From: an uncultured Planctomycetota bacterium | GTDB lineage: Bacteria; Planctomycetota; JAJSAM01; JAKLKS01 | Assembly (NCBI GenBank): GCA_964370855.1 | Contig: CAYJMF010000001.1 | Location: 133,167 to 197,166, forward strand | Direction: 5' to 3' | DNA length: 64,000 nt | In this document: positions 1-64,000 of the stretch, one piece after another | Numbering within the stretch: the stretch's first letter is position 1 | How the letters are laid out: each line of letters begins with the position of its first letter | Notes under the pieces: model-generated | Told to the model about the DNA's origin: nothing | What the model saw: only the letters and a program-made list of their open reading frames with translations | The model's database searches: none | Translations under genes and position numbers: made by a program

Positions 1-1
1 C

Positions 2-1066
2 CTGCTTCTCGCCCTCGGTAGGCTCCTCGGAGAGGCCGTCCGCGGAGCGGCCGCCTCGGCGGCGGCGTTTCTCGCCCTCGCGGGCGGCGTCGCCAGCCTG
101 GCGCTCCTCTGCCGGATCGCCGCCGGCTCCGTCCCGTTCTGCCCGCTCTGCCTCGTCGTCCACGGGCTCGGCCTCGCGGCCGTCGTTCCGATCCTCCGCT
201 GGAGAGGGCGGCCGGTCGCCGAGATCCTCCGCGACGGGAAGGGGGCGGCCGCCTGGCTGCTGGGCCGGGAGGTCGAGCGGCCCGAAGCCGTCCCCCTCCG
301 CGCCCTGACCTTCGCCTGCACCGGCCTCGTCGCCGTGATCCTCTACCAGTGGATCCTCATCGAGGGAGACCGCGCCCTCCTCCGCGGCAAGGACGTGAAC
401 CCGGAGAAGGTCGTCGCCCTGTTCGCCGAGACCCCGGTGATGGACGTCCCCGTCGCCGCCGACGATCCCTCCCTCGGGCCCGCGACGGCGCGCTCGACCC
501 TCGTCGTATTCAGCGACGCCTTCTGCCCCTCCTGCCGCGGCTTCTGGAGCGCGCTCCCCCGCGTCGCCGGGCGCCACGGGAGGGACCTGCGGGTGGTGTT
601 CAAGCACTTCCCCCTCGACCCCGCGTGCAACTCGATGTCGGAAAGGGGGATCCATCCCCACGCCTGCGCCGCGGGCGTCGCCCTCGAGGCGGCGCGGAAG
701 CAGGACAAGTTCTGGCAGTTCCTGGCCGTGGTCGAATCCCCCCGCCCCCAGGGGAAAGGGGAGGACGTCTTCCTCAAGGCCGCGAAGGCCGTGGGGCTCG
801 ACATCGACCGATTCCAGGCCGACATCCAGGACCCGGCCGGACGGGCCCGCCTCGAGCGGGATGTGGCCCTCGGCCAGCGCCTCGGCGTCGAGGCGACGCC
901 GACGATGTTCCTCGACGGGCGCCGGATCGAGAACGCCACCCCGAAGGTGATCGAGATCCTGCTCGCCCACCTCCTCGGCAAGGGGAGGCCGGACGGAGCG
1001 GGGGAGCCGGAGGGGCACGACGATCACGAGGGCCACGACGGGTCCCGGGACGACGGGCACCGCTGA
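2..1066 (+). CDS. VKOR-like membrane domain fused to a DsbA-like thiol:disulfide oxidoreductase (5' end outside the window)
   Basis: Frame 2 is open from the window edge into listed ORF 335..1066. The upstream part translates to hydrophobic helices with a CxxC inside a helix (SVPFCPLCLVVHGLGLAAV, VKOR-like). The listed part has a second redox motif, FCPSCRGF, a 'EATPTMFLDGRRI' segment and the helical insert typical of DsbA-family proteins. It ends in a His/Asp-rich tail. Confidence 0.8.
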   Translation: MLLALGRLLGEAVRGAAASAAAFLALAGGVASLALLCRIAAGSVPFCPLCLVVHGLGLAAVVPILRWRGRPVAEILRDGKGAAAWLLGREVERPEAVPLRALTFACTGLVAVILYQWILIEGDRALLRGKDVNPEKVVALFAETPVMDVPVAADDPSLGPATARSTLVVFSDAFCPSCRGFWSALPRVAGRHGRDLRVVFKHFPLDPACNSMSERGIHPHACAAGVALEAARKQDKFWQFLAVVESPRPQGKGEDVFLKAAKAVGLDIDRFQADIQDPAGRARLERDVALGQRLGVEATPTMFLDGRRIENATPKVIEILLAHLLGKGRPDGAGEPEGHDDHEGHDGSRDDGHR

Positions 1067-1208
1067 GCCCCCGCCGGTGGCCCCGCGGGAGGGGAGAGAG
1101 GGAGTTGCGGACGCGCGCGGGGTCCCCGCTTCCGCGGCCTCCCTCCGCAACCGCGGCTTCGCGAGCGCGCTGGTGCTCCGTGCATCGGCGGAGGCGCGGG
1201 CGGCGAGT

Positions 1209-1225
1209 GTATCCCTTGGTGATAC
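1209..1225. repeat. GTATC-N7-GATAC palindrome, copy a
   Basis: GTATC ccttggt GATAC. Coordinates were checked against the codons of ORF 1077..1391 (..SVSLGDT..). It lies in the convergent gap between the DsbA-like gene and the GNAT gene. It is one of four sites with identical architecture. Confidence 0.6.
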
Positions 1226-1263
1226 GCAGCGTCGACCGCCTCGGCTTCGTCGGGGGGCCTCCC

Positions 1264-1851
1264 CTACCCGCCGCCGCCGGGGACCGCGATGTCGACGGCG
1301 ACCTCCGGGGACCGCACCTCCCCCGGATCCGCCACCCGCGGCCCGAGGGGCCGCTCCCAGAATCCGACGTCGTGCCACGTTCCGAACTTGAAGCCCACGG
1401 CCCGGAAGACGCCGACGGGCGAGAGCCCCGTCGCCTCGTGGAGGCGGACGCTCGCGGGGTTCGGCAGGGTGATGCCGGCGACGGCGGTGCGGAACCCCTG
1501 CGCCTCGAGCAGCGGGAAGAGGACGCCGTAGAGCGTCCGGCCCACGCCGCGGCCCCGGGCCCCCTCGGCGACGTACACCGAGGTCTCCACGGTGAAGCGG
1601 TAGGCGGGCCGGTCCCGGAAGGGGGAGCCCCAGGCGAAGCCGAGGACCTTCCCCCCCTCCTCGTGGACGAGGCAGGGCGCGAACCCGCGCCGCGCCGCCA
1701 GGCGCGCGCGGAACTCCTCCGCGCCGGGGGGGACGAGTTCGAAGGAGATGGCGGTGTCGCGGACGACGGGGTCGTAGATCGCGGCCATCGCCTCCGCGTC
1801 CCCCGGGAGGGCGGTGCGGATGCGGGCGGCGCGGGAGGGCTGCGGGGCCAT
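1264..1851 (-). CDS. GNAT N-acetyltransferase, phosphinothricin/methionine-sulfoximine acetyltransferase-like
   Basis: This is the inner part of ORF 1264..2493(-). The start is taken at ATG 1851 (MAPQPSRAARIRTALPGD..); an alternative ATG is at 1863. It has the acetyl-CoA loop 'VYVAEGARGRGVGRTLY'. 'IYDPVVRDTAISFE' and 'FKFGTWHDVGFWE' fit the PAT-type GNAT pattern. Confidence 0.85.
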   Translation of the reverse strand: MAPQPSRAARIRTALPGDAEAMAAIYDPVVRDTAISFELVPPGAEEFRARLAARRGFAPCLVHEEGGKVLGFAWGSPFRDRPAYRFTVETSVYVAEGARGRGVGRTLYGVLFPLLEAQGFRTAVAGITLPNPASVRLHEATGLSPVGVFRAVGFKFGTWHDVGFWERPLGPRVADPGEVRSPEVAVDIAVPGGGG

Positions 1852-1918
1852 GGGACGGCGCATCCTATCCGGCGGCCGAGGGATGGCAAGCGGGAGCCTC
1901 ACGGGGTAGAACCTCCCC

Positions 1919-2476
1919 ATGGCCCGCATGGTCGCGCTGCTCCGCGGCATCAACGTCGGCGGGCACCGGAAGGTGCCCATGGCAGACCTCCGCGCCCTCG
2001 CCGGTGAGCTGGGCTTCCGCGACGAGATGACCTGGATCCAGAGCGGCAATCTCGTCTTCGGATCCCCCCTCGGCCCGGATGCCGCCGCGGCGAAGCTCGC
2101 GCGGGGAATCGAGGAGCGGTTCGGCTTCCCCGTGGACCTCGTGGTCCGGACCGGGGAGCAGTGGAAGAAACTCGCCGCCGGGAACCCCCTCCCGGATGAA
2201 TCCGCCTCCGCGCCGGACCGCGTGATGCTCCTCCTGTCGCGGGAACCCCCGCTCCCCGGCGCCGCCGCCGCCCTCCGCGAGCGGGCCCGGGACGGCGAGC
2301 GCATCGAGGCCGCCGCCGGCGCCCTCTGGATCCACCACCCCGGGGGGGCCGGGAAGTCCCGCCTGTCGCCGGCTCTCGTGGACCGCCTCGTCGGCTCCCC
2401 GACGACGGCGCGGAACTGGACCACGGTGCGGGCGATCGGGGAGCTGCTCGAGGGGCGGATCCCGTCGAAGCGGTGA
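1919..2476 (+). CDS. DUF1697 family protein
   Basis: ATG start. 'MVALLRGINVGGHRKVPMADLRAL' at the N-terminus and 'TARNWTTV' near the C-terminus are the hallmark motifs of DUF1697. Length is 185 aa. Confidence 0.85.
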   Translation: MARMVALLRGINVGGHRKVPMADLRALAGELGFRDEMTWIQSGNLVFGSPLGPDAAAAKLARGIEERFGFPVDLVVRTGEQWKKLAAGNPLPDESASAPDRVMLLLSREPPLPGAAAALRERARDGERIEAAAGALWIHHPGGAGKSRLSPALVDRLVGSPTTARNWTTVRAIGELLEGRIPSKR

Positions 2477-2563
2477 CGGGCATCGCACCACATTGACCGC
2501 GGGGAGTTGCAGAGCGGGGGAGCCTGTCACCGACCCGGTCGCCGATCGCGCGGGGATCCACCC

Positions 2564-2593
2564 ATTGCATATGCATTTGCACATGCATGAATC
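2564..2593 (+). promoter_or_regulatory. Candidate promoter/operator of the Phd/YefM gene (TGCA x4 at 6-nt phase)
   Basis: Locally AT-rich ATTGCATATGCATTTGCACATGCATGAATC. TGCA cores sit at 2566, 2572, 2578 and 2584, exactly 6 nt apart. It contains the palindromes TGCATATGCA and CATGCATG. TTGCAT-17 nt-TGAATC could act as -35/-10. It ends 58 nt upstream of the antitoxin start. Confidence 0.35.
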
Positions 2594-2651
2594 ACGGGTA
2601 CACTCCGGCCGTTCGGCGACGGCCCCCGCATCGGACCACGGAGGAGATCCC

Positions 2652-2897
2652 GTGAAGACGGTCAGCGTGCGAGACCTCCAGAAGACCCTGCGCAAGCGGG
2701 TCGAGGAGAGCCAGAAGGAGCGCGTGGTCGTGACCCGGCACGGGCACCCGGCCGCGATCCTGATCGGGGTCGAGGGGATGGACTGGGAGCAGGTCCTCCT
2801 CCAGACCGACGCCGCCTTCTGGCGGATGATCCAGGCCCGCCGGAAGGAGAGGGCCGTCCCCCTCGCCAAGGTGAAGAAGCGGCTCGGAATCCGGTAG
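2652..2897 (+). CDS. Phd/YefM-family type II antitoxin (no cognate toxin gene adjacent)
   Basis: GTG 2652 lies in frame inside ORF 2493..2897, with GGAGGAG ending 5 nt upstream. The 81-aa product 'VKTVSVRDLQKTLRKRVEESQKERVVVTRHGHPAAILIGVE..' fits the Phd/YefM N-terminal pattern (..ItrhG.P.AvL..). Confidence 0.75.
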   Translation: MKTVSVRDLQKTLRKRVEESQKERVVVTRHGHPAAILIGVEGMDWEQVLLQTDAAFWRMIQARRKERAVPLAKVKKRLGIR

Positions 2898-2900
2898 GGA

Positions 2901-2931
2901 GGCATTGCCCGGGTCCGGCCCGGGTGATGCC
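2901..2931. terminator. GC-rich hairpin between convergent genes
   Basis: ggcat-tg-cccggg-tccgg-cccggg-tg-atgcc. It lies directly after the antitoxin stop (2895-2897) and before the stop of the minus-strand gene at 2964. There is no U-tract, so function is inferred from position only. Confidence 0.3.
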
Positions 2932-2963
2932 ACGGCGGCCGGGACGACCCTCCCACCGGAGCG

Positions 2964-5900
2964 CTACTCCACGCGCACGACCCCGCCCGCCGGCACCTCG
3001 AACTCCCGAACCACCGTCCAGCCCCGCGGGTCGTTCCACGAGGTGGACACCTTCGGAATGCGGCGGACGAGCCGGACGCGACCCGCGGGCATCCGGGGGA
3101 CGGCGAACTTCCCGTCCGCCCCCGCCGTCACGACGGCGGAGGCCCAGCGCCCCCCCTCCCCCTCCCACACGCAGGCGAAGGGCGCCAGCGAGGCGTCGAC
3201 CGTCCCCTCCACCCGGCCGAGGGGGAGCTCCAACATCCACGGGTTCTCCCCGGGCAGGAGTTCCACCGCGTCGAAGACGCGGAGGATCCCCTCGGGACCG
3301 CCAAGCGCCACCCGCCACGGGCCCGGAGCGGCGGCGGGAATCGAAAAGACCCCGTCGGCGCCGAGGGTGGCTGTCGCCGGGATCGCGGCGTAGGTCGCGT
3401 CGGGAATCGCGTCCACGGGGGAGAGGAGCCCCGCCGTCCAGCCCGCCGCGCCGCCGGGACCCTCCACGGACAGCCGCCCGCGGAGGACCGCCACCCCTTC
3501 CCCCGTCAGGTCGAGATCGCGCGTGACGGTGCGCCCCTCCTCCACGGCGCAGTTCCACCGGAACTCGCTCGTGCCGGGCCCGAAGGCCCCGCCGTCCCGC
3601 GCGGGCACGAGGCGGTCGTACTGCTGGAGGATCCAGGGCCCGGGGAGGAGCCCCTCGAAGCGGTAGCGCCCGTCGGCCCCCACGCGGAGGGACCGCGGTC
3701 GGGCGTCCCCGCGGTGGAGGGCCACGATGACCCCGTCGGGGCTCCGCCCCGCCGGCATCCGGACCTCTCCCGTGAGTGTCCCGCCCCGCCCGAGGGGAAT
3801 CTCGATGCCGGACACGCCGCCGGCGGGATCGAAATCGAAGGGCCCCGCCTCCGCCGGCGCGAAGCCGTCGGCCTCGACGCGGACCACGTATCGACCGGCG
3901 TTCTTCAGCGGCAGGGTGAACGCCCCCTCCGGTCCGGAACGCGCCTCGGCCTTGGGGTCGGGGTACCAGCGGAGGGGGAGCCCGTCCACGGTGGCCTTGG
4001 ACCCCGCTCCCACGACGGACAACGCCGCCACGCGGGCCCCGGGCACAGGGCTCTCCCCGTCGAGAACCCGCCCCTCGAGGGCGGCGACGGGATCGAGAAC
4101 GCACTCCACCGCGTCGGGCCCGGTGAGGGGGTCGAAGGGGCCGAGTTCCCGGTCCGCGAAGCCGGGGGCGCTCACCTCGATCTTGAAGGGGAAGCCCGGC
4201 GCCAGGAACTCCGCGGTGCCCTCATGATGCTCCCCCGGCGGGACGCCGAAGAAGGAGTCAAAGCGGACCGCAGCGGGAGTCAGGTGGGCGCGCCACGAGA
4301 TGACGGGCTCCCCGGTCCGGCTCCTGATCGAAAGTGCCACGCGGCGCGGCGCCGGGAACCTCATCTCGACGTCCCGATCCCCGGGATGGAGAGGCCAGGC
4401 GAGGGATGCTCCCCAGCGCCGATAGGGGTCCTTCACGAGCAAAGTGACCGTTCCCTGGTAGGCGGTGGGTATGCGGAACCGGCCGTCGGGCCCCCTATCC
4501 ACCTTCTGCGTGTTCAACCTGCCGGGTGCCTCGATGTGGGCGGAGAAGTCCAACGGATCCTTCAGGACGGTTCCATCGGGTGCCAGGACTCGCCCCTCCA
4601 CCCAGTCCTCGGGCCGCTCCGTTTCGATGCGAAGGTCCGTCCGCGCCTCCGTCCCGGCGCCGACCTCCACGGGATCGCTGCGCCCCGCGCGGTAGCCCGT
4701 ACGCCCCGCCCAGAGGTGCACCGTGCCCGCGGGCACGCCCTCCAGCAGGAACCCTCCCGTCCCGTCCGTGGCAGCGGGAACCCCGTGCGTGAGAATCTCC
4801 CGCCCGAGGAGGCGCCGCTCCTCGACGGGGCCCTTCGCACGTTCCGTCGCCTCCAGCCCGACCCACGCATCGGCAACCGGGGCGCCCTCCCCGTCGAGGA
4901 CCCGGCCGGCGATGGAGCCACCGGGACCGAGGGGGATGTCGCCGAGGGCCAGTTCCCGCTCCGCCACCACCCTGACGGCGAGGGCCCGGGTCTCCCTCCC
5001 GACGGCGGCCACGACCAGGGTGACGCGGTACTCCGTCTCCGGCCGCTTCCGCCATCCGGCCATGGGCGGCAGGGCGACGGCGAGCCGGCAGACGCCGTCC
5101 GGCCCCGTCCGCGCGCTCCCCTCGCCGTCCCCGGGCAGGATCGAGATCCGGGCACCTTCGATCGCCCTCCCCGTCTCCTCCACCACGCGCCCCGTCACCG
5201 TGAAGGGGATGCTCTCCGCCTTGAAGGAGGGTCCGCGCGGCTCGACGGGGGCGATGGCCGGGGGGGCGAGGGCCCCGGTTGAATCCCCGGGAGTCGGCCC
5301 CTTCCCCCCGGTCCCCTCCCCAAGAGCCGGGTCCGCTGTCCTATGGGGCCGGGGGGAATCCCCCGGCCCCCGCCAGAGGAGCCCCGCCGCGATAAGCACG
5401 CCCCCCGCCCCCCCCCCCGCCTTCGCCGCGGTCCCCATGAGAAGCCCTCCTCCCGTCGCCGCCGCCGCGGCCCCTCCCGCGGTTCCGGCCGCGGTCGGTA
5501 CTCCCTGTTCGCGCGCCAGCGGCAGCACGATCGCCATCCACGCTGCGCGATTCCCGCCGTTCTCCGCGTCGAGCCGCTCCCGAAGGAGTTCGAGGGCCCG
5601 CTTCAGCCGCCAGCGCACCGTCCCCTCCGGCGTTCCCTGGCGCCGCGCGATCTCCACGGAGGACATCCCCTCGTGGAAGCGGAGGAGGACCGTCGATCGA
5701 AACGGCTCCTCCAGGCCGGCGACGAGGGCCGCGAGCCGGCGCGCCGTCTCGAGGCGGGACGCCAGCTCCTCCGGCGACGGAAGCGGGGAGCGCTCCGGCC
5801 GGGCGGCGGCCTCCTCCCTCCGCTCCCTCCGGCCCGACTCGCGGAGGTCACGCCTGCGGAAGTTGCGCAGGACCGTGGCGAGCCAGGGGCGGACCGGTCC

Positions 5901-6056
5901 CCGGTCGTCGGGCGGGTGCTCCAGGGCGGCGAGCCAGGTCTCCTGGACCAGGTCGTCGGCGGCCGCGGAGTCCCGCACGAGGGACGCGGCGAAGGCCCGG
6001 ATCCACCCGGCGTGGGCCAGGAGGTCCTCGATCCGGACGGGAGCGGGCTCGGGCAT
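2964..6056 (-). CDS. ECF sigma factor fused via a hydrophobic segment to a ~800-aa CarboxypepD_reg-like repeat ectodomain
   Basis: ATG 6056. The N-terminal ~165 aa carry sigma-70 region 2 (DDLVQETWLAALEH, RPWLATVLRNF) and region 4 (STVLLRFHEGMSSVEIARRQGTPEGTVRWRLKRALELLRERL). A Gly/Ala-rich hydrophobic stretch follows (GGLLMGTAAKAGGGAGGVLIAAGLLW). The rest is repeated 'GRV(V/L)..G.P..GA.V .. DG.F.I.GL..G' modules. Confidence 0.85.
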   Translation of the reverse strand: MPEPAPVRIEDLLAHAGWIRAFAASLVRDSAAADDLVQETWLAALEHPPDDRGPVRPWLATVLRNFRRRDLRESGRRERREEAAARPERSPLPSPEELASRLETARRLAALVAGLEEPFRSTVLLRFHEGMSSVEIARRQGTPEGTVRWRLKRALELLRERLDAENGGNRAAWMAIVLPLAREQGVPTAAGTAGGAAAAATGGGLLMGTAAKAGGGAGGVLIAAGLLWRGPGDSPRPHRTADPALGEGTGGKGPTPGDSTGALAPPAIAPVEPRGPSFKAESIPFTVTGRVVEETGRAIEGARISILPGDGEGSARTGPDGVCRLAVALPPMAGWRKRPETEYRVTLVVAAVGRETRALAVRVVAERELALGDIPLGPGGSIAGRVLDGEGAPVADAWVGLEATERAKGPVEERRLLGREILTHGVPAATDGTGGFLLEGVPAGTVHLWAGRTGYRAGRSDPVEVGAGTEARTDLRIETERPEDWVEGRVLAPDGTVLKDPLDFSAHIEAPGRLNTQKVDRGPDGRFRIPTAYQGTVTLLVKDPYRRWGASLAWPLHPGDRDVEMRFPAPRRVALSIRSRTGEPVISWRAHLTPAAVRFDSFFGVPPGEHHEGTAEFLAPGFPFKIEVSAPGFADRELGPFDPLTGPDAVECVLDPVAALEGRVLDGESPVPGARVAALSVVGAGSKATVDGLPLRWYPDPKAEARSGPEGAFTLPLKNAGRYVVRVEADGFAPAEAGPFDFDPAGGVSGIEIPLGRGGTLTGEVRMPAGRSPDGVIVALHRGDARPRSLRVGADGRYRFEGLLPGPWILQQYDRLVPARDGGAFGPGTSEFRWNCAVEEGRTVTRDLDLTGEGVAVLRGRLSVEGPGGAAGWTAGLLSPVDAIPDATYAAIPATATLGADGVFSIPAAAPGPWRVALGGPEGILRVFDAVELLPGENPWMLELPLGRVEGTVDASLAPFACVWEGEGGRWASAVVTAGADGKFAVPRMPAGRVRLVRRIPKVSTSWNDPRGWTVVREFEVPAGGVVRVE

Positions 6057-6152
6057 CCTCGAACATCATGCCGCCGGGGGCGGGATCGTTGGCGGCCGCA
6101 TCGGAACGGCCGGGGTGAAGAGGGCGGGCCGCCGTGGTAATCTCGGGGCATC

Positions 6153-6899
6153 GTGGCCACGGCGACCCGACCCCGTCCGGATGCGGCGCGCTTCTCCTCC
6201 ATCGAGGACCCCCGGGAGATTCCCGCCTACGGAATCCCGGAGGCGGCCCTCTACCTGCGGATCCCCCGCGCCACGCTCCGGTCCTGGGTGTTCGGACGCC
6301 CCTACCGCGTGAAGTCCGGGGCGGCCCGGTTCGAACCTCTCATCCGGCCCGCCTCGGAGGACGGGGTGCGGCTCCTGTCGTTCATGAACCTCGTCGAGGC
6401 CCACGTCCTGTCCGCCATGCGCCAGGAGTTCGGAGTGGACCTCGCCGCCGTTCGACGGGCCCTCGATTTCCTCGAGAAGAGGAGGCCGTCGAAGCATCCC
6501 CTTGCCGACAGGTCCTTCGAGACGGACGGGCAGGACCTGTTCATCCGCGAGCTCGGACAGCTCGTGGCCGCCTCCGACGACGGCCAAAGGGGGATGCGCG
6601 AGGTCCTCGACGCGCACCTGAAGAGAATCGTCCGCGACGAGCGGGGCGCGGCCCTGCGCCTGTTCCTGTTCACGCGGGGCGGGGTCCACGCGCCCGACGC
6701 CCCGCGGGTGGTGCTCGTGGACCCGGGGGTCTCCTTCGGCCGCCCGGTACTGGCGGGGACGGGCATCCCGACCGCCGTGATCGCGGAGAGGTTCAAGGCG
6801 GGGGAGGCCATCGCCGACCTGGCCGCCGACTACGACCGGAGCCCCGGGGACATCGAGGAGGCCCTCCGGTGTGAGCAGTCCTTCCAGCGGGCCGCCTGA
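6153..6899 (+). CDS. HTH + DUF433 domain protein (antitoxin-like)
   Basis: The N-terminal part has an excisionase/MerR-like HTH (IPEAALYLRIPRATLRSWV). The C-terminal 'GRPVLAGTGIPTAVIAERFKAGEAIADLAADYDRSPGDIEEAL' matches the DUF433 pattern. Confidence 0.75.
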   Translation: MATATRPRPDAARFSSIEDPREIPAYGIPEAALYLRIPRATLRSWVFGRPYRVKSGAARFEPLIRPASEDGVRLLSFMNLVEAHVLSAMRQEFGVDLAAVRRALDFLEKRRPSKHPLADRSFETDGQDLFIRELGQLVAASDDGQRGMREVLDAHLKRIVRDERGAALRLFLFTRGGVHAPDAPRVVLVDPGVSFGRPVLAGTGIPTAVIAERFKAGEAIADLAADYDRSPGDIEEALRCEQSFQRAA

Positions 6900-7290
6900 C
6901 GAACCGGTCTTCTGCATCGACGAGGCCCTCGGGAAGAGGGTCGTTCCCGACGCCCTCCGCACGGCGGGGGTGCGCGTGGAACTCCTCATCGATCACCACC
7001 CGCGGGGGACGGCCGATGCCCTGTGGCTCCCCGATATCGGCCGCCGCGGGTGGGTGGTCCTGACGAAGGACAAGAACATGAAGCGCCGCCCCGCGGAGCA
7101 GCTCGCGGTGGTGAGGAACGGCGTCCGCGCCTTCTCCCTCACGACGGGCGACCTGACGGGACCGGAGATGGCGGACGCGTTCCTCCGCGCGATGCCGTCG
7201 ATCCGGAGGCTCCTCCGGCGCCACCCCGGCCCCTTCATCGCCTCGGTGACGCGAGCCGGACGCGTGGAGATCGTCTACCCGGCGGTATGA
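6871..7290 (+). CDS. PIN-like / DUF5615 (Mut7-C-like) domain protein, putative toxin partner of DUF433
   Basis: GTG 6871 overlaps the upstream gene by 29 nt. 'VFCIDEALGKRVVPDALRTAGVRVELL.. ADALWLPDIGRRGWVVLTKDKNM' fits the DUF5615 pattern (..DE.L..l...L...G..v.... D..i...a...g.vlvTkDkdf). Confidence 0.65.
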   Translation: MSSPSSGPPDEPVFCIDEALGKRVVPDALRTAGVRVELLIDHHPRGTADALWLPDIGRRGWVVLTKDKNMKRRPAEQLAVVRNGVRAFSLTTGDLTGPEMADAFLRAMPSIRRLLRRHPGPFIASVTRAGRVEIVYPAV

Positions 7291-7327
7291 GACGGGCACC
7301 GCCCTCCTTCGAGCCGTTCCCCCCGGC

Positions 7328-9472
7328 CTACCGGTGCACCACGCTGATCTCGTCGAACCAGGCCTCCTCCCACTCGATGGCGCGGCCGCCCTGGGCGACC
7401 TCCACCACGAGGAGGACCTCCTTCCCCGCCCACGGGTCGAGCTCCGCCTCGAGCACCTTCCACCGCTCCTTCGATGCGTCGGTCACCCCACCGACCAGGT
7501 CTTCCCGGAGCCATTGGATCTCCCCCGAGAAGACGCCGAGCCGGACCACGACGTCGGCCCGCCCACCCGAATGGCGGGACTCCCCGGCGGCCCGCACGCG
7601 GAACGCGGTGCGCCCCATGGGGACCCGCACCTTCCGGAGGATCCGCGCGGGGGACTTCCGGCTGCCCGTGGGGTGCAGTCCCACCGCCCCCTGGAACTCC
7701 TCCGCAGGGCCCCTCTCCCCCTTCTTCGACGGCCCCTCCAGCCAGCGGGGCCAGTGCCCCGCGAACTCGGGGGAGACCGCGGCCACCGACAGGAGGCTCC
7801 CCTCGTCCACGTAGCCCTGGGTGAGCTTCGTCTCCAGGGGAAGGAACCGCAGCAGCTCCTCGAGGGTGAAGAAGCCCGGCTGGGCCAGAGCCGTCTCCTC
7901 CACCTCGGTGCGCGCGGCGCTCAGGGAGGGAACCACCCCCGGCGCGGGGCCCCCGTCGGGGCGGGCGATGCGGAGGCAGAGGCCGGTCCCTCCCCAGCCC
8001 TCCTCGATGGCTACGAGGACCCGGTGGACCCCCTTCTTCAGTGCGACCCGCAGGCCGATCTCGTCGGGGGCGGCCCCCTCGTGGAAGTGGAAGTGGTGGA
8101 TCTTCTCCCCGTCCAGGTGGACGGCGAAGGCGTCGTCGTGGCCGACCCAGAGGACGGCCTCCTGGTCCTCGGCCACGTGCAGCCAGGTGAAAGCCCACGT
8201 GATGGTGTTGTCGCCGGCCCCGACCGCCTTCTTGAGGTCCACCCAGTCCGAGGGGGAGCGGTAGGCGGCCCACTTCCGGCCCGCCGCGTCGCTCCCCGCC
8301 CGGGGCCGGGCGTCGGCCGCCTTGAAGGGGGGCTCCTCCATGAGGTTGTCCCCGGGGTTGGGGAGCGGGCCGAGGAGGAGCCAGCGCCGGACGAAGGGCG
8401 TCTCCTCCGCGGGGCGGGGCAGAGCCGGAGGCGGGGGCGGCGCGGTCTCCGCTCCCTCGGGGAGGGGCGGCGCCTCGCGGTCGAGGAGGGTGAAGGTCGC
8501 GCGACGGAGGAACAGGAGGGAGAAGCAGGTGTCGTAGCCGTTCCCCCAGGAACCGTCGCCCCCCTGGCGAGCGACGAGGGTTCGCGCCCCCTCCTGGTAC
8601 CAGTCGTGGCCGCCGAACTCCCTCCGGCCCGTCACCGCCCCGAGCCGCTCCATCCCCCAGAAGTAGTAGTAGAGCCACGTGTTCCGGAAGGCGTGGGCTC
8701 CCTCGAAGCCGGTGGTCGCGGTGAACCGCTTCTCGTGGTAGGCCCAGGCCCGGGCGAGGCTCTCCTTCGCTCGGCGGACGAGGGGCGCGATCGCCGCCTT
8801 CCGGGCGTCCACGCGGGCGAGGGCGATCTCCAGCACGAGGATTCCCGCCTCGGACATGGTCGCCGTGGCGATCCGCGCCTCGCGATTGGTGGAGTAGAAG
8901 AAACCCCCCTCGGCGGTCTGGAGGGCGGGGATCGGGAGGAGCAGGGATTCCCACGTCTCCGGCTTCGCTCGGAAGCCGTGCTTCTCCGCGGCGACGAGTC
9001 CGATCACCGCGAACTGGGTGTTGGAGAGATCGGTCCTGTCGTCGCCGGGGGCGTAGGACCAGAGGTGGTCCCTCGGGTGGAGGGAATCCTCCAGCCACTT
9101 CGCCATGGCGAGGATCGGCTCTTTCCGCTTCCCGTCGCCGAGGGCGTCCAGGGCGAGGATGCGGACCGCCGCGGAGTAGGTCTTGTCGACCTTGCGGTAC
9201 TGGAGCCACTCGACGGCCTTCTTCACCGCAGGGTCGTCCGGGGGGACCCCGGAGCGGAGGAGGGCGTAGAGGGCCAGTCCCGCGACCCCGTCGGGGAAGG
9301 TGTCGGAGCGGTCCCCGCGGAAGGAGCCGTCCTCGTTCTGGAGGGTCCGCAGGTGGGCCACGCCCTTCTCGATGGCGCGGTTCACCTCCACCGCCAGGCT
9401 GTCCGCGTGGGCTGGGCCCGAGGGGAGGAGCACGGCGAGGAGGGCGAGGAGGACCGCCGCCCGTCGGACCAT
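7328..9472 (-). CDS. Secreted prenyltransferase/squalene-oxidase-repeat (alpha/alpha toroid) protein with C-terminal beta-rich domains
   Basis: ATG 9472. Signal peptide MVRRAAVLLALLAVLLPSGPAHA. Repeated 'Q..DGSF/GGF..' and 'ARQGGDGSWGNG' terpenoid-cyclase-like repeats. The C-terminal half ('LWVGHDDAFAVHLDGEKI..') looks PA14/jelly-roll-like (tentative). Confidence 0.75.
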   Translation of the reverse strand: MVRRAAVLLALLAVLLPSGPAHADSLAVEVNRAIEKGVAHLRTLQNEDGSFRGDRSDTFPDGVAGLALYALLRSGVPPDDPAVKKAVEWLQYRKVDKTYSAAVRILALDALGDGKRKEPILAMAKWLEDSLHPRDHLWSYAPGDDRTDLSNTQFAVIGLVAAEKHGFRAKPETWESLLLPIPALQTAEGGFFYSTNREARIATATMSEAGILVLEIALARVDARKAAIAPLVRRAKESLARAWAYHEKRFTATTGFEGAHAFRNTWLYYYFWGMERLGAVTGRREFGGHDWYQEGARTLVARQGGDGSWGNGYDTCFSLLFLRRATFTLLDREAPPLPEGAETAPPPPPALPRPAEETPFVRRWLLLGPLPNPGDNLMEEPPFKAADARPRAGSDAAGRKWAAYRSPSDWVDLKKAVGAGDNTITWAFTWLHVAEDQEAVLWVGHDDAFAVHLDGEKIHHFHFHEGAAPDEIGLRVALKKGVHRVLVAIEEGWGGTGLCLRIARPDGGPAPGVVPSLSAARTEVEETALAQPGFFTLEELLRFLPLETKLTQGYVDEGSLLSVAAVSPEFAGHWPRWLEGPSKKGERGPAEEFQGAVGLHPTGSRKSPARILRKVRVPMGRTAFRVRAAGESRHSGGRADVVVRLGVFSGEIQWLREDLVGGVTDASKERWKVLEAELDPWAGKEVLLVVEVAQGGRAIEWEEAWFDEISVVHR

Positions 9473-9613
9473 TTCGCGGCCTCCCCGTGGACCCGCTTCG
9501 GTGAACAGGCATCATCGTAGTGCCGGGCGGCGCGGAGGCGACGGCGCATCTCCATGGATTCGCGAACTCGCCTCCCCCTTCCCCTCCCCCCGCCCGTGAG
9601 GGACAATCCCACC

Positions 9614-12600
9614 ATGACCGGACGCGGCGCCCTCCTTGGCGGCGGACTGCTCGCCCTCGCGATCCTCGGGGGCGTCGTCCTGTACCTCGACGGGAAGACG
9701 GAACCCCCGGTGCCGGGTCCCGCCGCACCCGGGGCGCCCCACGCCCCCGCTCCGGCCTCGCCCTCCCCCGCCGCACCCCCGCCCGACGCCCCCGCGGCGC
9801 CGCCCCTCGAGGGGGGCCCCGGCGCCGTCGTCGGACGCCTCGTGCGCGGTTCCCCGCCCACCCCCGTCCCCGGCCGCGTGACCGTCGCCGGCCCCGGCGG
9901 CGCCGCGGCCGCCGCTACGGTGGACGCCACCGGCCTCTTCCGCCTCGCCGGCCTCCCCGCCGGGACGCCGCTCGCCTTCGAGGCGACGTCACCGGGCCTC
10001 CTCCCCCACCGCCTCCCCTGGGTGCGCCTCGCCGCGGGGGATCCCCTCGACCTCGGCGACCTCGCGCTCGGCGCCGGCACCGCCGTCGCGGTGGAGGTCG
10101 CCGACGGCCGCGGGCGGCCCATCTCCGGCGCCTCCGTCACCCTGCGACGGTGGCCGGCGGGGGCTTTCCTGGGCTCGGTCCCCTCCGAGTACCCCGAGGA
10201 CTCCGCCGTCCCGCCCTCCCTCCGGGCCTCCACCGGTGCGGAGGGTAGGGTCGTCCTCGAGGGGACCCCGCCGGGCCCGTGGAGGGTCGAGGTCGCCGCC
10301 GCGGGGTTCGCGCCGCGGGAGGAGTCCTTCACCGTCGTGGAGGGGCGGGCCGCCGCGCCCCTCCGCTTCCTCCTCCTCCCGGCCCTGGCCCTCGCCGGGA
10401 GAGTATCAATCTTTGATACACCTGCGGAGGGGGCGGTGGTCGAGGCCGTGGAGCGGAACTTCATGCGCCGGGTCCGCTCGCGGCCCGCGGACGCCGACGG
10501 CGGCTACCTCCTCGAGGGGCTCGACGCCGGGCGGTGGACCCTCTCCGTGTGGCCGACGCCGGACACGGAGGTCTGCGTCGGCGGCCTCGACCTCCCGGGC
10601 CTCGATCGGTTCGACATCCGCCTCCCCGCGGGCGGGCGTGTCCTCGGCACCGTGCTCGACGACGCCACCGGGGCTCCGGTCCCCGGCGCCCTCGTCACCC
10701 TCCGCACCGACGGGGCGGGCTTCCTCGATGACTCCGCGGCGACGCGGACCGACCCCGACGGGCGGTTCTCCCTCGACCACCTCCCACCCGACGTTCCGAA
10801 CATCACCGGGTTCTCCGTCACCGCCACCGGGTTCCTCGACTTCCCCGACGGGCGGTCGGAGCCCGTCGTCCCGGAGGCGGCCCTGTTTCCGGGAACCGCT
10901 GATGGGATCGTGGTCCGCCTCCGCCGCGGCGCCGCGGTGGTCGGGAGGGTGCTGGATCCCGAGGGGCGGCCGGTTCCCGGGGCCCGGGTCTCCCTCTTTT
11001 CATCGATTGGCGGAGGGGAGAGTGGTTTCTCCACCCCCGCCCTTGCCGACGTGGAGGGAAGGTGGCGGCTGGAGCCGGTGGAGCCGGGGACGGGGATCCT
11101 GCTCGTGGCAGCGCCGGGCTTCTGCCAGGAGGAGTTCCCCGCCGATCCTGCCGCGGCGCTGTCCACGGGGACGGCCCCGGCCTCCTGGACCGTGGAGGTG
11201 CCGGCCTCCGGGGAGGCGCGGAAGGACCTCGTCCTCTCCCGCGGGGGCGCCATCGAGGGAACGGTCGTGGACGCCGACGGGGCGCCGATGGCGGGCGCGG
11301 CGATCTCCTGCCACCCGGAGGGGAGATGGGACGAACTCGGGACCGCCGGCCCCTCCGACGGGGAGGGGCGGTTTCGCGTCGCGGGGGTCCCCTCCGGTCG
11401 TGCCCTGGAGGTGTCGGCGTCCCTGCCCGACCGCCCCGACGGCCGGTCCGAGCCCCTCACCCTCGGCCCCGGGGAGACGAAGCGCGATCTCCGGATCGTC
11501 CTTCCCGCACCGGCAGCCCTCGCCGGGATCCTCCGGCGGGAGGACGGCACCCCGCTCCGGGCGCCGCGCCTCAGGATCGTGGACGGGGAGCCCGAGGACG
11601 GTGCCCTCGATCCGATGATCCTGGGGATGGCCGCGTACCGCCCCGTGGCCCCCGACGGGAGTTTCCGCGTCGAGGGCCTGGACGCCGGCACCTGGACGCT
11701 GGCGGCGGAGGACGAGGGGTGCGCCCTCGCCGTCGGCCCCGTGGTGGTCCTCGGCGAGGGGGAGCGGCGGGAGGAACTCGAGGCGATCCTCCCCGCGGGG
11801 ATGTCCATCGCCGGCCGCGTCGTGGACGGGAAGGGGGCGCCGCTTCCCGGGGCGGTCGTTCTCGTCGCGAGGGTGTTCGAGAAGTACTCCACCGCGAGCG
11901 TCCTCTCGGACCTCCACGCGCCGGCGGCCTCGGCGATCACGGGCGAGGACGGCGCCTTCCGGAAGGAGGGGCTCCCTCCCGGGCCCCATTCCGTCACGGT
12001 GCGCGCGGACGGCACGCGGGAGCGTTCGGTGGAGACCCCGGCCGGGACTGCCGACCTCCTCATCGTCATGGAGAGCGGATTCTCCGTCGCGGGGAGGGTC
12101 GTGGACGCCGAGGACGGCCGCCCCGTGGCCGGGGTCCGGGTGACGGCCCGGCCCCGGGGACCCCGCGGTTTCAGCGAGGCGCGGGAGACGGTGAGCGGCG
12201 GGAACGGGGAGTTCCTCCTCGACGGGCTTCCCGAGGGCGGCGTGGACCTCCGGTTCGACCCGGAGTCGGGGGGGAAGGTCGGGGGGTACGGGGCGAAGAC
12301 GGTGCGGGGCGTGGCGGCGGGCACTTCCGGGCTCGAGGTGGCGCTCCCGCGGGGTCTCGCAATCGCGGGGAGGGTCGTGGACGAGGAGGGGAGGGCGATC
12401 GCCTCCGCCCTCGTGATCCACGCCGTCGGGAGGGGCGACGACGGCGAGATCCTGTTCGCCACCGTCACCCGGGAAGGGAGCGTCGACGGGTCCTTCCTCG
12501 TCGGGGGCCTCTTGCCGGGCACGTACTCCCTCACCGTATCGAGTTCTCCCGACTACCTGTCGGCGACCGAGCGCGGCCTGCGGTCAGGGACCGAGGGCGT

Positions 12601-13159
12601 CGTCGTCGTCCTGCGCCGGACGGGCCGGATCTCCGGCCGGGTCGTCGACGGGGACGGACTGCCGGTCGGAAGCGGTGTCCCCGTGGCGGCCGACTTCCGG
12701 GGTGCGGGGAAGGAAGTCGCAGGGGCCCATGGGCGCACGGAGACCGGGGCGGACGGCTCCTTCTCCATCGGGATGCTCGGCCCCTACCGGTTCCGGCTGA
12801 CGGCGGGGGGGGGGAACCGGTGCGACTTCCTTCCCTCGGCGCATCCCGGGGACGTGGCCGTCGGCACCACCGACGTGGAGATCCGCGCTGCCCGTGGCGC
12901 CTCCCTCTCGGGGATGCTCCGCGATGCCGCGGGCGCCGCGGTGAGGGGAGTGGCTGTGCGGGCCCGGACCGGGGAGTTCGTCGAGGCCTGGCTCGTCTCG
13001 GACTGGCAGGAGGTGGACGACGACGGCGCCTTCCACCTCCGCGGACTTCCGCCCGGCACGGTGACCCTGGAGGTCCGGGCCGGGGACGGGGAGACGATCC
13101 CTCTCGGTGAGTGGACCGCCCCGGGGGAGAACCTCCGGGTGGTGATTCCGGAGCGGTAG
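9614..13159 (+). CDS. Membrane-anchored CarboxypepD_reg-like repeat protein (paralog family)
   Basis: ATG 9614 (MTGRGALLGGGLLALAILGGVVLYL = TM helix); an alternative ATG is at 9554. A Pro/Ala linker is followed by more than 10 modules 'GRVVD..G.P..GA.V...TD..G.F.L..L..G.Y'. Confidence 0.8.
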   Translation: MTGRGALLGGGLLALAILGGVVLYLDGKTEPPVPGPAAPGAPHAPAPASPSPAAPPPDAPAAPPLEGGPGAVVGRLVRGSPPTPVPGRVTVAGPGGAAAAATVDATGLFRLAGLPAGTPLAFEATSPGLLPHRLPWVRLAAGDPLDLGDLALGAGTAVAVEVADGRGRPISGASVTLRRWPAGAFLGSVPSEYPEDSAVPPSLRASTGAEGRVVLEGTPPGPWRVEVAAAGFAPREESFTVVEGRAAAPLRFLLLPALALAGRVSIFDTPAEGAVVEAVERNFMRRVRSRPADADGGYLLEGLDAGRWTLSVWPTPDTEVCVGGLDLPGLDRFDIRLPAGGRVLGTVLDDATGAPVPGALVTLRTDGAGFLDDSAATRTDPDGRFSLDHLPPDVPNITGFSVTATGFLDFPDGRSEPVVPEAALFPGTADGIVVRLRRGAAVVGRVLDPEGRPVPGARVSLFSSIGGGESGFSTPALADVEGRWRLEPVEPGTGILLVAAPGFCQEEFPADPAAALSTGTAPASWTVEVPASGEARKDLVLSRGGAIEGTVVDADGAPMAGAAISCHPEGRWDELGTAGPSDGEGRFRVAGVPSGRALEVSASLPDRPDGRSEPLTLGPGETKRDLRIVLPAPAALAGILRREDGTPLRAPRLRIVDGEPEDGALDPMILGMAAYRPVAPDGSFRVEGLDAGTWTLAAEDEGCALAVGPVVVLGEGERREELEAILPAGMSIAGRVVDGKGAPLPGAVVLVARVFEKYSTASVLSDLHAPAASAITGEDGAFRKEGLPPGPHSVTVRADGTRERSVETPAGTADLLIVMESGFSVAGRVVDAEDGRPVAGVRVTARPRGPRGFSEARETVSGGNGEFLLDGLPEGGVDLRFDPESGGKVGGYGAKTVRGVAAGTSGLEVALPRGLAIAGRVVDEEGRAIASALVIHAVGRGDDGEILFATVTREGSVDGSFLVGGLLPGTYSLTVSSSPDYLSATERGLRSGTEGVVVVLRRTGRISGRVVDGDGLPVGSGVPVAADFRGAGKEVAGAHGRTETGADGSFSIGMLGPYRFRLTAGGGNRCDFLPSAHPGDVAVGTTDVEIRAARGASLSGMLRDAAGAAVRGVAVRARTGEFVEAWLVSDWQEVDDDGAFHLRGLPPGTVTLEVRAGDGETIPLGEWTAPGENLRVVIPER
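10403..10419. repeat. GTATC-N7-GATAC palindrome, copy b (inside a CDS)
   Basis: GTATC aatcttt GATAC, encoded as codons gta tca atc ttt gat aca (V284-S-I-F-D-T289 of ORF 9554..13159). It is a conspicuous AT-rich island inside GC-rich coding sequence. Confidence 0.6.
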
Positions 13160-13198
13160 AGGGGGCCTCCCGACGGGCACTCCGACGCCGGGACTGCC

Positions 13199-14155
13199 CT
13201 ACTTCCCCTCCCCGCGGGCCCACTCCGGGATCTCCGTCTCCCGCCTCCAGGACTTCTCCGACCACTCCCGGAAGCGGCGCTCGGCGGAGGCCGCCTGGAG
13301 GGCCTCGACCCCGGCCTTCTCCACGACGCCCCGGATGGTGACGCTCCCCCCCTTCCCCCCGCTAAGCCCGAGGAAGCCACGGGGGTACGTCCGGTCCTTC
13401 GCCGACACCAGGAGACGGCCGTCCACCGCGATGGAGAGCGCGCCGCCCTTGAGCGCGAACCGGACCTTGTGGGTCCCCTCCCCCGCGGGGTTGTCGCAGC
13501 TTCCGAGGATGATCGCCCTCTTCCTGGCCCCTCCCGCCGACTCGAGCCGCGCGATGCCCGCCTGCTCCTTCGACTTCCCGTTGGTGTGGCCCGCCCGCAG
13601 GTCGTACCCCTTGTCGGTGTCGAAGTCGAAGGAGAGCTGGACCGCGAGCCGGTCGAGGAGGCTCCCCTCGTAGTCCACGGTCACGTCCTCGAACGGGATC
13701 CGGAGGAACCCGTTCTCCGGGGGATGTCCCTCCCAGGCCGGGGCGGCGGGCCCGTCGGGGAACTCGAGGACGAGCACACGGGTCGCGGCCGCGAAGGACT
13801 TCGTCCCCGGCCCGAAGATCTGCTCCGGCGTGGGCGGCTTCTCCTGGAGGCGCCAGACGCAGAGCTTCAGCGCCTCCTCGATGGCGGGGAGGCGGCGCAC
13901 GACCTCCGGGGAGTCCTTGAAGTCCACGAACACCGCGCGCAGTGCGGCGAGCGCCGGCTTCCACTTCCCCTCCTCCACGAGCCGGTCCGCGGCGGCGAGG
14001 CGATCGTCCAGGGAGGGAGCGGGCTTCGCGGGAGCGGGGGGCGGGGTCGCCGGCCCCTCGGCGGGGGCAGGGGAGGCGAGGAGGAGGGGAAGGAGCAGGA
14101 CGGCGGCGGGGAATCGCCCCCTCGTCGCGAAGCCCCCGGGGCGAAGCACTTGCAT
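13199..14155 (-). CDS. Secreted hypothetical protein, C-terminal LamG/DUF1080-like jelly-roll (tentative)
   Basis: This is the inner part of ORF 13199..14323(-), starting at ATG 14155 (MQVLRPGGFATRGRFPAAVLLLPLLLASPAPAEG = signal peptide). The C-terminal 'HKVRFALKGGALSIAVDGRLLV.. PRGFLGLSGGKGGSVTIRGV' resembles lectin-like jelly-rolls. Confidence 0.65.
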   Translation of the reverse strand: MQVLRPGGFATRGRFPAAVLLLPLLLASPAPAEGPATPPPAPAKPAPSLDDRLAAADRLVEEGKWKPALAALRAVFVDFKDSPEVVRRLPAIEEALKLCVWRLQEKPPTPEQIFGPGTKSFAAATRVLVLEFPDGPAAPAWEGHPPENGFLRIPFEDVTVDYEGSLLDRLAVQLSFDFDTDKGYDLRAGHTNGKSKEQAGIARLESAGGARKRAIILGSCDNPAGEGTHKVRFALKGGALSIAVDGRLLVSAKDRTYPRGFLGLSGGKGGSVTIRGVVEKAGVEALQAASAERRFREWSEKSWRRETEIPEWARGEGK

Positions 14156-14321
14156 GGGGATCGAAGATACTCCCTCGAAGCCGGGTCCGCGGCCGGCCCT
14201 CTCCCCGGGGATTCCCCCCTCCGGACCGCACATGGGGTGGATCCCCCATGGACCTCCCGCCCCGCAGGGTCCAGAATGGCGCCGACCCACGGCCGGGGGA
14301 TCCTCCCCGGGGAGGAGGCGC

Positions 14322-17300
14322 ATGCGCGGTCGGGACCTCGTCGCTCCCCTCGTCGCGGCGGCCCTCCTCGCCGGCGGGACGGGACGGGCCGCGGAGGAGG
14401 AAACCTCCCCCGGCCCCGTCGGCGTCGTCCGCGTCGTGGACGAGCACGGCGCCCCCGTCCCCGGCGCGCGGGTCGCCCTCGTCGCCTCCGGTCCCGCTTC
14501 CCCCCTCGGCCCGGTCCCCCTCCCGGGCCCCGTCGGGGAGGGATGGGCGGCCCTCCTCGAGCCGACCTACGGCGCGCGCCGGGTGGAGCTGGATCCTCCC
14601 GTCACGACCGACGCCGGGGGGCGGGCGGTGCTCCGAAGCCCTCCGCCGGATCCGCGGCGCAGCCCGCTCCCCGGATGCCCCGTCTGGGCCTCCGCCCCGG
14701 GCCGCGCGCCGGCCTTCGGCAACCCGGAAGGCGGGGAGACCCTCATCGAGATCGACCGCCCCGCGGACTTCGCCGGGAGGCTCCTCGACGGAAGCGGTGC
14801 CCCCGTCGCCGGCGCCCGCATCCTCGCCCCGTACCGGTACGCGTGGGACGAGGGGCCGCCCGCGGCCCTCGTGCCGCTCTCCGCGACCACCGACGCCGAG
14901 GGGCGGTTCCGGATCGCCGGCATGCAGCGCGGAGAGGTGGACCTCCGGGCGATCCTCCCCTCGGGCGTCGCCTTCGAGATGCTGCGGGGCGAGGCGCCCG
15001 CGCCCGAGGGGTGGGAGCTCCGCCTCGGGGGGACGGGAGCGCTCCGCCTCCGCTTCGTGGACGACGCCACGGGGGAGCCCCTCGCCGGCGTCCGGTTCGG
15101 GCTCCACGTGGACCACCCCGGCGGGTTCGGGCTCTCCCTCGCCAGCGCCGTCGGCGCCTCGGCGGAGGACGGCACGGCCGTCGTCTCCCCCCTCCCCCCG
15201 GGGATGGTGTCGTGGGTCGGTGCGGAGCGGGAGGGGTACCGGCCTCCGGAGGGGCTCCAGGAGGCGAGCGGGGCCGTGGGCGCGGAGATCCTCGCCGGGA
15301 GGGAGGCCTCCCTCGTGCTCCGGTTGAAGCCGGGCACCCCCCTCCGCGGCCGCGTCATCGCCGGGGACGGCGGTCCCGTCCCCGGGGCCCTCGTCGAAGT
15401 CGCGCGGTGGCCCCGGGTGCGGGCCGGGCGGGGGGACGAGGGGGAATCCTGGTTCATGACCCTCACCGGGGCGGACGGGGCCTACCTCTTCCCGGGCCTG
15501 CCCGAGGGGACCTTCGCGCTCTCCGTCACGGCCCCGGGATTCCATCAAGCCGGCGCAGCGTCCGCGCCCTCCCGGGAGGAGGCGCCTCCCGGCGCCGTCG
15601 TGGAGATCCGGGGGCGCGCGCCGATGACGCTGGATCTCGCGGTCCTCCGCCTCGGATCCGTCGAGGGGATCGTGGTGGACGCGGCGGGACGTCCCGTGGC
15701 CGACGCGGCGGTGAGGATCCAGGGCGGCCCCGCCGCAGACGGGGATTCCCCCTTCGCCCGCTCCGATGCGGCCGGAGCTTTCCGCATCGAGGGCGTGCCT
15801 CCCGCCCCCGCGTGGACCGCGACCGCGGTCCGGCGGACCGGGGCCACGCGCCCCGTCCCGCGCTCCGCCCCCTTCGAGGTGAAGGAGGGGGAGACGGCCT
15901 CCGGCATCCGGGTCGTCCTCCCCGCGGGCTCCACCCTCGCCGGCGTGCTCCGGCGGGCGGACGGAGGGCACGTCGGAGGGCTCCGCCTTTTCCTCGCCTC
16001 GGGCATCCAGGCCGGGGGCGGCGGTCCCCCCTCCGCCGGGGCGGGCCGCGTGCGCGGGGCCGGAGTGGGCCGGGAGGATGCCCCGAAGCCGGATCCGATC
16101 TTCCCCCGTCCCTGGGAGGGCCTCGGCCTCCCCGGACCGTTCCCCGTGGCCGCCGACGGGAACTTCCGCATCGAGGGCCTCGGCGCCTCCACCTTCACCC
16201 TCGTCGTGGACACCGGCAGCCCCTGGTGGATCCGGGGACCGGCCGTCGCGCTGAAGGAGGGGGAGGGGAGGGAGGACCTCGCCATCGAACTCCCTCCGCT
16301 CCGCGAGGTCTCCCTCCGCGTCACCGACGCCGCGGGGGCGCCGCTTCCGGGGGCGCAGGTCGCCCTGTTCCGGGGCGTGAAGCGGGAGTGGAACACGGCG
16401 GAGGCCCATCTCAGGTCCGACGGAGAGGGTCTATGCCGCCAGGGAGGGCTTCCTCCCGGGACCTACTCCGTCGAGGCGACCTCCCCCGGGTTCCTCCCGG
16501 CCGGCAGGGTCCTCGCGGAATCCGCGGAGGAGGCGACCCTCGTCCTCGCCCGCGGGCGATCCGTCGATGGCATCGTCGTCGATGCCGGGACCGGCGCCCC
16601 CCTCGTCGGCATCCAGGTCGTCCTCCGGCTCCCCGACGGGGTCCCCCGGCCCGCGGGCGGCGATCGCACGGAGACGGGGCCCGACGGGCGCTTCGCCTTC
16701 CGCGGCCTCGGCGAGGGCGGCTTCGATCTCCTCTTCGAGGAGTGGGCGGGGGGCCACGCGGCGCGGCTCCTTCGGGAGGTCGCGCCGGGCACGGCGGACC
16801 TCCGGGTGGAGCTCGCGGCGGGGCTCTCCATCGGCGGCGAGATCCTCGGCCCCGACGGGAAGCCGTTCCACGGGGAGCCTCCCCCCGTCGCCTTCGCCCT
16901 CCCCGTCGGGGAGGGAGCGGAGGCACGCGAGGGCGCGGAGCGCCAGGCGGAGTGGAAGGGGGGCTTCGCGATCCCCGGCCTCGCCCCGGGGGAGTACGAG
17001 GTGGGCTTCCGCCCCGCGGTGCAGGGCGACTTCTGGTGCCCGGAGCGGGTCCGGGTCGCGGCGGGGGCGGGCGGGGTCGTCCTCCGTGCGGCGCTCCTCC
17101 CGCGCATCGGGGGACGGGTCGCCGGCCCCGGCGGGCGTGGAGTCTCCCCGGGGCCGAGGGGCGCGCTCGAGGTCGTCCCCTCCGACGGATCCCGGGAGCC
17201 GACGGAGGTCATGTTCCCGAGCCACTTCACGGCGACGGTGCGGGAGGACGGGAGTTTCGAGACCTCGACCCTGGATCCCGGGAGGCGGTACGACCTGCGC

Positions 17301-17957
17301 GCGCGCGGGTTCCCGGGCTTCGAGGACGGCGCGCTTGCGGGAGTCGCCCCGGGGACCTTGGACGTCTCCCTCGTCCTCGCGGAGAGGGTGGTGCGGTCCA
17401 TCTCCGGGCAGGTCCTCGACACCCTGGGCCAGCCCGTCCCCGCGGGCCGCCGCGTCCAGGCGACGGCGGTGAGCGAGGTCCCGGGCGCCCCCTCCCCGTC
17501 GGGCGAGGGGACCGGGGGAAGGACCATCACCGACGCGGAGGGGCGGTTCGTCATCGCGGGACTCGCGGATCACCTGTTCCACGTCCAGGCCACGAGCAGC
17601 CACGACGGGGACGATTTCCGCCGCCTGAAGACGGAATCCACGGCCCGGGTCCGGGCGGGAACGGAGGGGGTCGTCCTCCGGCTCTTCCGCTTCGCCCGCG
17701 TCACCGGCCGCCTCGTGGACGGGCAGGGTAGGCCCGTCGCGAAGACCGACATCTTCGCGGTCCCCGCGGACCGGGAAATGAGGAACTTCCACGGCGGCGC
17801 GAAGACGGCGGAGGACGGCACGTTCCTCCTGCGGGTCGCGCCGGGCCCGTTCCGGCTCGGGACGAAGTTCGAGGGGAAGAACCTCCTCGTCGGCGAGTTC
17901 GAGGCTCCCGCCGCGGACCTGGTCGTCTCCACGAAGGACCTCGGGCCGTGGAAGTGA
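14322..17957 (+). CDS. Secreted CarboxypepD_reg-like repeat protein (paralog family)
   Basis: ATG 14322 is preceded by GGAGGAGG. Signal peptide MRGRDLVAPLVAAALLAGGTGRA. Tandem 'G.V.D..G.PV.GA.V' modules fill the protein. It ends '..VGEFEAPAADLVVSTKDLGPWK'. Confidence 0.8.
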   Translation: MRGRDLVAPLVAAALLAGGTGRAAEEETSPGPVGVVRVVDEHGAPVPGARVALVASGPASPLGPVPLPGPVGEGWAALLEPTYGARRVELDPPVTTDAGGRAVLRSPPPDPRRSPLPGCPVWASAPGRAPAFGNPEGGETLIEIDRPADFAGRLLDGSGAPVAGARILAPYRYAWDEGPPAALVPLSATTDAEGRFRIAGMQRGEVDLRAILPSGVAFEMLRGEAPAPEGWELRLGGTGALRLRFVDDATGEPLAGVRFGLHVDHPGGFGLSLASAVGASAEDGTAVVSPLPPGMVSWVGAEREGYRPPEGLQEASGAVGAEILAGREASLVLRLKPGTPLRGRVIAGDGGPVPGALVEVARWPRVRAGRGDEGESWFMTLTGADGAYLFPGLPEGTFALSVTAPGFHQAGAASAPSREEAPPGAVVEIRGRAPMTLDLAVLRLGSVEGIVVDAAGRPVADAAVRIQGGPAADGDSPFARSDAAGAFRIEGVPPAPAWTATAVRRTGATRPVPRSAPFEVKEGETASGIRVVLPAGSTLAGVLRRADGGHVGGLRLFLASGIQAGGGGPPSAGAGRVRGAGVGREDAPKPDPIFPRPWEGLGLPGPFPVAADGNFRIEGLGASTFTLVVDTGSPWWIRGPAVALKEGEGREDLAIELPPLREVSLRVTDAAGAPLPGAQVALFRGVKREWNTAEAHLRSDGEGLCRQGGLPPGTYSVEATSPGFLPAGRVLAESAEEATLVLARGRSVDGIVVDAGTGAPLVGIQVVLRLPDGVPRPAGGDRTETGPDGRFAFRGLGEGGFDLLFEEWAGGHAARLLREVAPGTADLRVELAAGLSIGGEILGPDGKPFHGEPPPVAFALPVGEGAEAREGAERQAEWKGGFAIPGLAPGEYEVGFRPAVQGDFWCPERVRVAAGAGGVVLRAALLPRIGGRVAGPGGRGVSPGPRGALEVVPSDGSREPTEVMFPSHFTATVREDGSFETSTLDPGRRYDLRARGFPGFEDGALAGVAPGTLDVSLVLAERVVRSISGQVLDTLGQPVPAGRRVQATAVSEVPGAPSPSGEGTGGRTITDAEGRFVIAGLADHLFHVQATSSHDGDDFRRLKTESTARVRAGTEGVVLRLFRFARVTGRLVDGQGRPVAKTDIFAVPADREMRNFHGGAKTAEDGTFLLRVAPGPFRLGTKFEGKNLLVGEFEAPAADLVVSTKDLGPWK

Positions 17958-18006
17958 GGGTGCCGGCGGACCCCCACGCGATGGCGGTCCCGCCGGAACG
18001 GCAATA

Positions 18007-18023
18007 GTATCAGATTATGATAC
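18007..18023. repeat. GTATC-N7-GATAC palindrome, copy c
   Basis: GTATC agattat GATAC (extended arms aGTATCA/TGATACt). It lies in the convergent gap between paralogs 14322..17957(+) and 18117..21938(-). Coordinates were checked against the C-terminal codons of ORF 18010..18411(-). Confidence 0.6.
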
Positions 18024-18116
18024 TTTCGCCCTCCCCCTCCAGGACGCGGGACGGGACGGGGGAGTGGTCGGGAGGGCGGGGATCGGCGGGAACTGCGGGG
18101 AGGAGCGGGAGCCGCG

Positions 18117-21100
18117 TCACCTCGACCTGAGGACGACCCGCAGATCGCTGGACGGCACATCGAAGGTGCCGAGTTCCGTGGAATCCCGGCCCCCGCCGGT
18201 ACTGAGTTCCACCTTGCCCCGCGCGAGCCCCTTCACCAGGAAGGTGCCGTCCCCCGCAGTCTCCGTGAAGCCGTAGTTGCGCGGTCGATCTCCCTGGACC
18301 GCCATGAGGCGGACCGACCGCAGGGGCCTCCCCTCCCCGTCCACGAGGACGCCGGAGATCGTGAAGCAGGGATCCAGGACGATCTCGACGTCGGAGTCCC
18401 CGGGCCTGCACGTGCCCGCGGCCGCCTTCGGGGCGAAGTCCGACCCGTCGCCGCCGGCGACGACCTGGAATTCGGTCCCGACGAGGCCGGTGATCCGGAA
18501 GCCGCCGTCCTTCCCGGACTTCGCCTCCGACGATTCCGGACTCCCCTTCGCCCGCGCCTCGACGGGGACCCCCTCCGGGGCCGGCCGCCCGTCGGCGAGG
18601 AGGAGCCGTCCGGAGATCGCCGCCCCCCGGGAGACCAGGATGACGAGGTCCCTGGTCCCCGGCGCGACCCCCCTCGCGTGGCCCGGGGTCGTGCCGGCGA
18701 AGTTGTCCGCCTCGAGGTCGTAGGTCCGGCCGGGAGGAAGCGCCGAGGTGGCGAAGACCCCGCTCCTCCCGTCCACGAGGCAGAACTCGCGCTTGAAGGA
18801 CCCGGTCTCCTGCCCCTCCGAGCAGGTGACCACCACCGACCCGGAGTCCCCCGGCGGGTTCCCGGATTCGTCAAGGACCCGCCCCGAGATGGTGAGCCCT
18901 TGCTCGATGCGGATCACCAGGCCGCTCGTCCCCGCCTCCACGGAGGGGATCTCGACGGCGACGTAGGGACTGGCCGTGCCCATGCCGGGAAGGGGGAGAC
19001 GGCCCTCCGGACCGACCTTCACCACGTACCTGCCGGCGGGAAGTCCCCGCACCTCGAAGGTCCCGTCCTCCTCCGTCCGCGCCTCCACTTCCTTCCCGTA
19101 CACGCGGTCCCCCTCCTCGTCCAGGGGATTGACGGAAACCTCGAATCGTCCGCGGACGGGTCCCCCGTCCGCGAACACGACCCGGCCGGCGATCCGGAGC
19201 CCCTGCTCCAGGACGAGGCGGAGGTCCTCCGTTCCCGCCTTGACCCCGCGAACCACCAGAGGGGAGTGCTGCTCCTGGCCCGCCCCTCTGTCCACGGAAA
19301 CGGAGTAGACGCCCTCCGCCAGGCCGTCCGCGGAGAACCGCCCCTCGGCGTCGGTCCGCGCCTTCGCCAGCGGCACTTCACCGCGAAGGCGGGCAAGGGC
19401 ACCCTCCCCCGCGGGATCGGCCACGATGACGACGATGCCGGGCATCGCCCGTCCCGTGGCTCCGTCCACGACGCGGCCGGCGATGCGGAGACCCGGGACC
19501 AGGGAGATGACCATGTCCATCGTTCCGGTCCTCACGGTCCTCACCGCCTCGGACCATCCGGCGCACCGGACGATGATCCCGACGCTGCCCTCCGCAAGGT
19601 CCCGCAGGGCGAAGCGCCCGTCGGGGCCGGTCACCTGCCGCACCACATCGTCCTCCCCGAGGCAGGGCGGGTTCCCCGCGAGGAGGATCGACGCCCCCGC
19701 CACGGGAGCCCCTCCCGCCTCGACCACCGTTCCGGAGAGCCGGCGGCCGGGGCCGAGGAGGATCTCCAGCCCGTGGACATCGCTCCCCTCCTCCACCCTG
19801 AGGCCCGGGAGGACGGCCGGAGCGCATCCCCCGGCGAAGGCCACGATTCCGTACTCTCCGGGTTCGACCTGCTCGAACCGGAAGGAGCCGTCCCGGTCCG
19901 GCACGCAGGTCCTGTCGAACAGGGAGCCCGTCGGGCCCCGCGCTCCCGTCCCCGCGGACAGGGCCCCCTTGGCGAGGAGGAGACGGGGATCGAGGAGAGG
20001 CGTCCCCTCCCGGCTCCGCAGGATCCCGGAGACCGCGTGGACCGGTCGGACCTCCACGGAGATCCCCGTCGCGGTCCCGCCGGGGGCGAGGTCGAAGCGA
20101 GCCGAGTCCCCCCGCGCGCCGGGGCCCCGGGCCCTGACCACGAGGGAAGCCCCCGCTGGGACCCCCTCGATCCGGAAACGACCCTCTTCGTCCGTGGGGG
20201 AGCCCTGCACCAAGAGGGATTCCCCGGACCTGCCCGCGATCTCGACCAGGAGCCCCTTCGCGGGACCTCCGGCATCGTCCCGTACGACCCCTTCCACGAC
20301 GCCCCCCGGGGAGAGGACGAAGTCCCCACGCGCCTCCTCCCCCTCGGCCACCTCCACCGGGGAGGTGGCGGAGACTCCCTTCGGAATCAGGAAGTTCCTG
20401 GCGCCTCGCGGGGCGGATTCGGTGTCCGTGAATCCCGGTGCGAGGACGGCGAGCGTGCCCTTCCCCGGCACGCAGTGCTCGAGGTGGTAGGCGCCGTCCG
20501 CTTCCGCCCGGGTGGACCGGCTGGCATGGAACGCCAGGAAGGACGGACCTCCCGGAACCAATTCGGGTTGATGGAGCACGAGGGCGCCGGCCAGCGGCCG
20601 CCCCTCGGCGTCCTTCACCGTCCCCCGGACGGCCCCCCCCCGGACGAGGCGCACCTCGCGCTCGACGACGTCACCGGGCATCAGGAACCTGTGCTCCTCC
20701 TTGCCGGGGAATTCGGCGGGAACGAAGCCCGCGCCGCGGATGAGGACGGACAGGTGGTAGGTCCAGTGGAGCTCGGCCAGAGTGAACCGTCCGTCGGATC
20801 CCGAAACGGCGGTCGCCGTCGTCGACTCCGGACGCCCGCCCCACCCGCTCGCGCGGGCGCGCACCCGCGCGCCGGCGACGGGGGCGCCTCCCCGGTCCTC
20901 CACCACGCTCCCCCGCAGGGTGATCCCGGGCTCGAGGGTGATGTCGATGCGTGCGACGTCCGGGATCAGGACCCTCGCCGCGGTCGTGACGGACCTCGAT
21001 TGGAGGCGGACGGAGACGTCGTGGGCTCCCTCGCCGATCCCGTCCAGGCGGAAAATCCCGTCGGGTCCGGTGATCGTCCCCGTCCAGCCGCGGAATCCCG

Positions 21101-21938
21101 AGACCCCCTTCCCTGCGGCACCGGCCAAGACCTCTGCCCCCGCGACCGGGGTTCCGTCCCGCCGGCGCACCGTGCCCGCGAGGGAGTGGGACGGGGTGAG
21201 GTGGATTCGCAGGGGAGCGAGGGACTCCCCGTCCCGGAAGAAGAGCTGCACCTCCTCCGTGGCGAGGCCCCCGCCCGCCGCACGCACCCTCCACCACCCC
21301 GGCGCCGTTCCGGTGAGGAGGGCGCGTCCCGCGCCGTCCGTCGTCCAGGAACCGTCGGGGAGTGGGGTCCGTTCCGTTCCGGAGATCCACCCCTCGTCAT
21401 CGCCCATGGGCGGCCGCCGGAGGGTGACGACGACCCCCGCCGCGGGCTCCATCGCCCCCCTCGTGACGAGGACCTCCAGGGTGGTGCCCGCTCCCATGGG
21501 GAGATCCCCGAGTTCGAGGACGCCTCCCATGGGGATGACCAGGCCCGGGTGCCGGAACGGGACGAGGCCCGGGGAGGACGCCTCCAGGGTGAAGGGCTCG
21601 AGCAGGGGAAGCCCATCGATGCGGAAGACCCCGCGCTCCCCGGTGGCGACGGCGACGGGCGCGCGACCGGCGAAGGTGACCGCGACCTCGCCCGCGACCG
21701 CGTTCGTCGGGGCGCCGCGCACGAGGCGGCCCGTGACGATGCCGGTCCCGCGGAGCGGAGCGGGGCGCGACTCCACCGGCGGCGGCGCGGGGACCAAGGG
21801 CACCGCGGCGGGAGGAGGCGGCGCCGCCCCGTCGGGGCGGACGTCGGGAGCGGGTCCGCGGTCGAGGAGCCAGGCGGCCCCTCCCGCGAGGACGACGGCG
21901 GCGACGATACCGATGGCGACGAACCGGGAACGGGCCAT
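18117..21938 (-). CDS. Membrane-anchored CarboxypepD_reg-like repeat protein (paralog family)
   Basis: ATG 21938. TM helix MARSRFVAIGIVAAVVLAGGAAWLL, Pro-rich linker, then repeats. The N-terminal ~200 aa align by eye with those of 9614..13159 and 36164..39862. It ends '..LGTFDVPSSDLRVVLRSR'. Confidence 0.85.
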   Translation of the reverse strand: MARSRFVAIGIVAAVVLAGGAAWLLDRGPAPDVRPDGAAPPPPAAVPLVPAPPPVESRPAPLRGTGIVTGRLVRGAPTNAVAGEVAVTFAGRAPVAVATGERGVFRIDGLPLLEPFTLEASSPGLVPFRHPGLVIPMGGVLELGDLPMGAGTTLEVLVTRGAMEPAAGVVVTLRRPPMGDDEGWISGTERTPLPDGSWTTDGAGRALLTGTAPGWWRVRAAGGGLATEEVQLFFRDGESLAPLRIHLTPSHSLAGTVRRRDGTPVAGAEVLAGAAGKGVSGFRGWTGTITGPDGIFRLDGIGEGAHDVSVRLQSRSVTTAARVLIPDVARIDITLEPGITLRGSVVEDRGGAPVAGARVRARASGWGGRPESTTATAVSGSDGRFTLAELHWTYHLSVLIRGAGFVPAEFPGKEEHRFLMPGDVVEREVRLVRGGAVRGTVKDAEGRPLAGALVLHQPELVPGGPSFLAFHASRSTRAEADGAYHLEHCVPGKGTLAVLAPGFTDTESAPRGARNFLIPKGVSATSPVEVAEGEEARGDFVLSPGGVVEGVVRDDAGGPAKGLLVEIAGRSGESLLVQGSPTDEEGRFRIEGVPAGASLVVRARGPGARGDSARFDLAPGGTATGISVEVRPVHAVSGILRSREGTPLLDPRLLLAKGALSAGTGARGPTGSLFDRTCVPDRDGSFRFEQVEPGEYGIVAFAGGCAPAVLPGLRVEEGSDVHGLEILLGPGRRLSGTVVEAGGAPVAGASILLAGNPPCLGEDDVVRQVTGPDGRFALRDLAEGSVGIIVRCAGWSEAVRTVRTGTMDMVISLVPGLRIAGRVVDGATGRAMPGIVVIVADPAGEGALARLRGEVPLAKARTDAEGRFSADGLAEGVYSVSVDRGAGQEQHSPLVVRGVKAGTEDLRLVLEQGLRIAGRVVFADGGPVRGRFEVSVNPLDEEGDRVYGKEVEARTEEDGTFEVRGLPAGRYVVKVGPEGRLPLPGMGTASPYVAVEIPSVEAGTSGLVIRIEQGLTISGRVLDESGNPPGDSGSVVVTCSEGQETGSFKREFCLVDGRSGVFATSALPPGRTYDLEADNFAGTTPGHARGVAPGTRDLVILVSRGAAISGRLLLADGRPAPEGVPVEARAKGSPESSEAKSGKDGGFRITGLVGTEFQVVAGGDGSDFAPKAAAGTCRPGDSDVEIVLDPCFTISGVLVDGEGRPLRSVRLMAVQGDRPRNYGFTETAGDGTFLVKGLARGKVELSTGGGRDSTELGTFDVPSSDLRVVLRSR

Positions 21939-22091
21939 GGTTGCCCTCCGACGGCCATGCTAGCAGGGGCGCCCGCGCCGGATCCCCGCCGTTGCCCGTC
22001 CCGGCCCGCATGGTCACGGGGGACAACGAGCCGATCCCCCTCCCTCTTCCCCACCGGGGTACGATGCGCCGGGGAGAGCGGAGGAGAAGCC

Positions 22092-24626
22092 ATGCACGCA
22101 ACGACCCGCCTCGCGTCGGCCCTGGCCCTGCTGGTCGTCCTCCTGCCCCCCCTCCCCCCGCGGGCGCGGGCGGAGACGCCCCGCCCCCCCGGCGTCCTCG
22201 CGGGGACGGTGACGGACCCCGCCGGCCGCCCCGTCCGCGGGGCCGTCGTGGAGGCGATGCGAGGGAACTCCCTCGGGCGGTTCGAGCCCTTCCTGCGGAC
22301 GGAGACCGACGCCGGGGGGCGCTACCGCATCGCCGACATCCCCCTCGCGGTGCTCCGCTGCTGGGTGCGGGCCTCCTCCCCGGGGCTCGTCCCCGCGCGG
22401 GTCGCCGCCGACGTCGGGAGCGTCGTCCCCCTCCGCCTCCAGGCGGGCGCCCGCATCCGCGGCGTCGTCGCGACGACGGAGGGGAAGCCCGTGGCGGGCG
22501 CCCGCGTGACCGCGGCCCCGTCCAGCGGTCCCGTACTCCCGAAGGAGATCCCGGTTCCCCTCAACTCCTTCTCGATGAGGACCGGCGGGAACGTCGCCCC
22601 CACCTGCGGGACCGTCACCGACGCGAAGGGGGAGTTCCTCCTCGACCAGGCGATCCCGGGAGCCAACGAACTGTCCGTGGCGGCGCCGGGATTCGCTGCG
22701 TGGGTCGAGGTCGTCGACGCGCCGGGCACGGAGGAGACCGTCGTCGCCCCGCGCCTCTCCCCGGCGGGGAAGACCTCGGCCATCCTCGGGAAGGTCGCCT
22801 CCGGCGGCCGGCCCGTCCCCGGGGCCCGGGTGACGACCTTCGACGGGGGACGGTCCGCCGTGACCGACGCCGAGGGGCGCTACCGCCTGGAGGACTGCGA
22901 CGCGCTCCGCTCGGTCCGCGTCGTCGCCCCGGGATTCGCCGGGGGCCTGGCGCCACAGCCCGGGTTCACCGAGCACCGCGGCGACGGCACCGACTACGTG
23001 CAGGACTTCGATCTCGCCCCGGCGGCGCCGGTCCGCGGGGTCGTCCTCGACGCCGCCGGCGCACCCGTCGCGGCCGCGCGGGTGGGCTGGGAGCTGGCCG
23101 CCCTCGTGCAGGGCGCCGAGGAGGGCGTCGCGCGCACCGGCGCCGACGGGGCCTTCGTCCTCGCCGAGCCCCCCCCGGGAGCGGCGGAGGAGGTCCTCGC
23201 GGTGGTGGAGGACGGCTCCTTCGGGAAGACGCCCGTCGTCCGGGACGGGGAGGGAGCGTCCCCTCCCCTCTCGATCACGCTCTTCGCCCCCTGCATCGTC
23301 CGCGGCCGCGTCCTCGATTCCGGGGACCGCCCCGTCACCGGCGTGCAGGTCCAGTCCACCTGGGACCTCGCCGTCTTCGGGGGGGACCTGGAGGGGACGG
23401 CCCCCGCGGCCTGGACCGACAAGACGGGCGCCTACGTACTGCGGCTTCCCCCGTCCACGGAGTACGGGCTGCGGATCGTCGAGCCCGGCCGGTGGCCGCC
23501 GCTCGGGTGGTCTTCCCCCTTCGAGGCCCCCGCCGGCGGGGAGATCGCGATGGACCTCCGCGCGGGGCCCGCGGGACCCATCGAGGGGGTCGTCGTGGAC
23601 GGGGAGGGGCGCCCCCTCCCCGGCGTGGAGGTGCGCGCCTATCCCGAGAACTGGCGGGGCGGGCGCCCCATGTGGATCGACGCGAAGACCGACGAGGCGG
23701 GGCGCTTCTCCATCGCGGAGGCACAACAGGAGCCCCACCGGGTCCAGGCGGTGCGGTGGGGGGAGGGGTCCAGCGACCTGGGCTCCGATCCGGTTCCCGG
23801 GGTCCACCCGGGGAGGAAGGGGCTGAGGCTCGTCCTCCCGCCACCGGGGTCCGTAGCGGGGACGGTCCTCGGCGTGGAGAAGGACTCGTTCCGGAGGATC
23901 GCGATCTACCTCTGCCCGGGAGGGGAGAAGTACGAGGGCTCCCCCTTCGGGACCCTCGGGGGGACGATCCCCGTGCCCTGCCGGCTCGAGGGGGACCGCC
24001 TCCTCCCGGAGGAGCCCGGGGAGGGGGTCCGGCCGAAGAGGGTTCGGGCCTGGCGGGAGTCCGGGAAGGAGCCGGCCGCGGAGCCCGGCCCCCTGGATCA
24101 GACCCCCTACTCCTGGCGGGTCAGCGATGACCAGGTGGAGGTCGCCGGGGACGGGACCTTCCGGCTCGCCGAGATCCGCTGGGGCCGCTGGCGGCTGGAG
24201 GTGGACGACATCGACGCCGAACCGGCCACCCTCGAGTTCGCGGTCGAACCGGGGGAGGAGGCGAAGCCCGTGCTGCGCATCCGCCGGCGGGGACGGCTCG
24301 CGGCCCGTGTGCGGGGAGAGGACGGCGGGCCGCTCCAGGGAGCGACGGTGGTCGTCCTCGACGGGAAGGGGGCGCCGCTCCCGGTCCTGGTGGAGACCGT
24401 CGTCCTCTCGAGTTTCGGGGGAATGCACTCCGGCGCCACGCTGCGGGCGCTGTTCGAGGAGATCGTCCGCACCGGGGCGGAGGGGACCACCGAGGCGCGC
24501 CACCTCGATGCGGGCGAGTACGCCGTGCGCATCCTGAAGGAGGCTTACCGTCCCTTCGAGGCCCGGGTCCGGATCCCGGAAGGAGAGGAGGCGCCCCTCG
24601 AGGCCGTGCTGGAGAAGTCTCGATAG
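22092..24626 (+). CDS. Secreted CarboxypepD_reg-like repeat protein (paralog family)
   Basis: ATG 22092 is in frame in ORF 18678..24626 and preceded by GGAGGAG. Signal peptide MHATTRLASALALLVVLLPPLPPRARA. 'GTVTDPAGRPVRGAVVEA..' modules follow. It is divergent from 18117..21938. Confidence 0.8.
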   Translation: MHATTRLASALALLVVLLPPLPPRARAETPRPPGVLAGTVTDPAGRPVRGAVVEAMRGNSLGRFEPFLRTETDAGGRYRIADIPLAVLRCWVRASSPGLVPARVAADVGSVVPLRLQAGARIRGVVATTEGKPVAGARVTAAPSSGPVLPKEIPVPLNSFSMRTGGNVAPTCGTVTDAKGEFLLDQAIPGANELSVAAPGFAAWVEVVDAPGTEETVVAPRLSPAGKTSAILGKVASGGRPVPGARVTTFDGGRSAVTDAEGRYRLEDCDALRSVRVVAPGFAGGLAPQPGFTEHRGDGTDYVQDFDLAPAAPVRGVVLDAAGAPVAAARVGWELAALVQGAEEGVARTGADGAFVLAEPPPGAAEEVLAVVEDGSFGKTPVVRDGEGASPPLSITLFAPCIVRGRVLDSGDRPVTGVQVQSTWDLAVFGGDLEGTAPAAWTDKTGAYVLRLPPSTEYGLRIVEPGRWPPLGWSSPFEAPAGGEIAMDLRAGPAGPIEGVVVDGEGRPLPGVEVRAYPENWRGGRPMWIDAKTDEAGRFSIAEAQQEPHRVQAVRWGEGSSDLGSDPVPGVHPGRKGLRLVLPPPGSVAGTVLGVEKDSFRRIAIYLCPGGEKYEGSPFGTLGGTIPVPCRLEGDRLLPEEPGEGVRPKRVRAWRESGKEPAAEPGPLDQTPYSWRVSDDQVEVAGDGTFRLAEIRWGRWRLEVDDIDAEPATLEFAVEPGEEAKPVLRIRRRGRLAARVRGEDGGPLQGATVVVLDGKGAPLPVLVETVVLSSFGGMHSGATLRALFEEIVRTGAEGTTEARHLDAGEYAVRILKEAYRPFEARVRIPEGEEAPLEAVLEKSR

Positions 24627-24719
24627 ACGGGAGAGGCCCGACGCGCCGTGCCGCTCGAACCCCGATGAATCGGGTCGGGTTCCGTATACCCTTCCTTCCG
24701 GCAACGCGGAGACCCGGCC

Positions 24720-25067
24720 ATGAAGACACCGGCGGTGTCGGTCCTGTACTTCCTCCTCGCCTCGCTCCTCGGGGCCGCGGGGCAGTTCCTCTACAAGGCC
24801 GGCGCCGAGCGCGCCGGCGGCTCCCTCCTCTCCTACGTCCTCAACGGGAGGATCCTCGCCGGCGTCGCCTGCTACGCCGCCGTCATGGTCCTCTTCGTGG
24901 CCGCCTTCAGGAAGGGGGGCTCCCTCACCGTCCTCTACCCCGTCTACGCCACGACCTTCATCTTCGCCGCGCTCCTGGCCCTCGTCCTCCACGGCACCCC
25001 CGTCCGCCCCGCCAACGTCGCCGGGATGATCCTCCTCGTCGCGGGCATGTACCTCATGGGTCGCTGA
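24720..25067 (+). CDS. Small 4-TM DMT/EamA-like (SMR/ArnE-like) membrane protein
   Basis: 115 aa and entirely hydrophobic helices (..LYFLLASLLGAAGQFLYK.., ..LYPVYATTFIFAALLALVL.., ..VAGMILLVAGMYLM). It is the first gene of the lipid operon. Confidence 0.7.
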   Translation: MKTPAVSVLYFLLASLLGAAGQFLYKAGAERAGGSLLSYVLNGRILAGVACYAAVMVLFVAAFRKGGSLTVLYPVYATTFIFAALLALVLHGTPVRPANVAGMILLVAGMYLMGR

Positions 25068-25075
25068 GCCCCGCC

Positions 25076-25723
25076 ATGGAGCGTCGCCCCATCGCCTCCC
25101 GGGACTCGAGGATGTCGCGCGCCCTCGCCTCCCGGCTCGCGGGGAGCGGCGTCAGCCCCAACGCCATCTCCGTCGCGGGCATGATCGGCGGCCTCGCCGC
25201 CGGAGCGGCGCTCTGGTCCACGGCGGAGGCCCCGGACCACGCCCGCGCCGCCTGGATCGCCGCGGCGGTCCTCGTCCAGCTCCGCCTCGTCGCCAACATG
25301 CTCGACGGCATGGTCGCCCTGGAATCGGGGCGCGCCTCCCCCGTGGGCGAGCTCTTCAACGAGATCCCCGACCGCGTCTCCGACGCCGCCATCTTCGTCG
25401 GCCTCGGGTACGCCGCCGGCGGCAGCCCCGTCCTCGGCTGGGCCCTCGCCCTCGCGGCGGTGTTCACGGCCTACGTGCGCGCCGAGGGGAGGGTGGCCGG
25501 CGCCCCCCAGGACTACGGCGGCCCCTTCGCGAAACCGCAACGCATGTTCGCCGTGACGGTGCTCGCCCTCTGGTGCGGCCTCGCGCCGGCCGCGTGGAAC
25601 CCGGCGTGGCCCGGGGCCGCGCTCGAGGGGATCCCCGCCTGGGGGACGCTGCTCCTCCTCGCGGGGACCGCGGCGACGGCGCTGCTCCGGCTCCGGCGCA
25701 TCGCCCGGAACCTCCGCGGATGA
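25076..25723 (+). CDS. CDP-alcohol phosphatidyltransferase family protein
   Basis: ATG 25076 is in frame in ORF 24665..25723. The family motif D-x2-DG-x2-AR..G-x3-D-x3-D is present as 'ANMLDGMVALESGRASPVGELFNEIPDRVSD'. Multi-TM protein. Confidence 0.85.
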   Translation: MERRPIASRDSRMSRALASRLAGSGVSPNAISVAGMIGGLAAGAALWSTAEAPDHARAAWIAAAVLVQLRLVANMLDGMVALESGRASPVGELFNEIPDRVSDAAIFVGLGYAAGGSPVLGWALALAAVFTAYVRAEGRVAGAPQDYGGPFAKPQRMFAVTVLALWCGLAPAAWNPAWPGAALEGIPAWGTLLLLAGTAATALLRLRRIARNLRG

Positions 25724-26715
25724 TCCGGGAGCGGCTCTTCGGCTGGAGCCACGCCTTCGACCACCCGGTGGCGGTCTGGGTGGCGGCGGGCGCCGTCGCC
25801 GCCCTCCTCCTCGCCCCCCTGCTGGCCCTCCTCCTCACCGCCCTCGGGCGGATGCGGCCGGAGACCCGCAAGGACGTCCTCGCCCGCTGCCTCTCCTGGG
25901 CCCTCCTCGCGCCGCTCCTCGTCGGGCCGGTGCTCCTCGGCGCCGCGTGGACCATCGGGGGGGTGGCGCTCCTCAGCCTCCTCTGCTACCGGGAGTACGC
26001 CCGCGCGACGGGGCTCTTCCGCGAGAAGCTGGTGAGCCTCTTCGTCGTCCTCGGGATCCTCGCCGTGGACTTCGCCGTCCTCGATCACTGGTACGGCTTC
26101 TTCGTCGCCCTGTTCCCCCTCTCCGTCGCCTGCATCTGCATCGCCGCGATCCTCTCCGACCGCCCGAAGGGGTACATACAGCGCGTCGCCCTCGGGGTCC
26201 TCGGCTTCATGCTCTTCGGCTGCTGCCTCGGCCACCTCGGCTACATGGCCAACGACGCCGCCTACCGCCCCCTCGTCCTCCTGACCCTCGTCTGCGTGGA
26301 GCTGAACGACGTCTTCGCCTACTGCGCGGGGAAGCTCTTCGGCCGTCGGCGCATCGCCCCCGCCACGAGCCCGAACAAGACCCTGGGGGGCTGCATCGGC
26401 GCCCTCGTCCTGACGACGGCCCTGGTCTGCGTCATGGGCCGCGCGACCTTCGCCGGCACCGCCATGGACCGGCCCGATCGGCTGATCCTCCTCGGGATCC
26501 TCCTCAGCGTGTCGGGGCAGTTCGGGGACCTCCTCCTCTCCTCCGTCAAGCGGGACCTCGGGATGAAGGACATCGGCACCTTTCTCCCGGGGATGGGCGG
26601 GCTCCTCGACCGCTTCGACAGCCTGCTCCTCGCCGCGCCCGTCGTCTTCCACTACGTCGGCTACTTCAACGGCATCGGCCTCGACCAGCCGACGCGGATC
26701 CTCACCGGGGGCTGA
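25720..26715 (+). CDS. cdsA: Phosphatidate cytidylyltransferase (CDP-diglyceride synthase)
   Basis: ATG 25720 overlaps the upstream stop (ATGA). CdsA signature 'SPNKTLGG' plus 'SSVKRDLGMKDIGTFLPGMGGLLDRFDS'. Multi-TM protein. Confidence 0.85.
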   Translation: MIRERLFGWSHAFDHPVAVWVAAGAVAALLLAPLLALLLTALGRMRPETRKDVLARCLSWALLAPLLVGPVLLGAAWTIGGVALLSLLCYREYARATGLFREKLVSLFVVLGILAVDFAVLDHWYGFFVALFPLSVACICIAAILSDRPKGYIQRVALGVLGFMLFGCCLGHLGYMANDAAYRPLVLLTLVCVELNDVFAYCAGKLFGRRRIAPATSPNKTLGGCIGALVLTTALVCVMGRATFAGTAMDRPDRLILLGILLSVSGQFGDLLLSSVKRDLGMKDIGTFLPGMGGLLDRFDSLLLAAPVVFHYVGYFNGIGLDQPTRILTGG

Positions 26716-26717
26716 GC

Positions 26718-27446
26718 ATGGAGGAGTGGAAGCTCGAGCCGGCCCGCGACCTGGGGGTGCCGCTGGCGAAGCGGCCCCTGGATCTGCGGCGGGAGAGCGG
26801 GCTGCTGGAGAGCGGTGCCCACCTCGCCTGGTCGGCGGCGCTCCGGGTCCACTTCGCCCTGTGGCACCGGATCCGCATCGAGGGGCGCGAGCACCTCCCC
26901 GCGGAGCCCCCCTACGTCGTCGCCGCCAACCACGGGAGCCACCTCGACGCGCTGGCGCTGGCGTCGGCGCTTCCCTGGCGGATGAACGACCGCGTCTTCC
27001 CCCTCGCCGCGGGGGACGTGTTCTTCGCGGCGCCGCTTCCGGCGGGCTTCGCGGCCTTCGTGATGAACGCGCTGCCCCTCTGGCGGCGGAACTGCGGGGC
27101 CCACGCCATGGAGACGCTGCGGGCGCGCATCGTGGAGGAGCGCTGCGTCTACATCCTCTTCCCCGAGGGGACCCGGTCGCGGACCGGGGAGCCGGGCCGC
27201 TTCAAGGCCGGCATCGGGATGCTGGTCGCGGGGACCCCCGTGCCCGTCGTCCCCTGCCGCATCGAGGGCGCGTTCCGGGCCCTCCCCCCGGGCGCCGTCC
27301 TCCCCCGGCCCCGGAAGGTGGTGCTGCGGTTCGGGCCGCCGCTCTCCTTCGGGGACCTGGCCCCGGATCGCGAGGGGTGGTCCCGGGCGGCGGCGCGCGT
27401 GGAGGAGGCGGTGCTCGGGCTGGGGGCGGACATGACCCGGCGATGA
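26718..27446 (+). CDS. 1-acyl-sn-glycerol-3-phosphate acyltransferase family (PlsC-type LPLAT)
   Basis: ATG 26718, 2 nt after the cdsA stop. Motif I 'ANHGSHLDA' (HxxxxD), motif III 'FPEGTRSRTG', motif IV 'VPVVPCRIEG'. Confidence 0.85.
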   Translation: MEEWKLEPARDLGVPLAKRPLDLRRESGLLESGAHLAWSAALRVHFALWHRIRIEGREHLPAEPPYVVAANHGSHLDALALASALPWRMNDRVFPLAAGDVFFAAPLPAGFAAFVMNALPLWRRNCGAHAMETLRARIVEERCVYILFPEGTRSRTGEPGRFKAGIGMLVAGTPVPVVPCRIEGAFRALPPGAVLPRPRKVVLRFGPPLSFGDLAPDREGWSRAAARVEEAVLGLGADMTRR

Positions 27447-27469
27447 CGGGAGACGGGCAGAAGGGAGCC

Positions 27470-28672
27470 ATGGGAATCACCTCCTCCCGGATGGCGGCGC
27501 TGGCCATTCCCCTGCTCCTCCTCGCGGCCTGCTCGACGGGGAGCGCCTTCACCGCCGCCGCGGCGCCGCCGCGGGGGACGCCCGGGGAGACGGGCATCTC
27601 CTTCTTCCACGAGGGAGCGGAGGTCGCCCTCGAGGAGGGCGTCCCTCCCGGACTCCGGACCCTCCCCCCCGACCTCGGCCCCCGGCCCCGGGGAGTCCTC
27701 CTGCCCACGCCCCTCGGACGGTACGCGGTCCTCGTGGACGCGGCGGATCCCGCCCGGCCGCCGCGGATGTGGGTGGACGCGGCGGGGGACGGCGACCTCG
27801 CCGCCGACGCGCCGCTGTCCGGGGAGTGGCACGAGGGCAGGACGGCCTACGTCTCCGGGGAGGCGATTCTCCGTCTGCCGGCGCCCGGCGCGGGGACCCG
27901 CGGTTTCCCCCTCCACCTCTCCTGCCGCGTTCCCCTCGACGGGCCGGCGACCCTCGAGGTCGTGGCGGCGGAGTGGCTCCTCGGGCGCGTCCCCCTCGGG
28001 GGGCGGGAGTTCCCCTTCGCCCTCCGCGACGCCGACGGGGACGGGGACTACTCGCGGATCGCGGGCGTCGAGATCGGGTTCGATCGGGACGGGGACGGCG
28101 TCATCGACGGCGGCCGGGAGTTCGGGGAGTGCTACGCCGCCGACGGTCGCTTCGACCTCGGGACCGGCACGTTCCGGATCTCCTCCATCGCGGAGGACGG
28201 TTCGGCGGTGACCTTCGAGCCGGCCTGGCCGGCCGCGGCGGTGCGGCCCTTCCTCGGGGTCGGCGACCCGGCGCCCCCCATCCCGGGGACCGACCTCGAC
28301 GGCCGCCCCATCTCCCTCGAGGAGTACCGTGGCCGCACCGTGCTCCTCCTCTTCTGGGCGGAGTGGTGAGGACCGTGCGTCGGGGAGATCCGTGAGATCT
28401 CCGGGGACAGGGAGGCCATCGAGAAGGCGTTGGGCGGAGTCGTCGTCGGAGTCTGTCTCGACGAGGACGCCGCCAGGGCGCGCGCCTTCCTCGCCGCGGA
28501 GGGGAACCCCTTCCGCTCCGCCTTCAACGGCGGCTTCTGGAACGGGACCGTGGCGCGCGCCTACGGCGTCCAGGCGATCCCGAGGAGCTTCCTCATCGGC
28601 CCCGACGGGAGGATCCTCCGGCGGGAGGTGTTCCCGTCGATGCTCCTCGAGGAGGCGGGGGCCGGGCGCTGA
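27470..28672 (+). CDS. Lipoprotein with C-terminal TlpA/ResA-like thioredoxin fold; in-frame TGA (28367-28369) at the first Cys of CxxC (selenocysteine candidate, or pseudogene)
   Basis: ORF 26726..28369 and ORF 28430..28672 are in the same frame and separated only by TGA. Read-through gives 'GRTVLLLFWAEW-U-GPCVGEIREI..VVVGVCLDED..GVQAIPRSFLIGPDGRI', a complete TlpA-like domain whose WCxPC motif has TGA at the first Cys. Start ATG 27470 has AAGGGAG upstream (alternative ATG 27443 overlaps the plsC-like stop). Lipobox 'LLLLAAC'. Confidence 0.6.
28379..28408 (+). other. SECIS-like hairpin downstream of the in-frame UGA
   Basis: Lower stem gtc/gac (28379-81 / 28406-08), internal loop, 7-bp upper stem ggagatc/gatctcc (28384-90 / 28396-402), apical loop cGUga. 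The loop lies 22-26 nt after the UGA and contains GU, as in bacterial SECIS models. Confidence 0.4.
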
Positions 28673-28723
28673 CGGAATCCCGGCGTGGAGCCGCGCCCGC
28701 CCCCGGTGTACCCTCCTCCTCGC

Positions 28724-30214
28724 ATGCGTTCCTCCTCCCTCCAGGCCCTCCGCGCCCTCCTCGCCGTCGCCATGGCGGCGCTCTTCTACGCCATCGTCCT
28801 CGGGGTCCTCGCGCTCGTGGTCCGCCACCTCGTCGGGAAGTGGAGTTCCCCGTCCGGGTTCGACATGGACTACGGCGACTTCCTCCTGACCCTCAGCGCG
28901 CTGGCGATCCCCTGGGCGCTCTGGCCGCGGCGGGACGAGTTCATTCCGCCCGGTCCCCGGCTGGAGCCGGCGGCCCACCCCGCGCTCTTCCGGATGCTCG
29001 AGGAGGTGGCCGCCGCCGCGGGCCAGCCGATGCCGGAGGAGGTCTACCTCATGGGCGACTTCAACGCATGGGTGCGGGAGGCGGAGGGGCCCGCCCGGGG
29101 GCGGAGCCGATCGGTCATGGCCATCGGATACCCCCTCTTCCTCGCGCTCCCGCCGGCGCCGCTCCGCGCCATCCTGGCCCACGAGTTCGGCCACTACCAC
29201 GGGGGCGACACCCGGAACGCCCTCCGCTTCTACCGGGTGGACCGGGTGCTCGTGCGGACGGTGAACGGGCTGCGCTTCTTCAGCGGATACGTCTGGCTGC
29301 CCTTCTGGCTCTATTACCGCCTGTTCCGCACGGTCACCATGGCCGTCTCCCGCCGCCAGGAGCTCGCGGCGGACCGGCTCGCCGCCTCCATCGCCGGGCC
29401 GGAGGCGATGGGCACGGGGCTCTCCGCACTGCACTCCCTGGCACCCCCCTCCAACGGGTTCTGGGAATCCGACATGAAGGCCATCCTCGACGCCGGCGTC
29501 CGGCCGCCGCTCCTCGAGGGGCTCCGCAGGGCGCTCCGCAATCCCCTGCTCCGGAAGGCGGCGGAGGACTGCCTGGCGGAGGCGCGCACGGTGCGCCGGG
29601 CGAAGCTGACCGACTCCCACCCGACCCTTCCGCAGCGCCTCGCCGCCCTCGGCGTGGCGGCGGAGCCGACGGTCCCCTCCGGGGAGGAGGATTCCGCGGC
29701 GCTCCTCGGCCCGGTGGACCACCTCGAGGACGCCCTCCTCGGGAAGCGGGACCGGGGGAAGCTCGAGGCCGTCCCCTGGGAGGAGGTCGGCGAGCGGGTC
29801 GAGATCCCGGAACTGCGGAAACTGGTGGCCAGGAACCGCCGCGCGCTGCGCGGCCTCACCCCGAGCGACATGCCGACGCGGAAGAGGGACGTCAAGCGGA
29901 TCGCGAGGAGGACGAAGGCGGGTTGGCCGGGCCTCCTCGACCACAACGTGCGGAAGCACACGGCCTCCCTCGTCCTCGGGGGCGCCCTCCTCCTCCTCCT
30001 GCGGGAGAAGGGGTGGACCTTCGAGTGGTACCCGGGCGAGCCCCTCGTGTGCCACCGGGACGGGGTCCGCGTCCACCCCTACCGGGTCGTGGACGACCTC
30101 ATCGACGGCACCCTCCCGCTCGAAGAGTGGCTCCGCACCGCCGAGTCCATCGGCATCGCCCACGAGAGCCTGGAGGCGGTGGCGGCGCGGGCGGCGCAGG
30201 GGAAGGCGGGGTGA
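28724..30214 (+). CDS. M48-family (HtpX-like) membrane zinc metallopeptidase
   Basis: Start taken at ATG 28724 (MRSSSLQALRALLAVAMAALFYAIVLGVLALVV, TM); ORF start 28685 is also possible. Zinc motif 'ILAHEFGHYHGGD' with downstream 'QELAADRLA'. Long C-terminal extension. Confidence 0.8.
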   Translation: MRSSSLQALRALLAVAMAALFYAIVLGVLALVVRHLVGKWSSPSGFDMDYGDFLLTLSALAIPWALWPRRDEFIPPGPRLEPAAHPALFRMLEEVAAAAGQPMPEEVYLMGDFNAWVREAEGPARGRSRSVMAIGYPLFLALPPAPLRAILAHEFGHYHGGDTRNALRFYRVDRVLVRTVNGLRFFSGYVWLPFWLYYRLFRTVTMAVSRRQELAADRLAASIAGPEAMGTGLSALHSLAPPSNGFWESDMKAILDAGVRPPLLEGLRRALRNPLLRKAAEDCLAEARTVRRAKLTDSHPTLPQRLAALGVAAEPTVPSGEEDSAALLGPVDHLEDALLGKRDRGKLEAVPWEEVGERVEIPELRKLVARNRRALRGLTPSDMPTRKRDVKRIARRTKAGWPGLLDHNVRKHTASLVLGGALLLLLREKGWTFEWYPGEPLVCHRDGVRVHPYRVVDDLIDGTLPLEEWLRTAESIGIAHESLEAVAARAAQGKAG

Positions 30215-30241
30215 TGAGGGACCGGAGGGGGCCCCCGCTCC

Positions 30242-32059
30242 CTACTTCCCCGCCTTCCCGCCCCACTCGATCCACTCCTTCTCCAGGTCGGCGAGCTTGA
30301 CGCCGAGGGCCTCCTCGAGGGCCGCCGCGCGCCCGGCCGGTTCCACGGGGGTGCGGGCGATCTTCGGCAGCACCTCCCTCCACTTCTCCGAGCGGGGGCC
30401 GCGGGAGACGAAGGCGTAGAAGGCGCCCGCCTGCAGGAAGAGCGCCTCCGAGGTCCCGGCGCCGCCGGAGGCGTCGTCGCGGGCGTAGAGGTCGGGGATC
30501 GCCACGAACTCCGCGAGCGGGACGAACGTTCCCGTGCGCAGGTTCGGCGCGAACTCCGCCGCCGCGTCCCCCTTCTCCCAGGCCCTCTCCACGAGGACCG
30601 CCATCCCCTCCTGCAGCCAGGAGCCCCCCTCCTTCCCGCGGCCCCGGTGGAAGAGGGAGTGGACCAGCTCGTGGACCATCTGCGAATCCTCCGGCGCGCG
30701 GTAGGAGAGGACGATGCCGCGGGCGTTGCCGACGGCCGTGAGGCGCGCCGCCGCCCCCTCCGACCACCGCCACTCCCGCACGAGGAACTTCTTCAGCGTC
30801 TCCGGGTTCTGGAAGCAGTAGACGGGGATCGCCCGGTCGAGCTCGGGGAGCGCGAGGAGCTTCCGGGCGAACTCGTGGGCCTTCTCCAGCCCCGCGGGGA
30901 GCTTCGCCGCGGCGGCCGAGGAATCGGTGTAGAGATCGAAGTGGGCCGAGGGGCGGTGCATCCCCTTTCCGGCCTTCCTGTCCCCGAAGAGCATCCGGCA
31001 GACCTCCTCCTCGGAGAGGGTCCACCCCCCCTTGCCGCGGACGAGCTCGACGTCGTCGAGGAGGAGCACCCCCTTCACGGGCTTGAAGACGAAGATGCCG
31101 AGGTCCTCGCACCGGTCGGCGTCGAAGCTCCCCTGCTCGCGCATCTTCGGGATCTGGATCTCCACGGTCTGCCACTTCCGGCCCGGCTTCGGCACCTGCT
31201 CGGTGAGCGCGTTGGTGAATCCCGTCTGCAGCTTCACCTCCAGGGGCTGCGAGTCGTCGCCCTCGGCCCGGACCTTGAACCGGATGGTCCGGTAGTCGCG
31301 CAGGTTCCTCGGCAGGTCGAGGAAGTAGAGGGCCGCGGGGTCCGTCGTCCCGTCGATCTCCCAGCGCAGCACCGCCTTCTTCTTCTCGGGAACGGCGGCG
31401 ATGGTCCCCCCCTTGAAGTCGATGCGGTCGCCGACGGCGGGGTCCTCGAAGTCGTCGAGGACCCAGGCCGGCTCCATCTCCCGCGCCCGCCGCTCCGGGG
31501 AGATCTCCGTGGTCCGCTCGAGGACGACGTCGTCCACGAGGTACTCCCCCTTCCCCGGCTTCAGCAGGGTGAGGTCGATGCGGACGACCTTCGCGGGATC
31601 GTAGGCGCCCCTCACCGGCGTGCGGGCGAGGTCCACGGCGAAGGTCGTCCACTTCTCCGTGATGCCGGGGATGCGGAGGTAGGTCTCGTCCGTCGTCGTC
31701 GTGAAGACGCGGAGGTAGACCATCCCCGCTCCCGGGCCCTCGCGGCGGATGCGGAAGCGGACGCACTTCCAGGGGGAGAAGTCGGCGGGGAGGTTCTTGA
31801 ACTGGAGGGCCGCCTCCTCCCCGTTCCCCGGCAGGGTCCAGCGGGCCACGCGCCCGGGGCCGTCGTCGGGGTCCGGGACGGACCGGTACCCGCAGCCCTT
31901 GATGAGGATCTTCGCGTCGAGGGCGGGATCCTCGAAGTCGGCGACGACGAACCGCTCCCCGTCCGGGGGGTCGCCGTCCCCCGCGGGGGATGCAGGGGGC
32001 GTGGCCGCCAGCACCGCAAGCGCCGCCGCCGCCGCGAAACGAAGCATCGCGATCCTCAT
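30242..32059 (-). CDS. Secreted protein: two CBM/jelly-roll-like modules + C-terminal HExxH domain (DUF1570 / peptidase-MA-like, tentative)
   Basis: ATG 32059. Signal peptide MRIAMLRFAAAAALAVLAA. Duplicated 'DFEDPA..(I/D)..KG..' modules. C-terminal 'MVHELVHSLFH' (HExxH) followed by 'WLQEGMAVLVE', as in DUF1570-type proteins. Confidence 0.7.
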   Translation of the reverse strand: MRIAMLRFAAAAALAVLAATPPASPAGDGDPPDGERFVVADFEDPALDAKILIKGCGYRSVPDPDDGPGRVARWTLPGNGEEAALQFKNLPADFSPWKCVRFRIRREGPGAGMVYLRVFTTTTDETYLRIPGITEKWTTFAVDLARTPVRGAYDPAKVVRIDLTLLKPGKGEYLVDDVVLERTTEISPERRAREMEPAWVLDDFEDPAVGDRIDFKGGTIAAVPEKKKAVLRWEIDGTTDPAALYFLDLPRNLRDYRTIRFKVRAEGDDSQPLEVKLQTGFTNALTEQVPKPGRKWQTVEIQIPKMREQGSFDADRCEDLGIFVFKPVKGVLLLDDVELVRGKGGWTLSEEEVCRMLFGDRKAGKGMHRPSAHFDLYTDSSAAAAKLPAGLEKAHEFARKLLALPELDRAIPVYCFQNPETLKKFLVREWRWSEGAAARLTAVGNARGIVLSYRAPEDSQMVHELVHSLFHRGRGKEGGSWLQEGMAVLVERAWEKGDAAAEFAPNLRTGTFVPLAEFVAIPDLYARDDASGGAGTSEALFLQAGAFYAFVSRGPRSEKWREVLPKIARTPVEPAGRAAALEEALGVKLADLEKEWIEWGGKAGK

Positions 32060-32157
32060 GGAGGCCTCCTCCCTTCGACATCGTGGAGATTAGGGGGAAT
32101 GCCCCCGGGGATCGAGGGCGAACCGGGGACCGGCGTGACCGGAGACGGGGATCCATT

Positions 32158-32174
32158 GTATCCCCTTATGATAC
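32158..32174. repeat. GTATC-N7-GATAC palindrome, copy d
   Basis: GTATC cccttat GATAC. It lies 28 nt past the stop of the sigma-fusion gene (32202) and about 100 nt upstream of the ATG of 30242..32059. On the minus strand it overlaps a TACAAT hexamer (32155-32160). Coordinates were checked against codons of ORF 32056..32628(-). Confidence 0.6.
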
Positions 32175-32201
32175 ACTTGACGCTATCGACGACGCCCCCC
32201 C

Positions 32202-35200
32202 CTACTCCCCCGGCACCGCGAGCACGAGCCCCTCCGCCGGCGCCGCCACCTTCCCGAGGTCCACGGTCCGCGACCCGAGGTGCAGGGCCAGCGAGTGCTC
32301 CCCTGGACGGATCCCCCGGATGAGGAACGTGCCGCCATCGCCGAGGCGCGCCGACGCGCTCCACCCGTCGACGCGGAGCGTCCCCTCGCGGAGCGGCTTC
32401 CCGGCGGCGTCCACGACCGTCCCCGAGAGGACCGCCCCCCGCGCGAGCGCGAGGACGACCTCCGAAGCCCCGGCGGCGACGGGTTCCGCCGTCCGGGCCG
32501 AAAGGAAGTCGGTCGGCGGCCCCCCGGCGGAGAGGTCGTAGGGGCCGGGCGCCAGCCCCTCCAGGCGGAAGACCCCCCGCCCGTCGGTGGTCGCGAGGAC
32601 CGTCTTCCCCGGCTCCGGCCACGGCCACATCGAGCGGAGGTCGCGGGCGTACCCCGTGACGGCGATGCCCGGGATCGGCGCCCCCTCCCCGTCCACGACG
32701 CGGCCCTCCAGCGCCCCCCCCTTCGCCACGGTGATCACGAGGTCCGTCGTCCCCGGCCGCACCCCGCGGGCCGCGCCGCCGAGGAGGCCGGGGCGGCCGT
32801 GGACCACGAGGTCGTAGACCTTCCCCTCATCGAGGGGCGGCGTGACGAAGGAGCCGTCCTCCTCCCAGAGCCCCATTCCCGAGGAGAAGCCGCTCCCGTC
32901 GGCGTTCACGCCCCGCAGGTCGAACCCGCTGCTGCCCCGGGGGAGCGGGCTCCCGTCCTCGAGGAGGAGGCGGCCGCGGATGACGAGGGAGCGCCCGGGC
33001 CGGACGACGAGGTCCGTCGTCCCCGCGGCGACGGCGGGGACCCGCACCGGGGCGAGCCCGCCGCGGGGATCCACCTGGAGCACGTATTCCCCCGCGGGGA
33101 GGCCGCGGAAACGGAAGGCGCCGTCGAGACCGATGTCCGCGCGCTGGAAGACCCCCGGCCCGTTGAGGGTGACCATCCCCCCCGCCGCGGGGCGGTCCTC
33201 CCCGTCGAGGACCCGCCCGGCGATGGGGAGTCCGCGCCGCAGGAGCAGGCGCACCTCCCCGCTCCCCGCCGGCACGCCCGCGACCTTCACCGGCTCGAAC
33301 TCCCCCGTCGGCCCCGGATCGGAGATGCGGCCCGTGCAGACGTCGTACTTCACGTCCTCGAGCCCGTCGATGCGGAAGCGGCCCGCGCCGTCGGTCAGCG
33401 TCTCGCGGAGCCGGATGACGCCGCCCAGGAACAGGGAGCGGTTCGCCCAGACGAGGATCCCGGCGACGGGCTTCCCCGTCTCCTCCTCGACGGCGACGCC
33501 GGAGAGGGAGAGGGAATTCTCCAGGGCGAACACCTGCTCCTCCGCCCCGGGCGGGACTTCTCGAGAGGATTCGACGAAGCCCGGCGCCTCCACTTCGACG
33601 AAGGTCTCCTCCCGCGCGAGCCCGCCCACGGTGAACCTCCCCTCCCCGTCGGTGACGGCGTCCAAGGGGCCGTCCGTCTCCCGCCGTCGGGCGGGCATCG
33701 CCCGCACCGTCGCGCCGGGCACCGGCGCCCCCGCGCCGTCCACCGCCCGCCCCGCCAGCGTCCAGCCCACCTCGAGAACGAGATCTAGTTCCGTCCGCTC
33801 CTCCCCCTCCCCGAGCCCCTCGACGGCGGACCGGGCCGGGGGGCAGCCCTCGGCCCGAGCCTCGAGGGAGTGATCCCCCGCGGGCAATCCCTCGAAGCGG
33901 AAGGCGCCGTCCTCCCCGACGGCGGCGATGCGCTCCACCCGGTCCGGGGAGTACGCGCGGACGAAGGGGGCGGAGAGCGCCGCCCCGTCGGCGCGCCGGA
34001 CCCGGCCCGCGAGGCAGGAGGTGGAGGGTCGGGGCGGATCCTCCGCGTCGAGCACGACGTCGGCCAGGGTCCCGCCCCCGGCGGGCACCTCGACGCGGCA
34101 GGATTCCGGCACCTGCCCGCTGCGGAGGGCGGCCCAGGGATCCGCCGGCGTGGCCGTGTGGACGAGGCCCGGCGCGCGGACGCGGATCAGCGCCGCGCCG
34201 GCCAGGGCCCGGATCCCGTAGCGGCCCTCGGGCCCCGTGACGCCCGCCGGGGCGGCGATGTTGGCGGGCGCCGCGCCGGCGGCGGGAATCGGATGAAGGT
34301 CCACCACGGCGCCGGCCACGGGGGTGCCGTCCCGCCGGAGCACGCGGCCGTCCACGACCGCTCCCCGCCGGAGCCGGACCTCGACGCGCAGCCGATCCCC
34401 GGAGGCGAAGCGGTAGTGCGGGGGGAAGACGGCCGCGGTCCACAGGAAGTCGCGGAGGAACCCCGCCGCCTCCACCTCCAGCACGTAGGGGAGCGAGGGG
34501 GGGATGCCCTCCACCAGGAACTCTCCATCGCTCCCCGACGCGACTTCACGGCCGAAGGAGGCCGACCGCTGCATCCCGGAGACGATGGTCGCATGGAAGA
34601 AGACGCTCGCCCCGGGGACCGGGGCCCCCGTGGCGTCGTCCACGACCCGCCCCTCGAGGACGCAGCCCCCCTCGAGACGCAGGTCGAGGTTCCGCGGTCC
34701 GGGGACGCGGACGAAGGCGATGGCCCGGTGAAGCGCGCCCCCGGCGCGCACCGAGATCTCGTGGCTGCCCGGGGGGAGGCCCTCGAGCCGGTAGCGTCCC
34801 GCCCCGTCGGCCGTCGCGGCGCAGCCCCCGCCGAGGACCACGGCCCCCGGGAGCGGCGCCCCGTCGGGGCCGAGGACCGCGCCCTCGAGCGTGGAGGAGG
34901 AGAGGAGCACCACGGTGCGGGCCGCCTCCTCGCCTGCGCGGTCGATGCGGAGTTCCTCCTCGTGGATCCCGAATGCCGCCGCCGTCACGCGGAGGCGAAA
35001 GGCGCCGGGCGGGATCCCCGCGAGGACGGCGGCGCCGTCGGCTCCGCTCACCGCCGCCGCCGTCGCGGGCGTCCCGCCGGGAATCGGTTCCCGGAACTGC
35101 TGGCGCCAGGAGTTGTCCTCGATGCGAAGCGGCCGGGGCTCCACGGCGACCCGGGCCAGGCCCACGGGTCGGCCCGCGCCATCGATCACGCGGACCGCGA

Positions 35201-36101
35201 GGCGGGCCCCGGCGACGGGGGGGGCGACGGCCCCCCCCGTCGTATCCGTCGGCGCGGGATCGGCCGGCCCTGCTGGGCGGCCGTGCGCCCTCGGGGTGCT
35301 ACCGCCGCTCACCGTCGCGGGGACCGGAGGCTCCCCGGTGCTCAGCGCCCACCACCCGGCGGTGCCGAGCAGGATCAGCGCCGCCGCGACGGCGGCCGTG
35401 CCCTTCTTCGCCATGAGGAGTCCTCCCGCCGCCGCCGCCGCCGATGCGCCCGCACCCCCCGCCGCCACCGGCACGGGGACCCGCCGAAGAAGTTCCTTCC
35501 GCACCGCGTCCAGCCCCCGCGGGACCCGCGCCCCGAAGAGGAAGGCCGGCAGCACGCCCATCCCGACGCGCAGTTTCTCCACGGCCCGGTGGAGGAGGGA
35601 GCGCACAGTCCCCGGCGGCTCGCCGCGGATGTGGGCGATCTCCCCCGGCTCGAGGCCGTACCGCCACCGCATGAGGGCGACGGCGCGGTAGGGCTCGGGG
35701 AGGGAGTCGAGGGCCTCGCGGACCTTTCCCTCCAGCTCCCTCCGCTCCGCCTCGTCGGCGGGATCCGCCGGGAGGAGGCGCGGCTCGATGCGGAGGGGGT
35801 CCACGGTCCGCCCCCCCCGCCACCGCTCCCGCCCCACCTTGTGGCGGAGGATCCCGAGGAGCCACGGCATCACCGGGAGCGCGGGGTCGTACCGGTCGGC
35901 CTGCTCCAGGGCCGCGAGGAAGGTCTCCTGGAGGGCGTCCTCCGCCGAGGCGGCGTCCCGGGAGAGGGAGAGGGCGACCCGGAAGAGGACCGGCGCCGTC
36001 GCGTCGAAGAGCGCGCCGAGGGCGGCCGGCTCCCCGGTCGAGCGGAAGCGGGCGAGGAGGTGCTCGGGCGCGGTCGTGCCGACCGGTGTCGGGGGAGGCA
36101 T
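32202..36101 (-). CDS. ECF sigma factor fused via a TM helix to a ~1,045-aa CarboxypepD_reg-like repeat ectodomain
   Basis: ATG 36101 (residue 127 of ORF 32202..36479). Region 2 'EDALQETFLAALEQADRYD..MPWLLGILRHKV', region 4 'PEPYRAVALMRWRYGLEPGEIAHIRGEPPGTVRSLLHRAVEKLR', TM 'GTAAVAAALILLGTAGWWAL' (aa ~234-253), then repeats. It ends '..DLGKVAAPAEGLVLAVPGE'. Confidence 0.85.
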   Translation of the reverse strand: MPPPTPVGTTAPEHLLARFRSTGEPAALGALFDATAPVLFRVALSLSRDAASAEDALQETFLAALEQADRYDPALPVMPWLLGILRHKVGRERWRGGRTVDPLRIEPRLLPADPADEAERRELEGKVREALDSLPEPYRAVALMRWRYGLEPGEIAHIRGEPPGTVRSLLHRAVEKLRVGMGVLPAFLFGARVPRGLDAVRKELLRRVPVPVAAGGAGASAAAAAGGLLMAKKGTAAVAAALILLGTAGWWALSTGEPPVPATVSGGSTPRAHGRPAGPADPAPTDTTGGAVAPPVAGARLAVRVIDGAGRPVGLARVAVEPRPLRIEDNSWRQQFREPIPGGTPATAAAVSGADGAAVLAGIPPGAFRLRVTAAAFGIHEEELRIDRAGEEAARTVVLLSSSTLEGAVLGPDGAPLPGAVVLGGGCAATADGAGRYRLEGLPPGSHEISVRAGGALHRAIAFVRVPGPRNLDLRLEGGCVLEGRVVDDATGAPVPGASVFFHATIVSGMQRSASFGREVASGSDGEFLVEGIPPSLPYVLEVEAAGFLRDFLWTAAVFPPHYRFASGDRLRVEVRLRRGAVVDGRVLRRDGTPVAGAVVDLHPIPAAGAAPANIAAPAGVTGPEGRYGIRALAGAALIRVRAPGLVHTATPADPWAALRSGQVPESCRVEVPAGGGTLADVVLDAEDPPRPSTSCLAGRVRRADGAALSAPFVRAYSPDRVERIAAVGEDGAFRFEGLPAGDHSLEARAEGCPPARSAVEGLGEGEERTELDLVLEVGWTLAGRAVDGAGAPVPGATVRAMPARRRETDGPLDAVTDGEGRFTVGGLAREETFVEVEAPGFVESSREVPPGAEEQVFALENSLSLSGVAVEEETGKPVAGILVWANRSLFLGGVIRLRETLTDGAGRFRIDGLEDVKYDVCTGRISDPGPTGEFEPVKVAGVPAGSGEVRLLLRRGLPIAGRVLDGEDRPAAGGMVTLNGPGVFQRADIGLDGAFRFRGLPAGEYVLQVDPRGGLAPVRVPAVAAGTTDLVVRPGRSLVIRGRLLLEDGSPLPRGSSGFDLRGVNADGSGFSSGMGLWEEDGSFVTPPLDEGKVYDLVVHGRPGLLGGAARGVRPGTTDLVITVAKGGALEGRVVDGEGAPIPGIAVTGYARDLRSMWPWPEPGKTVLATTDGRGVFRLEGLAPGPYDLSAGGPPTDFLSARTAEPVAAGASEVVLALARGAVLSGTVVDAAGKPLREGTLRVDGWSASARLGDGGTFLIRGIRPGEHSLALHLGSRTVDLGKVAAPAEGLVLAVPGE

Positions 36102-36163
36102 GCACAGAGAGTTACAGGAAGGAAGGGTCCGCGTTGCACGGGATCCCCGGATTCCCGGCGCGC

Positions 36164-39100
36164 CTACTCGAACTTCAGCTCCACGCCCGCCGCCGGGGCC
36201 TCGATGACGCCCCCGTCCACCGGCTTCGCCTGGCGGCGGGTGTCCACGACCTTCACCCGATGGGGCCCCGGCGCGAGGCCGGAGATCCGGAAACTCCCGT
36301 CCTCGCGGACGCGGGCGGAGACACCGGTCGACTCGGGGCCGCCGACCGGGGTCGCGATCACCGCGAGCGGCCCCTCCCCCGTCCCGGCGACGCGTCCCTC
36401 GATGGCCGCCCCGAAGGCGAGCCGGAACTCCAGGGGCTTCCCGTCGGCGGCGGCCGTCGCGGCCGCGGCCGGCGCCCACTCCGTCCCCCCGGTCCGGACC
36501 GAGACGCGGAAGCGGAACTCTCCGAGCCTCTCCATCGAGAAGGACCCCTCCCCGTCCGTGGAGGCCTCCCCCCTCGTCCCGTCCTCCGGGCCCCGCGCGT
36601 CCATCGCCTCGGCCCGCACCCCGAGCCCGCGGAGGGGGGCGCCGCCCGCGTCGTAGACCCGGCCGGCGAGGGCGAGCCCCCGCCCGAGGAGGAGGGTCGC
36701 CTCCCCCGCCCCCGGGCGCGCGCCCCGGAGGAACCCGCCAACCCCGGACCGGCCGCCGTGGAGGAAGAGGTCGTAGGCCAGGCCGGGATCGAGGCCGGGG
36801 ATCACGAAGCTCCCGTCCCGCTCCGCCTTCACCCGGCGCTCGGTCCCGGGCTCCGGCTTCCCCTCACCGGCGGGAACCGCGCCGACGGAGAGAGCGAGAT
36901 CCTCCAGCCGCTCCGTCACGTCCACGATGCGACCCTTGAGATCCACGCCAGCGACAAGGCGAATCTCGACGTCCTCCCGCCCCGCCTTGACGTCGCCGAG
37001 GACCGCCGGCAGAAGCGCCCCGCTCCTCTCCCCGCCGCGCCGCCAGTCCGGCGGCCAGGCGAAGACGCGGGTGGGGCCGGCGGGGAGGGCGCGGAACCGG
37101 AAGGAGCCGTCCGCCGCCGTCATGGTCCCCTCCCGCTGCTTCTCAGGCAAGGTCCCGACCCCGACCCGGGCCCCGGCCACGGGCCCGCCTTCGGCGTCGA
37201 GGACGCGGCCGGCGAGGGGGAAGCCCGGCTCCATCTCGAGGGTGACGGGCGCCCCCCCCGCCTCGGCCTTGGAGGACGGCCGGTGGAGCCAGGACCCGGG
37301 CGGCAGGACCTGGAGATCGTGGACTCCCGGGCGGAGGCCGGCGATCCGGAAGCGGCCCCGCGCATCGGAGGTGGATGTTCCGTGGGAGGGCATCGGGGAG
37401 GGAACGCCTCGGGGTGCCGCCACGGGGGGCCCGGAGGCCGTGACCATCGCGCCGGCGATGGGCTCCTCCGTGTCCGCCCGCACCACCCTCCCCTCGAGGG
37501 TGCGTGCGCGGAGGAGCGGAATGCGCACCTCCTCTCCCTCGACGGTGGGGTACTCGGGCACGTACCCGGCGGCGGCGACGTTGATCCGCTGCGGCCCCGC
37601 CTCGAGCCCGCCGAGGACGAACCGCCCCTCTAGGTCCGTCGTCTGCGCGGCCGTCCTCGCGACGACCCGGGCGCCCGGCACGGGGCGTCCCTCCTCGTCG
37701 ATGACGACGCCGCGGAGCGTCGCCTCCGCGCGGAGGCGGATCTCCACCGGCCCCCGCTCCTCCCCGCCGACGAGGTCGGGGAGTTCGAAGGTTCCCTCCG
37801 CGTGGCCCGCGTGCCGGACGAGGAGGACCTGCTGCGGGTAGCCGCGGAGGCCGGTGATGCGGAACGTCCCGTCGGCGGCGCACACCGCCGAGGGAATTCC
37901 GCTCGCCCCGGGGGGACCGAACTCCGAGTGGGACGCCGCGGTCCCGGCGGCGCTGCGGACCTCCGCCCCCGCCACGGGGCCGCCGGCCGCGTCGAGGACG
38001 ACGCCGTGCACCGAGGCTCCCCGGGGGACGACCCGGCGCAGCCCCTCCACGGAGCCACCGTCGGGGATGTCGAACGCGGGGAGAAGGGGCGTCGAACCCG
38101 CTCCCCCCTCGAGGGCGAGGGAGTATCCCCGGCCGGGGGGAACACCGTGGATGGCGAAACTGCCGTCCGGCGCCGACCGCGCGAAGCCCCGCGCGGCTCC
38201 CCCCTCCGCCGCGAGGTTCAGGATGAGCCCGGCCTCCGGGCGCCCCTCCGCGTCCACGAGGATCCCCGAGACCGTGCCGCCGCGGCGGAGCACGAGGTCG
38301 ATGGAGCAGGCGCCCTCCTCCGGCACCACCACGGAGCACTCGGGGGGGAAGCCCTCCGCCCGGGGCATCATGAAGCCCATGCCGCCGGGATACGCGGGCT
38401 GCCACCAGCCCGCCGCGGAGACCTTCACCATGGCCGGCCCGATCCGCGCCCCGCCGAGGACGAAGGTCCCGTCGGGGAGCACGGTGGCTCCCCTGCCGAC
38501 CGAGAAGCCACCGGGGCCCGTGGCCTGGGCGAGCTGGACATGGGCGAAGGGCACGGGGGAGCCGTCCTCCCCGCGGACCGTGCCGCGGATCGTCCGCGCG
38601 CGCTGGAGCCGGAGATCGAGGGGCTCCCCCGGCAGGAGGGAATCGGGCCGCCCCCCGGCGACGGTCCAGCGCCCGTCGAGGTGATCCCTCGCGGCGGCGA
38701 ACAGGAGCACGCCCGTCCCGCCGGGCGACGGGAGGGCGAACGTCCCCTCCCCGTCGGTCTCCGTGTCCACTCTCCCGGAGGGGCCGTCGAAGGGAGGGTA
38801 CCCGTGGGCGGTGACGACGGCCCCGGCGATTCCCGCACCCGTCTCCGCGTCCCGCACCCGGCCCCGCAGGGTATCCACGGGAACGCAGACCAGGCGGATC
38901 GGATCCGCGGAGGGGACCGCGACCCGGTCCTTCCCCGCCTTCACGCCGGAGGGGAGCAGGGCGGAGACCGCGACGGTGCCCGGCGCGAGGCCCTCGAGGC
39001 GGCAGGCGCCGTCGGCCCCGGTGATCGCCTCGACGACGACCTCGCTCCACGCCGCCCGCACCCGGGCGCCCGGCACCGGCAGGCCGGCCCCGTCGGTCAC

Positions 39101-39862
39101 CTCCACGTCGAGCGTCGTGCCCGGACCGAGGACCAGGTCCACGGGTTCCGGATCCCGATCCGGGGCCACGAGGATCTCCCGTACCTTCGCCGCCCTCCCC
39201 GCGGCCACGGCCTCCAGCCGGTAGATCCCCGGCTCCAGGGAGGGGAACGCGCCGCGCCCCCCTTCGTCCGCCTCCGTCCGGGCGGCGACGGCCCAGGGGG
39301 CGGCGTCGTCCCGGCGGACCGGGACCGCGGAACTCCACGACGGCGCCTGGCGGAGGAGGAGGCGGGCGCCGGCCGCGGGGCCGCCTTCCCCGAGGAGGAC
39401 CCGGGCCGCGAGCGCGCGGCCCTCGCCGAGGGGGATCACGCCGAGGTCGAGGGTTCCCGTCCGGGGGACGATCAGTCCCGGCCGGAGCGCCGCGGCGAGG
39501 CCGGGGGAAGTGAGCGCCGCGTCCACCCGGGAACCACGGGGAAGTCCGCTGATGCGAAACCTCCCGTCGGCGCCCGCCACCGCCCTGAGGACGGTGCCGT
39601 CGCCGAGGGTGACGGCGACCGCGACGGGGAGAGGTTCCACGGTCCCGCGGCGGACCGCCCATCCCTCGAGGTCGGTCGTCGGGGGGGCGGGCGCCGGAGG
39701 AGCGGGTGCGGGCGGGGCGCCCTCGGCGCGGGCGGCCGGGAATGCCGTTGACGTCCGCTCCTCCGGCGGAAACGTCCCGCCGTCTTCACGGAGCAGCAGG
39801 GCCCCCGCCCCGAGGACGGCGAGCACCGCGAGGCCGACCGCTACCTTCGGGACCCGGGCCAT
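36164..39862 (-). CDS. Membrane-anchored CarboxypepD_reg-like repeat protein (paralog family), first gene of the sigma-fusion operon
   Basis: ATG 39862. TM MARVPKVAVGLAVLAVLGAGALLL, Pro/Ala linker, then more than 10 repeats. The stop at 36164 is only 62 nt upstream of the sigma-fusion start at 36101 on the same strand. Confidence 0.85.
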   Translation of the reverse strand: MARVPKVAVGLAVLAVLGAGALLLREDGGTFPPEERTSTAFPAARAEGAPPAPAPPAPAPPTTDLEGWAVRRGTVEPLPVAVAVTLGDGTVLRAVAGADGRFRISGLPRGSRVDAALTSPGLAAALRPGLIVPRTGTLDLGVIPLGEGRALAARVLLGEGGPAAGARLLLRQAPSWSSAVPVRRDDAAPWAVAARTEADEGGRGAFPSLEPGIYRLEAVAAGRAAKVREILVAPDRDPEPVDLVLGPGTTLDVEVTDGAGLPVPGARVRAAWSEVVVEAITGADGACRLEGLAPGTVAVSALLPSGVKAGKDRVAVPSADPIRLVCVPVDTLRGRVRDAETGAGIAGAVVTAHGYPPFDGPSGRVDTETDGEGTFALPSPGGTGVLLFAAARDHLDGRWTVAGGRPDSLLPGEPLDLRLQRARTIRGTVRGEDGSPVPFAHVQLAQATGPGGFSVGRGATVLPDGTFVLGGARIGPAMVKVSAAGWWQPAYPGGMGFMMPRAEGFPPECSVVVPEEGACSIDLVLRRGGTVSGILVDAEGRPEAGLILNLAAEGGAARGFARSAPDGSFAIHGVPPGRGYSLALEGGAGSTPLLPAFDIPDGGSVEGLRRVVPRGASVHGVVLDAAGGPVAGAEVRSAAGTAASHSEFGPPGASGIPSAVCAADGTFRITGLRGYPQQVLLVRHAGHAEGTFELPDLVGGEERGPVEIRLRAEATLRGVVIDEEGRPVPGARVVARTAAQTTDLEGRFVLGGLEAGPQRINVAAAGYVPEYPTVEGEEVRIPLLRARTLEGRVVRADTEEPIAGAMVTASGPPVAAPRGVPSPMPSHGTSTSDARGRFRIAGLRPGVHDLQVLPPGSWLHRPSSKAEAGGAPVTLEMEPGFPLAGRVLDAEGGPVAGARVGVGTLPEKQREGTMTAADGSFRFRALPAGPTRVFAWPPDWRRGGERSGALLPAVLGDVKAGREDVEIRLVAGVDLKGRIVDVTERLEDLALSVGAVPAGEGKPEPGTERRVKAERDGSFVIPGLDPGLAYDLFLHGGRSGVGGFLRGARPGAGEATLLLGRGLALAGRVYDAGGAPLRGLGVRAEAMDARGPEDGTRGEASTDGEGSFSMERLGEFRFRVSVRTGGTEWAPAAAATAAADGKPLEFRLAFGAAIEGRVAGTGEGPLAVIATPVGGPESTGVSARVREDGSFRISGLAPGPHRVKVVDTRRQAKPVDGGVIEAPAAGVELKFE

Positions 39863-40094
39863 CTCTGCCTCCCCGGCTGGATCCTACCGGCCCCTCCCGC
39901 CGCCGGCGGGGAAGGGAATCAAATCCAACGGTGACCGGGGAGGCGGGTTCGGGGAATCGGAGGTCAATTCGGATCCGGGATCTTCTACGTCGCGTCCTTC
40001 TCCGCGTGACCATGGTAGGCACGGTGGTCCCTCCCCCACGGGTGCTCGATGAAGTCCATGAACCGGGCAGGTTGCCGTCGGTACACTTCGGCCA

Positions 40095-40796
40095 ATGGAC
40101 ACCTACAGCGTGTACTGCGACGAGAGCGGCCACATGCCGACCGGAGACCAGCCGGTCATGGTCCTTGGCGCACTGTGGTGCCCTTCGACCGAGATCCGCC
40201 GCTTGTCAGGGGCGATGCGAGGGATCAAGAGGGCGCATGGACTCGCGGCCTCCATGGAGGCGAAGTGGACCAAGGTCTCACCGGCCGGGTTTGATCTCTA
40301 CCGGGACATGGTGCGCCTATTCCTCGATGAACCTCACCTGCAGTTCAGGTGCATCGTCATTCGGGAGAAGGAGAAGTTGCGGCACGCGGCATACGGCCAG
40401 GACCATGACACGTGGCTCTACAAGATGTACTACAGCATGCTCAAGGTGGTCATCAAGCCGGGGGCGCAGTGGCGCATCTACCTCGACATCAAGGACACTC
40501 GAAGCGCGAGCAAGATGCGGGGACTTCACGATGTCCTGTGCAACACCATCCGCGACTTCGACAAGTCGATCATCGCGCGCATCCAGACCATCCGCTCGCA
40601 CGAGAGCGAACTCCTTCAACTGTCCGACATTCTCATCGGGGCGGTCCAATCCGCCAATCGGAGTGCCCCGAAGGAAGGGGCGAAGGGCAGGCTGATCGAG
40701 TTCATTCGCCATCGCACAGGCCTGAGCCTGACCTCTTCGACGTGGCTCACCGAGCCGAAGTTCAATGTGTTCGCCTGGACGCCGAGAGAGGAATAG
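40095..40796 (+). CDS. DUF3800 family protein
   Basis: N-terminal 'YSVYCDESGH' and the overall pattern (..KW.K...., ..YLD.KDTRS.., ..ESELLQLSDILIGAV) are typical of DUF3800. The gene is visibly lower in GC and uses A/T-ending codons compared with its flanks. Confidence 0.85.
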   Translation: MDTYSVYCDESGHMPTGDQPVMVLGALWCPSTEIRRLSGAMRGIKRAHGLAASMEAKWTKVSPAGFDLYRDMVRLFLDEPHLQFRCIVIREKEKLRHAAYGQDHDTWLYKMYYSMLKVVIKPGAQWRIYLDIKDTRSASKMRGLHDVLCNTIRDFDKSIIARIQTIRSHESELLQLSDILIGAVQSANRSAPKEGAKGRLIEFIRHRTGLSLTSSTWLTEPKFNVFAWTPREE

Positions 40797-40811
40797 GGGG
40801 CCGCGTCACCG

Positions 40812-41321
40812 ATGCCTCCAAGCTGGCTCCCGGGGCTACTCGACTACTCGGGAGATCTCCCGACCTATATTGAGACGGTGTTCGCCCGATACAAGGCGGA
40901 CTTGAGTGCCGGCGGGCTGGCGGTGTTCGGGGTCCCGGTGATAGTGCCCGCGAGCCCGCTCGTCGACGGCAAGCCCAGGACCTTCTGGCATCTCGTTTCC
41001 GAGGACAGCAGTGACTTCCCGGGAGCCGAACGCGGAGTCAGCATCTCGCGGTGCGAGAGGATCGGGTGGGTCCGCGCGATCATCGACCATCACACGGATC
41101 CCACGCTGAAGCGCTGGACTGCAACGCGCAACGGGAAGAGGAATCTACTGCTCGCCCTTCCGGACTTTGACTATGTGGCAATCTTCGCACTGCTGGATGG
41201 GGCGGCACCGCCACAACTGCCAGCCAGGGGGAGAGCGCGTCTGTTGACTGCATTCCCTGCGCGGTATCCCCACAGGAGAAGGAAGTTCCAGCGAGATTAC
41301 GACGGGGGGAACAAGGTGTAG
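40812..41321 (+). CDS. Hypothetical protein, partner of DUF3800 (no domain recognised)
   Basis: It starts 15 nt after the DUF3800 stop on the same strand and shares the atypical composition. 169 aa with non-shadow-like composition (..FWHLVSE..RCERIGWVRAIIDHH..DYVAIFALL..LLTAFPARYPHRRRKFQRDY). Confidence 0.7.
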   Translation: MPPSWLPGLLDYSGDLPTYIETVFARYKADLSAGGLAVFGVPVIVPASPLVDGKPRTFWHLVSEDSSDFPGAERGVSISRCERIGWVRAIIDHHTDPTLKRWTATRNGKRNLLLALPDFDYVAIFALLDGAAPPQLPARGRARLLTAFPARYPHRRRKFQRDYDGGNKV

Positions 41322-41326
41322 GGTCC

Positions 41327-41350
41327 GGCGCCGCCTGCATCGGCGGCGCC
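41327..41350 (+). terminator. Perfect 9-bp-stem hairpin after the DUF3800 cassette
   Basis: ggcgccgcc-tgcatc-ggcggcgcc starts 6 nt after the TAG at 41319-41321. A second inverted repeat follows: tactcct (41353-59) / aggagta (41384-90). No U-tract. Confidence 0.45.
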
Positions 41351-41502
41351 AGTACTCCTTCTACGCATGGTAGACGAGCTTAGAGGAGTATGGCACACGG
41401 AGGGGGCTTGGTCAAGGCCCGTGCGCTGCATCCGCTCGGGTCCGTGGTGAGAACGGAAGGTGGGCGACCCCTCCCGCCGCCGGGGGGGGGGTCCCGAACC
41501 TC

Positions 41503-43401
41503 CTACTTCGCATCCCCCTCCGCGGCCCACCAGGCGATCCAGTCCTCGACCCAGGCGGGGCGCTCCTCCTCGCGGCGGAGCGGGCCGGAGTTCCAGACGT
41601 GGGTGTGGCGATCCCAGCCGAAGCGCTTGCCCGTGAGGGATCGCAGGATCCGGTGGGCGTTCCAGCGCACCCAGGGCTTCCCGGAATCGAGGAGCCCGAG
41701 GAGGACCGGGATCGACGCCCGCGTCGGCGGGGCGGCGATCTCCGCCCCCTCCGCCTTGAACCCCTCGAGGACCCAGGCCATGCGGCCGCGGCCCTTCGCC
41801 GTCTCCCACCACGTCGCAGCCGCGCCGGCGTCGGCGAACTCCCGGTTCGCGAGGCAGGTGAGGGCCCGGAGCGCGGTGCGCTTCGGGACCTCCTCCTCGG
41901 AGTCCTTCTTCTTCTCGAGGTAGGCGAGGAGGCGCGCCGCGTCCTCCTCCTCCCCGCACCGGGCGAGGCCGTCCATGGATTCGCTCCGGATCCCCTCGAA
42001 GGAGGGATCCTCGAGCCCCTCGCGGAATACGGGGAGCGAGGAGGGATGGGCCTCCTCCTCGAGGCGGCGGAGCGCCGATTCCCGGATCTTCCGGCCGGCG
42101 CGGCGGTCGAGGGCGATGCGCCCGAGGGCCTCGACGAGGTCCGGCGGAAGGTCGAGGGAGTCCATGCGGTGGAGGGCCATGATCGCCGCCTCCCGCACGT
42201 CCCCGTCCTCCTGGCCCAGCGCCGCGACGAGATCGGGGAAGAAGCCCGGGTCGGCGGAATCCCCGATGAGGCGGGCCGCCTCCTCCGCGGTCTCCGGGTC
42301 CGTGAGCCGCTTCCGGAGGGATGCCCGCGCGCGGCCCTCGGCTGCGGCGACGACCTCCAGCGCCTCCCCTCCAACCCCGAGCTTCGCGAGCCCGTGGCGG
42401 ACGAGGGCGACGCCCCAGGCCGGGCACTCCTCGTCCTTCACCGCCGCGAGGAGAAGCGGCGTCGCCTCCGCGGGCCGGCCGAGGCGCCGCAGCGTGTCGG
42501 CGACGGTGATCCGCGCCCAGGCCCGCGCCCCCGCGTCCCCTTCCGGGGTCCGGGCGCCCGGTTCGAGCAGGGAGAGGGCCGCCTCCTGGAAGGCGCGCTC
42601 CCGGCCCATGGAAGCGGCGAGCGCCGCAGCCGCGTCGCGGATCCCCTGCGGGGAGGCAGGTTCGGTACATGCACCGAGCATCCTCCCGGCGGCGTCGTTC
42701 TCCCCGGTGCGGCGGTGGAGGAACGCGGCGGCGAGGTCGAGGATCGGATCCCCCTTCCCCGCGGCCCGCGCCGCCGCCGCCTCCCGCTCCGCCGCGGCGG
42801 CCGCCGCCTCGCTCCGCGCGAGGGAGGAGAGGAGGATCTCGCCCGGCGGGGGCGGCAGGCGCCGCGCCTCCCCGTGGACCCGGTCCATGGCCGCCTCGAA
42901 GGCCGGGGCGAGCTCCTTCTTCCCGGTGACGGGGCGCAGCGCCTCCCACGCCTCCTGCCGCACGGCCCAGGCGCCGTTGAGGAGGAGCACGCCCCGGTCC
43001 GACGGCGCGGCCCCCTCCCACTCGGCGATGCGGGCCGCGAGGTCGAACTTCACCCAGGTCTCCTCCGTGGAGCCGGGCGCCTCGAGCCCCGCGAGGATCC
43101 GCTTCTTCGTCTCCTCCTTGACCCCCTTCTCGAAGTTCCCCGCCCGGTTCGAGTACCGGCAGTGCTCGCAGGTCCAGACGGAGTAGGGGAGCACCGCCCC
43201 GCCGGCGACCCGCGGCGCGAGGTCCCCGTCGCAGCCGTCCCCGGTCCAGGAGGCGATGTACTGGACGGTGATCGTCTTCCCGCAGACGGGGCAGCCGACG
43301 TCCTTCGAGCGGACGGTGGTCGCCCGGGCGGCGGGAGGGGCGACGGCGGCGGCGGCGAGTCCGAGGGCGAGGAGGAGGGAGAGGGCGGCGGTCGGGCGCA
43401 T
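41503..43401 (-). CDS. Secreted zinc-ribbon (CxxC..CxxC) + HEAT-repeat protein
   Basis: ATG 43401 (residue 81 of ORF 41503..43641). Signal peptide MRPTAALSLLLALGLAAAAVAPPAARA. 'CPVCGKTI..(37 aa)..CEHCRYS' zinc-ribbon-like pair. The C-terminal half has HEAT/PBS-lyase-like repeats (..DPGFFPDLVAALGQEDGDVREAAIMAL.., ..VLLGLLDSGKPWVRWNAHRIL). Confidence 0.8.
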   Translation of the reverse strand: MRPTAALSLLLALGLAAAAVAPPAARATTVRSKDVGCPVCGKTITVQYIASWTGDGCDGDLAPRVAGGAVLPYSVWTCEHCRYSNRAGNFEKGVKEETKKRILAGLEAPGSTEETWVKFDLAARIAEWEGAAPSDRGVLLLNGAWAVRQEAWEALRPVTGKKELAPAFEAAMDRVHGEARRLPPPPGEILLSSLARSEAAAAAAEREAAAARAAGKGDPILDLAAAFLHRRTGENDAAGRMLGACTEPASPQGIRDAAAALAASMGRERAFQEAALSLLEPGARTPEGDAGARAWARITVADTLRRLGRPAEATPLLLAAVKDEECPAWGVALVRHGLAKLGVGGEALEVVAAAEGRARASLRKRLTDPETAEEAARLIGDSADPGFFPDLVAALGQEDGDVREAAIMALHRMDSLDLPPDLVEALGRIALDRRAGRKIRESALRRLEEEAHPSSLPVFREGLEDPSFEGIRSESMDGLARCGEEEDAARLLAYLEKKKDSEEEVPKRTALRALTCLANREFADAGAAATWWETAKGRGRMAWVLEGFKAEGAEIAAPPTRASIPVLLGLLDSGKPWVRWNAHRILRSLTGKRFGWDRHTHVWNSGPLRREEERPAWVEDWIAWWAAEGDAK

Positions 43402-43623
43402 GGGGCACCTCCGGGTCGGGGCGAGTGTACCTCCGCGGGAGTGGAACCGTCCATCCTGGGAATCTCGAGGGTCGGCCATCCAATGGCTCGACACCCTGAG
43501 TGGTCTGGGGGATTCCTGCGGCCTCCATGCGCGCCCCTGAAGAACCTCCGTAACAAACTGGTAACAATGATGTTGTGAATTCGCGACAAGAGCGGAGCCC
43601 CTGGAGTAGCGCTGCGAGGGTGG

Positions 43624-43670
43624 TTCCACTTCACATTCCACTTCACATTGCGGCCCAGCCGTGCTAGCAT
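43624..43670 (+). promoter_or_regulatory. Candidate sigma-70 promoter with tandem 12-nt direct repeats (operator?) for the TIGR04255 cassette
   Basis: TTCCACTTCACA x2 (43624-35, 43636-47). TTCACA (43642-47) - 17 nt - TAGCAT (43665-70). GGAGG at 43733-37 precedes GTG 43746. The region is locally AT-richer. Confidence 0.4.
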
Positions 43671-43745
43671 CCCCCGGGTCCGGATCGTCGGTCCTCCCCG
43701 GACGCGTCGGGGGACGCGACGTCCACCCGTCCGGAGGTAAGAGCC

Positions 43746-44543
43746 GTGCACGAGATCAGGAACCCTCTTGTGGATCCCCCACCGAAGGAGATCCCGCTTC
43801 CCCGGTCTCCCCTGGCCCGGGTGGTCGCCCAGGTGCGGTTCCCCGTCGTCGCCTCCGTGTCCCGGCAGGACTTCATCGGTTCGTTCCAGGAGGCCATCCG
43901 CGCCGAGTACCCCGTCCTGCGCCCGGAGAAGGGGCGCACGATCATCGCGGGGCCGGGAGGGCTCACGTCCGAGGACAAGACGGTCTGGCGCTTCATGGAA
44001 GTCGATGGGGCCTGGCGAGCGACCCTGGCGCCCGACTTCGTGGCCATCGAGACGACCAGGTACACGAGCAGGGATGACCTCCTGGGCCGGCTGGGGCGGA
44101 TCCTCGAAGCGACGGAGAAGCACGTCGGGCCCAGGGTCGTGGATCGCCTCGGACTGCGCACCATCGATCGCCTGGAAGAGGCGGCGCTGTGCGAGATCCC
44201 GACCCTTGTTCGACCGGAGATGATCGGGGTGCTCGGGACCCCGTGGGGAAGCGGCGCCGACCACTCCATCTGCGAGAGCGCTTTCGATCTCCCCGACGGG
44301 TCCCGGCTGCAGGCCAAGTGGGGCGTCCTCCCCAGGGGCAAGACCGTGGATCCGAGTTCCATCGAGCCTCTCGATTCGCGGACCTGGCTCCTCGACCTGG
44401 ACCTGTTCACCGAGAAGCCCGGTCCGTTCGACAGCGGAGCCATCGTGGAGCGGGCGAGGTGCTTCGCCGGGCGCATCTACACCGTGTTCCGCTGGGCGGC
44501 CACGCCCGCTTTCATCAGGCGATACGGGGGGGAACCGGAGTGA
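43746..44543 (+). CDS. TIGR04255-family protein (function unknown)
   Basis: GTG 43746 with a GGAGG RBS. The N-terminal pattern 'P.SPLARVVAQVRFP......DFIGSFQEAIRAEYPVL' and the ~265-aa length fit the sporadically distributed TIGR04255 family. Confidence 0.75.
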   Translation: MHEIRNPLVDPPPKEIPLPRSPLARVVAQVRFPVVASVSRQDFIGSFQEAIRAEYPVLRPEKGRTIIAGPGGLTSEDKTVWRFMEVDGAWRATLAPDFVAIETTRYTSRDDLLGRLGRILEATEKHVGPRVVDRLGLRTIDRLEEAALCEIPTLVRPEMIGVLGTPWGSGADHSICESAFDLPDGSRLQAKWGVLPRGKTVDPSSIEPLDSRTWLLDLDLFTEKPGPFDSGAIVERARCFAGRIYTVFRWAATPAFIRRYGGEPE

Positions 44544-45238
44544 GCGGGTTCGACGCCGGCGTGACGGGCGGTGGCGGCACCTCCTCGGGCGCTACCGGGG
44601 ACGAGTACGTGGCCACGTCGGCCCTGCTCGCCTTCGGCCTGGTGATGTTGCCGTGGGGAAGTTCCTCCGCCGCGAACGCCACGACCTCGACCTCCGCCGA
44701 CTGCGTGCGGGAACCTCCGGCCGAATTCCGCGGCACCAGCAGCGGCGACGGCGCCATGGCGGTCGCCATCCCCAGCCAGGGCATGCTGCATGACCTCCGC
44801 GCGCGGTCCGGCCTCACGTGGGAGCAGATCTCCCGCCTCCTGAAGGTCAGCCGCAGGTCCGTACACCTCTGGGCGAACGGGAGCACCGTGACCCCGGCCA
44901 ACGAGGAGCACATGGGGCGCGTCCTCTCCGTCCTGCGGGCCGCGGACCGGGGGAGCCCTCGCGAAACCCGGGCGGCACTGCTCACTCCGTCTCCGGAGGG
45001 GGTCGTTCCCTTCGACCTCCTGGCGGACATGAGGTACGAGGCGGCACTGGAACTCCTGAAGAGCATGCGCGGCAGGACAAGGCCGCGCCGACCCCCTCTC
45101 TCCGAGGAGGCCCTGGCATCGCGGCTCCCCTCGCCTCCCGATCGCCTGGTCGGAGCACTCCACGAACCCGAGCAGGAAGCTCCGAGGAAGTCGAGAGTCG
45201 CAAGAGCCATCAGGACCAGGGACCGTGGCGGAAGGTGA
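44540..45238 (+). CDS. Xre-type HTH protein, antitoxin-like (C-terminal part reminiscent of DUF2384, tentative)
   Basis: GTG 44540 overlaps the upstream TGA (GTGA); an internal Met at 'MAVAIPSQG' is an alternative start. HTH 'LTWEQISRLLKVSRRSVHLWANG'. Downstream 'RAALLTPSPEGVVPFDLLADMRYEAALELL' resembles the toxin-binding domain of Xre/ParS/MbcA-type antitoxins. Confidence 0.7.
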   Translation: MSGFDAGVTGGGGTSSGATGDEYVATSALLAFGLVMLPWGSSSAANATTSTSADCVREPPAEFRGTSSGDGAMAVAIPSQGMLHDLRARSGLTWEQISRLLKVSRRSVHLWANGSTVTPANEEHMGRVLSVLRAADRGSPRETRAALLTPSPEGVVPFDLLADMRYEAALELLKSMRGRTRPRRPPLSEEALASRLPSPPDRLVGALHEPEQEAPRKSRVARAIRTRDRGGR

Positions 45239-46088
45239 CGTCCCCGCAGGGGAACAGCCCCCTCCTCGATGCCTCCTTCCGGAGTGGCGACAGGGGGACT
45301 GCGTAATCGGCCCCCAGCGGTTCTACTACCGCGCGGCCGAGGTCGGAACCGCCGCCGCCGGAGAGCCGCCGCAGGATGGGAACGGCGACGACGTCTGGAA
45401 GGAGGAGGTCGAGGGACTGGTCGTCATCACGCAGAACTGCGACATCGAGAGGGACGTGAGCGTCTATCCACGGGTGGAGGTCGCGGCACTCGTGAAGCGA
45501 GACGGGAAGTTCGTGAAGGAGGTGGCGCGCCAGCGCCGGCCGAGGTTCGCCCTGGTGCCACAGGTCGCGACCATGGGTCTCGTCGCGGACCTCTCCAGGG
45601 TGATGGTCGTGGAGAAGGAGGTAGTCGCTGCGTGGCCCCGGCATCCGGGATGCGTCACGGATGACGATCGACGTGCGTTCGCTCGCGCACTGGCCAGGAA
45701 GTACGAGCGCTTCGCCTTCCCCACCGACTTCACCACTCTCGTCGGCGAACTGACGGACATGTTGAAGGAGACGCACGATCGGCCTTCGCCTGAAGGGCGT
45801 GCCCTGCGCGCACTCCAGTGGATCCGTGTCCGGGCGGACCCCGGCTGGGACGAGGAGCAGGTCTCCCTCGAGTTCCTCTTCGTGCGGAGCGAGGTCGACG
45901 CGACCTTCGAAGGACGGACCTGGGAGGAACTCGCGAAGAAGTGGATGGCGCTCGTGCCGACGACCGGACGGTTCAAGAACATCACATGGGAAGTCGCCGA
46001 CATGGACCGGTTCACGATGAGGGACTTCGTCGCGACCGACCCTCTGGACCTTGACCGACTCTCCGGGGCGGCGAGACCGGCGGACTGA
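45225..46088 (+). CDS. Hypothetical protein, third gene of the cassette (no domain recognised)
   Basis: GTG 45225 lies 14 nt before the upstream stop (45236-38). 287 aa with ordinary globular composition ('LPEWRQGDCV..', 'GLVVITQNCDIERD', 'FAFPTDFTTLV..'). The C-terminal 'DPLDLDRLSGA' is repeated in the relic at 52.8 kb. Confidence 0.7.
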   Translation: MAEGDVPAGEQPPPRCLLPEWRQGDCVIGPQRFYYRAAEVGTAAAGEPPQDGNGDDVWKEEVEGLVVITQNCDIERDVSVYPRVEVAALVKRDGKFVKEVARQRRPRFALVPQVATMGLVADLSRVMVVEKEVVAAWPRHPGCVTDDDRRAFARALARKYERFAFPTDFTTLVGELTDMLKETHDRPSPEGRALRALQWIRVRADPGWDEEQVSLEFLFVRSEVDATFEGRTWEELAKKWMALVPTTGRFKNITWEVADMDRFTMRDFVATDPLDLDRLSGAARPAD

Positions 46089-46295
46089 GCGCTCCCACGT
46101 GCCCGGGCGGGCGAGGGCAAGGACGGACGCGACTCCCGCTGACAGTCCTTCGCCACCATCCCCACCGCCCCCCCGGAGACCTGGATGCCGAGTTCACCGT
46201 CGAAGGCCCGACGGGTACCATGGCCGGGCCATGAAGAAGGGAGTGCCGGTCGGGAACGCGATCCTCGTCGCCGCGGTGCAGGCAAAGGCGGAGTG

Positions 46296-48281
46296 ATGAC
46301 GACCCCGCTCGGAGGTGCGGGAGGGCGGGGGCATCCGGGCGGAGCCACCGGGCGAAGGACCCGGCGGGACCTGGCCATGGCCATCGCGGTGGCCGTGGTG
46401 GCGGCCGTCGCGTGGGTGCTCCTCCGCACTCCGGAGATGGAGGAGCACGTGGTGCCCCCGGCGCCGCCGCCGGCCCCGCTCCCCGCGCCGGCGCCGGGGA
46501 CGCCGGCCGTCGCGCCCCCTCCACCCGCCACGCCAACGAAGGCCGGCCCGCCCGCGCCGCCGCCCGCCGCCGCGGCGGATGCCCCCCCCGCGGACCCGCG
46601 ACCCCTCCTCCGCGGCCGCGCGGTGATCCGCGCCCCCGACGGGAGCGAGAAGCCGGCGCCCGGCGCGCGGTTCGTCCTCCACGAACTGCCCATGGAGATC
46701 GAAGTGGCAACCGGGACGTACTGGAACACCCATCGATTCATCGTCTGCGACGGAGACGGGCGTTTCGAGGCGCCGGTCCCTCCCGACGACGAGGTGGTCC
46801 TCCTGCCGGACCCCGGGGACGCGGCCTTCGCGTTCCCCGCGGGGCTCGGGAAGCTGCGGTTCGCCACCGACGCCGCCTCCCTCGCCGACGAGGTCCGCGT
46901 GCAACTCTCCCCGCGGGGCCGCGCCTCGGGCATCGTCCTCGACCCCGCGGGAGAGCCCGTCGCCGGCGCGTCGATCTCCTTCGCCGCGAAAATCACGCAG
47001 GAGGGCCCCCTCTACACCGCCCCGGAACTGGGCTCCTCCCGGACCCTGTCCGGCCCCGACGGGCGTTTCACCCTGGAGGGGCTCCCGGTCGGGAGGACCC
47101 TGGCGGCGGTCGCGGCGAAGGCGCCCTTCCGGAAGAGCCTCTCCTCCCCGTTCCAGGTTCCCGAGGGCGGAACCGTCGAGGGCATCGAGATCCGCCTCCT
47201 CCCGGGCTGCGCCATCACCGGCCTCGTGACGGACCCGGCGGGCGCTCCCCTTCCCGGCGCGCAGGTGCGCGTGACGACGGGGAACACGACGCGATGGGCG
47301 GGACCCAACGTCCCCGCCGATCTCCCCGACGAGGCCGTCGCGGGGCCCGACGGGCGGTACCGGATCGAGGGGCTCGAGCAGCGGGCGTACAGCGTCTTCG
47401 CCACCCTGGAGGGTCACACTCCCGCCGACCTGGGCGGGATCCACGCCACCGCCGCGGGGACCGAGGCGGGCCCCCTCGTGCTCGTGCGGGGAGGGGTCCT
47501 CCGCGGGATCGTCGTGGACGCGGAGGGGCAACCGCTCACCGGCGCCTCCATCACCCTCCAGGGCGAGAACCGCAGCGGCGGCACGGCCACGACGGGCGCC
47601 GACGGGAGATTCGAGATCCGTCCCGTGGTCCCCGGCTCCCACACGCTCTACGCGGGAAAGGTCGGATTCGTCCAGCGCCCGCCGGAGAGCCTCGAACTGG
47701 CCGGAGGGGAGGAGATCCGGATCGTCCTCGAGCGGGGGTACGAGATCACGGGCACCGTGCTCGACTTCGACGGCAAGCCCGTCCCGCAGGCACGGGTCCA
47801 GGTCCACCCCTGGCCCACCAGGGGCGCGGAAGTCCTCGGAGTCGCCATGACCGACCCCCGCGGGAGGTTCTCCGTCGGAGGCCTCCCCGCCGGGAGCCAC
47901 GGGATCGCGGTGACCGCGGTGGGCCACGTCTTTCCCGACTTCCCCCCGGTCCCCGCGGGGACCACGACCGTGGAACTCCGCACCGCACGGTCGGTCTTCA
48001 TCGCCGGCCGGGTCCTGAAGCCGGAGGGGGAGCCCTTCCCCGACGCATGGGTGGAGGTCGCCGACGGCGGAGGGGTCGAGCCCCCGGACCACGTCGACCT
48101 CCGCCGGTTCCGGCGCGTGCTGACGGATGGGGAGGGCTGCTTCCGGGCCGAGGGGCTCCTCGGCGGCCCCTTCCACCTCCTCGTCCGGGCCCGGGACGAC
48201 CTGCAGGAGGAGTCCCTCCGCGACGTCCCCGGGGACAGCGACGGCCTCGTCCTGCGGATGCGGCGGCGGGAGGGGCGCTGA
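46296..48281 (+). CDS. Membrane-anchored CarboxypepD_reg-like repeat protein (short paralog)
   Basis: ATG 46296 has AAGGCGGAG upstream; an alternative ATG is at 46377. TM 'MAIAVAVVAAVAWVLL', Pro/Ala linker, then about 6 modules ('GIVLDPAGEPVAGASI', 'GLVTDPAGAPLPGAQV', 'GIVVDAEGQPLTGASI', 'GTVLDFDGKPVPQARV'). Confidence 0.8.
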   Translation: MTTPLGGAGGRGHPGGATGRRTRRDLAMAIAVAVVAAVAWVLLRTPEMEEHVVPPAPPPAPLPAPAPGTPAVAPPPPATPTKAGPPAPPPAAAADAPPADPRPLLRGRAVIRAPDGSEKPAPGARFVLHELPMEIEVATGTYWNTHRFIVCDGDGRFEAPVPPDDEVVLLPDPGDAAFAFPAGLGKLRFATDAASLADEVRVQLSPRGRASGIVLDPAGEPVAGASISFAAKITQEGPLYTAPELGSSRTLSGPDGRFTLEGLPVGRTLAAVAAKAPFRKSLSSPFQVPEGGTVEGIEIRLLPGCAITGLVTDPAGAPLPGAQVRVTTGNTTRWAGPNVPADLPDEAVAGPDGRYRIEGLEQRAYSVFATLEGHTPADLGGIHATAAGTEAGPLVLVRGGVLRGIVVDAEGQPLTGASITLQGENRSGGTATTGADGRFEIRPVVPGSHTLYAGKVGFVQRPPESLELAGGEEIRIVLERGYEITGTVLDFDGKPVPQARVQVHPWPTRGAEVLGVAMTDPRGRFSVGGLPAGSHGIAVTAVGHVFPDFPPVPAGTTTVELRTARSVFIAGRVLKPEGEPFPDAWVEVADGGGVEPPDHVDLRRFRRVLTDGEGCFRAEGLLGGPFHLLVRARDDLQEESLRDVPGDSDGLVLRMRRREGR

Positions 48282-48334
48282 GGCGACGGCAGGACGGGAG
48301 CCGCCCGCAACGCCGGAGTCGGGCTCGCCCCTGC

Positions 48335-51300
48335 CTACTCCCCTCCCGCCGGGATCCTCAGGTCCGCCGACGGCGCCTCGAACTCCCCGAGCGGGAAGGT
48401 CTCCCCGAAGCGGGTCTCGGCGGTCAGGACGATGCGGCCCGGGACGAGGCCCACCAGGGTGAAGACCCCGTCGTCCCCCGCCGCGGTGAACTCCCGGAGG
48501 CCGGGCAGGCCCGGTTGTGCGGCGACGACGTAGAACACCTCCCGGGCCTTCCGGGCGCCGTCCACGAGGAGGACGCGGAGACGGGCCCCGGGCCGGGTCC
48601 GCACCTCCAGCCCCGCCGTTCCCGGGGCGACGGGCCCGGAGGCCACGGGCGCGAAATCCGGGACCTCCTCCGAGGCGTAGGTCCCCCCCGCGTAGACCCG
48701 GAACCGGTAGGGGCCGAGATCCTCGAACTGGAACTCCCCGCTCTCGTCGGTGCGTTCCCATCCGAAGGCCCCCGGCGCGTCCGCGGCCACCCCCTCCGCC
48801 AGGGCGCGCACGGGGACGCCCGCGCCGACGGGCAGGCCGTCGGGGTCGAGGACGCGGCCGGAGATCCGGCCCGCCCTCTCCAGTTCGATCACGACGTCCA
48901 CGCTCCCCGCGGGAACGGCGGCCACGCGGGCCTCGAGGAACCCGTCGCAGAAGCGCGTCACGAGGTCGTAGTCCGTCCCGGGAAGGAGGGGCCCGGCCTC
49001 GAACCGGCCGTCGTGGATGGAATCGGCGTCCCCCCCCATGTCGCGCAGCGAGGTCCCCGGCGGACCGTAGTGGACCCACCCGGACTCGACGGGGTTCCCC
49101 TCCCCGTCCACCACCGTGCCGGAGATGAAGACGCCCCGGTGCAACCGGAGCACCACCCCGGCGGTCCCCGCCGGGACTCCGTCCAGTGCCGCGGGCACGA
49201 GGTCCATGGGCCGCCGGGAGGACCAGGCCGAGAGGCGGTACTTCCCCTTCGGGAGTCCCTCGAAGGAGAAGGAGCCGTCCTTCCCCGCCTCCCCGTCACG
49301 GCAGAGGGGCGAGATCAGGTCGCCGAAGGGGTTCACCATGTCGACCCGCACGTGGACGGGCTCCGCGAGGGCCCCCCCCTCCCCGTCCAGCACCCGGCCG
49401 GAGATGGAGAGCCCCGGGGAGAGTTCCACACGGAGCCCGCGCGCACCCACGGCGAGGTCCTGGATCTCGACGGGGACGAGTCCACGGGTCCCGGGGTCGA
49501 GGCCGTCCTCCCTCCCCGCGAGGAGATCGCAGGTCCGCGTGCCGTCGAGACCGTCGAGGAGGAAGGTCCCGTCGGCGCGGCTCTCCCCCCGCACCTCGTG
49601 GACGGGGCCCAGGTAGCCGGTCTGCTGGCGGGCCGCCAGGGGGATCCCCGGCAGCGGCGCCCCGGAGCCGGCGGCGACGACGAGGCCCGCGAGGGTGCCC
49701 GTGCGGTGGAGGACGATCACCGACTCCCCGCCGCCGCTCTCGCCGAGGGCGGCGCCCGGGTACCGGCCATCGAGGTCGGCGAGGACGTCGTACTCGCCCT
49801 TCCAGAGCCCTCCCACGGTGAACCGCCCGTCGGGGCCGGAGACCGCGAGCACGGCCCCCTCCCCGACAATGCGGTCCATGTGAAGCCACTCCGGCATGTG
49901 TCTGGACACCCGGATGGCCGCCCCGGGCAGGGGGCGGCCCTCTTCATCGACGACCCGGCCGCGGAGTTCCGTCGCAGGGACGAGGAGCACCTCGATCCCC
50001 TCCACGACCTGTCCCGCGGCGACCTCGCATCGGGGAGGGTCCTCGGGGAGGAACCCGTCCGCCGTCACCCACAGGAGGTAGTTCCCCGGGCGCACTCCCT
50101 CCAGGCGGAAGGTGCCGTCCTCCTCCGCGGCGGCCACCCGGTCCCCCGGTTCCGCCGGCCGGGAGAGACCGGGGTAGAACCCCGCACCGAGGAGGACCTC
50201 GGCCGATGGGGGGAGCGGCCCCCCTTCCACGCGGATCCGGCCGGCCACCGTGGCGCCGGGGAGGGCGGTCACGACCACGTGCACGGGGCGGTCGCCCTCG
50301 GGCACGGGGAAGGGCTCCGAGATGCCCGATTCCCCGGCGCTCCCGAAGACCCTCACCCGGACCCCGCTCCCGGGGAGGACGCCCTCGATGCGGAACCTCC
50401 CGTCGGCATCGGAGGGGTCGCGCGAGGAGATCCAGCCGGAATCCCCCTCACGCTCCTGGAGCACGGCGTCGATTCCCGGCAGGGGTCGGCCCTTCCCGTC
50501 CATGACCGTCCCCTCGATCACGGCCCCCCTCCGGAGGACGAAATCCCGCTCCGCCTCCTCCCCCGCCGCGACCTCGACGTGCGCGCGGCCGCTGTCGAGG
50601 AACGACCTCCCGCGCACGTGGAGACCGCAGGGCCCCGGCCGGACCCCGGAGAGCAGGAACCGGCCGTCGGGTCCGGATTCCGTGCGCACGTTGAACTCCC
50701 ATCCCTCGTCGGATTCGGGGTACGCCACCACGTCCGCCCCCTCGACGGGAGTCCCGTCCGCTGATCGGACGGATCCCCGGATCCGCCCGCCCCGCGCGAG
50801 GGCGACCTCGACGACGGTCTCGCGGTCCGGCAGGAGTTCCGGGCAGGGCGCGTCCCGCTCCATCACGGCCGGGACGGCGCCCTCCTTCTTCGCCTCCCAT
50901 CGGCCGAGCCGCCCCGCGGGGAGGCCCCGGAAGACCACGATGCCTCCCGCATCCGTCGGGGCCAGGGCATCCGCGGACCACGGGGAGTCGCCCGGTCCAC
51001 CCACGCCGGCGTACACCCAGACCCCCGCGACGGGGCTCCCGTCGGCCCCGTCGCGGACGAGGAACCGGAGCGAGCAGCCCGCGGGGAGGACGAGGTCGAA
51101 CCGCTCCACGGAGGGGAGGGTCAGGGTCCGGGCCGACAGCGCGACCCGGCCCTCGAGGACGACGGAGAGCGTGGCGGTGCCGGGGGGGAGGGCGGCCAGG
51201 CGGTAGCGGCCCTCCCCGTCCGTCGCCGTCCCGTGGATGCCCTCCGCCCATCCCTTCGCCACCACCCGCGCGCCGACGACCGGTTCCCCCGAGGAGGTCA

Positions 51301-51856
51301 GGACCCGCCCCTCGAGGGAGCAGGCCGGACCGAGGCGGAGTTCCACGGACCGTCGGCACCCCTCGGGCCGCAGGTAGACCTGCTCCTCCGCCGTGCACCG
51401 GCCTTCGACCGCGGCCCGCACGCGGAGGAAGCCGGCCGGGAGCCCCCCGAGGACCCCCCTTCCCCCGGCGTCCGTCGCGAGGCGGCCCACGGAGGGCCCG
51501 GGGTCGGGGGCGAGGGAGGAGATCCGGATCACCGCCGGGGGAAGCGAATCCTCGGGATCCCGGAGGAAGAGGACTTCGGCCCCCGGGAGGGGCCGGCCCA
51601 TGCCGTCGACGACCCGGACGGAGACGATGCGATCCTCCTTCACGGGCTCCCCGGCCCCGGGCGGCGGGACCGCGGCCGGGGGACGCGGCGGTGCGGGAAG
51701 CGGGGCCGCCGGGGAAGGACCCGCCGGCGCCTTCCCCCCTCCGCCGGGGGCGGGACCGACCCGGGGCGCCCCGGGCAGGAGGAGGAGCCCCAGGGCGAGG
51801 GCCGCCACCGCCGCCATCGCGGCCACGACCTTCACCGCCCGCCGCCGGGATCCCAT
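48335..51856 (-). CDS. Membrane-anchored CarboxypepD_reg-like repeat protein (paralog family)
   Basis: ATG 51856 with GGAGG 5 nt upstream. TM 'VKVVAAMAAVAALALGLLLL', Pro-rich linker, repeats. It ends '..LGEFEAPSADLRIPAGGE'. It is convergent with 46296..48281. Confidence 0.85.
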   Translation of the reverse strand: MGSRRRAVKVVAAMAAVAALALGLLLLPGAPRVGPAPGGGGKAPAGPSPAAPLPAPPRPPAAVPPPGAGEPVKEDRIVSVRVVDGMGRPLPGAEVLFLRDPEDSLPPAVIRISSLAPDPGPSVGRLATDAGGRGVLGGLPAGFLRVRAAVEGRCTAEEQVYLRPEGCRRSVELRLGPACSLEGRVLTSSGEPVVGARVVAKGWAEGIHGTATDGEGRYRLAALPPGTATLSVVLEGRVALSARTLTLPSVERFDLVLPAGCSLRFLVRDGADGSPVAGVWVYAGVGGPGDSPWSADALAPTDAGGIVVFRGLPAGRLGRWEAKKEGAVPAVMERDAPCPELLPDRETVVEVALARGGRIRGSVRSADGTPVEGADVVAYPESDEGWEFNVRTESGPDGRFLLSGVRPGPCGLHVRGRSFLDSGRAHVEVAAGEEAERDFVLRRGAVIEGTVMDGKGRPLPGIDAVLQEREGDSGWISSRDPSDADGRFRIEGVLPGSGVRVRVFGSAGESGISEPFPVPEGDRPVHVVVTALPGATVAGRIRVEGGPLPPSAEVLLGAGFYPGLSRPAEPGDRVAAAEEDGTFRLEGVRPGNYLLWVTADGFLPEDPPRCEVAAGQVVEGIEVLLVPATELRGRVVDEEGRPLPGAAIRVSRHMPEWLHMDRIVGEGAVLAVSGPDGRFTVGGLWKGEYDVLADLDGRYPGAALGESGGGESVIVLHRTGTLAGLVVAAGSGAPLPGIPLAARQQTGYLGPVHEVRGESRADGTFLLDGLDGTRTCDLLAGREDGLDPGTRGLVPVEIQDLAVGARGLRVELSPGLSISGRVLDGEGGALAEPVHVRVDMVNPFGDLISPLCRDGEAGKDGSFSFEGLPKGKYRLSAWSSRRPMDLVPAALDGVPAGTAGVVLRLHRGVFISGTVVDGEGNPVESGWVHYGPPGTSLRDMGGDADSIHDGRFEAGPLLPGTDYDLVTRFCDGFLEARVAAVPAGSVDVVIELERAGRISGRVLDPDGLPVGAGVPVRALAEGVAADAPGAFGWERTDESGEFQFEDLGPYRFRVYAGGTYASEEVPDFAPVASGPVAPGTAGLEVRTRPGARLRVLLVDGARKAREVFYVVAAQPGLPGLREFTAAGDDGVFTLVGLVPGRIVLTAETRFGETFPLGEFEAPSADLRIPAGGE

Positions 51857-51990
51857 GGGGCCTCCGACACGAGGGTAACCCGTGGGGACGGCGACGTCTG
51901 CAACGACGGGGGGCGAGCGGAGCGCCTCGGGGAGTGCGCTCCCTTCCCGAGGTCATTTGGGAAGATCCGGCTCCGCCACGGAGAACCCGC

Positions 51991-52722
51991 GTGTCCCCCA
52001 CCGTCACGAGCCCGGCCCGGCAGGCCGTCCTCCACCGCATCGCCGGGGCCGTGCTCGCCCTGCCCGCCGCCGGCACGCTCCGCGTCGCCATCGACGGCAT
52101 CGACGGCGCGGGGAAGACGACCCTCGGGGACGAGCTGCGCGACGCGCTGGCCCCCTCCGGGCGCCCGATCCTCCGGGCCACGGTGGACGGCTTCCACCAC
52201 CCGCGCGCCGTCCGGTACCGGCTGGGGAAGGGATCGCCGGAGGGCTTCTACCGCGACTCCTACGACTACGCGACGCTCCAGGCCGTCCTCCTCGATCCCC
52301 TCGGCCCCGGCGGCGACGGCCGCTTCCGGAGGGCGGTGTTCGACGTGGACGCCGACCTCCCCGTGGAGGCGCCCGTCGAGCGGGCCCCCCCACGCGCGAT
52401 CCTCCTGTTCGACGGCATGTTCCTCCACCGTCCCGAGCTGCGCGACGCATGGGACCTGTCGATCCTCCTCCGGGTCCCGTGGCCGAGGAACCACCACCTC
52501 CGGAAGCTCCTGGAGCGCGGGCCCGTGGACCCCGGGGAGGGCCGGTTCCACCGCTACCGGGAGGGGCAGGAGATCTACTTCCGCGAGTGCCGCCCCGAAA
52601 CCTTCGCCGACCTCGTCGTGGACAACGAGGACCTCGCGGCGCCGTTCCTGGTGGAGGAGGAGCCGCCCCCCTCCGGTCCGGGCGCGGCCGGCGGTTCCGC
52701 TGATCGCCTCCCCCGATGTTGA
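51991..52722 (+). CDS. P-loop nucleoside/nucleotide kinase-like protein (uridine-kinase-like)
   Basis: GTG 51991 is in frame in ORF 51691..52722. Walker A 'IDGIDGAGKTTLG'. 'ILLFDGMFLHRPELRDAWDLSILL' (Walker B-like strand). The stop codon abuts the relic repeat at 52721. Confidence 0.7.
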   Translation: MSPTVTSPARQAVLHRIAGAVLALPAAGTLRVAIDGIDGAGKTTLGDELRDALAPSGRPILRATVDGFHHPRAVRYRLGKGSPEGFYRDSYDYATLQAVLLDPLGPGGDGRFRRAVFDVDADLPVEAPVERAPPRAILLFDGMFLHRPELRDAWDLSILLRVPWPRNHHLRKLLERGPVDPGEGRFHRYREGQEIYFRECRPETFADLVVDNEDLAAPFLVEEEPPPSGPGAAGGSADRLPRC

Positions 52723-52864
52723 GGAGGAGGGAGAGGGCGGCGGTCGGGCGCATGGTGCACCTCCGATTCGGGGGGGATTGCACTCCCGGGTGACGGGTAC
52801 CTTCCCTCCGGAGGAACTCAGCGAGAGCGACCCATTGGACCTCGACCGCCTTTCGGGGGCGTAG
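52721..52864. pseudogene. Relic of a second HEAT-gene 5' end / cassette 3' end module
   Basis: 52721-52765 matches 43369-43413 with one mismatch. This covers the upstream leader plus codons MRPTAALSLLL of the HEAT gene on the minus strand. Looser similarity continues to about 52790. 52797-52864 encodes '..TFPPEELSESDPLDLDRLSGA*' on the plus strand. This is homologous to the C-terminus of 45225..46088, with mostly synonymous differences. Confidence 0.55.
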
Positions 52865-52973
52865 GGGGTCGCAGGCAGACACCAACCTGCGGCGTTCCCC
52901 AAGAGCGGCTCCCTCCACTGCGGACGGTACTACAATCGGCGGTGGAGTTTCGGACCGGCGCCGGAGGACGGGG

Positions 52974-54587
52974 ATGACCTCGACGGTGACGCGACGCGGC
53001 GTGGCGCTCCTGCTCCTCGCGCTCGCGGCGACGGCGCCCCTCCCCGCCGTCGCCGACGGGATGTACTTCCCCGAGAAGTCGCACGTGGTCCCCGTCGCCA
53101 TCCCGGCGCAGAGGGCGATCCTCGTCCACCGGAACGGGGTCGAGACGCTGACCGTCGAATCGACCCTCGACGCCCGCGGCCAGGCCTTCGGCTGGGTCGT
53201 CCCCGTCCCCGCGACGCCGACCTCGGTGGAGAAGGGGACCCGGGGCCCCCTCGACGTCCTCGACCGGGTGACCGGGCCGGAGGTCGTCCACGGGACCGGC
53301 TTCTCGCGGGGCGCGGGGCCGTGGGCGCTCCTGTTCCTCGGCCTTCTCCTCCTCTCCCGGGCCCGCCTCCTCCGGGCGGGGTTCACCGGCCGGGGGATCT
53401 TCGACGTCCTCATGATCTGGGTGGCCGGCCTGTTCGTATTCTCCCTCACCCTCGGCGTCCGCGGGAGCGTGACCAAGGGAGGCGGGGGCGGCTTCAAAGC
53501 CTCCCTCGACCGGGAGGCCCCCACGATCCCCGGCGTCCACGCCTCCCCGACGCGGCGCGTCGGCTCCTACGAGGTGACGGTGCTCCGGGCCGACGACGCC
53601 GGCGCCCTCGGCCGCTGGCTCGAGGCGAACGGGTTCGCGACCCTGCCCCCGGGCGGCGCGCCCGTCGTCGAGGCCCACGTCCGTGAGGGCTGGTCCTTCG
53701 TGGCGGTCCGCCTCCTCCGCGAGGAGGAGGGGAGGGCCGCGCCCCATCCCCTGCGCATCGTCTTCCCCGCCGCGGCTCCGATCTACCCGATGCGCCTGAC
53801 CGCCCTCGCCGGGGGCGTGACGGCGGTGCGGCTGTACGTGGTGATGGAGGGGGGCGGGTCGGGGCCGGGGCTCGCGACCATCTTCCGCGATCGCTTCCCC
53901 CGCGTCGTCCGCGGGGCGGCGACGCCGCCGGGGGCGGGCGGCTGGGCCCGGGGCGAGGGGCTCGGGACGGATCTCCTCCATCCACGCCTCCTCGCCGACC
54001 TCTGGGACGGCTGCACCCTCACGCGCCTCGAGGGGAAGTTCCGCCCCGGGGACATGGAGCGGGACATCGTCCTCGCCGGGGCGCCGGCGGGGCCGCACCT
54101 CGCGCGGTTCTGGAGCGCCGAGGGGGCGCGGGACGCGGCCGCGCGGTGGTCCCTCCTCCCCTGGGCCTGCCTCGCCTTCGTCCTCCTCTTCGTGCCGCCG
54201 GCCCACCTGCCGCTCAAGGGGCGCCGCGGGACGCCTTTCCTCCACGGCCTCCTCGCGCTCACCCTCGGGGCGGGGGCGGTCTTCCTCGCCGTGCGGTGGA
54301 CGCTGCCGGTGATCGCGGTGGAGGAGGTGCCGTACTCCTATTCGGGCGCCCGGGGACATCCCTGGCAGAACATCCCCGGTAGCCCGCCCCTCGACCTCCG
54401 GGGACGGACCGCGGCCGAGTGCGAGGACCTCGTCCGGCAGGAGTTCTCGAAGAGGTGGCTGCCGCCTCCCTCGGTCGGCGATTCCCCCGGCGAGTTCGAG
54501 GTCCTGGACACGGGCGACTCCCCGACGATCCGCTTCTACGGCGAACACGGGGAGCCTCTGGACGGGTGGGTCCCGGAGACGCGCTGA
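52974..54587 (+). CDS. DUF2330-like secreted/membrane protein
   Basis: Signal peptide MTSTVTRRGVALLLLALAATAPLPAVA. 'GMYFPE..AIPAQRAILVHRNGVETLTVES' and 'YEVTVLRADDAGALGRWLEANGFATLPPGGAPVVEAHVREGWSFVAVRL' fit the DUF2330 pattern. Internal TM segments. Confidence 0.7.
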   Translation: MTSTVTRRGVALLLLALAATAPLPAVADGMYFPEKSHVVPVAIPAQRAILVHRNGVETLTVESTLDARGQAFGWVVPVPATPTSVEKGTRGPLDVLDRVTGPEVVHGTGFSRGAGPWALLFLGLLLLSRARLLRAGFTGRGIFDVLMIWVAGLFVFSLTLGVRGSVTKGGGGGFKASLDREAPTIPGVHASPTRRVGSYEVTVLRADDAGALGRWLEANGFATLPPGGAPVVEAHVREGWSFVAVRLLREEEGRAAPHPLRIVFPAAAPIYPMRLTALAGGVTAVRLYVVMEGGGSGPGLATIFRDRFPRVVRGAATPPGAGGWARGEGLGTDLLHPRLLADLWDGCTLTRLEGKFRPGDMERDIVLAGAPAGPHLARFWSAEGARDAAARWSLLPWACLAFVLLFVPPAHLPLKGRRGTPFLHGLLALTLGAGAVFLAVRWTLPVIAVEEVPYSYSGARGHPWQNIPGSPPLDLRGRTAAECEDLVRQEFSKRWLPPPSVGDSPGEFEVLDTGDSPTIRFYGEHGEPLDGWVPETR

Positions 54588-54679
54588 ACTACCACTGCCA
54601 TACTGAACCCGTCCCAAGTCGGCGGCGAGGTTGGGGGCGAGCGACCCTGGCCCGTAGTGGTGGTCGCCTTTCTCCCCTC

Positions 54680-55651
54680 CTACAGGAGATGAGCCGAGGA
54701 CGCGACCGTCGAGCGGCAGTCCTCCAGGGTCGGAACGCTCCCGACGATCAGCCGGCGCATGCTCTCGAGACCTCTGCGGAGTACCTCCTGGGAAGGGTGG
54801 CGGCCGTCGAACGCCGGGCTGGCGGCGTACCCTCCCGCCGGCCTCGGCGTGGTCGGCCACCCCCACTCGAGACTGATGCGCTCCGTGTCGGCCGCCGTCT
54901 CCACGGCCACGCTGCACGAACCGCCGAGGGCTCCCCGGACCTCGACATCCCCCAGGAGCTGGTGGATGTCATAGAGGTGGCGGGCCGCCCTTGCCAGTTC
55001 CGCTTCGGAGCCCGGGAGGCTGCTTGCCAGATGGTGGATCACCGCCAGCTTCTCGAACAGGGTGCGATGCGGGCGTAGTACCCAGATCGAGACGGGAGCG
55101 AACTCGTCGAAGGCATCATCGGGCTCCCCCAGCGATTGAACGGCGTGCATGCCCAGGAGGGACCGGATCTCGCGCGTCTCCCGGGGATCCGGGGCACCCC
55201 GGATGCCGAGCTCCAGGAGCACGCCGGGCTTGACCGCCGAGGCGTCGTACTTCGCCGGGTACCGGTAGCGCACGTTCCGGTGGATTCCCCTCGAGGCCCC
55301 CTCCAGCACGACATCTCCCTCAGCGAGACCGAGGTCCTCCCCGGCGCGGGTACACAGGGCCTTGAGGAGGTTGTCCACGCTTCCCCTGCCGAACGAGGCG
55401 TCCTTCCGTCGCGTGATGACGAGCAGGATGTCCACGTCCTCGGAGAAGCGTTGGATCAGGCCGTATCCCTTCGAAAGGCTGGTGCCGCCCTTGAAGACGA
55501 CATGGGCGTCGCCGATCCCGGCAGCAACGCTTCGAAGGAGCTCGGTGATCCAGTAGTCCTTCTCCACGAACTCCGCCGGAAGCCCGAGTGCGTCGGCGGC
55601 GGCTCCCACGAGCGCGAAGTGGTCGTCCGGGCGGTCGCGGAGTTTCGCCAC
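54680..55651 (-). CDS. abiEii: AbiEii/AbiGii-family nucleotidyltransferase toxin (DUF1814)
   Basis: 'FVEKDYWITELLR', 'VFKGGTSLSKGYGLIQRFSEDVDILL' (NTase G-S..D-x-D core) and the ~320-aa length. It starts 4 nt after the abiEi stop. Confidence 0.85.
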   Translation of the reverse strand: MAKLRDRPDDHFALVGAAADALGLPAEFVEKDYWITELLRSVAAGIGDAHVVFKGGTSLSKGYGLIQRFSEDVDILLVITRRKDASFGRGSVDNLLKALCTRAGEDLGLAEGDVVLEGASRGIHRNVRYRYPAKYDASAVKPGVLLELGIRGAPDPRETREIRSLLGMHAVQSLGEPDDAFDEFAPVSIWVLRPHRTLFEKLAVIHHLASSLPGSEAELARAARHLYDIHQLLGDVEVRGALGGSCSVAVETAADTERISLEWGWPTTPRPAGGYAASPAFDGRHPSQEVLRRGLESMRRLIVGSVPTLEDCRSTVASSAHLL

Positions 55652-55654
55652 GGG

Positions 55655-56287
55655 TCACGATCCTCCGGCAGCCGGTTCCGAATGGAAACCGGCCAGGCCC
55701 TCGACGAGCCTCGCGAACCGCTCCCGGAGTGCGGGCTTGCCCTCCCCCTCGACCGCCTTCCGCATGCGCACGGGACGGAGGAGCCCCGTGGCCCGGAGCC
55801 TCGCGACCCTGGCCACCAGGGTGGGCCAGTCGGCTTCCACGGTGCCGGGCCATTCGCGGAGCACCTCGAGGAGGGCGATCTCCTCGTACCGGAGTCCGAG
55901 ACGGCGGAAGTTGTTGCGGGAGTGGAATTCCGCTCCCGGAATCCCGGCGGGAGCCGGGCCGACGATGGCGTAGACGGCCGTCGCGGGCACCTGGGTCGAG
56001 AGACCGAGCGCATGGCTCGCCGACCAGCCCGCCGGACCGACACCGCGGTCCCCTGCGACGACCCGCACGATGTCGTCCACCCTCGGTCGACCCGGGCCGA
56101 AGCGGGAGGGCACTCCCTTCCAGTAGAGCCCCCTCCGGACCCTCAGCAGGGTCCTGTCCTGGCCGGTGAGGCGGGACAGGTGGGACTCGACCGCGGCCCG
56201 GGAGCCTGCGAACTCCGTTGTCCGGAAGAAGGCTCCCCGGGGGGCCTTCCCGACCTTCTCGCGGATGGTGGCGGCGATGGTCTTCAT
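55655..56287 (-). CDS. abiEi: AbiEi-family antitoxin/transcriptional regulator
   Basis: The N-terminal winged-helix-like region is followed by '..LLRVRRGLYWKG' (the RGlY motif typical of AbiEi_4-type proteins). It lies immediately upstream of abiEii on the same strand. Confidence 0.8.
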   Translation of the reverse strand: MKTIAATIREKVGKAPRGAFFRTTEFAGSRAAVESHLSRLTGQDRTLLRVRRGLYWKGVPSRFGPGRPRVDDIVRVVAGDRGVGPAGWSASHALGLSTQVPATAVYAIVGPAPAGIPGAEFHSRNNFRRLGLRYEEIALLEVLREWPGTVEADWPTLVARVARLRATGLLRPVRMRKAVEGEGKPALRERFARLVEGLAGFHSEPAAGGS

Positions 56288-56325
56288 TGCAAGGAAAGTA
56301 TATCAAATAACTTGCACATGGTCAA
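56288..56325 (-). promoter_or_regulatory. abiE promoter with inverted-repeat operator; near-leaderless
   Basis: On the minus strand: TTGACC (56325-56320) - 17 nt - TATACT (56302-56297), only about 10 nt upstream of ATG 56287. Inverted repeat tgcaag (56288-93) / cttgca (56311-16) brackets the -10. The sequence is locally AT-rich. Confidence 0.45.
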
Positions 56326-56450
56326 GGCGCGAACATGACGGGAACCTCACCTGGATGCCCGACGTGCATCGAGGGCTCCCGGGCTCGCCGTGGACGGGAC
56401 ATCGCTCCCCCAAGGAGCGCGAGAGCGAAGGGACGCGGTACCCTGACCCC

Positions 56451-57131
56451 ATGCCCCCTTCCGACCCCGCCTCCCCCCGCTGGTCCGACCCCTCCACGGT
56501 CCGGGGCTTCCGGACGGGCGCCCCGAACCCCGTCCTCCTCGAGTTCGCCCGCTCCCTCCTCCGCCCCGGCGCGCGGCCGCGGGCGCTGGACATCGGCTGC
56601 GGCGCGGCGCGGAACGCGCTCCCCCTCGCGCTCCTCGGCTTCGAGGTGACGGGCATCGACCTCGCGTTCCCGATGCTCGCGGCGGCGCGGGAGAGGGTCG
56701 GGACGGCGGGCCCCCCGGTCCGCCTCGTCCACGGGCCCATGGCGCCGCTGCCCTTCGCCGACGCCGCCTTCGACCTCGTGGTCGCCCACGGCATCTGGAA
56801 CCTCGCCCGATCCGGCGCGGCCTTCCGCGCCGCCGTGGCCGAGGGGGCGCGCGTCGCGAGGCCCGGCGCCGGCCTCTTCCTCTTCACCTTCTCCCGCTCG
56901 ACCTTCCCGCCCGACGAGGAGCCGGTGGAGGGGGAGACCTTCGTCTACACGCGCTTCAGCGGGGAGCCGAACTGCTTCCTCACGGAGCCGGAGATCCGCG
57001 TCGAGCTCGGCCGCGCCGGCTTCCGCCGGGATCCTGCGGCGCCGCTCACGGAGCACAACCTCCCGCCGGGAGGGCTTCTCCGGGGAAGCGGACCGCCGGT
57101 GATCTTCGAGGGGACCTTCTTCCGGGAGTGA
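56451..57131 (+). CDS. Class I SAM-dependent methyltransferase
   Basis: ATG 56451 is in frame in ORF 56166..57131 (alternative 56355). Motif I 'ALDIGCGAARNALPLA', 'VTGIDLAFPML', motif 'FDLVVAHGIWNL'. Confidence 0.8.
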   Translation: MPPSDPASPRWSDPSTVRGFRTGAPNPVLLEFARSLLRPGARPRALDIGCGAARNALPLALLGFEVTGIDLAFPMLAAARERVGTAGPPVRLVHGPMAPLPFADAAFDLVVAHGIWNLARSGAAFRAAVAEGARVARPGAGLFLFTFSRSTFPPDEEPVEGETFVYTRFSGEPNCFLTEPEIRVELGRAGFRRDPAAPLTEHNLPPGGLLRGSGPPVIFEGTFFRE

Positions 57132-57146
57132 GGCCGCGCCCTCCCC

Positions 57147-57935
57147 CTACCCGGGCACTTCGATGAACCCCTTGAGGTAGGGCTCCACCCGCCCGGCCAT
57201 GGAGACGCGCTCCCCGCGCAGTTCGCAGGCGAGCGCCCCGCCCCGCGCCGAGACCTGGCGGGCCCGGAGCACGTTCTTCCCCAGGCGCGCCGCCCAGAAG
57301 GGGACGAGGACGCAGTGGGTCGAGCCCGTCACCGGGTCCTCGGGGATGCCGGACCCGGGCACGAAGTAGCGGGAGACGAAGTCGCAGGTGCGGCCGGGGG
57401 CCGTCGCGACGAGGCCGTGGAAGGGGAGGGCCCGCACCCGCTCCATGTCGGGGCGCAGCGCGAGCACCGCCTCCTCGTCCCCGAGGAGGGCCACGACCTG
57501 GGAGGCGGCGTGCACCTCGAGGGGGACGGCGCCGAGGGCCGCGGCGAGGCCCGGCGGCGCCGGGATCGGGCGCGGGGGCTGGGCGGGGAAGTCGAGGGCG
57601 TAGAGGTCGCCCCGGCGCTCCACGCCGAGATCCCCCGCCATCCGGGTGCGGAACCGGACCGCGGTCCGCCCCGGCTCGAGGTCGTTCATCACGACGGCGC
57701 CCGAGGCGAGGGTCGCGTGGCCGCAGAGATCCACCTCCACCGCCGGGGTGAACCAGCGGAGGTCGTAGACGCCGTCGCCGCCGACGAGGAACGCGGTTTC
57801 GGAGAGGTTGTTCTCCGCGGCGATGGACTGGAGGAAGGCGTCGGGGAGCCACTCCCCGAGGGGGCAGACGGCGGCCGGGTTCCCCGTGAAGGGGCCCTCG
57901 GCGAAGGCGTCGAGCTGGTGGATGGGAATCCGCAC
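57147..57935 (-). CDS. PhzF-family isomerase-like protein
   Basis: 'IHQLDAFAEGPFTGNPAAVC', 'NLSETAFL', 'LRWFTPAVEVDLCGHATLA' and 'GIPEDPVTGSTHC' are canonical PhzF-family motifs. 262 aa. Confidence 0.85.
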   Translation of the reverse strand: MRIPIHQLDAFAEGPFTGNPAAVCPLGEWLPDAFLQSIAAENNLSETAFLVGGDGVYDLRWFTPAVEVDLCGHATLASGAVVMNDLEPGRTAVRFRTRMAGDLGVERRGDLYALDFPAQPPRPIPAPPGLAAALGAVPLEVHAASQVVALLGDEEAVLALRPDMERVRALPFHGLVATAPGRTCDFVSRYFVPGSGIPEDPVTGSTHCVLVPFWAARLGKNVLRARQVSARGGALACELRGERVSMAGRVEPYLKGFIEVPG

Positions 57936-58040
57936 GCTGGTGCCCTCCGCGGGACGGAGCGCATCCTACCCGGCCCCGGCCTCCCCGTGCCCCGGGGGAG
58001 CGCCGCGGGGTTACCATCCATCCATTCCCCCGGGGGCGCC

Positions 58041-60425
58041 ATGCGCAGGAACACCTTCCTCTTCGGACTGGCGATGCTCGGCGTCGGCGTGGCCGTGGGG
58101 GGGGTCTTCGCCTCCCTCCTCGGGGGGAGGGATCCGGCCTCCACCTCCGGGACCTCCGCCCCGGCGCCCGCCGCGGGGGCCGCCGCGGGGGCCGGCGGCG
58201 AAGGCGTCGCTCCCCTCCCCGCTCCGTCGCCGGGCGCCGCCCCGGCCCGCCCCGCCGCGGGCGCCCCCGGCCCCCGATCCCCCGTCGCGCCCGCAGGCGA
58301 GGGGAACGGCACCCTTTCCGGCGCCGTCCTCGGGCCCGGAGGGGCGCCCCTCTCCGGGGTCCTCGTCCGCGCGACGCCCATGGAATTCGGAGGTGAGGAG
58401 GAATCGGAGGAGGACGCGGCCCCCCTCCCGCCGCCGGGGAGCCCCCCGCCGCCCCGCGACGTGGACGCGGTGGTGCGCGCCTTCGCGCGGGGCCTGGAGC
58501 GGGAGCTGGCCGGGTTGCGCGAGACCGTGACCGACGCGGGCGGCGCCTACCTCCTCTCCGGGCTCCCCGCGAAGACCTACCAGCTCGAGGCCTGGCTCAC
58601 GGGGTACGAGATCGCGCGCACGGGGGGGGACCCGTGGGAGCCCGTCCCCGTCGGGACCACCTGCGATTTCCTCGGGGTCCCCCTCTTCCGGATCACGGCC
58701 GCCGTGACGCTCCCCGACGGGACCGCCCCGGCCCACGCGCGGATCTCCTGGACTCCCGAGGGGGACGGCGAGGAGGGCAGCGCCGAGTGGCGGCCGTCGG
58801 CCCCGACCCTCGACGTGAAGCCCGGGACCTACGAGTTCACCGCCTCCGCCGCCGGCCCCGGGGAGCGGCTCCCGTTCACGGGCGGCTGGATCCGATCGGG
58901 CCGCCGCTTCGTTCCCGCCGAAGACGACGCCCTCTACCGGAGCCCGCCGCAGACCGCCTCCGTCGGAGCCGAGGGCTCCCCTCCCCTCTCCTTCCGCCTC
59001 GAGGGCCAGCCCGGGATCCTCGTGAAGGTGGTCTTCGCCGGCGCCGAGCGCCCCCGCTCGCTCCGCATCGCCGCGCTCCGCCTCGAGGGGGCCGCCAGCG
59101 GCGACCCCTCCCAGCTCCTCGACGACGCCGCCGTGAAGGCGGTGTGGATCGACGACGCCTCCGAGGGCTCCCTCGTGGGCCTCGACCCGGGGACCTGGCT
59201 CGTGGGCGTGACCTTCCGCGGGGGCCGCGTCGGCCCCACGGCCACGGTCGTGGTCGGGAGCGGCCTCGTGACGAAGGAGCTCCTGGTCCCCGACGGCGAC
59301 CTCAGGGACTGGATCCGGGTCTGGGTCCGCGGCCCCGACGGGAGCCCGGTGCGCGACGTCTCCCTCGAGTGCGGCTGCCGCAGCGGCGAGGGGAACGGCA
59401 GCGCCGACCTGAACACCGTTCCCGAGGCCGACGGCTCCTTCCGGGTCGAGCATTTCGAGCAGGACTCCCCGAGCCGCGGCAACGGCTGGAGCTTCGGGGG
59501 GAACTCCCTCGGCGCCGAGGGGCGCACCTATTTCGTCAAGGCCACGAGCGCGAAATACGGGAGCGCGGAGGCGACCTACGACCCGGCGACGGACCGGGAG
59601 ACGACGATCCAGTTCGTCGCGCCGGCCCTCCTCCGCGTGACGGTGCCGGGACTCGGCGCGGGCGCCGACCGGAGCCGCGCCTCCCTCTCCCTGGAGGCGG
59701 TCGGGGAGGAGGGCGGGGGCCGCGGCAGGAACCGCGGCGGGAACCTCGACGGGGAGATCGACGCCTCGGGCGTGGCGACCTTCCCCCCGGCGACCCCGGG
59801 GGCCTACGAGGTGGTCCTGCGCCTGGCGCCGACGGGCGGCCGGGAGGCCATGAGGTTCGGGCGCTGGAACTCCACGGAGGTGGCCCGGGTCCCCGTGACC
59901 CTCGGCGCCGGGGAGACGACGATCTCCGTCCCCCTGCCCTCCCTCTCCAATCTCACCGTGACCTTCGAGGGGGAGGCGCCGGAACTCCAGCGGGTCTCCG
60001 CCGACGGGGCGGGCCGCTCCGGCAGGGCGGTCCGCGGGGCGGAGAAGGAGGGGGAGATCACCTTCCACGACATCGCGGCGGGACGCTACCGGCTGGTGGA
60101 CGACCGGCGCGGAGAGATGCTCGTGGACGTGCCGACGGCCGGCACCGTCGCCTTCCGCCCCCGGCCCTACGACGCCTTCCACATCGAGATCATCGGCAAG
60201 GGGTACCTCGCCGAGCTCGGGCTCCGGACCGGGGACCTCGTGATCTCCATCGACGGGGCGGAGTTCAGGGACCGCGCCACCCTGGACGCGGCGATGGCGG
60301 TGTCGAAGACCCGCGAGACCTCGAAGTTCACCATCCTGCGGGACGGCGCCACCTTCGACGTCACCGCCGACGGCAAGCGGTTCGAGGAGGACAAGGGCAG
60401 CTACTACAGGCCCTGGACGAGGTAG
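58041..60425 (+). CDS. Membrane-anchored beta-sandwich-repeat protein with C-terminal PDZ domain (divergent paralog)
   Basis: ATG 58041 is in frame in ORF 57315..60425. TM 'FLFGLAMLGVGVAVGGVFASLL', Pro/Ala linker, 'GAVLGPGGAPLSGVLVRA' module and further beta-rich region. The C-terminus 'IIGKGYLAELGLRTGDLVISIDGAEFRDRATLDAAMAV..FTILRDG' is PDZ-like. Confidence 0.8.
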   Translation: MRRNTFLFGLAMLGVGVAVGGVFASLLGGRDPASTSGTSAPAPAAGAAAGAGGEGVAPLPAPSPGAAPARPAAGAPGPRSPVAPAGEGNGTLSGAVLGPGGAPLSGVLVRATPMEFGGEEESEEDAAPLPPPGSPPPPRDVDAVVRAFARGLERELAGLRETVTDAGGAYLLSGLPAKTYQLEAWLTGYEIARTGGDPWEPVPVGTTCDFLGVPLFRITAAVTLPDGTAPAHARISWTPEGDGEEGSAEWRPSAPTLDVKPGTYEFTASAAGPGERLPFTGGWIRSGRRFVPAEDDALYRSPPQTASVGAEGSPPLSFRLEGQPGILVKVVFAGAERPRSLRIAALRLEGAASGDPSQLLDDAAVKAVWIDDASEGSLVGLDPGTWLVGVTFRGGRVGPTATVVVGSGLVTKELLVPDGDLRDWIRVWVRGPDGSPVRDVSLECGCRSGEGNGSADLNTVPEADGSFRVEHFEQDSPSRGNGWSFGGNSLGAEGRTYFVKATSAKYGSAEATYDPATDRETTIQFVAPALLRVTVPGLGAGADRSRASLSLEAVGEEGGGRGRNRGGNLDGEIDASGVATFPPATPGAYEVVLRLAPTGGREAMRFGRWNSTEVARVPVTLGAGETTISVPLPSLSNLTVTFEGEAPELQRVSADGAGRSGRAVRGAEKEGEITFHDIAAGRYRLVDDRRGEMLVDVPTAGTVAFRPRPYDAFHIEIIGKGYLAELGLRTGDLVISIDGAEFRDRATLDAAMAVSKTRETSKFTILRDGATFDVTADGKRFEEDKGSYYRPWTR

Positions 60426-60461
60426 GGAGGGGCCGCGGTCGCCGAAAAGCGTCTGACACCG

Positions 60462-62407
60462 ATGGGGTGCGGACGGGCAAGATGTCCTGCCGTGGACCGC
60501 CCCGACCCCCGACCGATCTACGAGGAGCGCCTCGGCGCGCTGCGGGCGCTGCGGGCGGATCTCGATCGCCTCGACGACCGGTTCGCGCAGTCCCGGCTCG
60601 CGGTCTTCGTCGCCCTCCTCGCCGCCGCCTGGTGGGCCTTCGTCCGCGAGGGCCCCGCCGTCCTCGCGGGCGCGGCGCTCCTCGGGTTCGTGTCCCTCAT
60701 CGTCCTGCACGCCCGGGCCATCGCCCGCCGCGACCGCGCCGACCTCGCCATCGCCCACTTCGAGCGGGGGCTCCGCCGCCTCGACGACGCGTGGACCGGC
60801 GAGGGCTGCGTCCGCGCGGATCTCTTCCCTCCGGACCACCCCTTCGCCGCGGACCTCGACCTCGCCGGGAGGGGATCCCTCATGGACCTCCTCGGCACCG
60901 CGCGCACCCGCGCCGGGGAGGAGACCCTCGCCCGCTGGCTCGCGGAGCCGGCGGACCGCGCGACGGTGCTCCCCCGGCAGGGGGCCGTGGAGGAGCTGCG
61001 CGGGCGCGTGGACCTCCGCGAGGATCTCGCCGTCCTCGGGGGGAGGATGCGCGCCGCCGTGGACCCCGCGTCGCTCCTCGCGTGGGCCGGGCGGCCGGCC
61101 CCCCTCGCCGCGGCCGCGGGGAGGGTCCGCTTCGCCGCCTTCACCGGGTCCGCCGCCGTCGCCGCCGCGGGGATCGGCGCAGGGGTGGATCTCTGGAGCG
61201 GCTGGTGGTTCATCGGGGCCCTGGGTTTCTCCTGGGCCCTCTCCTCCGTCTTCGCGAAGCGCATCGGGCCCCTCATGGAGGAGGTCTCCCGTCCCGCCGA
61301 GGAGTTCCTCGTGCTCAGGGACACGCTGCGGCGACTCGAGGCGGAGCGGTTCGCCGCGCCGGCCCTCGTCGATCTCCGCGAGCGCCTCCTCGAGGACGAC
61401 CTCCCCGCCTCGGCCCAGGTGGACGCCCTCCTCCGCCGCGTCGGCTGGCTCGAGGCCCTGAGGAACCAGTTCGCCGCCCCCCTCGTGGTGCCCCTGCTCC
61501 TCCACCTCCACGCCGCCCTCGCCGTGGATCTCTGGCGCGCCCGCCACGGGGCGGCCGTGGCGCGCTGGCTCGCGGCGCTGGGCGAGATGGAGGCCCTCGT
61601 CGCGGTCTCCGGCTACGCCTTCGAGCACCCCCGCGATCCCTTCCCGGAGATCGTCGATGGGGAGGCCCTCTTCGAGGGGCGCGGGCTCGGGCACCCGCTG
61701 GTGCCGGAGCGCGGGTTCGTGCGGAACGACGTCTCTCTCCGCGCCGGGCCCCCGGGGGCGGCGCGCCTGCGCGTGAGCGGGGGCCACAAGTGGGGGGTGA
61801 GGCCGCGGGGGCGGGCCGGGGGGGGGGGGGGGCGCCCCCCCCCGCCCCCCCCCCCGCCCCCCCCGGGGCCCCCCCGCTCCTCCTCGTCAGCGGCTCCAAC
61901 ATGTCGGGGAAGAGCACGCTGCTCCGGACCGTCGGCATCAACGCGGTGCTCGCCCGGTGCGGCGCCCCGGTGCGCGCGGCGTCGCTGCGCATGGGCCCGC
62001 TCCGGCCCGGCGCGACGCTGCGGATCCACGACTCCCTCCACGACGGGCGCTCCCGGTTCATGGCGGAGCTGGAGCGGCTGCGCGTGCTGGTGGACCTCGC
62101 CGCGGGGCCGGCGCCGCTGCTGTTCCTCCTCGACGAGGTCTTCGCGGGGACCAACTCCCACGACCGCCGCATCGGCGCCGCCGCCCTCCTCGCGGCGCTG
62201 GTGGAGCGGGGGGCCGTGGGCCTCGTCTCCACCCACGACCTCGCCCTCAGCGAGGCCGTCGCCCCCCTCGGCGCGCGCGCCGCGGAGGTCCACTTCGAGG
62301 ACCGGCTCGAGGGGGGACGCCTCGTCTTCGACTACGTCATGCGCCCCGGCGTCGTCAGGCGCAGCAACGCCGTCGACCTCATGCGCGCCGTCGGCCTGCC
62401 GGTGTAG
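60462..62407 (+). pseudogene. MutS-family (domain V ATPase) paralog, out of frame by one nucleotide within a G15 tract
   Basis: The N-terminal ~450 aa come from ORF 60462..62546 (TM helices 'LAVFVALLAAAWWAF', '..LGHPLVPERGFVRNDVSL'). The C-terminal 175 aa come from the frame of ORF 58634..62407 ('LLLVSGSNMSGKSTLLRTVG' Walker A, 'LFLLDEVFAGTNSHD' Walker B, 'VSTHDL'). The two frames meet in the G/C tract at 61818-61875. One extra G would fuse them. Confidence 0.7.
61818..61875. repeat. Homopolymer-rich tract G15-CG-C9-G-C11-G-C8-G4-C7
   Basis: Run lengths and coordinates were derived from the two supplied translations (..RAGGGGGRPPPPPPPPPPGPPR.. and ..GRGGGGAPPPAPPPAPPGAPPLLL..), anchored on ORF coordinates. 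Confidence 0.9.
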
Positions 62408-62520
62408 GGGACGTCCTCCACTTTTCTACTTTTCTGTGGATAACTCCGGAGCGGGATTGCCGAAGGCAGTCCCGCTCCGGAGTTATCCACAGAAAAGTAG
62501 AAAAGTGGAGGACGTCCCCT
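62406..62520. repeat. 113-115 nt near-perfect palindrome (50-bp perfect arms) with two inverted consensus DnaA boxes
   Basis: Left arm 62407-62456, ggggacgtcctccacttttctacttttctgtggataactccggagcggga, is the exact reverse complement of 62470-62519. The 13-nt centre ttgccgaaggcag is itself tgcc-gaa-ggca. TGTGGATAA lies at 62435-43 and TTATCCACA at 62483-91. Each arm carries the tandem ACTTTTCT x2. The element abuts TAG 62405-07 (+ gene) and the stop at 62522-24 (- gene). Confidence 0.95.
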
Positions 62521-62521
62521 T

Positions 62522-63172
62522 CTACAGGAGGGTGATCACGCCGTAGCCGAGGTCGATCACGCCCTCCGCCGCCAGTTCCCGGAGGACCGGGTGGAGGGTC
62601 TGGCGGGTCACGTGGAGGAGGTCGGCGATGTCCTGGCGGCGCACCTCGATCTCGGGGCGGTCCTGGAGGCGGAACTCCTCGCGGAGGAGGATCAGGACCC
62701 GGTCCCGGAGGGAGCCCGCCCAGGAGCCGGCCAGGGAGGAGGCGGTGCACCAGTCCATGCCGGCGCTCGTCAGGGCGCCGAGGAGGACGGAGCGGGGCGC
62801 CTCCTCGATGATGGCCCGCAGGGGGAAGACCGCCGCCGTCGTCGGGACGACGGCCTCGTAGCGGAAGAGGTTCTCCCCGTGGTGGAGGGCGTCGAACCCG
62901 AACCAGCGCCCGTCCCCGGCCAGGAGGCCCGTCGCCCGCCGCCCGCCGCCAGGGCCGCGCCGTGTCCCCCGCACCAGCCCCTCGATCACGAAACCGACGC
63001 GGGGATCCGGGCGGGGAGGCCGGGGGCCCGCTCCCCGGCCCCGGATCAGGACCTCTCCCTTCTCGAAGGTGCGTTCCGGGAAGAGGGCGAGGAACCGGGA
63101 CATCTCCCGGGAGTCGGGGAGGAGCAGTTCTCTGTCGAAGTGCACGGGGAACCTCCGGAAACGACCCCGCAT
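62522..63172 (-). CDS. Crp/Fnr-family transcriptional regulator
   Basis: The N-terminal cNMP-binding-like beta-roll ('FEKGEVLIRGRG..', 'FVIEGLVRG', 'GDGRWFGFDAL') is followed by a C-terminal HTH, 'RQDIADLLHVTRQTLHPVLRELAAEGVI'. Confidence 0.7.
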   Translation of the reverse strand: MRGRFRRFPVHFDRELLLPDSREMSRFLALFPERTFEKGEVLIRGRGAGPRPPRPDPRVGFVIEGLVRGTRRGPGGGRRATGLLAGDGRWFGFDALHHGENLFRYEAVVPTTAAVFPLRAIIEEAPRSVLLGALTSAGMDWCTASSLAGSWAGSLRDRVLILLREEFRLQDRPEIEVRRQDIADLLHVTRQTLHPVLRELAAEGVIDLGYGVITLL

Positions 63173-63318
63173 GGACGGACTCCCCCATTGTAGGGTCCCC
63201 CGTGCCTCCGGGGATCACGGGTCACGGAAGTGCGACGGCCCCCGCGCGGGTGGCGCGGAGGCCGTGCCGGGGAAAGGAGGGGAGTGGCCCGCCTCCTTCC
63301 CCTTCGGGAGAGGTGCCG

Positions 63319-64000
63319 TCAGTAGCGGAAGCGGATCCGCAGGCGGTCCACGTAGGGGACCGGGTCGGTCCGCTTCTGTCCGTCCTTGAGGGTGAAGGAG
63401 ATGCGCAGGCGGTAGAACTGGTAGCCGTTGCCGTTGAGGATCGGGGCCACGTCCCGGATCCCCGTCACGGGGTCGCGGAAGACCTCCCACTGGCTCGCCC
63501 TGGACGTGTCGCTGGAGAAGCCGGTGGCCGCGTTGACGGTGGAGACGTCGGCCTTCCCGAAGCTGGTGGAGTCCTCGACGGCCATCTGGATCTCGTACTT
63601 GATGGAGCAGCCGGGGAACCACTGGTCCACGAAGTCCTGCATGGTGAAGGGCTGGAGCTCGGGGCCGAAGACCCCGGAGTTGAACCAGGTGCTCGTGAAG
63701 ACCGACGGAGCGTCCGCCGCCGTCCCCGTCGGGTCGAAGACGCCGGTGGCGTGGTCGGGCACGAGGGTGGCGGGATTCACGCCGGCGATCCCGGCGACGT
63801 TGCCGTCGCGGTCCTCGAGCTGGATGTAGCCCGCGCCGCCCTTGCCGCCGGCCCCCTGGTACCCGTTGACGTAGGGGGTCCCGCCGGCGCCCCCGGAGAC
63901 GTCGACGTACCCGCCGGAGACGTCCAGGGCCTCGTTGGCGTAGACGGCCACCGCCCCGCCGGCCCCGCCGCCGCCGGCGGCGCCGTAGTAGTAGTAGCCG
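63319..64000 (-). CDS. C-terminal part of a larger Gly-rich secreted/surface protein (continues beyond the window)
   Basis: The frame stays open upstream of listed ORF 63319..63951 to the window edge (..GYYYYGAAGGGGAGGAVAVYANE..). Gly-rich 'GGAGG/GGKGGAG' repeats are followed by a globular beta-rich domain ending 'YVDRLRIRFRY'. Confidence 0.65.
   Translation of the reverse strand, partial: GYYYYGAAGGGGAGGAVAVYANEALDVSGGYVDVSGGAGGTPYVNGYQGAGGKGGAGYIQLEDRDGNVAGIAGVNPATLVPDHATGVFDPTGTAADAPSVFTSTWFNSGVFGPELQPFTMQDFVDQWFPGCSIKYEIQMAVEDSTSFGKADVSTVNAATGFSSDTSRASQWEVFRDPVTGIRDVAPILNGNGYQFYRLRISFTLKDGQKRTDPVPYVDRLRIRFRY

Follow-up and report, generated by a model that had tools for sequence, protein, structure and literature searches.

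How can a sigma factor act when it is part of the same polypeptide as a membrane helix and a ~1,045-aa ectodomain? This question is raised by gene 32202-36101(-), which lies in the 64,000-nucleotide stretch of Planctomycetota DNA analysed here (the window). The first-pass annotation proposed that such a protein must either be released by proteolysis or act at the membrane, and both are sensible options now that the fusion itself has proved genuine. We favour a one-component transmembrane sigma factor freed by regulated proteolysis, a reading to which we assign a probability of about 0.5.

The N-terminal part of the protein contains complete ECF sigma regions 2 and 4, as originally annotated, without region 3 or region 1.1 (Table 1). 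Pfam models match both regions, and the TIGR02937 sigma70-ECF score of 63 bits exceeds the cut-off of 42.9. All Foldseek matches to the model were ECF sigma factors, and the closest PDB sequence match of the sigma part was M. tuberculosis SigL (1.9e-14). Scores against the NCBIfam planctomycetal ECF models fell below their cut-offs, both for TIGR02984 plancto1 (45.9 vs 183.75) and for TIGR02989 gvs1 (58.1 vs 124.55).

Between sigma4 and the membrane helix lies a conserved linker of about 45-55 aa, composed of an amphipathic helix and an Ala/Gly-rich juxtamembrane tract. Among 164 long family members, the helix is conserved at R195 (79%), G196 (91%), L197 (92%), V200 (85%) and R201 (93%), and the tract at G226 (78%), G227 (88%), K232 (71%) and K233 (78%). 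AlphaFold2 predicted the helix at aa 197-207 with moderate confidence (pLDDT about 60-77); aa 216-231 of the tract have pLDDT <50 and are thus predicted to be disordered. The one TM helix placed by the earlier annotation at aa ~234-253 was recovered almost exactly: the protein has one hydrophobic segment, with a Kyte-Doolittle maximum of 1.71 (19-aa window, starting at aa 235) and an AlphaFold2 helix at aa 235-254. This segment is hydrophobic family-wide, and W250 is conserved in 72% of the 164 long members. The lysines at 232-233, N-terminal to the helix, are compatible with an N-in topology, and the protein is probably oriented N-in/C-out. Gly residues within the helix, together with the adjoining Ala/Gly-rich tract, are suggestive of a substrate of regulated intramembrane proteolysis. 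No zf-HC2, RskA or FecR domain was recognised in the linker by Pfam, and no Cys occurs in aa 1-426, the first being aa 427. In the AlphaFold2 model, the sigma2/sigma4 arrangement is nearer to that of anti-sigma-bound ECFs (rmsd about 10-12 Å) than to that of the holoenzyme (about 20 Å), which is weak evidence because the pTM is only 0.49.

The ectodomain carries the same type of repeat as its neighbours, as had been noted, with nine CarboxypepD_reg stretches and 30-32% identity to the anchor-only paralogs within the window. The spacing of 62 nt to the anchor-only gene on the same strand was also correct, as was the lack of a separate anti-sigma gene: none of the neighbours among the scanned window ORFs matches an anti-sigma Pfam family, and no such family is listed adjoining the sigma gene at any relative locus examined.

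The fusion, which the earlier annotation implied to be rare, belongs to an abundant architecture. A profile of the N-terminal module retrieved 2,281 cluster representatives at E<=1e-30, the top 150 of them at E<1e-78 and most top matches being 1000-1400 aa long, and a second copy lies in the window itself. PF04542 and PF13620 were combined in ~80 of the 120 best full-length matches (750-1470 aa), and hundreds to thousands of database proteins have the sigma-TM-CarboxypepD_reg arrangement. The same linker and TM helix were found in 19 of 19 close relatives of the N-terminal module, and the R-G-L-x-x-V-R, GG and KK motifs are common to the 164 long members at 71-93% conservation, well beyond the needs of a passive tether. 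The chassis runs in the order sigma2, sigma4, amphipathic RGLxxVR helix, Ala/Gly-rich tract, GGxLMxKK and TM helix. Judged by sequence, the fusion is a member of a large uncharacterised Planctomycetota sigma-linker-TM family, delimited here by a sigma domain that matches the family profile at E<1e-78, together with the RGLxxVR helix, GGxLMxKK and one TM helix; P0031, the 99%-identical counterpart of the fusion, is the top match of that profile, and all motifs lie at aa 195-254 of the fusion. Periplasmic domains appear to be exchangeable on the conserved chassis, most being predicted CarboxypepD_reg beta-sandwich arrays. The ectodomains of P0003 and P0005 contain a CDVHGWM motif of the cupredoxin-like copper-site type, and those of P0099, P0107 and P0114 match PF13243 (prenyltransferase-like). 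Our literature search found no publication describing a CarboxypepD_reg ectodomain on an ECF sigma factor.

A sequence element directly upstream of the sigma gene is conserved as well. For ECF sigma factors in general, the cognate promoter has an 'AAC' -35 element and commonly lies ahead of the sigma gene itself. Of the 11 loci scored, whose upstream genes are unrelated, 7 have GCAAC at a distance of 33-38 nt from the start codon (binomial P~4e-15), and an additional, twelfth site of this type lies in L083 at 9803. The second fusion in the window, 2964-6056(-), has GCCAACG 38 nt before its ATG, and GTGCAACG occurs once in the window. ECF -35 elements of the xGCAAC(C/G) type have been documented in the Streptomyces coelicolor sigmaE regulon (PMC6767563). 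The candidate -10-like element is not well defined and does not contain the CGT customary in ECF promoters; in the corresponding position, relatives have hexamers that all contain A/T (AAGATA, TAAGGT, CAAGTA, AACAAT and CAAATC). No Shine-Dalgarno sequence precedes the start codon of the fusion gene. Since GCAAC falls inside the 62-nt gap, the sigma gene seemingly does not rely on a promoter upstream of the anchor gene, and it appears from these sequences to have its own near-leaderless promoter with TGCAAC as the -35. The motif was located only before sigma-fusion genes, so no regulon is identifiable, and it could instead be the target of another factor.

Table 1. Coordinates of the fusion gene, its parts, related genes and upstream elements in the window.
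Feature	Position	Strand	Evidence or remarks
Sigma-TM-ectodomain fusion CDS	32202..36101	(-)	1299 aa; stop codon 32202-32204
Sigma region 2, aa 31-91	35829..36011	(-)	Pfam PF04542 E=4e-10; AlphaFold2 pLDDT >90; Foldseek
Sigma region 4, aa 126-177	35571..35726	(-)	Pfam PF08281 (Sigma70_r4_2), PF04545; TIGR02937
Amphipathic post-sigma4 helix RGLDAVRKELLRRV, aa 195-208	35478..35519	(-)	Family conservation; AlphaFold2
Ala/Gly-rich juxtamembrane tract ending GGLLMAKK, aa 213-233	35403..35465	(-)	Conservation; AlphaFold2
Single TM helix, aa 234-254	35340..35402	(-)	Kyte-Doolittle; AlphaFold2; family hydrophobicity
Ectodomain: Pro-rich spacer, then ~9 CarboxypepD_reg (transthyretin-like) repeats	32205..35339	(-)	PF13620 E=2.5e-81, 9 stretches
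Anchor-only paralog, 1232 aa	36164..39862	(-)	N-terminal signal anchor; 10 CarboxypepD_reg stretches; Shine-Dalgarno GGAGG before ATG
Second sigma-TM-CarboxypepD_reg fusion, 1030 aa	2964..6056	(-)	Sigma domain 40% identical to the first
-35-like TGCAAC, family-conserved	36133..36138	(-)	37 nt before ATG, inside the 62-nt gap
Candidate -10-like hexamer TAACTC	36109..36114	(-)	Putative; 18 nt after the -35, 7 nt before ATG
GAACC-N15-CGTT site of the first-pass annotation	39927..39950	(-)	Present; chance frequency; not common to paralogs

For release by proteolysis, we envisage that the membrane tether keeps the sigma factor inactive, possibly aided by the post-sigma4 helix folding back as a short in-cis anti-sigma element. 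The repeat array would sense a periplasmic or envelope cue and thereby trigger regulated proteolysis, in which trimming of the ectodomain would come first and an intramembrane cut second. The freed sigma domain would then transcribe its targets, its own gene probably among them, from the TGCAAC near-leaderless promoter. Proteolytic activation of TM-tethered sigma hybrids, described for IutY and proposed for SCO4117 of ECF52, provides a precedent (PMC8999054).

An unlikely alternative is that, like ToxR or CadC, the sigma factor is active without cleavage and recruits core RNAP to membrane-proximal DNA; the ectodomain would in this case modulate activity by allostery or oligomerisation. The predicted disordered Ala/Gly-rich spacer (aa 216-231) and the length of the linker, about 55 aa from sigma4 to the membrane, could give the necessary reach, near-leaderless promoters of paralogous sigma genes are clustered (three within 14 kb in L083), and the scanned window ORFs include no evident protease partner, site-2 protease genes being found neither there nor in the relatives' gene tables. 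However, no sigma factor is known to work while anchored in the membrane, and the holoenzyme, in which sigma4 contacts the beta-flap and the linker joining it to sigma2 occupies the RNA exit path, would be sterically demanding near a membrane. The characterised TM-tethered sigma hybrids, moreover, are activated by proteolysis (PMC8999054).

We consider it distinctly unlikely that the extension was captured 'fortuitously' and has no sensory role, an origin proposed for planctomycetal ECF extensions by Pinto and da Fonseca (PMC7671368). A duplicated sigma module would have landed before an anchored CarboxypepD_reg gene, and the product would be mainly an envelope structural protein whose sigma part is controlled at transcription only or is poorly functional. 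Indeed, the portion comprising KK, the TM helix, the Pro-rich spacer and the array resembles the N-terminus of the anchor-only paralogs, M230 lies where their start codon would be expected, and the ectodomain has only 30-32% identity to the array paralogs of the window. Against this, the fusion is ancient and maintained, with full-length orthologs at 52% identity, and hundreds of representatives that differ by more than 50% retain the sigma domain, linker motifs, TM helix and arrays. The core-binding and HTH motifs of the sigma domain are intact and it scores as an ECF, and the conserved linker and promoter indicate selection acting on the whole unit.

The first-pass annotation also interpreted the anchor-only gene and the fusion as an autoregulated operon, transcribed from a GAACC-N16-CGTT promoter at 39950-39927, which we regard as improbable. 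Both genes lie on one strand, 62 nt apart, without a terminator-like hairpin in the region, and read-through co-transcription is possible. The sequence is present as written (GAACC at 39950-39946 and CGTT at 39930-39927; the spacing GAAC-N16-CGT equals GAACC-N15-CGTT) and is ECF-like in form; its location is the 232-nt intergenic region upstream of the anchor-only gene. Its status as an ECF promoter was not supported: the window contains two GAACC-N14-16-CGTT sites where 1.04 are expected (28 of 100 shuffles gave at least two), and upstream of the other array paralogs and of the second sigma fusion no such site is present. Relatives share the fusion but not this motif; those examined have GCAAC, a different element, directly before the sigma gene, and at none of their loci examined is the sigma gene paired with an anchor-only gene upstream.

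Still more speculative is a variant in which the chassis is a self-contained processing module that yields an intact sigma factor by partial proteolysis, by analogy with NF-kB p105 and yeast membrane-tethered Spt23/Mga2, while the array surveys envelope integrity. After shedding and the intramembrane cut, an ATP-dependent protease would take the Ala-rich stub and stall at the Gly/Ala tract beside folded sigma4 and the RGLxxVR helix; homotypic contacts would let the CarboxypepD_reg array sense the assembly of neighbouring paralogous anchored arrays. If true, this long shot would amount to a Planctomycetota-specific envelope-integrity surveillance with paralogous sigma factors cross-regulated via the TGCAAC promoter.

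An assembly or frameshift artefact joining two genes is effectively refuted: assembly errors do occur in such data (P0013, P0015 and the ORF at L083 9840 are broken by frameshifts or gaps), but there they split genes rather than fuse them, whereas the fusion ORF is intact with continuous in-frame GC3 of 0.87-0.99 over its full length, independent assemblies yield the same 1299-aa protein (P0031, 99% identical) and a 1302-aa ortholog aligning end to end (P0032, 52% identical), and the linker-TM junction is kept in >160 proteins.

Planctomycetota genomes encode dozens of ECF sigma factors each. An evolutionary analysis has asked whether those whose extensions reach ten times the size of the sigma factor itself can function at all (PMC7671368); the joint retention of sigma domain, specific linker, one TM helix and periplasmic array, together with a conserved promoter element, argues for function. 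The family offers a defined chassis on which the idea of a one-component transmembrane sigma pathway lacking an anti-sigma partner can be tested. Its practical value lies in annotation, as membrane-tethered ECF sensors rather than plain 'sigma-70 family' or 'carboxypeptidase regulatory-like' proteins.

Pinto and da Fonseca (2020, PMC7671368) described planctomycetal ECFs that bear very large and varied C-terminal extensions, and the fusion resembles them in phylum, in an extension several times the size of the sigma factor, in having no anti-sigma gene, in the clustering of paralogs and in extension domains that vary between close sigma paralogs. ECF57, formerly ECF01-Gob, has WD40-like extensions and a pair of conserved Cys that link sigma2 to sigma4 (PMC8999054); the present family has instead a strongly conserved linker-TM chassis with CarboxypepD_reg arrays, and the fusion has no WD40 match in Pfam and no Cys in its sigma domain. 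SCO4117 (ECF52), ECF48 and ECF53 of Actinobacteria, for which proteolytic activation has been proposed (PMC8999054), likewise place one or more TM helices, a Pro-rich region and an extracytoplasmic domain after the ECF sigma factor. They differ in a zinc-finger (ZAS) domain between sigma and TM, extensions to ~400 aa and a carbohydrate-binding ectodomain; the fusion has no zf-HC2 match (HxxxCxxC) between sigma4 and TM, and its extension is ~1,100 aa. In CnrY/NepR-type class II two-helix anti-sigma domains (CnrH-CnrY, PDB 4cxf), the TM helix follows immediately on a short, helical segment in the cytoplasm, and the RGLxxVR helix could by analogy mimic such a domain in cis, although no sequence similarity between the two was detected. 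IutY of Pseudomonas putida, an ECF243 sigma/anti-sigma hybrid, combines a FecR-type anti-sigma domain with cell-surface signalling through a TonB-dependent receptor, whereas the fusion has only a linker of about 45 aa, no FecR match and no TonB-dependent receptor among the window ORFs scanned. Like the fusion, however, IutY joins its N-terminal ECF sigma factor through one TM helix to a C-terminal domain in the periplasm, all within one polypeptide, and activation by Prc and RseP frees its sigma factor (PMC8999054), which by analogy makes it probably the best mechanistic model for the fusion.

The gene encodes a conserved, intact, membrane-spanning sigma factor without a partner anti-sigma factor. 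It is one of two adjacent large minus-strand genes in a window with a G+C content of about 75%, and lies downstream of the 1232-aa anchor-only paralog. The first in-frame ATG is at 36101 and the stop codon at 32202-32204, giving a protein of 1299 aa; a longer reading from a GTG at 36479, which overlaps the upstream gene, was rejected because all relatives start at the equivalent Met. Pfam models identified a complete ECF sigma factor (Sigma70_r2 at aa 31-91 and Sigma70_r4_2 at aa 126-177), and the protein passed the generic ECF model TIGR02937 (63 bits against a cut-off of 42.9) but none of the curated ECF subfamily models. Outside the repeats, only one 19-residue window is strongly hydrophobic, and it begins at aa 235; AlphaFold2 predicted a helix at aa 235-254, preceded by a disordered tract of Ala and Gly. 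The lysines just before this helix, Lys232-Lys233, fit an N-in/C-out orientation, which would place the sigma domain in the cytoplasm and the ~1,045-aa array, with its nine CarboxypepD_reg stretches, in the periplasm. The upstream paralog begins with a signal anchor, carries ten CarboxypepD_reg stretches and is preceded by a good Shine-Dalgarno sequence, and no gene in the neighbourhood matches an anti-sigma family. The fusion is not an artefact of joining: in-frame GC3 is 0.87-0.99 across the whole ORF, an independent assembly encodes a 1299-aa protein 99% identical to it, and an ortholog of 1302 aa with 52% identity aligns over its full length. On the basis of these checks, the structural statements of the first-pass annotation all stand.

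The first-pass annotation implied that the fusion is rare, which is contradicted by the databases, in which its family is large and uncharacterised, yet already present. A search with the N-terminal 300 aa returned 19 close relatives, of which the complete ones all continue into a TM helix and ectodomain, and those with a source name or record title are all from Planctomycetota metagenome-assembled genomes. About 80 of the best 120 full-length matches join a sigma factor to CarboxypepD_reg (750-1470 aa), several with no annotation beyond "sigma-70 family". Among 1.84 billion cluster representatives, a profile search yielded 2,281 at E<=1e-30, the best 150 all having E <1e-78 and being mostly 1000-1400 aa long. 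Of 80 loci picked out on genome contigs by a generic ECF peptide pattern, only two or three truly belong to the family (L003, L004, L006). Frameshifts in long-read assemblies cut short two relatives, P0013 and P0015, whose CarboxypepD_reg array carries on in the next ORF; database lengths of ~400-500 aa therefore understate the true size.

The stretch following sigma4 shows striking conservation across 164 long members (R195 79%, G196 91%, L197 92%, V200 85%, R201 93%) and leads into an Ala-rich spacer, G226-G227 (78-88%), K232-K233 (71-78%) and a TM helix with W250 (72%). Ectodomains differ between members sharing this sigma-linker-TM chassis. The sequence CDVHGWM in the ectodomains of relatives P0003 and P0005, which had no family match, reads as a putative cupredoxin-like copper-site motif, and prenyltransferase-like domains (PF13243) occur in a small number of members. 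Three fusions of the family lie within 14 kb of the metagenomic contig L083, one with the cupredoxin-like motif in its ectodomain and another, starting at 9840, broken by a run of N (a scaffold gap). In the sigma fusion of the window, Met230 (35410-35412) directly precedes the two lysines and the TM helix, where the start codon of the anchor-only paralogs would be, and the position is M in 38% of family members. Its location is consistent with the fusion having arisen by capture of a gene for an anchored array, and translation might also start internally at Met230 to give an anchor-only isoform.

The proposed operon pairing did not recur, as the anchor-only gene was upstream of the sigma gene in none of the relatives' loci examined. 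One candidate recurrence, on L083, was discarded: the array ORF there, of 750 aa, forms the end of a further sigma fusion, the broken one that starts at 9840. The window is rich in paralogs, with at least five more CarboxypepD_reg arrays anchored at the N-terminus and a second sigma fusion of 1030 aa; the anchored-array family takes up a large share of it. Pairwise identity among the array paralogs and second fusion is only ~30%. Given this and the lack of pairing in relatives, the adjacency of the two genes looks like a by-product of the paralog cluster. No sigma-module remnants were found by tblastn upstream of the anchor-only gene. The second fusion has a sigma domain only 40% identical to that of the first, and a different linker.

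Features of the window and of loci encoding relatives (L001, L002, L083)
Feature	Sequence	Coordinates	Strand
Second sigma-TM-CarboxypepD_reg fusion	window	2964-6056	-
HTH_66 + DUF433 protein	window	6141-6899	+
Anchored CarboxypepD_reg array	window	9554-13159	+
Anchored CarboxypepD_reg array	window	13830-17957	+
Anchored CarboxypepD_reg array	window	18117-21938	-
Peptidase_M48 family protein	window	28685-30214	+
Secreted HExxH protein	window	30242-32059	-
Sigma fusion	window	32202-36101	-
TGCAAC element	window	36138-36133	-
Anchor-only gene	window	36164-39862	-
CGTT	window	39930-39927	-
GAACC	window	39950-39946	-
Lower G+C patch	window	40001-41400	
DUF3800 gene	window	40095-40796	+
Anchored CarboxypepD_reg array	window	46185-48281	+
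Anchored CarboxypepD_reg array	window	48335-51856	-
AbiEii nucleotidyltransferase toxin	window	54680-55651	-
DUF6088 gene	window	55655-56302	-
Protein with PDZ_2 domain	window	57132-60425	+
P0013	L001	8001-11011	
P0015	L002	8001-10765	
Sigma fusion	L083	6001-7557	
Sigma fusion	L083	9840-13303	
Sigma fusion	L083	13367-end	

A GAACC-N16-CGTT promoter upstream of the anchor-only gene had been proposed to drive both genes. Both boxes exist, but the motif occurs twice in the window against a chance expectation of 1.04, and no comparable motif lies in front of the other array paralogs or the second sigma fusion. When the DNA upstream of the sigma gene was aligned with that of relatives (42-61% protein identity), which have unrelated genes upstream (pseudouridine synthase, alaS, riboflavin synthase, isocitrate dehydrogenase and others), a different conserved element was found. 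Of the 11 loci scored, 7 have TGCAAC or CGCAAC 33-38 nt upstream of the start codon (binomial probability ~4e-15), and three more have the one-base variants TGCAAG and TGCAGC at the same position. A twelfth site, at 9803 on L083, precedes a third family gene of that contig, where TGCAAC or TGCAAG is found ~37 nt before each start codon (58 nt for the fusion at 13367-end, with its start called at a TTG). GCCAACG occurs 38 nt before the ATG of the second fusion in the window. The TGCAAC of the sigma fusion lies within the 62-nt gap to the anchor-only gene, and GTGCAACG, at this site, is unique in the 64 kb. After 18 G+C-rich bases it is followed by the A/T-containing hexamer TAACTC, matched in place by AAGATA, TAAGGT, CAAGTA, AACAAT and CAAATC in relatives; the hexamer is only 4-10 nt from the start codon, with no Shine-Dalgarno sequence there. 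The form xGCAAC(C/G) is a documented ECF -35 element of S. coelicolor sigmaE targets (PMC6767563). The conserved element, the hexamer and this precedent point to a separate promoter for the sigma gene, probably autoregulated and near-leaderless. Neither a sigma-70-type promoter nor an intrinsic terminator was found in 31900-40200, and because no terminator was found, read-through from the anchor-only gene is possible. When the window and 12 loci were searched for a regulon with [TC]GCAACG, promoter-positioned sites were found before sigma-fusion genes only. A GGCAAC near the array paralog at 18117-21938 was dismissed, as the next ATG is out of frame.

Several neighbouring genes were also recorded. 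The secreted protein encoded 142 nt downstream of the sigma fusion has a signal peptide, two N-terminal repeats and a C-terminal HELVH...EGMA (HExxH) motif, with a weak Peptidase_MA_2 match (E=0.025); the 142-nt gap contains the AT-rich stretch GTCAAG-N15-TACAAT. The Peptidase_M48 gene is convergent with the sigma-fusion gene cluster, and in the relatives examined neither protein is encoded by a called neighbouring gene. The patch of lower G+C (~65% vs 75%) may be foreign DNA and contains the DUF3800 gene, divergent from the anchor-only gene. The AbiEii toxin gene and the adjoining DUF6088 gene, which may encode an AbiEi-like antitoxin, look like a type IV toxin-antitoxin pair (54680-56302, minus strand). 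The HTH_66 and DUF433 protein is encoded immediately upstream of the second fusion, divergently, and the ~1,100-aa protein with a C-terminal PDZ_2 domain has a weak CarboxypepD_reg stretch.

Both in its model scores and in its predicted fold the sigma core is an ordinary ECF, and it is clearly under purifying selection. In the best-supported model, tethering would inhibit the sigma factor and regulated proteolysis would lift the inhibition. Such relief is established for the sigma/anti-sigma hybrid IutY and is the suggested mechanism for the ECF52 protein SCO4117 (PMC8999054). In the predicted structure, sigma2 and sigma4 are arranged more as in anti-sigma-bound structures than as in holoenzyme forms, a weak argument because the inter-domain confidence of the model is low (pTM 0.49). 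The conserved amphipathic helix may be a minimal in-cis anti-sigma element, or a contact for a protease or RNAP. Alternatively, the sigma factor could be active while still tethered. A captured extension without a sensory role is unlikely, because conservation is family-wide.

ECFs with TM-containing C-terminal extensions are already known (IutY, ECF52/48/53 and ECF263), and earlier analyses have covered planctomycetal ECFs whose extensions are very large and heterogeneous (PMC7671368, PMC7826278, PMC8999054). The sigma fusion differs in having no FecR domain, zinc finger, WD40 repeats or conserved cysteines, and it lacks the defining features of each named ECF group tested. The suggestion that its ectodomain is new on an ECF holds for the literature, where a non-exhaustive search found no published description of a CarboxypepD_reg ectodomain on an ECF, but not for the databases, where the architecture is already plentiful. 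The useful new points are the motifs conserved in the linker, the promoter element of the family, and the corrected operon and promoter model.

Follow-up and report, generated by a model that had tools for sequence, protein, structure and literature searches.

A cassette of three overlapping genes, 2.5 kb in size and preceded by its own predicted operator and promoter, has been identified in the 64-kb window (the whole stretch of DNA that was analysed, 64,000 nucleotides). It is best explained as an autonomous, mobile, autorepressed three-gene operon resembling a three-part type II toxin-antitoxin (TA) or abortive-infection module, a reading with roughly an even chance of being right. The original prediction of a three-component TA- or defence-type organisation with no named match draws support, at the level of sequence comparison, from the linkage of the genes, their overlaps and the conservation of the operator. 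The elements of the cassette, all on the plus strand, are as follows.

43624..43647, +, tandem 12-nt direct repeat (TTCCACTTCACA twice), read directly
43628-43647, +, predicted operator core ACTTCACA-N4-ACTTCACA, with half-sites at 43628-43635 and 43640-43647
43642..43670, +, sigma-70-type promoter: -35 TTCACA at 43642-43647, 17-nt spacer, -10 TAGCAT at 43665-43670
43677..43745, +, predicted 5' leader of about 70 nt, its start inferred from the position of the -10
43746..44543, +, g1, GTG start at 43746 and TGA stop ending at 44543, 265 aa, TIGR04255 family
44540..45238, +, g2, GTG start at 44540, 232 aa, basic, helix-turn-helix (HTH) protein
45225..46088, +, g3, GTG start at 45225, 287 aa, acidic, from a family without a name
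46044-46064, +, invariant acidic tail of g3, L274DLDRLS280

The overlapping junctions lie exactly where they had first been placed. In the window the start of g2 shares the GTGA at 44540-44543 with the stop of g1, and g2 and g3 overlap by 14 nt, the g3 GTG lying at 45225 and the g2 stop at 45236-45238; GTG 45225 is the sole in-frame start 5' of the conserved WRQGD motif of g3. A GGAGG Shine-Dalgarno sequence at 43733-43737 precedes g1. The AT-richer gap of 344 nt reported upstream of g1 is present as well, at 43402-43745 if the minus-strand HEAT gene begins at ATG 43401; its GC content (43403-43745) is 0.644 and that of the triad 0.687, as against 0.743 for the window. The 4-nt overlap of g1 and g2 (ATGA or GTGA) is kept in about 70 related loci, and this overlap together with a g3 start that overlaps the end of g2 is found in nearly all complete loci, across phyla and even in low-GC cyanobacteria, whose genomes do not raise the problem of spurious long ORFs; the overlapping starts, whose failure was named with the original prediction as counting against it, appear to be genuine. 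Because they recur in this way, also in low-GC genomes, ATG 44757 was rejected as the true start of g2.

Scanning of contigs from one genome per species gave 344 relatives of g3, and the best 80 of these 344 loci, from at least seven phyla, were compared in detail. The linkage of the three families, whose absence had been named as counting against the idea, is conserved: g1 is present in 75 of these 80 loci, g2 in 78 and g3 in all, with neither order nor strand ever varying, and all-against-all ORF clustering of the neighbours showed no fourth conserved gene. The genes, overlaps, repeat and promoter are confirmed as more than chance. The triad is HMM-confirmed on plasmids of R. etli, Kocuria and Paenarthrobacter, g1 and g3 co-locate by tblastn on plasmids of Chroococcidiopsis, Sphingomonas and Sinorhizobium, and a remote version of the triad is found in an Acinetobacter record; conjugative plasmids are among the hosts, and integrases, IS elements, GmrSD, DruA and AbiLi occur next to the cassette elsewhere. 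Judged from these comparisons and from the lower GC content of the triad, the cassette is horizontally mobile and patchily distributed. In the relative L082, g1 is 85% identical to that of the window, the core of g2 about 80% and g3 only about 47%, a drop that indicates module swapping or rapid change. An IS element replaces g1 and g2 in one locus (L064), and two others (L035 and L069) carry frameshifts, both being MAGs in which these may be assembly errors; as pointers to the toxic gene, such natural knock-outs are uninformative.

Within the window, the candidate defence pair PDC-M04 of PADLOC lies 2.4 kb from the cassette. A survey of 139 flanking proteins found moderate defence and mobile-element content among mostly ordinary genes, and strict defence-island residence is for this reason not claimed. 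Carriage by phages is low: g3 is unmatched among 50,697 phage records, and a relative of g1 lies on a single contig of IMG/VR. The scan with a defence predictor proposed earlier was run with PADLOC-DB v2.0.0 (2023), in which g1, g2 and g3 are all without a match, as they are in PHROGs. In the literature, no description of the cassette came up under TIGR04255, under three-part TA systems with Xre or under multidomain MazF toxins.

The promoter, with its -35 inside the tandem 12-nt repeat, is as described originally. It is the only sigma-70-like site in 43300-46400, where shuffles lead one to expect 0.1, and a TG at 43662-43663 precedes its -10; the -35 falls within the second half-site of the predicted operator. 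The 20-nt operator pattern has a single match in the window (0.01 expected), and ACTTCACA-N4-ACTTCACA stands 5' of g1 in 73 of 75 related loci from many phyla, with just three matches elsewhere in 834 kb of these loci, both strands counted. TTCAC is invariant in both half-sites among 71 loci, and among close relatives the operator is unchanged while its flanks diverge, forming a phylogenetic footprint. A -10 of the form TGCTAsCAT is conserved in relatives L081-L086, and TANNNT occurs 16-18 nt 3' of the operator in 33 of 71 loci, as against 1 of 71 at a control offset. The operator also changes in step with the recognition helix of g2: in R. etli the helix CTRQSLYNWRDG is paired with two copies of ACTTTAC, and in locus L021 the helix VAPRS is paired with two copies of CTTCATA. 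In the actinobacterial plasmids of Kocuria and Paenarthrobacter the operator is inverted and its spacer, as we read the sequence, then supplies a TAnnnT -10, which argues that the site's retention serves a binding protein and not the -35 alone. The proposal that the repeats are the likely operator of the cassette's own HTH protein thus has strong support from conservation, co-variation with the HTH and retention in either orientation. Among related loci in which a -10 can be recognised, about one in two has no leader at all; in the window the fold of the leader is not unusual (z -0.38) and none of the Rfam families searched matched it, and a regulatory RNA in this segment was rejected on these two grounds.

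The g2 protein, which is very basic (median pI 10.4 in the family), can be divided into four regions.

aa 1-78, N-region rich in S, T and A, poorly conserved
about aa 83-121, Xre-type HTH
about aa 122-175, MbcA-like C-domain
aa 176-232, basic conserved tail

The HTH_31 and HTH_3 matches in the window protein are sub-threshold, though HTH_3 is found in 42 of 48 relatives. PF20432, the antitoxin Xre-like HTH, is weakly present in 31 of the 48, at best at about 19 bits with a threshold of 25.8, and does not match the window protein, which scores 13 bits against the NCBIfam Xre_ParS antitoxin model NF049845, far short of membership at a cutoff of 90. The best PDB match of a 48-sequence g2 profile is MbcA (6fkg_C; E 0.0037, 20 bits), with profile positions 90-174 aligned to MbcA 20-108, so that HTH and toxin-binding domain are covered together and nearly all of MbcA is included. 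For the earlier description of g2 as an Xre HTH with a C-terminal segment like the toxin-binding domains of antitoxins, and so for an MbcA/ParS-like nature, this match to MbcA gives weak but specific support; the matches to curated Xre/MbcA/ParS models all stay below family thresholds. As in the Xre/MbcA/ParS systems (MbcTA, ParST, Xre-RES), the antitoxin-like gene lies directly 5' of, and overlaps, the putative effector gene, here g3, and is predicted to have its own operator. MbcA-type antitoxins are normally paired with RES-domain toxins; unlike those systems, the cassette has no RES-domain toxin, neither RES nor ART domains being detected in g1 or g3 by Pfam and NCBIfam and no such fold appearing among their Foldseek matches. 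It differs also in the extra S/T-rich N-region of 78 aa and basic tail of 57 aa of g2, and in having an obligatory third gene, of TIGR04255, upstream. We propose that g2 acts as both autorepressor and neutraliser.

The third gene had been described as without a recognisable domain, and Pfam indeed gives nothing across 59 of 59 members of its family. A search found 229 homologues of g3, and the family comprises 1,846 cluster representatives at E<=1e-3 (clusters at 50% identity), with no fusions among the best 150 of these; g3 has no match in NCBIfam, PADLOC or PHROGs, and its profile found nothing among PDB sequences. The AlphaFold2 model (pLDDT 84.6) has two domains.

about aa 18-140, N-domain, a MazF/CcdB-like barrel in the model, with W21RQGD and G64..Q70-x-C72-D73..R76
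about aa 146-270, C-domain, alpha/beta

In a Foldseek search of the PDB the top six and several lower matches are MazF/PemK/MoxT toxins, the best at E 2.5e-3 with probability 1.0, a target-normalised TM of 0.55 and an rmsd of 6-7 A. The sequences show no such similarity: a single B. subtilis MazF sequence (checked against 4me7) gave no match to g3, and hhalign of g3 with an 81-sequence MazF profile gave a probability below 1%. That alignment paired LVADLDRvMTVEK with VVLLEQIRTIDK as expected, and homology of g3 to MazF is not claimed because the pairing is without significance; the model weakly suggests a MazF/CcdB-like N-domain. The position of g3 in the operon is also that of a toxin. It differs from MazF, PemK and CcdB in lacking sequence or profile similarity, in its length of 287 aa with an added C-terminal domain, and in having invariant motifs of its own (WRQGD, Q-x-C-D, LDLDxLS), the catalytic Arg/Thr pair of MazF not being recognisable; its N-domain is acidic, unlike that of the RNA-cleaving MazF. 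The invariant residues, which include the whole of Q-x-C-D and are of the Cys/Asp/Arg/His/Glu type, suggest catalysis. With its toxin position and toxin-like modelled fold, g3 is the likely effector or toxin.

The assignment of g1 to TIGR04255 is secure: it scores 107.3 bits (E 1.1e-30) against the NCBIfam model, whose curated cutoff is 30 bits, and residues 18-259 align to profile positions 2-250 of 252, a full-length match. No paper mentioning the family was found in the literature. g1 is without a match in Pfam, PADLOC or PHROGs, and its profile found nothing among PDB sequences. According to its AlphaFold2 model (pLDDT 93.7, pTM 0.89), it is a two-repeat TBP-like alpha/beta fold, for which a Foldseek search of the PDB gave weak matches only (AdoMetDC and guanidino kinases, TM 0.36 or less); in a viral library it matches a giant-virus TATA-box binding protein at E 8e-5. 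Neither g1 nor g3 has any match to a metabolic family; such a match had been named as one that would count against the module. We propose an accessory role for g1, as sensor or stabiliser.

It is possible, though rather unlikely, that the roles are exchanged within the same operon, with g2 still the autorepressor but g1 an enzymatic effector or toxin neutralised by the MbcA-like domain of g2, and g3 a sensor or accessory. The many invariant Arg, Asp and Tyr residues of g1 would fit such a role, as would its highest-TM PDB matches, weak as they are, to ATP-guanidino kinases. g1 is also common to other three-gene cassettes with different partners (in Burkholderia prophages, a Rhizobium plasmid and the Acinetobacter record), but constancy amid varying partners is commoner in sensors and regulators than in effectors. 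One locus (L058) has an unrelated ORF in place of g1, and the N-region of its g2 differs too. Co-variation between the proteins points both ways: identity levels in the g2 C-tail and the g3 N-domain rise and fall together (partial rank correlation 0.36), while for the MbcA-like middle domain of g2 the strongest co-variation is with the C-half of g1 and not with g3 (partial correlation 0.35). These signals are weak, and both DNA adjacency and phylogeny confound them. Against an effector g1 stand its lack of a recognisable catalytic family and its place upstream of the antitoxin-like gene, whereas antitoxins of the MbcA/ParS type precede their toxins.

With g3 as effector, we infer the working of the operon, from the binding of g2 to its operator through all contacts between proteins, the toxicity and its trigger to an anti-phage role and the choice of effector itself, along the following lines. 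The one promoter, TTCACA-17-TAGCAT, would drive all three genes, and the overlapping stop and start codons would couple their translation, giving three proteins in fixed proportion. By binding the two direct ACTTCACA half-sites over the -35, g2 would shut off its own operon. It would also keep the effector inactive, its basic C-terminal tail lying on the acidic N-domain of g3; the charges are about +5 for the g2 tail, about -6 for the g3 N-domain and about -4 for the g3 tail. It counts against this scheme that classical pairs such as MazEF have the opposite charge pattern to that seen here, where g2 is basic and g1 (median pI 5.1) and g3 are acidic. g3, the probable effector or toxin, would act through its invariant Q-x-C-D..R..H..E residue set, and g1 would be accessory, sensing the trigger or stabilising g2, possibly by way of the S/T-rich N-region or the middle domain of g2. 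Should g2 be lost or titrated (by phage infection, loss of the element or proteolysis), the operon would be derepressed and g3 freed, and growth would stop.

The only clearly assignable protein of the three is, from its sequence, the DNA binder g2, and no toxin family is significantly matched; acidic g1 and g3 could then be anti-repressors of a very basic g2. A switch with a regulatory or sensory function (ImmR/ImmA or anti-repressor type), in which g1 and g3 modulate g2 and g2 controls targets elsewhere, for instance distant genes or incoming DNA, nevertheless seems improbable: the operator is so nearly confined to the cassette, both in the window and in the related loci, the flanking genes are unrelated between genomes, so that no conserved regulated target is visible, and the invariant residues of g3 speak for catalysis. 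That there is no functional unit at all, only chance ORFs or adjacent ordinary host genes in a 74% GC genome full of long spurious ORFs, is refuted by the hundreds of homologues of all three proteins, by the order, overlaps and upstream site kept across phyla down to the low-GC cyanobacteria, and by the confident structure models of g1 and g3, and deserves next to no credence.

The preferred reading, of a TA-like operon with g3 as effector, also has parallels in known three-part TA systems. The triad has the type II TA layout of small, apparently co-transcribed, overlapping genes in a patchy, mobile module. HigBA-SecB (toxin-antitoxin-chaperone), HipBST and PaaR-PaaA-ParE likewise consist of three co-transcribed small genes, one of them with an HTH, and include a third component beyond toxin and antitoxin in a mobile, patchy module. 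In contrast to these, no SecB-like chaperone, HipT/HipA kinase or ParE was found in the cassette, the modelled fold of g1 appears TBP-like and not SecB-like, and the additional gene, a member of TIGR04255, stands at the head of the operon. TIGR04255 also comes first in tight three-gene cassettes of Burkholderia P2-like prophages and of a plasmid of Rhizobium sp. CB3060, which sit in a prophage cargo region or beside other defence-type genes. These cassettes are equally uncharacterised. Their second and third genes show no relationship to g2 and g3, an HTH being absent from the middle gene and a GLTC[SA]T motif present in the third protein. None of the components of the Burkholderia, Rhizobium and Acinetobacter cassettes matched PADLOC-DB v2.0.0, and domain scans of the partner proteins gave nothing further. 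A wider proposal, tentative and somewhat doubtful, is that TIGR04255, with its TBP-like two-repeat fold, is the sensor or adaptor shared by a previously unrecognised superfamily of conflict systems, each of three genes, in which the partner pairs can be exchanged; the window would then represent its largest branch, with an MbcA-like HTH and a MazF-fold Cys effector, a new anti-phage or anti-plasmid abortive system whose repressor-operator pair (ACTTCACA twice) would have travelled with it across at least eight phyla.

Through the cassette TIGR04255, which is curated but uncharacterised, would gain its first functional context, and so would the nameless g3 family of about 1,850 clusters. It would extend the TA and defence repertoire by a three-part architecture in which an MbcA-like antitoxin is found without a RES toxin. 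The pair of operator and HTH, almost invariant from cyanobacteria to actinobacteria, would be an unusually clean example of the co-transfer of a regulator and its site, and could serve as a portable repressor-promoter part.

The three genes lie head to tail on the forward strand, behind a gap of 344 nt (43402-43745; GC 0.644 over 43403-43745) that holds the proposed control elements. As read from the window sequence, the features are:

43624-43647, forward strand: tandem repeat, TTCCACTTCACA twice, in the gap upstream of gene 1
43642-43670, forward strand: sigma-70-like site TTCACA, 17 nt, TG-n-TAGCAT
43746-46088, forward strand: the triad, genes 1 to 3
43746 (GTG) to 44543 (TGA), forward strand: gene 1, TIGR04255 protein, 265 aa, with Shine-Dalgarno GGAGG in front at 43733-43737
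44540 (GTG) to 45238 (TGA), forward strand: gene 2, HTH protein, 232 aa, its start overlapping the gene 1 stop as GTGA
45225 (GTG) to 46088 (TGA), forward strand: gene 3, 287 aa, with a 14-nt overlap with gene 2

All factual statements of the original prediction on the sequence held when these coordinates were re-read, including the 12-nt repeat and the promoter, which is the single sigma-70-like site in 43300-46400 (0.1 expected from shuffles). The overlapping starts recur elsewhere. The gene 2 start codon, mostly ATG, lies exactly 4 nt before the end of the gene 1 stop in about 70 complete loci, also in low-GC cyanobacteria whose frame opens just 6 nt earlier; the gene 3 GTG or ATG falls at -17 to +3 of the gene 2 stop across loci (-14 in the window), and GTG 45225 is the sole in-frame start preceding the first conserved gene 3 residues. 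This conservation supports the predicted start codons and disfavours the downstream ATG 44757 as the start of gene 2.

The proposed linkage of the three families is also borne out. Gene 3 has 229 homologues in a set of 5.8 billion proteins, none with a Pfam domain or name, and a search with its profile through 1.84 billion cluster representatives yields 1,846 at E<=1e-3; in the top 150, every protein is 200-335 aa long (mostly 265-300) and none is a fusion. When a single genome of each species was scanned, gene 3 relatives turned up at 344 loci, and the 80 best of these represent Cyanobacteria, Myxococcota, Acidobacteriota, Gammaproteobacteria, Planctomycetota, Deinococcota and Gemmatimonadota. 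In these 80, tblastn finds gene 1 in 75 and gene 2 in 78, always upstream of gene 3, with strand and order unchanged; where either is lacking, a contig end mostly truncates the locus. When all ORFs of these 80 loci were clustered against one another, no fourth conserved gene emerged, and the flanks vary between genomes. In a Synechococcales metagenome-assembled genome (L064, 29-2078) a DDE transposase gene stands where genes 1 and 2 would be, leaving gene 3 intact, alone and promoter-less.

The triad is also present on plasmids, mostly conjugative: it was confirmed by HMM on those of Rhizobium etli, Kocuria and Paenarthrobacter, and genes 1 and 3 co-locate by tblastn on those of Chroococcidiopsis, Sphingomonas and Sinorhizobium, the identity of plasmid gene 3 copies to that of the window falling to 27-34%. 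A remote version is found in an Acinetobacter record. The triad has a GC of 0.687, lower than that of the window (0.743) and of the immediate flanks (0.75-0.79), which fits horizontal acquisition. Neighbours of the closest relatives include GmrSD with an integrase fragment, or an integrase with Imm26; one locus lies in a genomic island that also carries integrase, transposase, ParA and AlpA, one in an IS-rich region with DruA, and some beside ordinary housekeeping genes. The 139 non-redundant proteins that flank 40 loci are mostly ordinary; they include three AbiLi, two C5 methylases, two PD-T4-6-type kinases, two Uma2, two M78/IrrE peptidases, and integrases or recombinases.

Host genes surround the window's own cassette; they encode giant proteins built from CarboxypepD_reg repeats, paralogues of 700-1,400 aa at 32202-39862 (-), 46185-48281 (+), 48335-51856 (-) and 57315-60425 (+); near its N-terminus ORF 32202-36479 also has ECF sigma-factor regions 2 and 4, and it may be a sigma-fused protein or else two genes. 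Two adjoining genes at 40095-41321 (+) match PDC-M04, a candidate defence system in PADLOC, the first encoding PDC-M04A (a 233-aa DUF3800 protein, E 6e-82) and the second PDC-M04B (169 aa, E 2e-29); with a GC of 0.62 where the window has 0.74, the pair is a low-GC islet of its own, the second here, and lies 2.4 kb upstream of the triad. Between the islets, at 41503-43401 (-), lies a HEAT-repeat/DUF2225 protein gene of host-like GC, whose product has the probable, signal-peptide-like N-terminus MRPTAALSLLLALGLAAAA; its longest ORF reaches 240 nt further upstream into the triad promoter region, an extension that is probably untranslated.

The repeats had been proposed as an operator for the cassette's own HTH protein, and comparison argues strongly for this. 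In three lineages of close relatives (gene 1 85% and 75% identical) ACTTCACATTCCACTTCACA and TGCTAsCAT are unchanged while the surrounding DNA diverges. Allowing up to 3 mismatches within 260 nt upstream of gene 1, ACTTCACA-N4-ACTTCACA occupies the coding strand at 73 of 75 loci, across all phyla; both strands of 834 kb hold just 3 further matches, and the window has a single one. Both half-sites keep TTCAC without change throughout 71 aligned sites. The recognition helix of gene 2, VSRRSLHFWASG, is conserved as strongly as the operator, and the two change together: R. etli pairs CTRQSLYNWRDG with ACTTTAC twice, and locus L021 pairs VAPRSVHFWASG with CTTCATA twice. Of 71 loci, 33 have a TAnnnT -10 standing 16-18 nt past the operator, where a control offset gives 1 of 71; in 16 of those 33 it ends 6-7 nt ahead of the gene 1 start, which indicates that many copies are leaderless and the window's 70-nt leader dispensable; that leader folds unremarkably, matches no Rfam family, and was rejected as a regulatory RNA. 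On two actinobacterial plasmids the operator is inverted (tgtgaagTAGAGtgtgaagc, L088 3936-3955 and also L089), about 30-50 nt upstream of gene 1, and its spacer, TAGAGT or TACAGT, is read as a -10 -- in L088 a few bases ahead of a probably leaderless gene 1 start -- so that the site there would overlap the -10 rather than the -35. A site kept in either orientation, and always overlapping a core promoter element, looks like the operator of an autorepressor. Very probably the triad forms a single functional operon that its own HTH protein, by predicted binding to the ACTTCACA repeats, autoregulates.

That protein is strongly basic (pI 10.4) and consists of an N-region that is rich in S/T/A, evolves fast and has three short motifs like T-S-x-G, then the Xre-type HTH, a helical domain and a conserved basic tail. 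Its claimed resemblance to MbcA/ParS-type antitoxins is supported: the best PDB match of a 48-sequence profile is the antitoxin MbcA (6fkg_C, E 0.0037), spanning the HTH and toxin-binding domain, and 31 of the 48 sequences weakly match the antitoxin Xre-like HTH family, yet the likeness stays below family thresholds.

Gene 3 has invariant residues W21-R-Q-G-D, G64, Q70-x-C72-D73, R76, R125, K131, R162-x-A-F-P, H184, E190-G and a terminal L-D-L-D-x-L-S. Its model (pLDDT 84.6) has an N-terminal barrel followed by a C-terminal alpha/beta domain; MazF, PemK and MoxT toxins are the top six and several lower Foldseek matches of the barrel (E 2.5e-3, probability 1.0, TM 0.55 to target). Since sequence and profile comparisons with MazF gave no significant match and the N-domain is acidic (charge about -6), the modelled domain is called MazF/CcdB-fold-like and not a MazF.

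Gene 1 is, as predicted, a bona fide TIGR04255 member (107 bits), acidic (median pI 5.1). We read the secondary-structure order of its model (pLDDT 93.7) as two beta-alpha-beta4-alpha repeats in a putative TBP-like pseudo-dimer. Foldseek matches in the PDB are all weak (AdoMetDC, E 8e-5, TM about 0.25; guanidino kinases, TM 0.33-0.36); a viral library gives the TATA-box binding protein of a giant virus (E 8e-5), as well as a viral protein without a name (E 5e-9, TM 0.62). Distant TIGR04255 proteins lead other tight three-gene cassettes with partners unrelated to genes 2 and 3: in P2-like prophages of Burkholderia, between the integrase and a HigBA-type (toxin/antidote) pair (as in phage vB_SBP38, L091, 3465-5495, prophage cargo region), and on a Rhizobium sp. 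CB3060 plasmid (L090, 3959-6132), adjoining a multiubiquitin/ThiF/DUF6527 cluster. Their third proteins (236 and 218 aa) match nothing in Pfam or PADLOC but are mutually related, and their common motif GLTC[SA]T[FY] possibly marks a Cys-dependent enzyme.

Which of the proteins touch is hinted at weakly by identities, correlations, charges and one Anabaena lutea locus. Between the window and its relative L082, identity is 85% for gene 1, 79-80% for the gene 2 HTH and middle domain, 65% for the gene 2 tail and 44-53% for gene 3, which is no nearer to the L082 copy than to any other family member; gene 3 would thus have been either exchanged or much faster evolving. When pairwise identities over 74 loci are correlated with all other segments controlled for, the strongest partial correlations between proteins join the gene 1 N-half to the gene 3 C-domain (0.38), the gene 2 tail to the gene 3 N-domain (0.36) and the gene 1 C-half to the gene 2 middle domain (0.35); the gene 2 tail carries +5, the gene 3 N-domain -6 and the gene 3 tail -4. 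In A. lutea (L058, 4742-5963) an unrelated 167-aa ORF, overlapping gene 2, replaces gene 1, and the gene 2 N-region is different and longer; HTH, tail and gene 3 are retained.

No description of this cassette was found in the searchable literature, nor in PADLOC v2 (2023), Pfam, PHROGs or NCBIfam beyond TIGR04255 itself. The best-supported model, to which we give about even chances, is a three-part module of the TA-like or abortive-defence kind, mobile and autorepressed, in which the gene 2 protein would act as repressor and neutraliser, that of gene 3 as effector, and that of gene 1 as accessory, sensor or stabiliser. The main rival, with the roles of genes 1 and 3 swapped, seems unlikely; a purely regulatory switch is more doubtful still, because neither a conserved external target nor a second operator exists. 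The triad is rated a three-part candidate for a type II TA-like or defence system.

Follow-up and report, generated by a model that had tools for sequence, protein, structure and literature searches.

The Correia elements of Neisseria are 100-150 bp long, possess terminal inverted repeats (TIRs) and no coding capacity, lie in intergenic DNA and are co-transcribed with the neighbouring genes. Their TIRs fold into an RNA hairpin that is cut by RNase III, their termini can supply stop codons, and their copies serve as substrates for rearrangement. The TA target is duplicated upon insertion, and the elements carry an IHF site and promoters. A DnaA box may also be part of a transposon end, as in the outside end of Tn5/IS50. 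The end of a REP sequence is an imperfect palindrome of 20-40 nt, with a stem of 5-13 bp and an unpaired GTAG or CGTC tag (PMC3733652), and in a REPIN two conserved ends, placed as an inverted doublet, form one hairpin together with the variable spacer between them (PMC3116915). REPINs are further characterized by a spacer that still pairs in spite of its variability and by their location less than 20 bp from the 3' ends of ORFs, and REPs have been given dual roles as terminators and stabilisers (PMC3116915, PMC3733652, bioRxiv 10.64898/2026.03.23.713779).

The palindrome treated here belongs to an uncultured planctomycete-like bacterium and lies near the right end of a stretch of 64,000 nt, which was analysed as a whole and is referred to as the window. 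Our reading, of moderate confidence, is that it represents, in its best-preserved form, a small family of MITE/REPIN-like hairpin repeats, which are adjacent to stop codons and transcribed as 3'-UTR hairpins.

The palindrome and its neighbouring genes

The palindrome, hereafter copy 1, was 113 nt in total. Its arms, 62407-62456 and 62470-62519, were perfectly complementary over 50 nt, with A62406/T62520 as a 51st, outer pair, and a repeat finder supplied with the flanks reported arms of 67 nt at 91%. The centre, ttgccgaaggcag, consisted of a T/G mismatch followed by tgcc-gaa-ggca. The outer part of each arm is a terminal inverted repeat of 28 nt. The left one (62407-62434, plus strand), GGGGACGTCCTCCACTTTTCTACTTTTC, is the module that defines the family; it contains both ACTTTTCT repeats, present twice in each arm, and aligns with the ends of copies 2-6 described below, while the right one (62492-62519), read on the minus strand, was identical to it at 28/28 positions. 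Next to the left repeat follows TGTGGATAA, the reverse complement of the DnaA-box consensus (62435-62443, plus strand), which is part of a sub-terminal module, CTGTGGATAACTCC; its mirror image, TTATCCACA, was located by a 9-mer search at 62483-62491 of the plus strand. No further DnaA-box 9-mers were found elsewhere in the window, even with one mismatch. The copy-specific interior (62444-62482, plus strand) is a G+C-rich inner hairpin with an 18-bp stem, a GAA loop and one U.G pair, which folded alone at -38.2 kcal/mol (z -9.1). The original prediction had described the two arms with their centre, the tandem repeats and the pair of 9-mers, and all of these were present in the sequence. It was also right that the element is richer in AT than its surroundings, since the G+C content was 55% in the palindrome and 32% in the 25-nt core of the arm, versus 72-78% in the window. 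As RNA, copy 1 folded at -123.9 kcal/mol (z -21.9), as DNA at -74.3 (z -21.4), and in both cases 0/200 shuffled sequences were as low. A single arm gave no more stable fold than its shuffled versions (z +0.1 to +0.5), and the same was true for the other convergent gaps of the window.

Copy 1 fills, as had been stated, the whole gap between two convergent genes. Its first base is the G of the TAG (62405-62407) of a MutS-like gene (60492-62407, plus strand; Pfam MutS_III and MutS_V), and its last base lies 2 nt before the TAG (62522-62524) of a Crp/Fnr-like regulator gene (62522-63172, minus strand; Pfam HTH_Crp_2). This TAG is the native stop of the MutS-like gene: every homologue keeps the C-terminus ...AVGLPV*, and GTGTAGGG also forms the ending in relatives. 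For the Crp-like protein, alignment, as well as tblastn with the tails of homologues, showed that it lacks a C-terminal tail of at least 13 aa present in 11/11 homologues, and the homology ends at about 62528. We considered the right arm as a native Crp tail in another frame (GDVLHFSTFL, compared with the family motif GDAxxLxxxL), and rejected this since it would require an 8-nt insertion and since TTT, ATA and ACT codons are unusual in a genome whose GC3 exceeds 90%. The closest relative has the same GTGTAGGG ending, but neither the element nor a Crp gene at this place, and at locus L020 a Crp-like gene is situated upstream of MutS and co-directional with it. Judging from the sequences, the element and the tail-to-tail layout of the MutS-like and Crp-like genes probably represent a derived state. 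Comparison with empty sites through homologues of the two genes found synteny lost beyond L020 and L012. Empty-site polymorphism was not observable within the population, since 11 sequences of this clonal strain differed by 0 real SNPs over 2.1 kb.

Authenticity of the palindrome

Long inverted repeats in short-read assemblies call for some suspicion, and the assemblies studied here do contain artefacts. The second arm was turned into homopolymer junk at copy 4 in L004, and in the L008 contig, with 7x coverage, poly-C/poly-A junk stood where the second arm of copy 1 should be. The hairpins of the family thus break short-read sequencing in some assemblies. G/C junk was also found within the MutS-like gene, where it disrupted the reading frame of the window at 61757-61880; it was different in every assembly, a clean gene of 600 aa was present in L006, and no palindrome was seen at the junk site. 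The apparent MutS frameshift is likewise assembly junk, and annotations of this MAG should be used with caution. Such junk varied from one assembly to another, whereas the 113 nt of copy 1 were the same base for base in the window and in 9/10 independently assembled contigs from different samples (L008 being the tenth), with the same orientation of the centre, with unique flanks on both sides and with coverage of up to 131x. The related copies described below show mirrored differences, which artefacts cannot produce. On account of the nine identical assemblies, the suspicion raised in the original prediction that the palindrome is a fold-back product of assembly or sequencing can be put aside, and we give it practically no probability.

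Copies of the repeat family

Copies were located by a Hamming scan and nhmmer, and approximately 95 kb of the genome was examined. The window itself contained no second copy and no comparable inverted repeat, so that the earlier remark that nothing else resembles the palindrome stands within the window, but five related loci were found within 20 kb past its right end. Three of these are hairpin copies of 100-113 nt, two near-perfect and one imperfect, one is hybrid or decayed and one is a solo end. Copy 2 (L024, 128-240) is 113 nt long, copy 3 (L024, approximately 2340-2426) is the hybrid or decayed one, copy 4 (L024, 6807-6906) is 100 nt long, copy 5 (L027, 8991-9100) is a hairpin copy, and copy 6 (L027, 11485-11508) is the solo end. 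The family thus comprises at least six loci in about 31 kb, and none were found in the other approximately 64 kb sampled. The existence of such homologous ends at five further loci of the same genome shows that copy 1 is not a local one-off. An in-situ palindrome without family or function, formed when the TGCC-GAA-GGCA mini-hairpin seeded an inverted duplication through fold-back or template switching, would account for the perfect arms, for the asymmetric centre with its own 4-bp stem, for the Crp-like tail being replaced exactly at the edge of the arm and for the uniqueness of the element in the window; given the other loci, we consider such an origin extremely improbable.

The shared part of the copies is the terminal inverted repeat of about 28 nt, GGGGACG..C.C.ACTTT..C.ACTTT, with the profile GGGGACGNNCNCNACTTYYC. 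It occurred at 11 ends, ten of which were matched by nhmmer with E-values from 1e-4 to 1e-9, the solo end being weak, and was 71-89% identical over 28 nt beside unrelated genes. The interiors of copies 2, 4 and 5 were unlike one another and unlike that of copy 1, yet each was self-complementary, and copies 2 and 4 folded at -106 and -108 kcal/mol (z -17 and -18). No copy of 100-113 nt had an ORF of its own. Within copies 1, 2 and 4, the outer 28 nt of the two arms were identical at 28/28 positions, while between these copies the repeats differed at 8, 7 and 4 positions; all of these 19/19 differences were mirrored on both arms and 0 were confined to one arm. The arms of copy 5 were mirrored likewise, for GCGCACCAC. 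Template switching, as outlined in two reports (10.1101/2023.04.19.537475; PMC8604942), can create or restore pairing of a full stem in a single replication event and would explain arms which are identical within copies and different between them. It is a mutational mechanism, not an element family, and leaves the shared ends at six loci unexplained; it may serve as upkeep of arm identity within each copy.

The distribution of the sub-terminal module CTGTGGATAACTCC bears on one of the possible roles named in the original prediction, a site that titrates DnaA or is regulatory. On such a reading, which would include datA/DARS-like sites and parts of an origin, two inverted consensus boxes are the functional core. 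Indeed, the two perfect TTATCCACA boxes are the sole ones in the window at up to one mismatch, no other such boxes were present among the loci compared before the family copies were found, a 9-mer of this kind is very rare by composition at 74% G+C, and copy 2 retains TGTGGATAA and TTGTCCACA with the same spacing. The two boxes are, though, a single occurrence mirrored by the palindrome. Copy 1 has the module in common only with copies 2 and 3, in the latter of which the box is degenerate (GGTGGATGA); copies 4 and 5 and the solo end lack the module. There was no dnaA, dnaN or box cluster nearby, and GC skew remained negative through the site for another 9 kb, so that an origin was rejected for want of a skew switch at copy 1. 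A DnaA-binding function is therefore very improbable, and nothing in the analysis spoke in favour of a single-strand origin, which had been suggested as well. Membership in a family of hairpins adjacent to stop codons points instead to a miniature interspersed repeat; the 9-mers would be a module specific to one sub-family, incidental or at most a site for a host factor. Among other identities, half-site spacing did not fit a CRP/FNR operator, R'/R'' motifs did not fit an integron attC site and the central dyad did not fit a protelomerase site.

Searches for the family in other genomes gave the following results. In GTDB genomes, JGI metagenomes and IMG/VR, nothing related was matched by 23- and 29-mers from the interior, a 21-mer from the terminus, a gapped pattern of the two ends or a degenerate 20-mer of the terminal repeat; these scans relied on exact 20-29-mers from one copy and preceded the family consensus. 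Comparison with plasmids and phages by blastn gave nothing relevant, and in Rfam there were only sub-threshold matches to microRNA hairpins (25.6 bits, cutoff 60), as expected of any long hairpin. The relative carries a TIR repeat family of its own, comprising one palindromic copy, one copy with a non-palindromic interior and one solo end, with TGA stops inside the TIRs. The hairpin family of the present bacterium is previously undescribed.

Position at stop codons and features of the predicted RNA

All gene-proximal ends that face the 3' end of a gene (8/8) began 0-8 nt after the stop codon. The TAG itself was overlapped in the MutS, DUF7948-1087, sigma-54 activator and ABC permease genes, and the element started 2 nt after the stop of Crp, 3 nt after that of DUF7948-1042 (TGA), 4 nt after that of a 762-aa gene and 8 nt after that of a CarboxypepD_reg gene of 688 aa. 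The neighbours of the six loci are unrelated (MutS, Crp, ABC permease, sigma-54 activator, two DUF7948 and two CarboxypepD_reg genes). Approximately 8/9 of the operon-terminal genes in the 31-kb stretch ended with a copy; elsewhere in the window the figure was 0 of about 20. All five arm mismatches (5/5) placed a T against a G when read on the sense strand of the gene with the overlapped TAG (MutS, DUF7948 and ABC permease), and the RNA folds paired them as U.G wobbles.

Placement at the stop codon, the high share of gene ends with a copy and the sense-strand wobbles would also be expected if the genes of this stretch share a non-mobile RNA hairpin at their 3' ends, acting as terminator, insulator or protein-binding 3' UTR and multiplied within the region through duplication, template switching or gene conversion. 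Absence of a transposase and of a clean target duplication in our data is in line with this, and the confinement to about 31 kb would be explained equally well if a functional 3' module had been duplicated or gene-converted locally. Moreover, template switching is described, in the same two reports (PMC8604942; 10.1101/2023.04.19.537475), as homogenising the arms of inverted repeats and making perfect hairpins in one event. Ends of 28 nt which keep 71-89% identity beside unrelated genes while the interiors are replaced are nevertheless the usual pattern of TIRs in mobile DNA; the solo and hybrid ends of copies 6 and 3 are expected of decaying mobile repeats, the non-palindromic interior in one copy of the relative's analogous family is typical of MITEs, and the stem lacks a following U-tract. 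We regard a non-mobile module as possible, though rather unlikely.

The suggestion of a bidirectional terminator or RNase III target fared differently in its two parts. An intrinsic-terminator scan gave no terminator-like site in 61900-63400, and a sigma-70 promoter scan of the locus was negative. The full stem is followed by UUCUAC in the MutS transcript and by UACACC in the Crp transcript, i.e., by no U-tract, and the T-tracts of copy 1 sit upstream, in the 5' arm, for both reading directions; a canonical bidirectional intrinsic terminator was rejected on these grounds. Copy 1 resembles such terminators as a symmetric, G+C-rich hairpin that fills a convergent gap and can be folded by both transcripts, but its stem is 50-55 bp and theirs are 5-15 bp. 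A role as RNase III target or 3'-UTR hairpin is plausible, with some support from the wobble pattern. Protection of the mRNA and its destabilisation are equally conceivable effects of a perfect 55-bp duplex.

Comparison with known systems and possible mode of spread

The family is similar to REPINs and REP doublets (Bertels & Rainey 2011, PMC3116915; Di Nocera et al. 2013, PMC3733652) in several ways. Both consist of extragenic, non-coding units of approximately 100 nt, with two conserved inverted ends and a spacer that, though less conserved, pairs so as to complete a single long hairpin, kept across copies, and in both the distance to the 3' ends of neighbouring ORFs, tandem or convergent, is below 20 bp. 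Decaying singlets and a proposed dual role as terminator and mRNA stabiliser are common to both as well. The copies are inverted doublets in the REPIN sense, with conserved ends, a variable spacer and one hairpin, but the ends are not the short (20-40 nt), self-folding imperfect palindromes with an unpaired GTAG/CGTC tag of REPs, and the arms are perfect over 50 nt instead of bulged. Unlike for REPINs, no RAYT was seen in about 95 kb, and the six known loci are all in one stretch of about 31 kb. Like MITEs, the repeats are non-coding and shorter than approximately 500 bp, with shared TIRs and several copies at unrelated sites, all within about 31 kb; among the roles listed in the original prediction, a MITE-like mobile element or multi-copy REP/MITE came closest, given the five related loci.

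Compared with Correia elements, the family is alike in being small, intergenic, bounded by TIRs and without coding capacity, and presumably also in its co-transcription with adjacent genes, its hairpin as an RNase III substrate, its contact with stop codons and its involvement in rearrangement. It differs in the inconsistent TA flanks (5/10 ends) and the fully palindromic interiors; no sequence similarity to them was found, and no parent IS is known. As in the outside end of Tn5/IS50, a consensus DnaA 9-mer is found in the sub-terminal part of an inverted-repeat end of copy 1, but in contrast to that end, datA and DARS, the putative box is not conserved across the family and forms no cluster.

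The search for copies of the arm, recommended earlier, gave the family of at least six loci, and no consistent target-site duplication. The flanks were TA..TT in copy 1, TA..TA in copy 2, TA..GC in copy 4 and AA..AT in copy 5; TA was present at 5/10 ends, and in 4 of those 5 it was the TA of a TAG stop. TAG made up 12/22 stops in the window and was usually followed by GG. Neither a transposase, RAYT or integrase, nor a transposase-bearing parent that shares the ends, was found in about 95 kb of this genome, and no Y1_Tnp match was obtained among the ORFs and called genes screened.

On the favoured reading of a MITE/REPIN-like repeat, the family would spread, or would once have spread, as a non-autonomous mobile element relying on an enzyme encoded elsewhere in the genome, and a step templated by the hairpin, during or after spread, would keep the two arms identical. 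Recombination or imprecise insertion at copy 1 probably deleted the tail of the Crp-like gene and probably also made the tail-to-tail layout of the two genes. After insertion, the transcript of the gene with the adjoining stop codon would include the element as its 3' UTR, and the element would fold into an RNA duplex of about 50 bp. Such a duplex would stop 3' exonucleases and transcriptional read-through, would be a natural substrate of RNase III and would thus keep the two convergent mRNAs apart at copy 1. A bolder proposal is a new kind of mobile element, propagated through a single-stranded fold-back intermediate, targeted to the bases directly behind stop codons, with the DnaA box as a host-factor site in one sub-family and without a classical transposase or RAYT. 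One arm templating the other in the intermediate would explain the 19/19 mirrored differences; we think this proposal is improbable.

What at first appears as a striking "DnaA palindrome" would thus fall among the bacterial interspersed palindromic repeats. This class is known, though no member has been described from the present lineage, and the MutS-like protein of the nearest sequenced relative shows 67% identity. The mirroring of the arms, the starts at stop codons or a few bases from them and the strand-specific U.G wobbles bear on how REPIN/MITE-like hairpins get copied, as well as on their possible role in the 3' UTR.

The Palindrome and Its Authenticity

The palindrome at 62406-62520 is arranged as the original prediction described it, with regard to arms, centre, tandem motif, 9-mers and a position filling the gap between the convergent MutS-like (+) and Crp-like (-) genes. 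The arms (62407-62456 and 62470-62519, hereafter copy 1) are 50 nt each and complementary throughout, with an extra pair formed by A62406 and T62520. The centre of 13 nt, ttgccgaaggcag, comprises a T/G mismatch plus a stem of 4 bp around a GAA loop. ACTTTTCT is present twice per arm, and the DnaA-box 9-mer appears as TGTGGATAA on one arm and TTATCCACA on the other; no further DnaA-type 9-mers were found in the window with up to one mismatch allowed. The element begins at the G of the MutS-like TAG and ends 2 nt short of the Crp-like TAG. It is indeed AT-richer than its surroundings, with G+C of 55% (32% in the arm core) against 72-78% in the window, and nothing resembling it was found elsewhere in the window, as had been claimed. 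Folding gave -123.9 kcal/mol for RNA (z -21.9) and -74.3 for DNA. Other convergent gaps in the window folded no better than shuffled sequence.

A fold-back assembly artefact, raised as a concern in the original prediction, could be dismissed. At least 23 contigs, assembled from short reads of different ENA samples, code for the Crp-like protein in exactly this form, and the identical 113 nt, with the same centre orientation, were recovered in nine of the ten fetched loci, at coverage up to 131x. In the tenth (L008, 7x), poly-C/poly-A junk stands where the second arm belongs. The strain is clonal, with no real SNPs over 2.1 kb. In contrast to the invariant palindrome, a quasi-palindromic G15/C-run tract at 61757-61880, where the MutS-like frame is shifted just ahead of the Walker A motif, varies among all assemblies, contains N runs, and is missing both from one locus, L006, which has a clean MutS-like gene of 600 aa, and from the 600-aa protein P0014. 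The MutS-like "frameshift" in the window is therefore assembly junk and not real. In two low-coverage assemblies (L008 3790-3850 and L004 2880-2925) the second arm of a hairpin copy turns into poly-C, poly-A or poly-T junk; evidently, these palindromes disrupt short-read sequencing and assembly. Upstream of the Crp-like gene, a large hypothetical gene (3000-5900 in L001-L010, right of the window, its 3' end at 63319-64000 of the window) was read as 888, 900, 923 or 930 aa, or as split, depending on the assembly of the same clonal strain, and is probably another assembly-unstable region.

Genomic Context and History of the Junction

The source organism is uncultured and planctomycete-like, the closest relative of its MutS-like protein (67% identity) being labelled "Planctomycetes bacterium". 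The window is ordinary chromosome, rich in genes for ECF-sigma and giant CarboxypepD_reg proteins; genes for tRNAs, transposases or integrases were not found in it. An A+T-rich palindrome, GTATCA-N5-TGATAC, with a chance expectation of none, has two exact occurrences and a variant one (TGTATCCCCTTATGATACA) at 10403-10419, 18007-18023 and 32158-32176, among just seven A+T-rich patches of the window; it looks like an operator common to the giant CarboxypepD_reg protein genes. An AbiEii nucleotidyltransferase toxin gene adjoins a DUF6088 (AbiEi-like) gene at 54680-56302 (-), forming a type IV toxin-antitoxin pair. At 2564-2900 and 6141-7290 there are a small PhdYeFM-type antitoxin gene after an A+T-rich repeat (ATTGCATATGCATTTGCACATGCATGAATCA), with no adjacent toxin gene called, and an HTH_66/DUF433 and PIN_10 pair.

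Since the MutS-like C-terminus (...AVGLPV*) is kept among homologues and the ending GTGTAGGG is common to both relatives whose DNA was read, the MutS-like stop codon is ancestral. The Crp-like protein terminates in ...GYGVITLL*, while all 11 homologues run at least 13 residues further; homology ends at about 62528, near which no remnant of the tail was found. In one relative (L020) a Crp-like orthologue (53% identity) precedes the MutS-like gene in the same direction, and in the relative with the closest MutS-like protein (L012) neither a Crp gene nor a palindrome follows MutS. From these comparisons, the tail-to-tail MutS/Crp junction is read as derived.

A Family of Repeats with Mirrored Arms

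Exact-word scans of public collections (GTDB genomes, JGI metagenomes, IMG/VR) and BLAST against plasmids and phages gave no match. A second copy was met 10.5 kb away, in the 10 kb fetched beyond the Crp gene for a GC-skew test, which itself found no skew switch there. An arm profile was then built and used to find further copies, and the next 10 kb gave two more loci. In these two successive pieces right of the window, L024 and L027, copy 2 (L024 128-240, 113 nt) folds at -106 kcal/mol (z -17) and copy 4 (L024 6807-6906, 100 nt) at -108 kcal/mol (z -18). Copy 3 (L024 ~2340-2426) has a good right end and has lost folding (z ~0), copy 5 (L027 8991-9100) is imperfect, and a solo end lies at L027 11485-11508. 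The remaining 62 kb of the window, 8 kb to its left and an unlinked 5-kb piece gave no copies. Copy 3 (L024 2330-2430) combines two subtypes, that of copies 2 and 4 at its right end and, at its left, one resembling that of copy 5 and the solo end (GCGCACCACTTCTTC); such a hybrid suggests recombination between copies. At the right ends of copies 2 and 4 (L024 237-263 and 6903-6922), short tandem duplications start with the terminal CCCC of the element (CCCCTATT three times, CCCCGCCTTT twice) and could be due to slippage or imprecise end processing.

All ends of the family have about 28 nt in common, GGGGACG(y)(m)C(y)C(r)ACTTTyC.(m)ACTTTy. The interiors differ, being CTGTGGATAACTCC with a G+C-rich stem in copies 1 and 2, GGTGGATGACTCC in copy 3, GCGGGCACGGACCGTCTCCGCC in copy 4 and yet another sequence in copy 5, and are self-complementary within every hairpin copy. 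Within copies 1, 2 and 4, the outer 28 nt of one arm equal those of the other. Between these copies 8, 7 and 4 positions differ, and all 19 differences are mirrored on both arms, with none on a single arm; copy 5 has a mirrored variant of its own. The arms disagree at five places only, i.e., in the centre of copy 1, three times in copy 2 and once in copy 4. On the sense strand of the gene that the element overlaps at its TAG, every one of the five has T facing G, thus a U.G wobble in the mRNA of that gene, where the opposite strand would give an A.C mismatch (p ~0.03, at a 1-in-2 chance each). Since the relevant sense strand of copy 1 is opposite to that of copies 2 and 4, the pattern argues for constraint at transcript level rather than at a replication strand.

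All eight ends facing the 3' end of a gene begin 0-8 nt past the stop codon. The TAG is overlapped in the MutS-like, DUF7948-1087, sigma-54 activator and ABC permease genes, and the distance is 2 nt for the Crp-like gene, 3 nt for DUF7948-1042 (TGA), 4 nt for a 762-aa gene and 8 nt for a CarboxypepD_reg gene of 688 aa. Among all confident ORFs of the window, 12 of 22 stop with TAG, mostly followed by G(G), 10 with TGA and none with TAA; such TAG dominance is unusual at 74% G+C. TA makes up 0.6% of dinucleotides and is found at five of ten element ends, mostly as the TA of the stop codon itself, which leaves no ground for claiming a TA target duplication.

Classification and Proposed Role

The anatomy of the family is that of a non-autonomous interspersed repeat: the inverted ends are conserved, the interiors can be replaced, some ends are solo or hybrid, there is no coding capacity, and the neighbouring genes are unrelated. 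The MITE/REP-type option is supported. Direct observation covers the family and its properties, and mobility is an inference. The closest architecture is that of REPINs, which have conserved ends, a variable yet pairing spacer, a single long hairpin and a position <20 bp from ORF 3' ends (PMC3116915, PMC3733652), the same layout as here. Hairpin-forming MITEs are close too. The family falls outside REP as defined, because a lone arm does not fold. Within the ~95 kb of this genome examined, neither a RAYT nor a transposase was found. The family is new, of a known class, with unusually strict arm symmetry. L012 has its own, unrelated TIR family with the TIR GGTGATACCGTACCCGGCACGAATCAGCAGCG (3039-3136, 4917-5072 and 7966-7992). 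One of its copies is palindromic and lies in a convergent gap (z -9.8), another has a non-palindromic interior of 95 nt, and a solo end immediately precedes the start of the MutS-like gene; flanking genes have their TGA stops within the TIRs. Judging from this separate family, such repeats seem to be usual in the lineage.

The mirrored arms could arise if every new copy were made via a fold-back intermediate, if arms were homogenised in place by template switching, or under very strong selection for pairing. Template switching is a known arm-homogenising process (PMC8604942, 10.1101/2023.04.19.537475).

The DnaA boxes sit in a module found in only half the family and do not define the element; the proposed DnaA-titrating or regulatory role was not supported, nor was that of a single-strand origin. 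The DnaA box in the outside end of Tn5 is a precedent for a host-factor site, and by analogy the boxes may possibly serve as such here.

Copy 1 is not a canonical intrinsic terminator, as in both directions the T-tracts come before the stem, which is not followed by a U-tract. This part of the terminator/RNase III option falls, but an RNA-hairpin role stays plausible. Both the wobbles and the siting next to stop codons point to a function at the RNA level. A duplex of ~50 bp from the stop codon onward would block 3' exonucleases and impede read-through, RNase III should cut it, and copy 1 would keep two convergent mRNAs apart.
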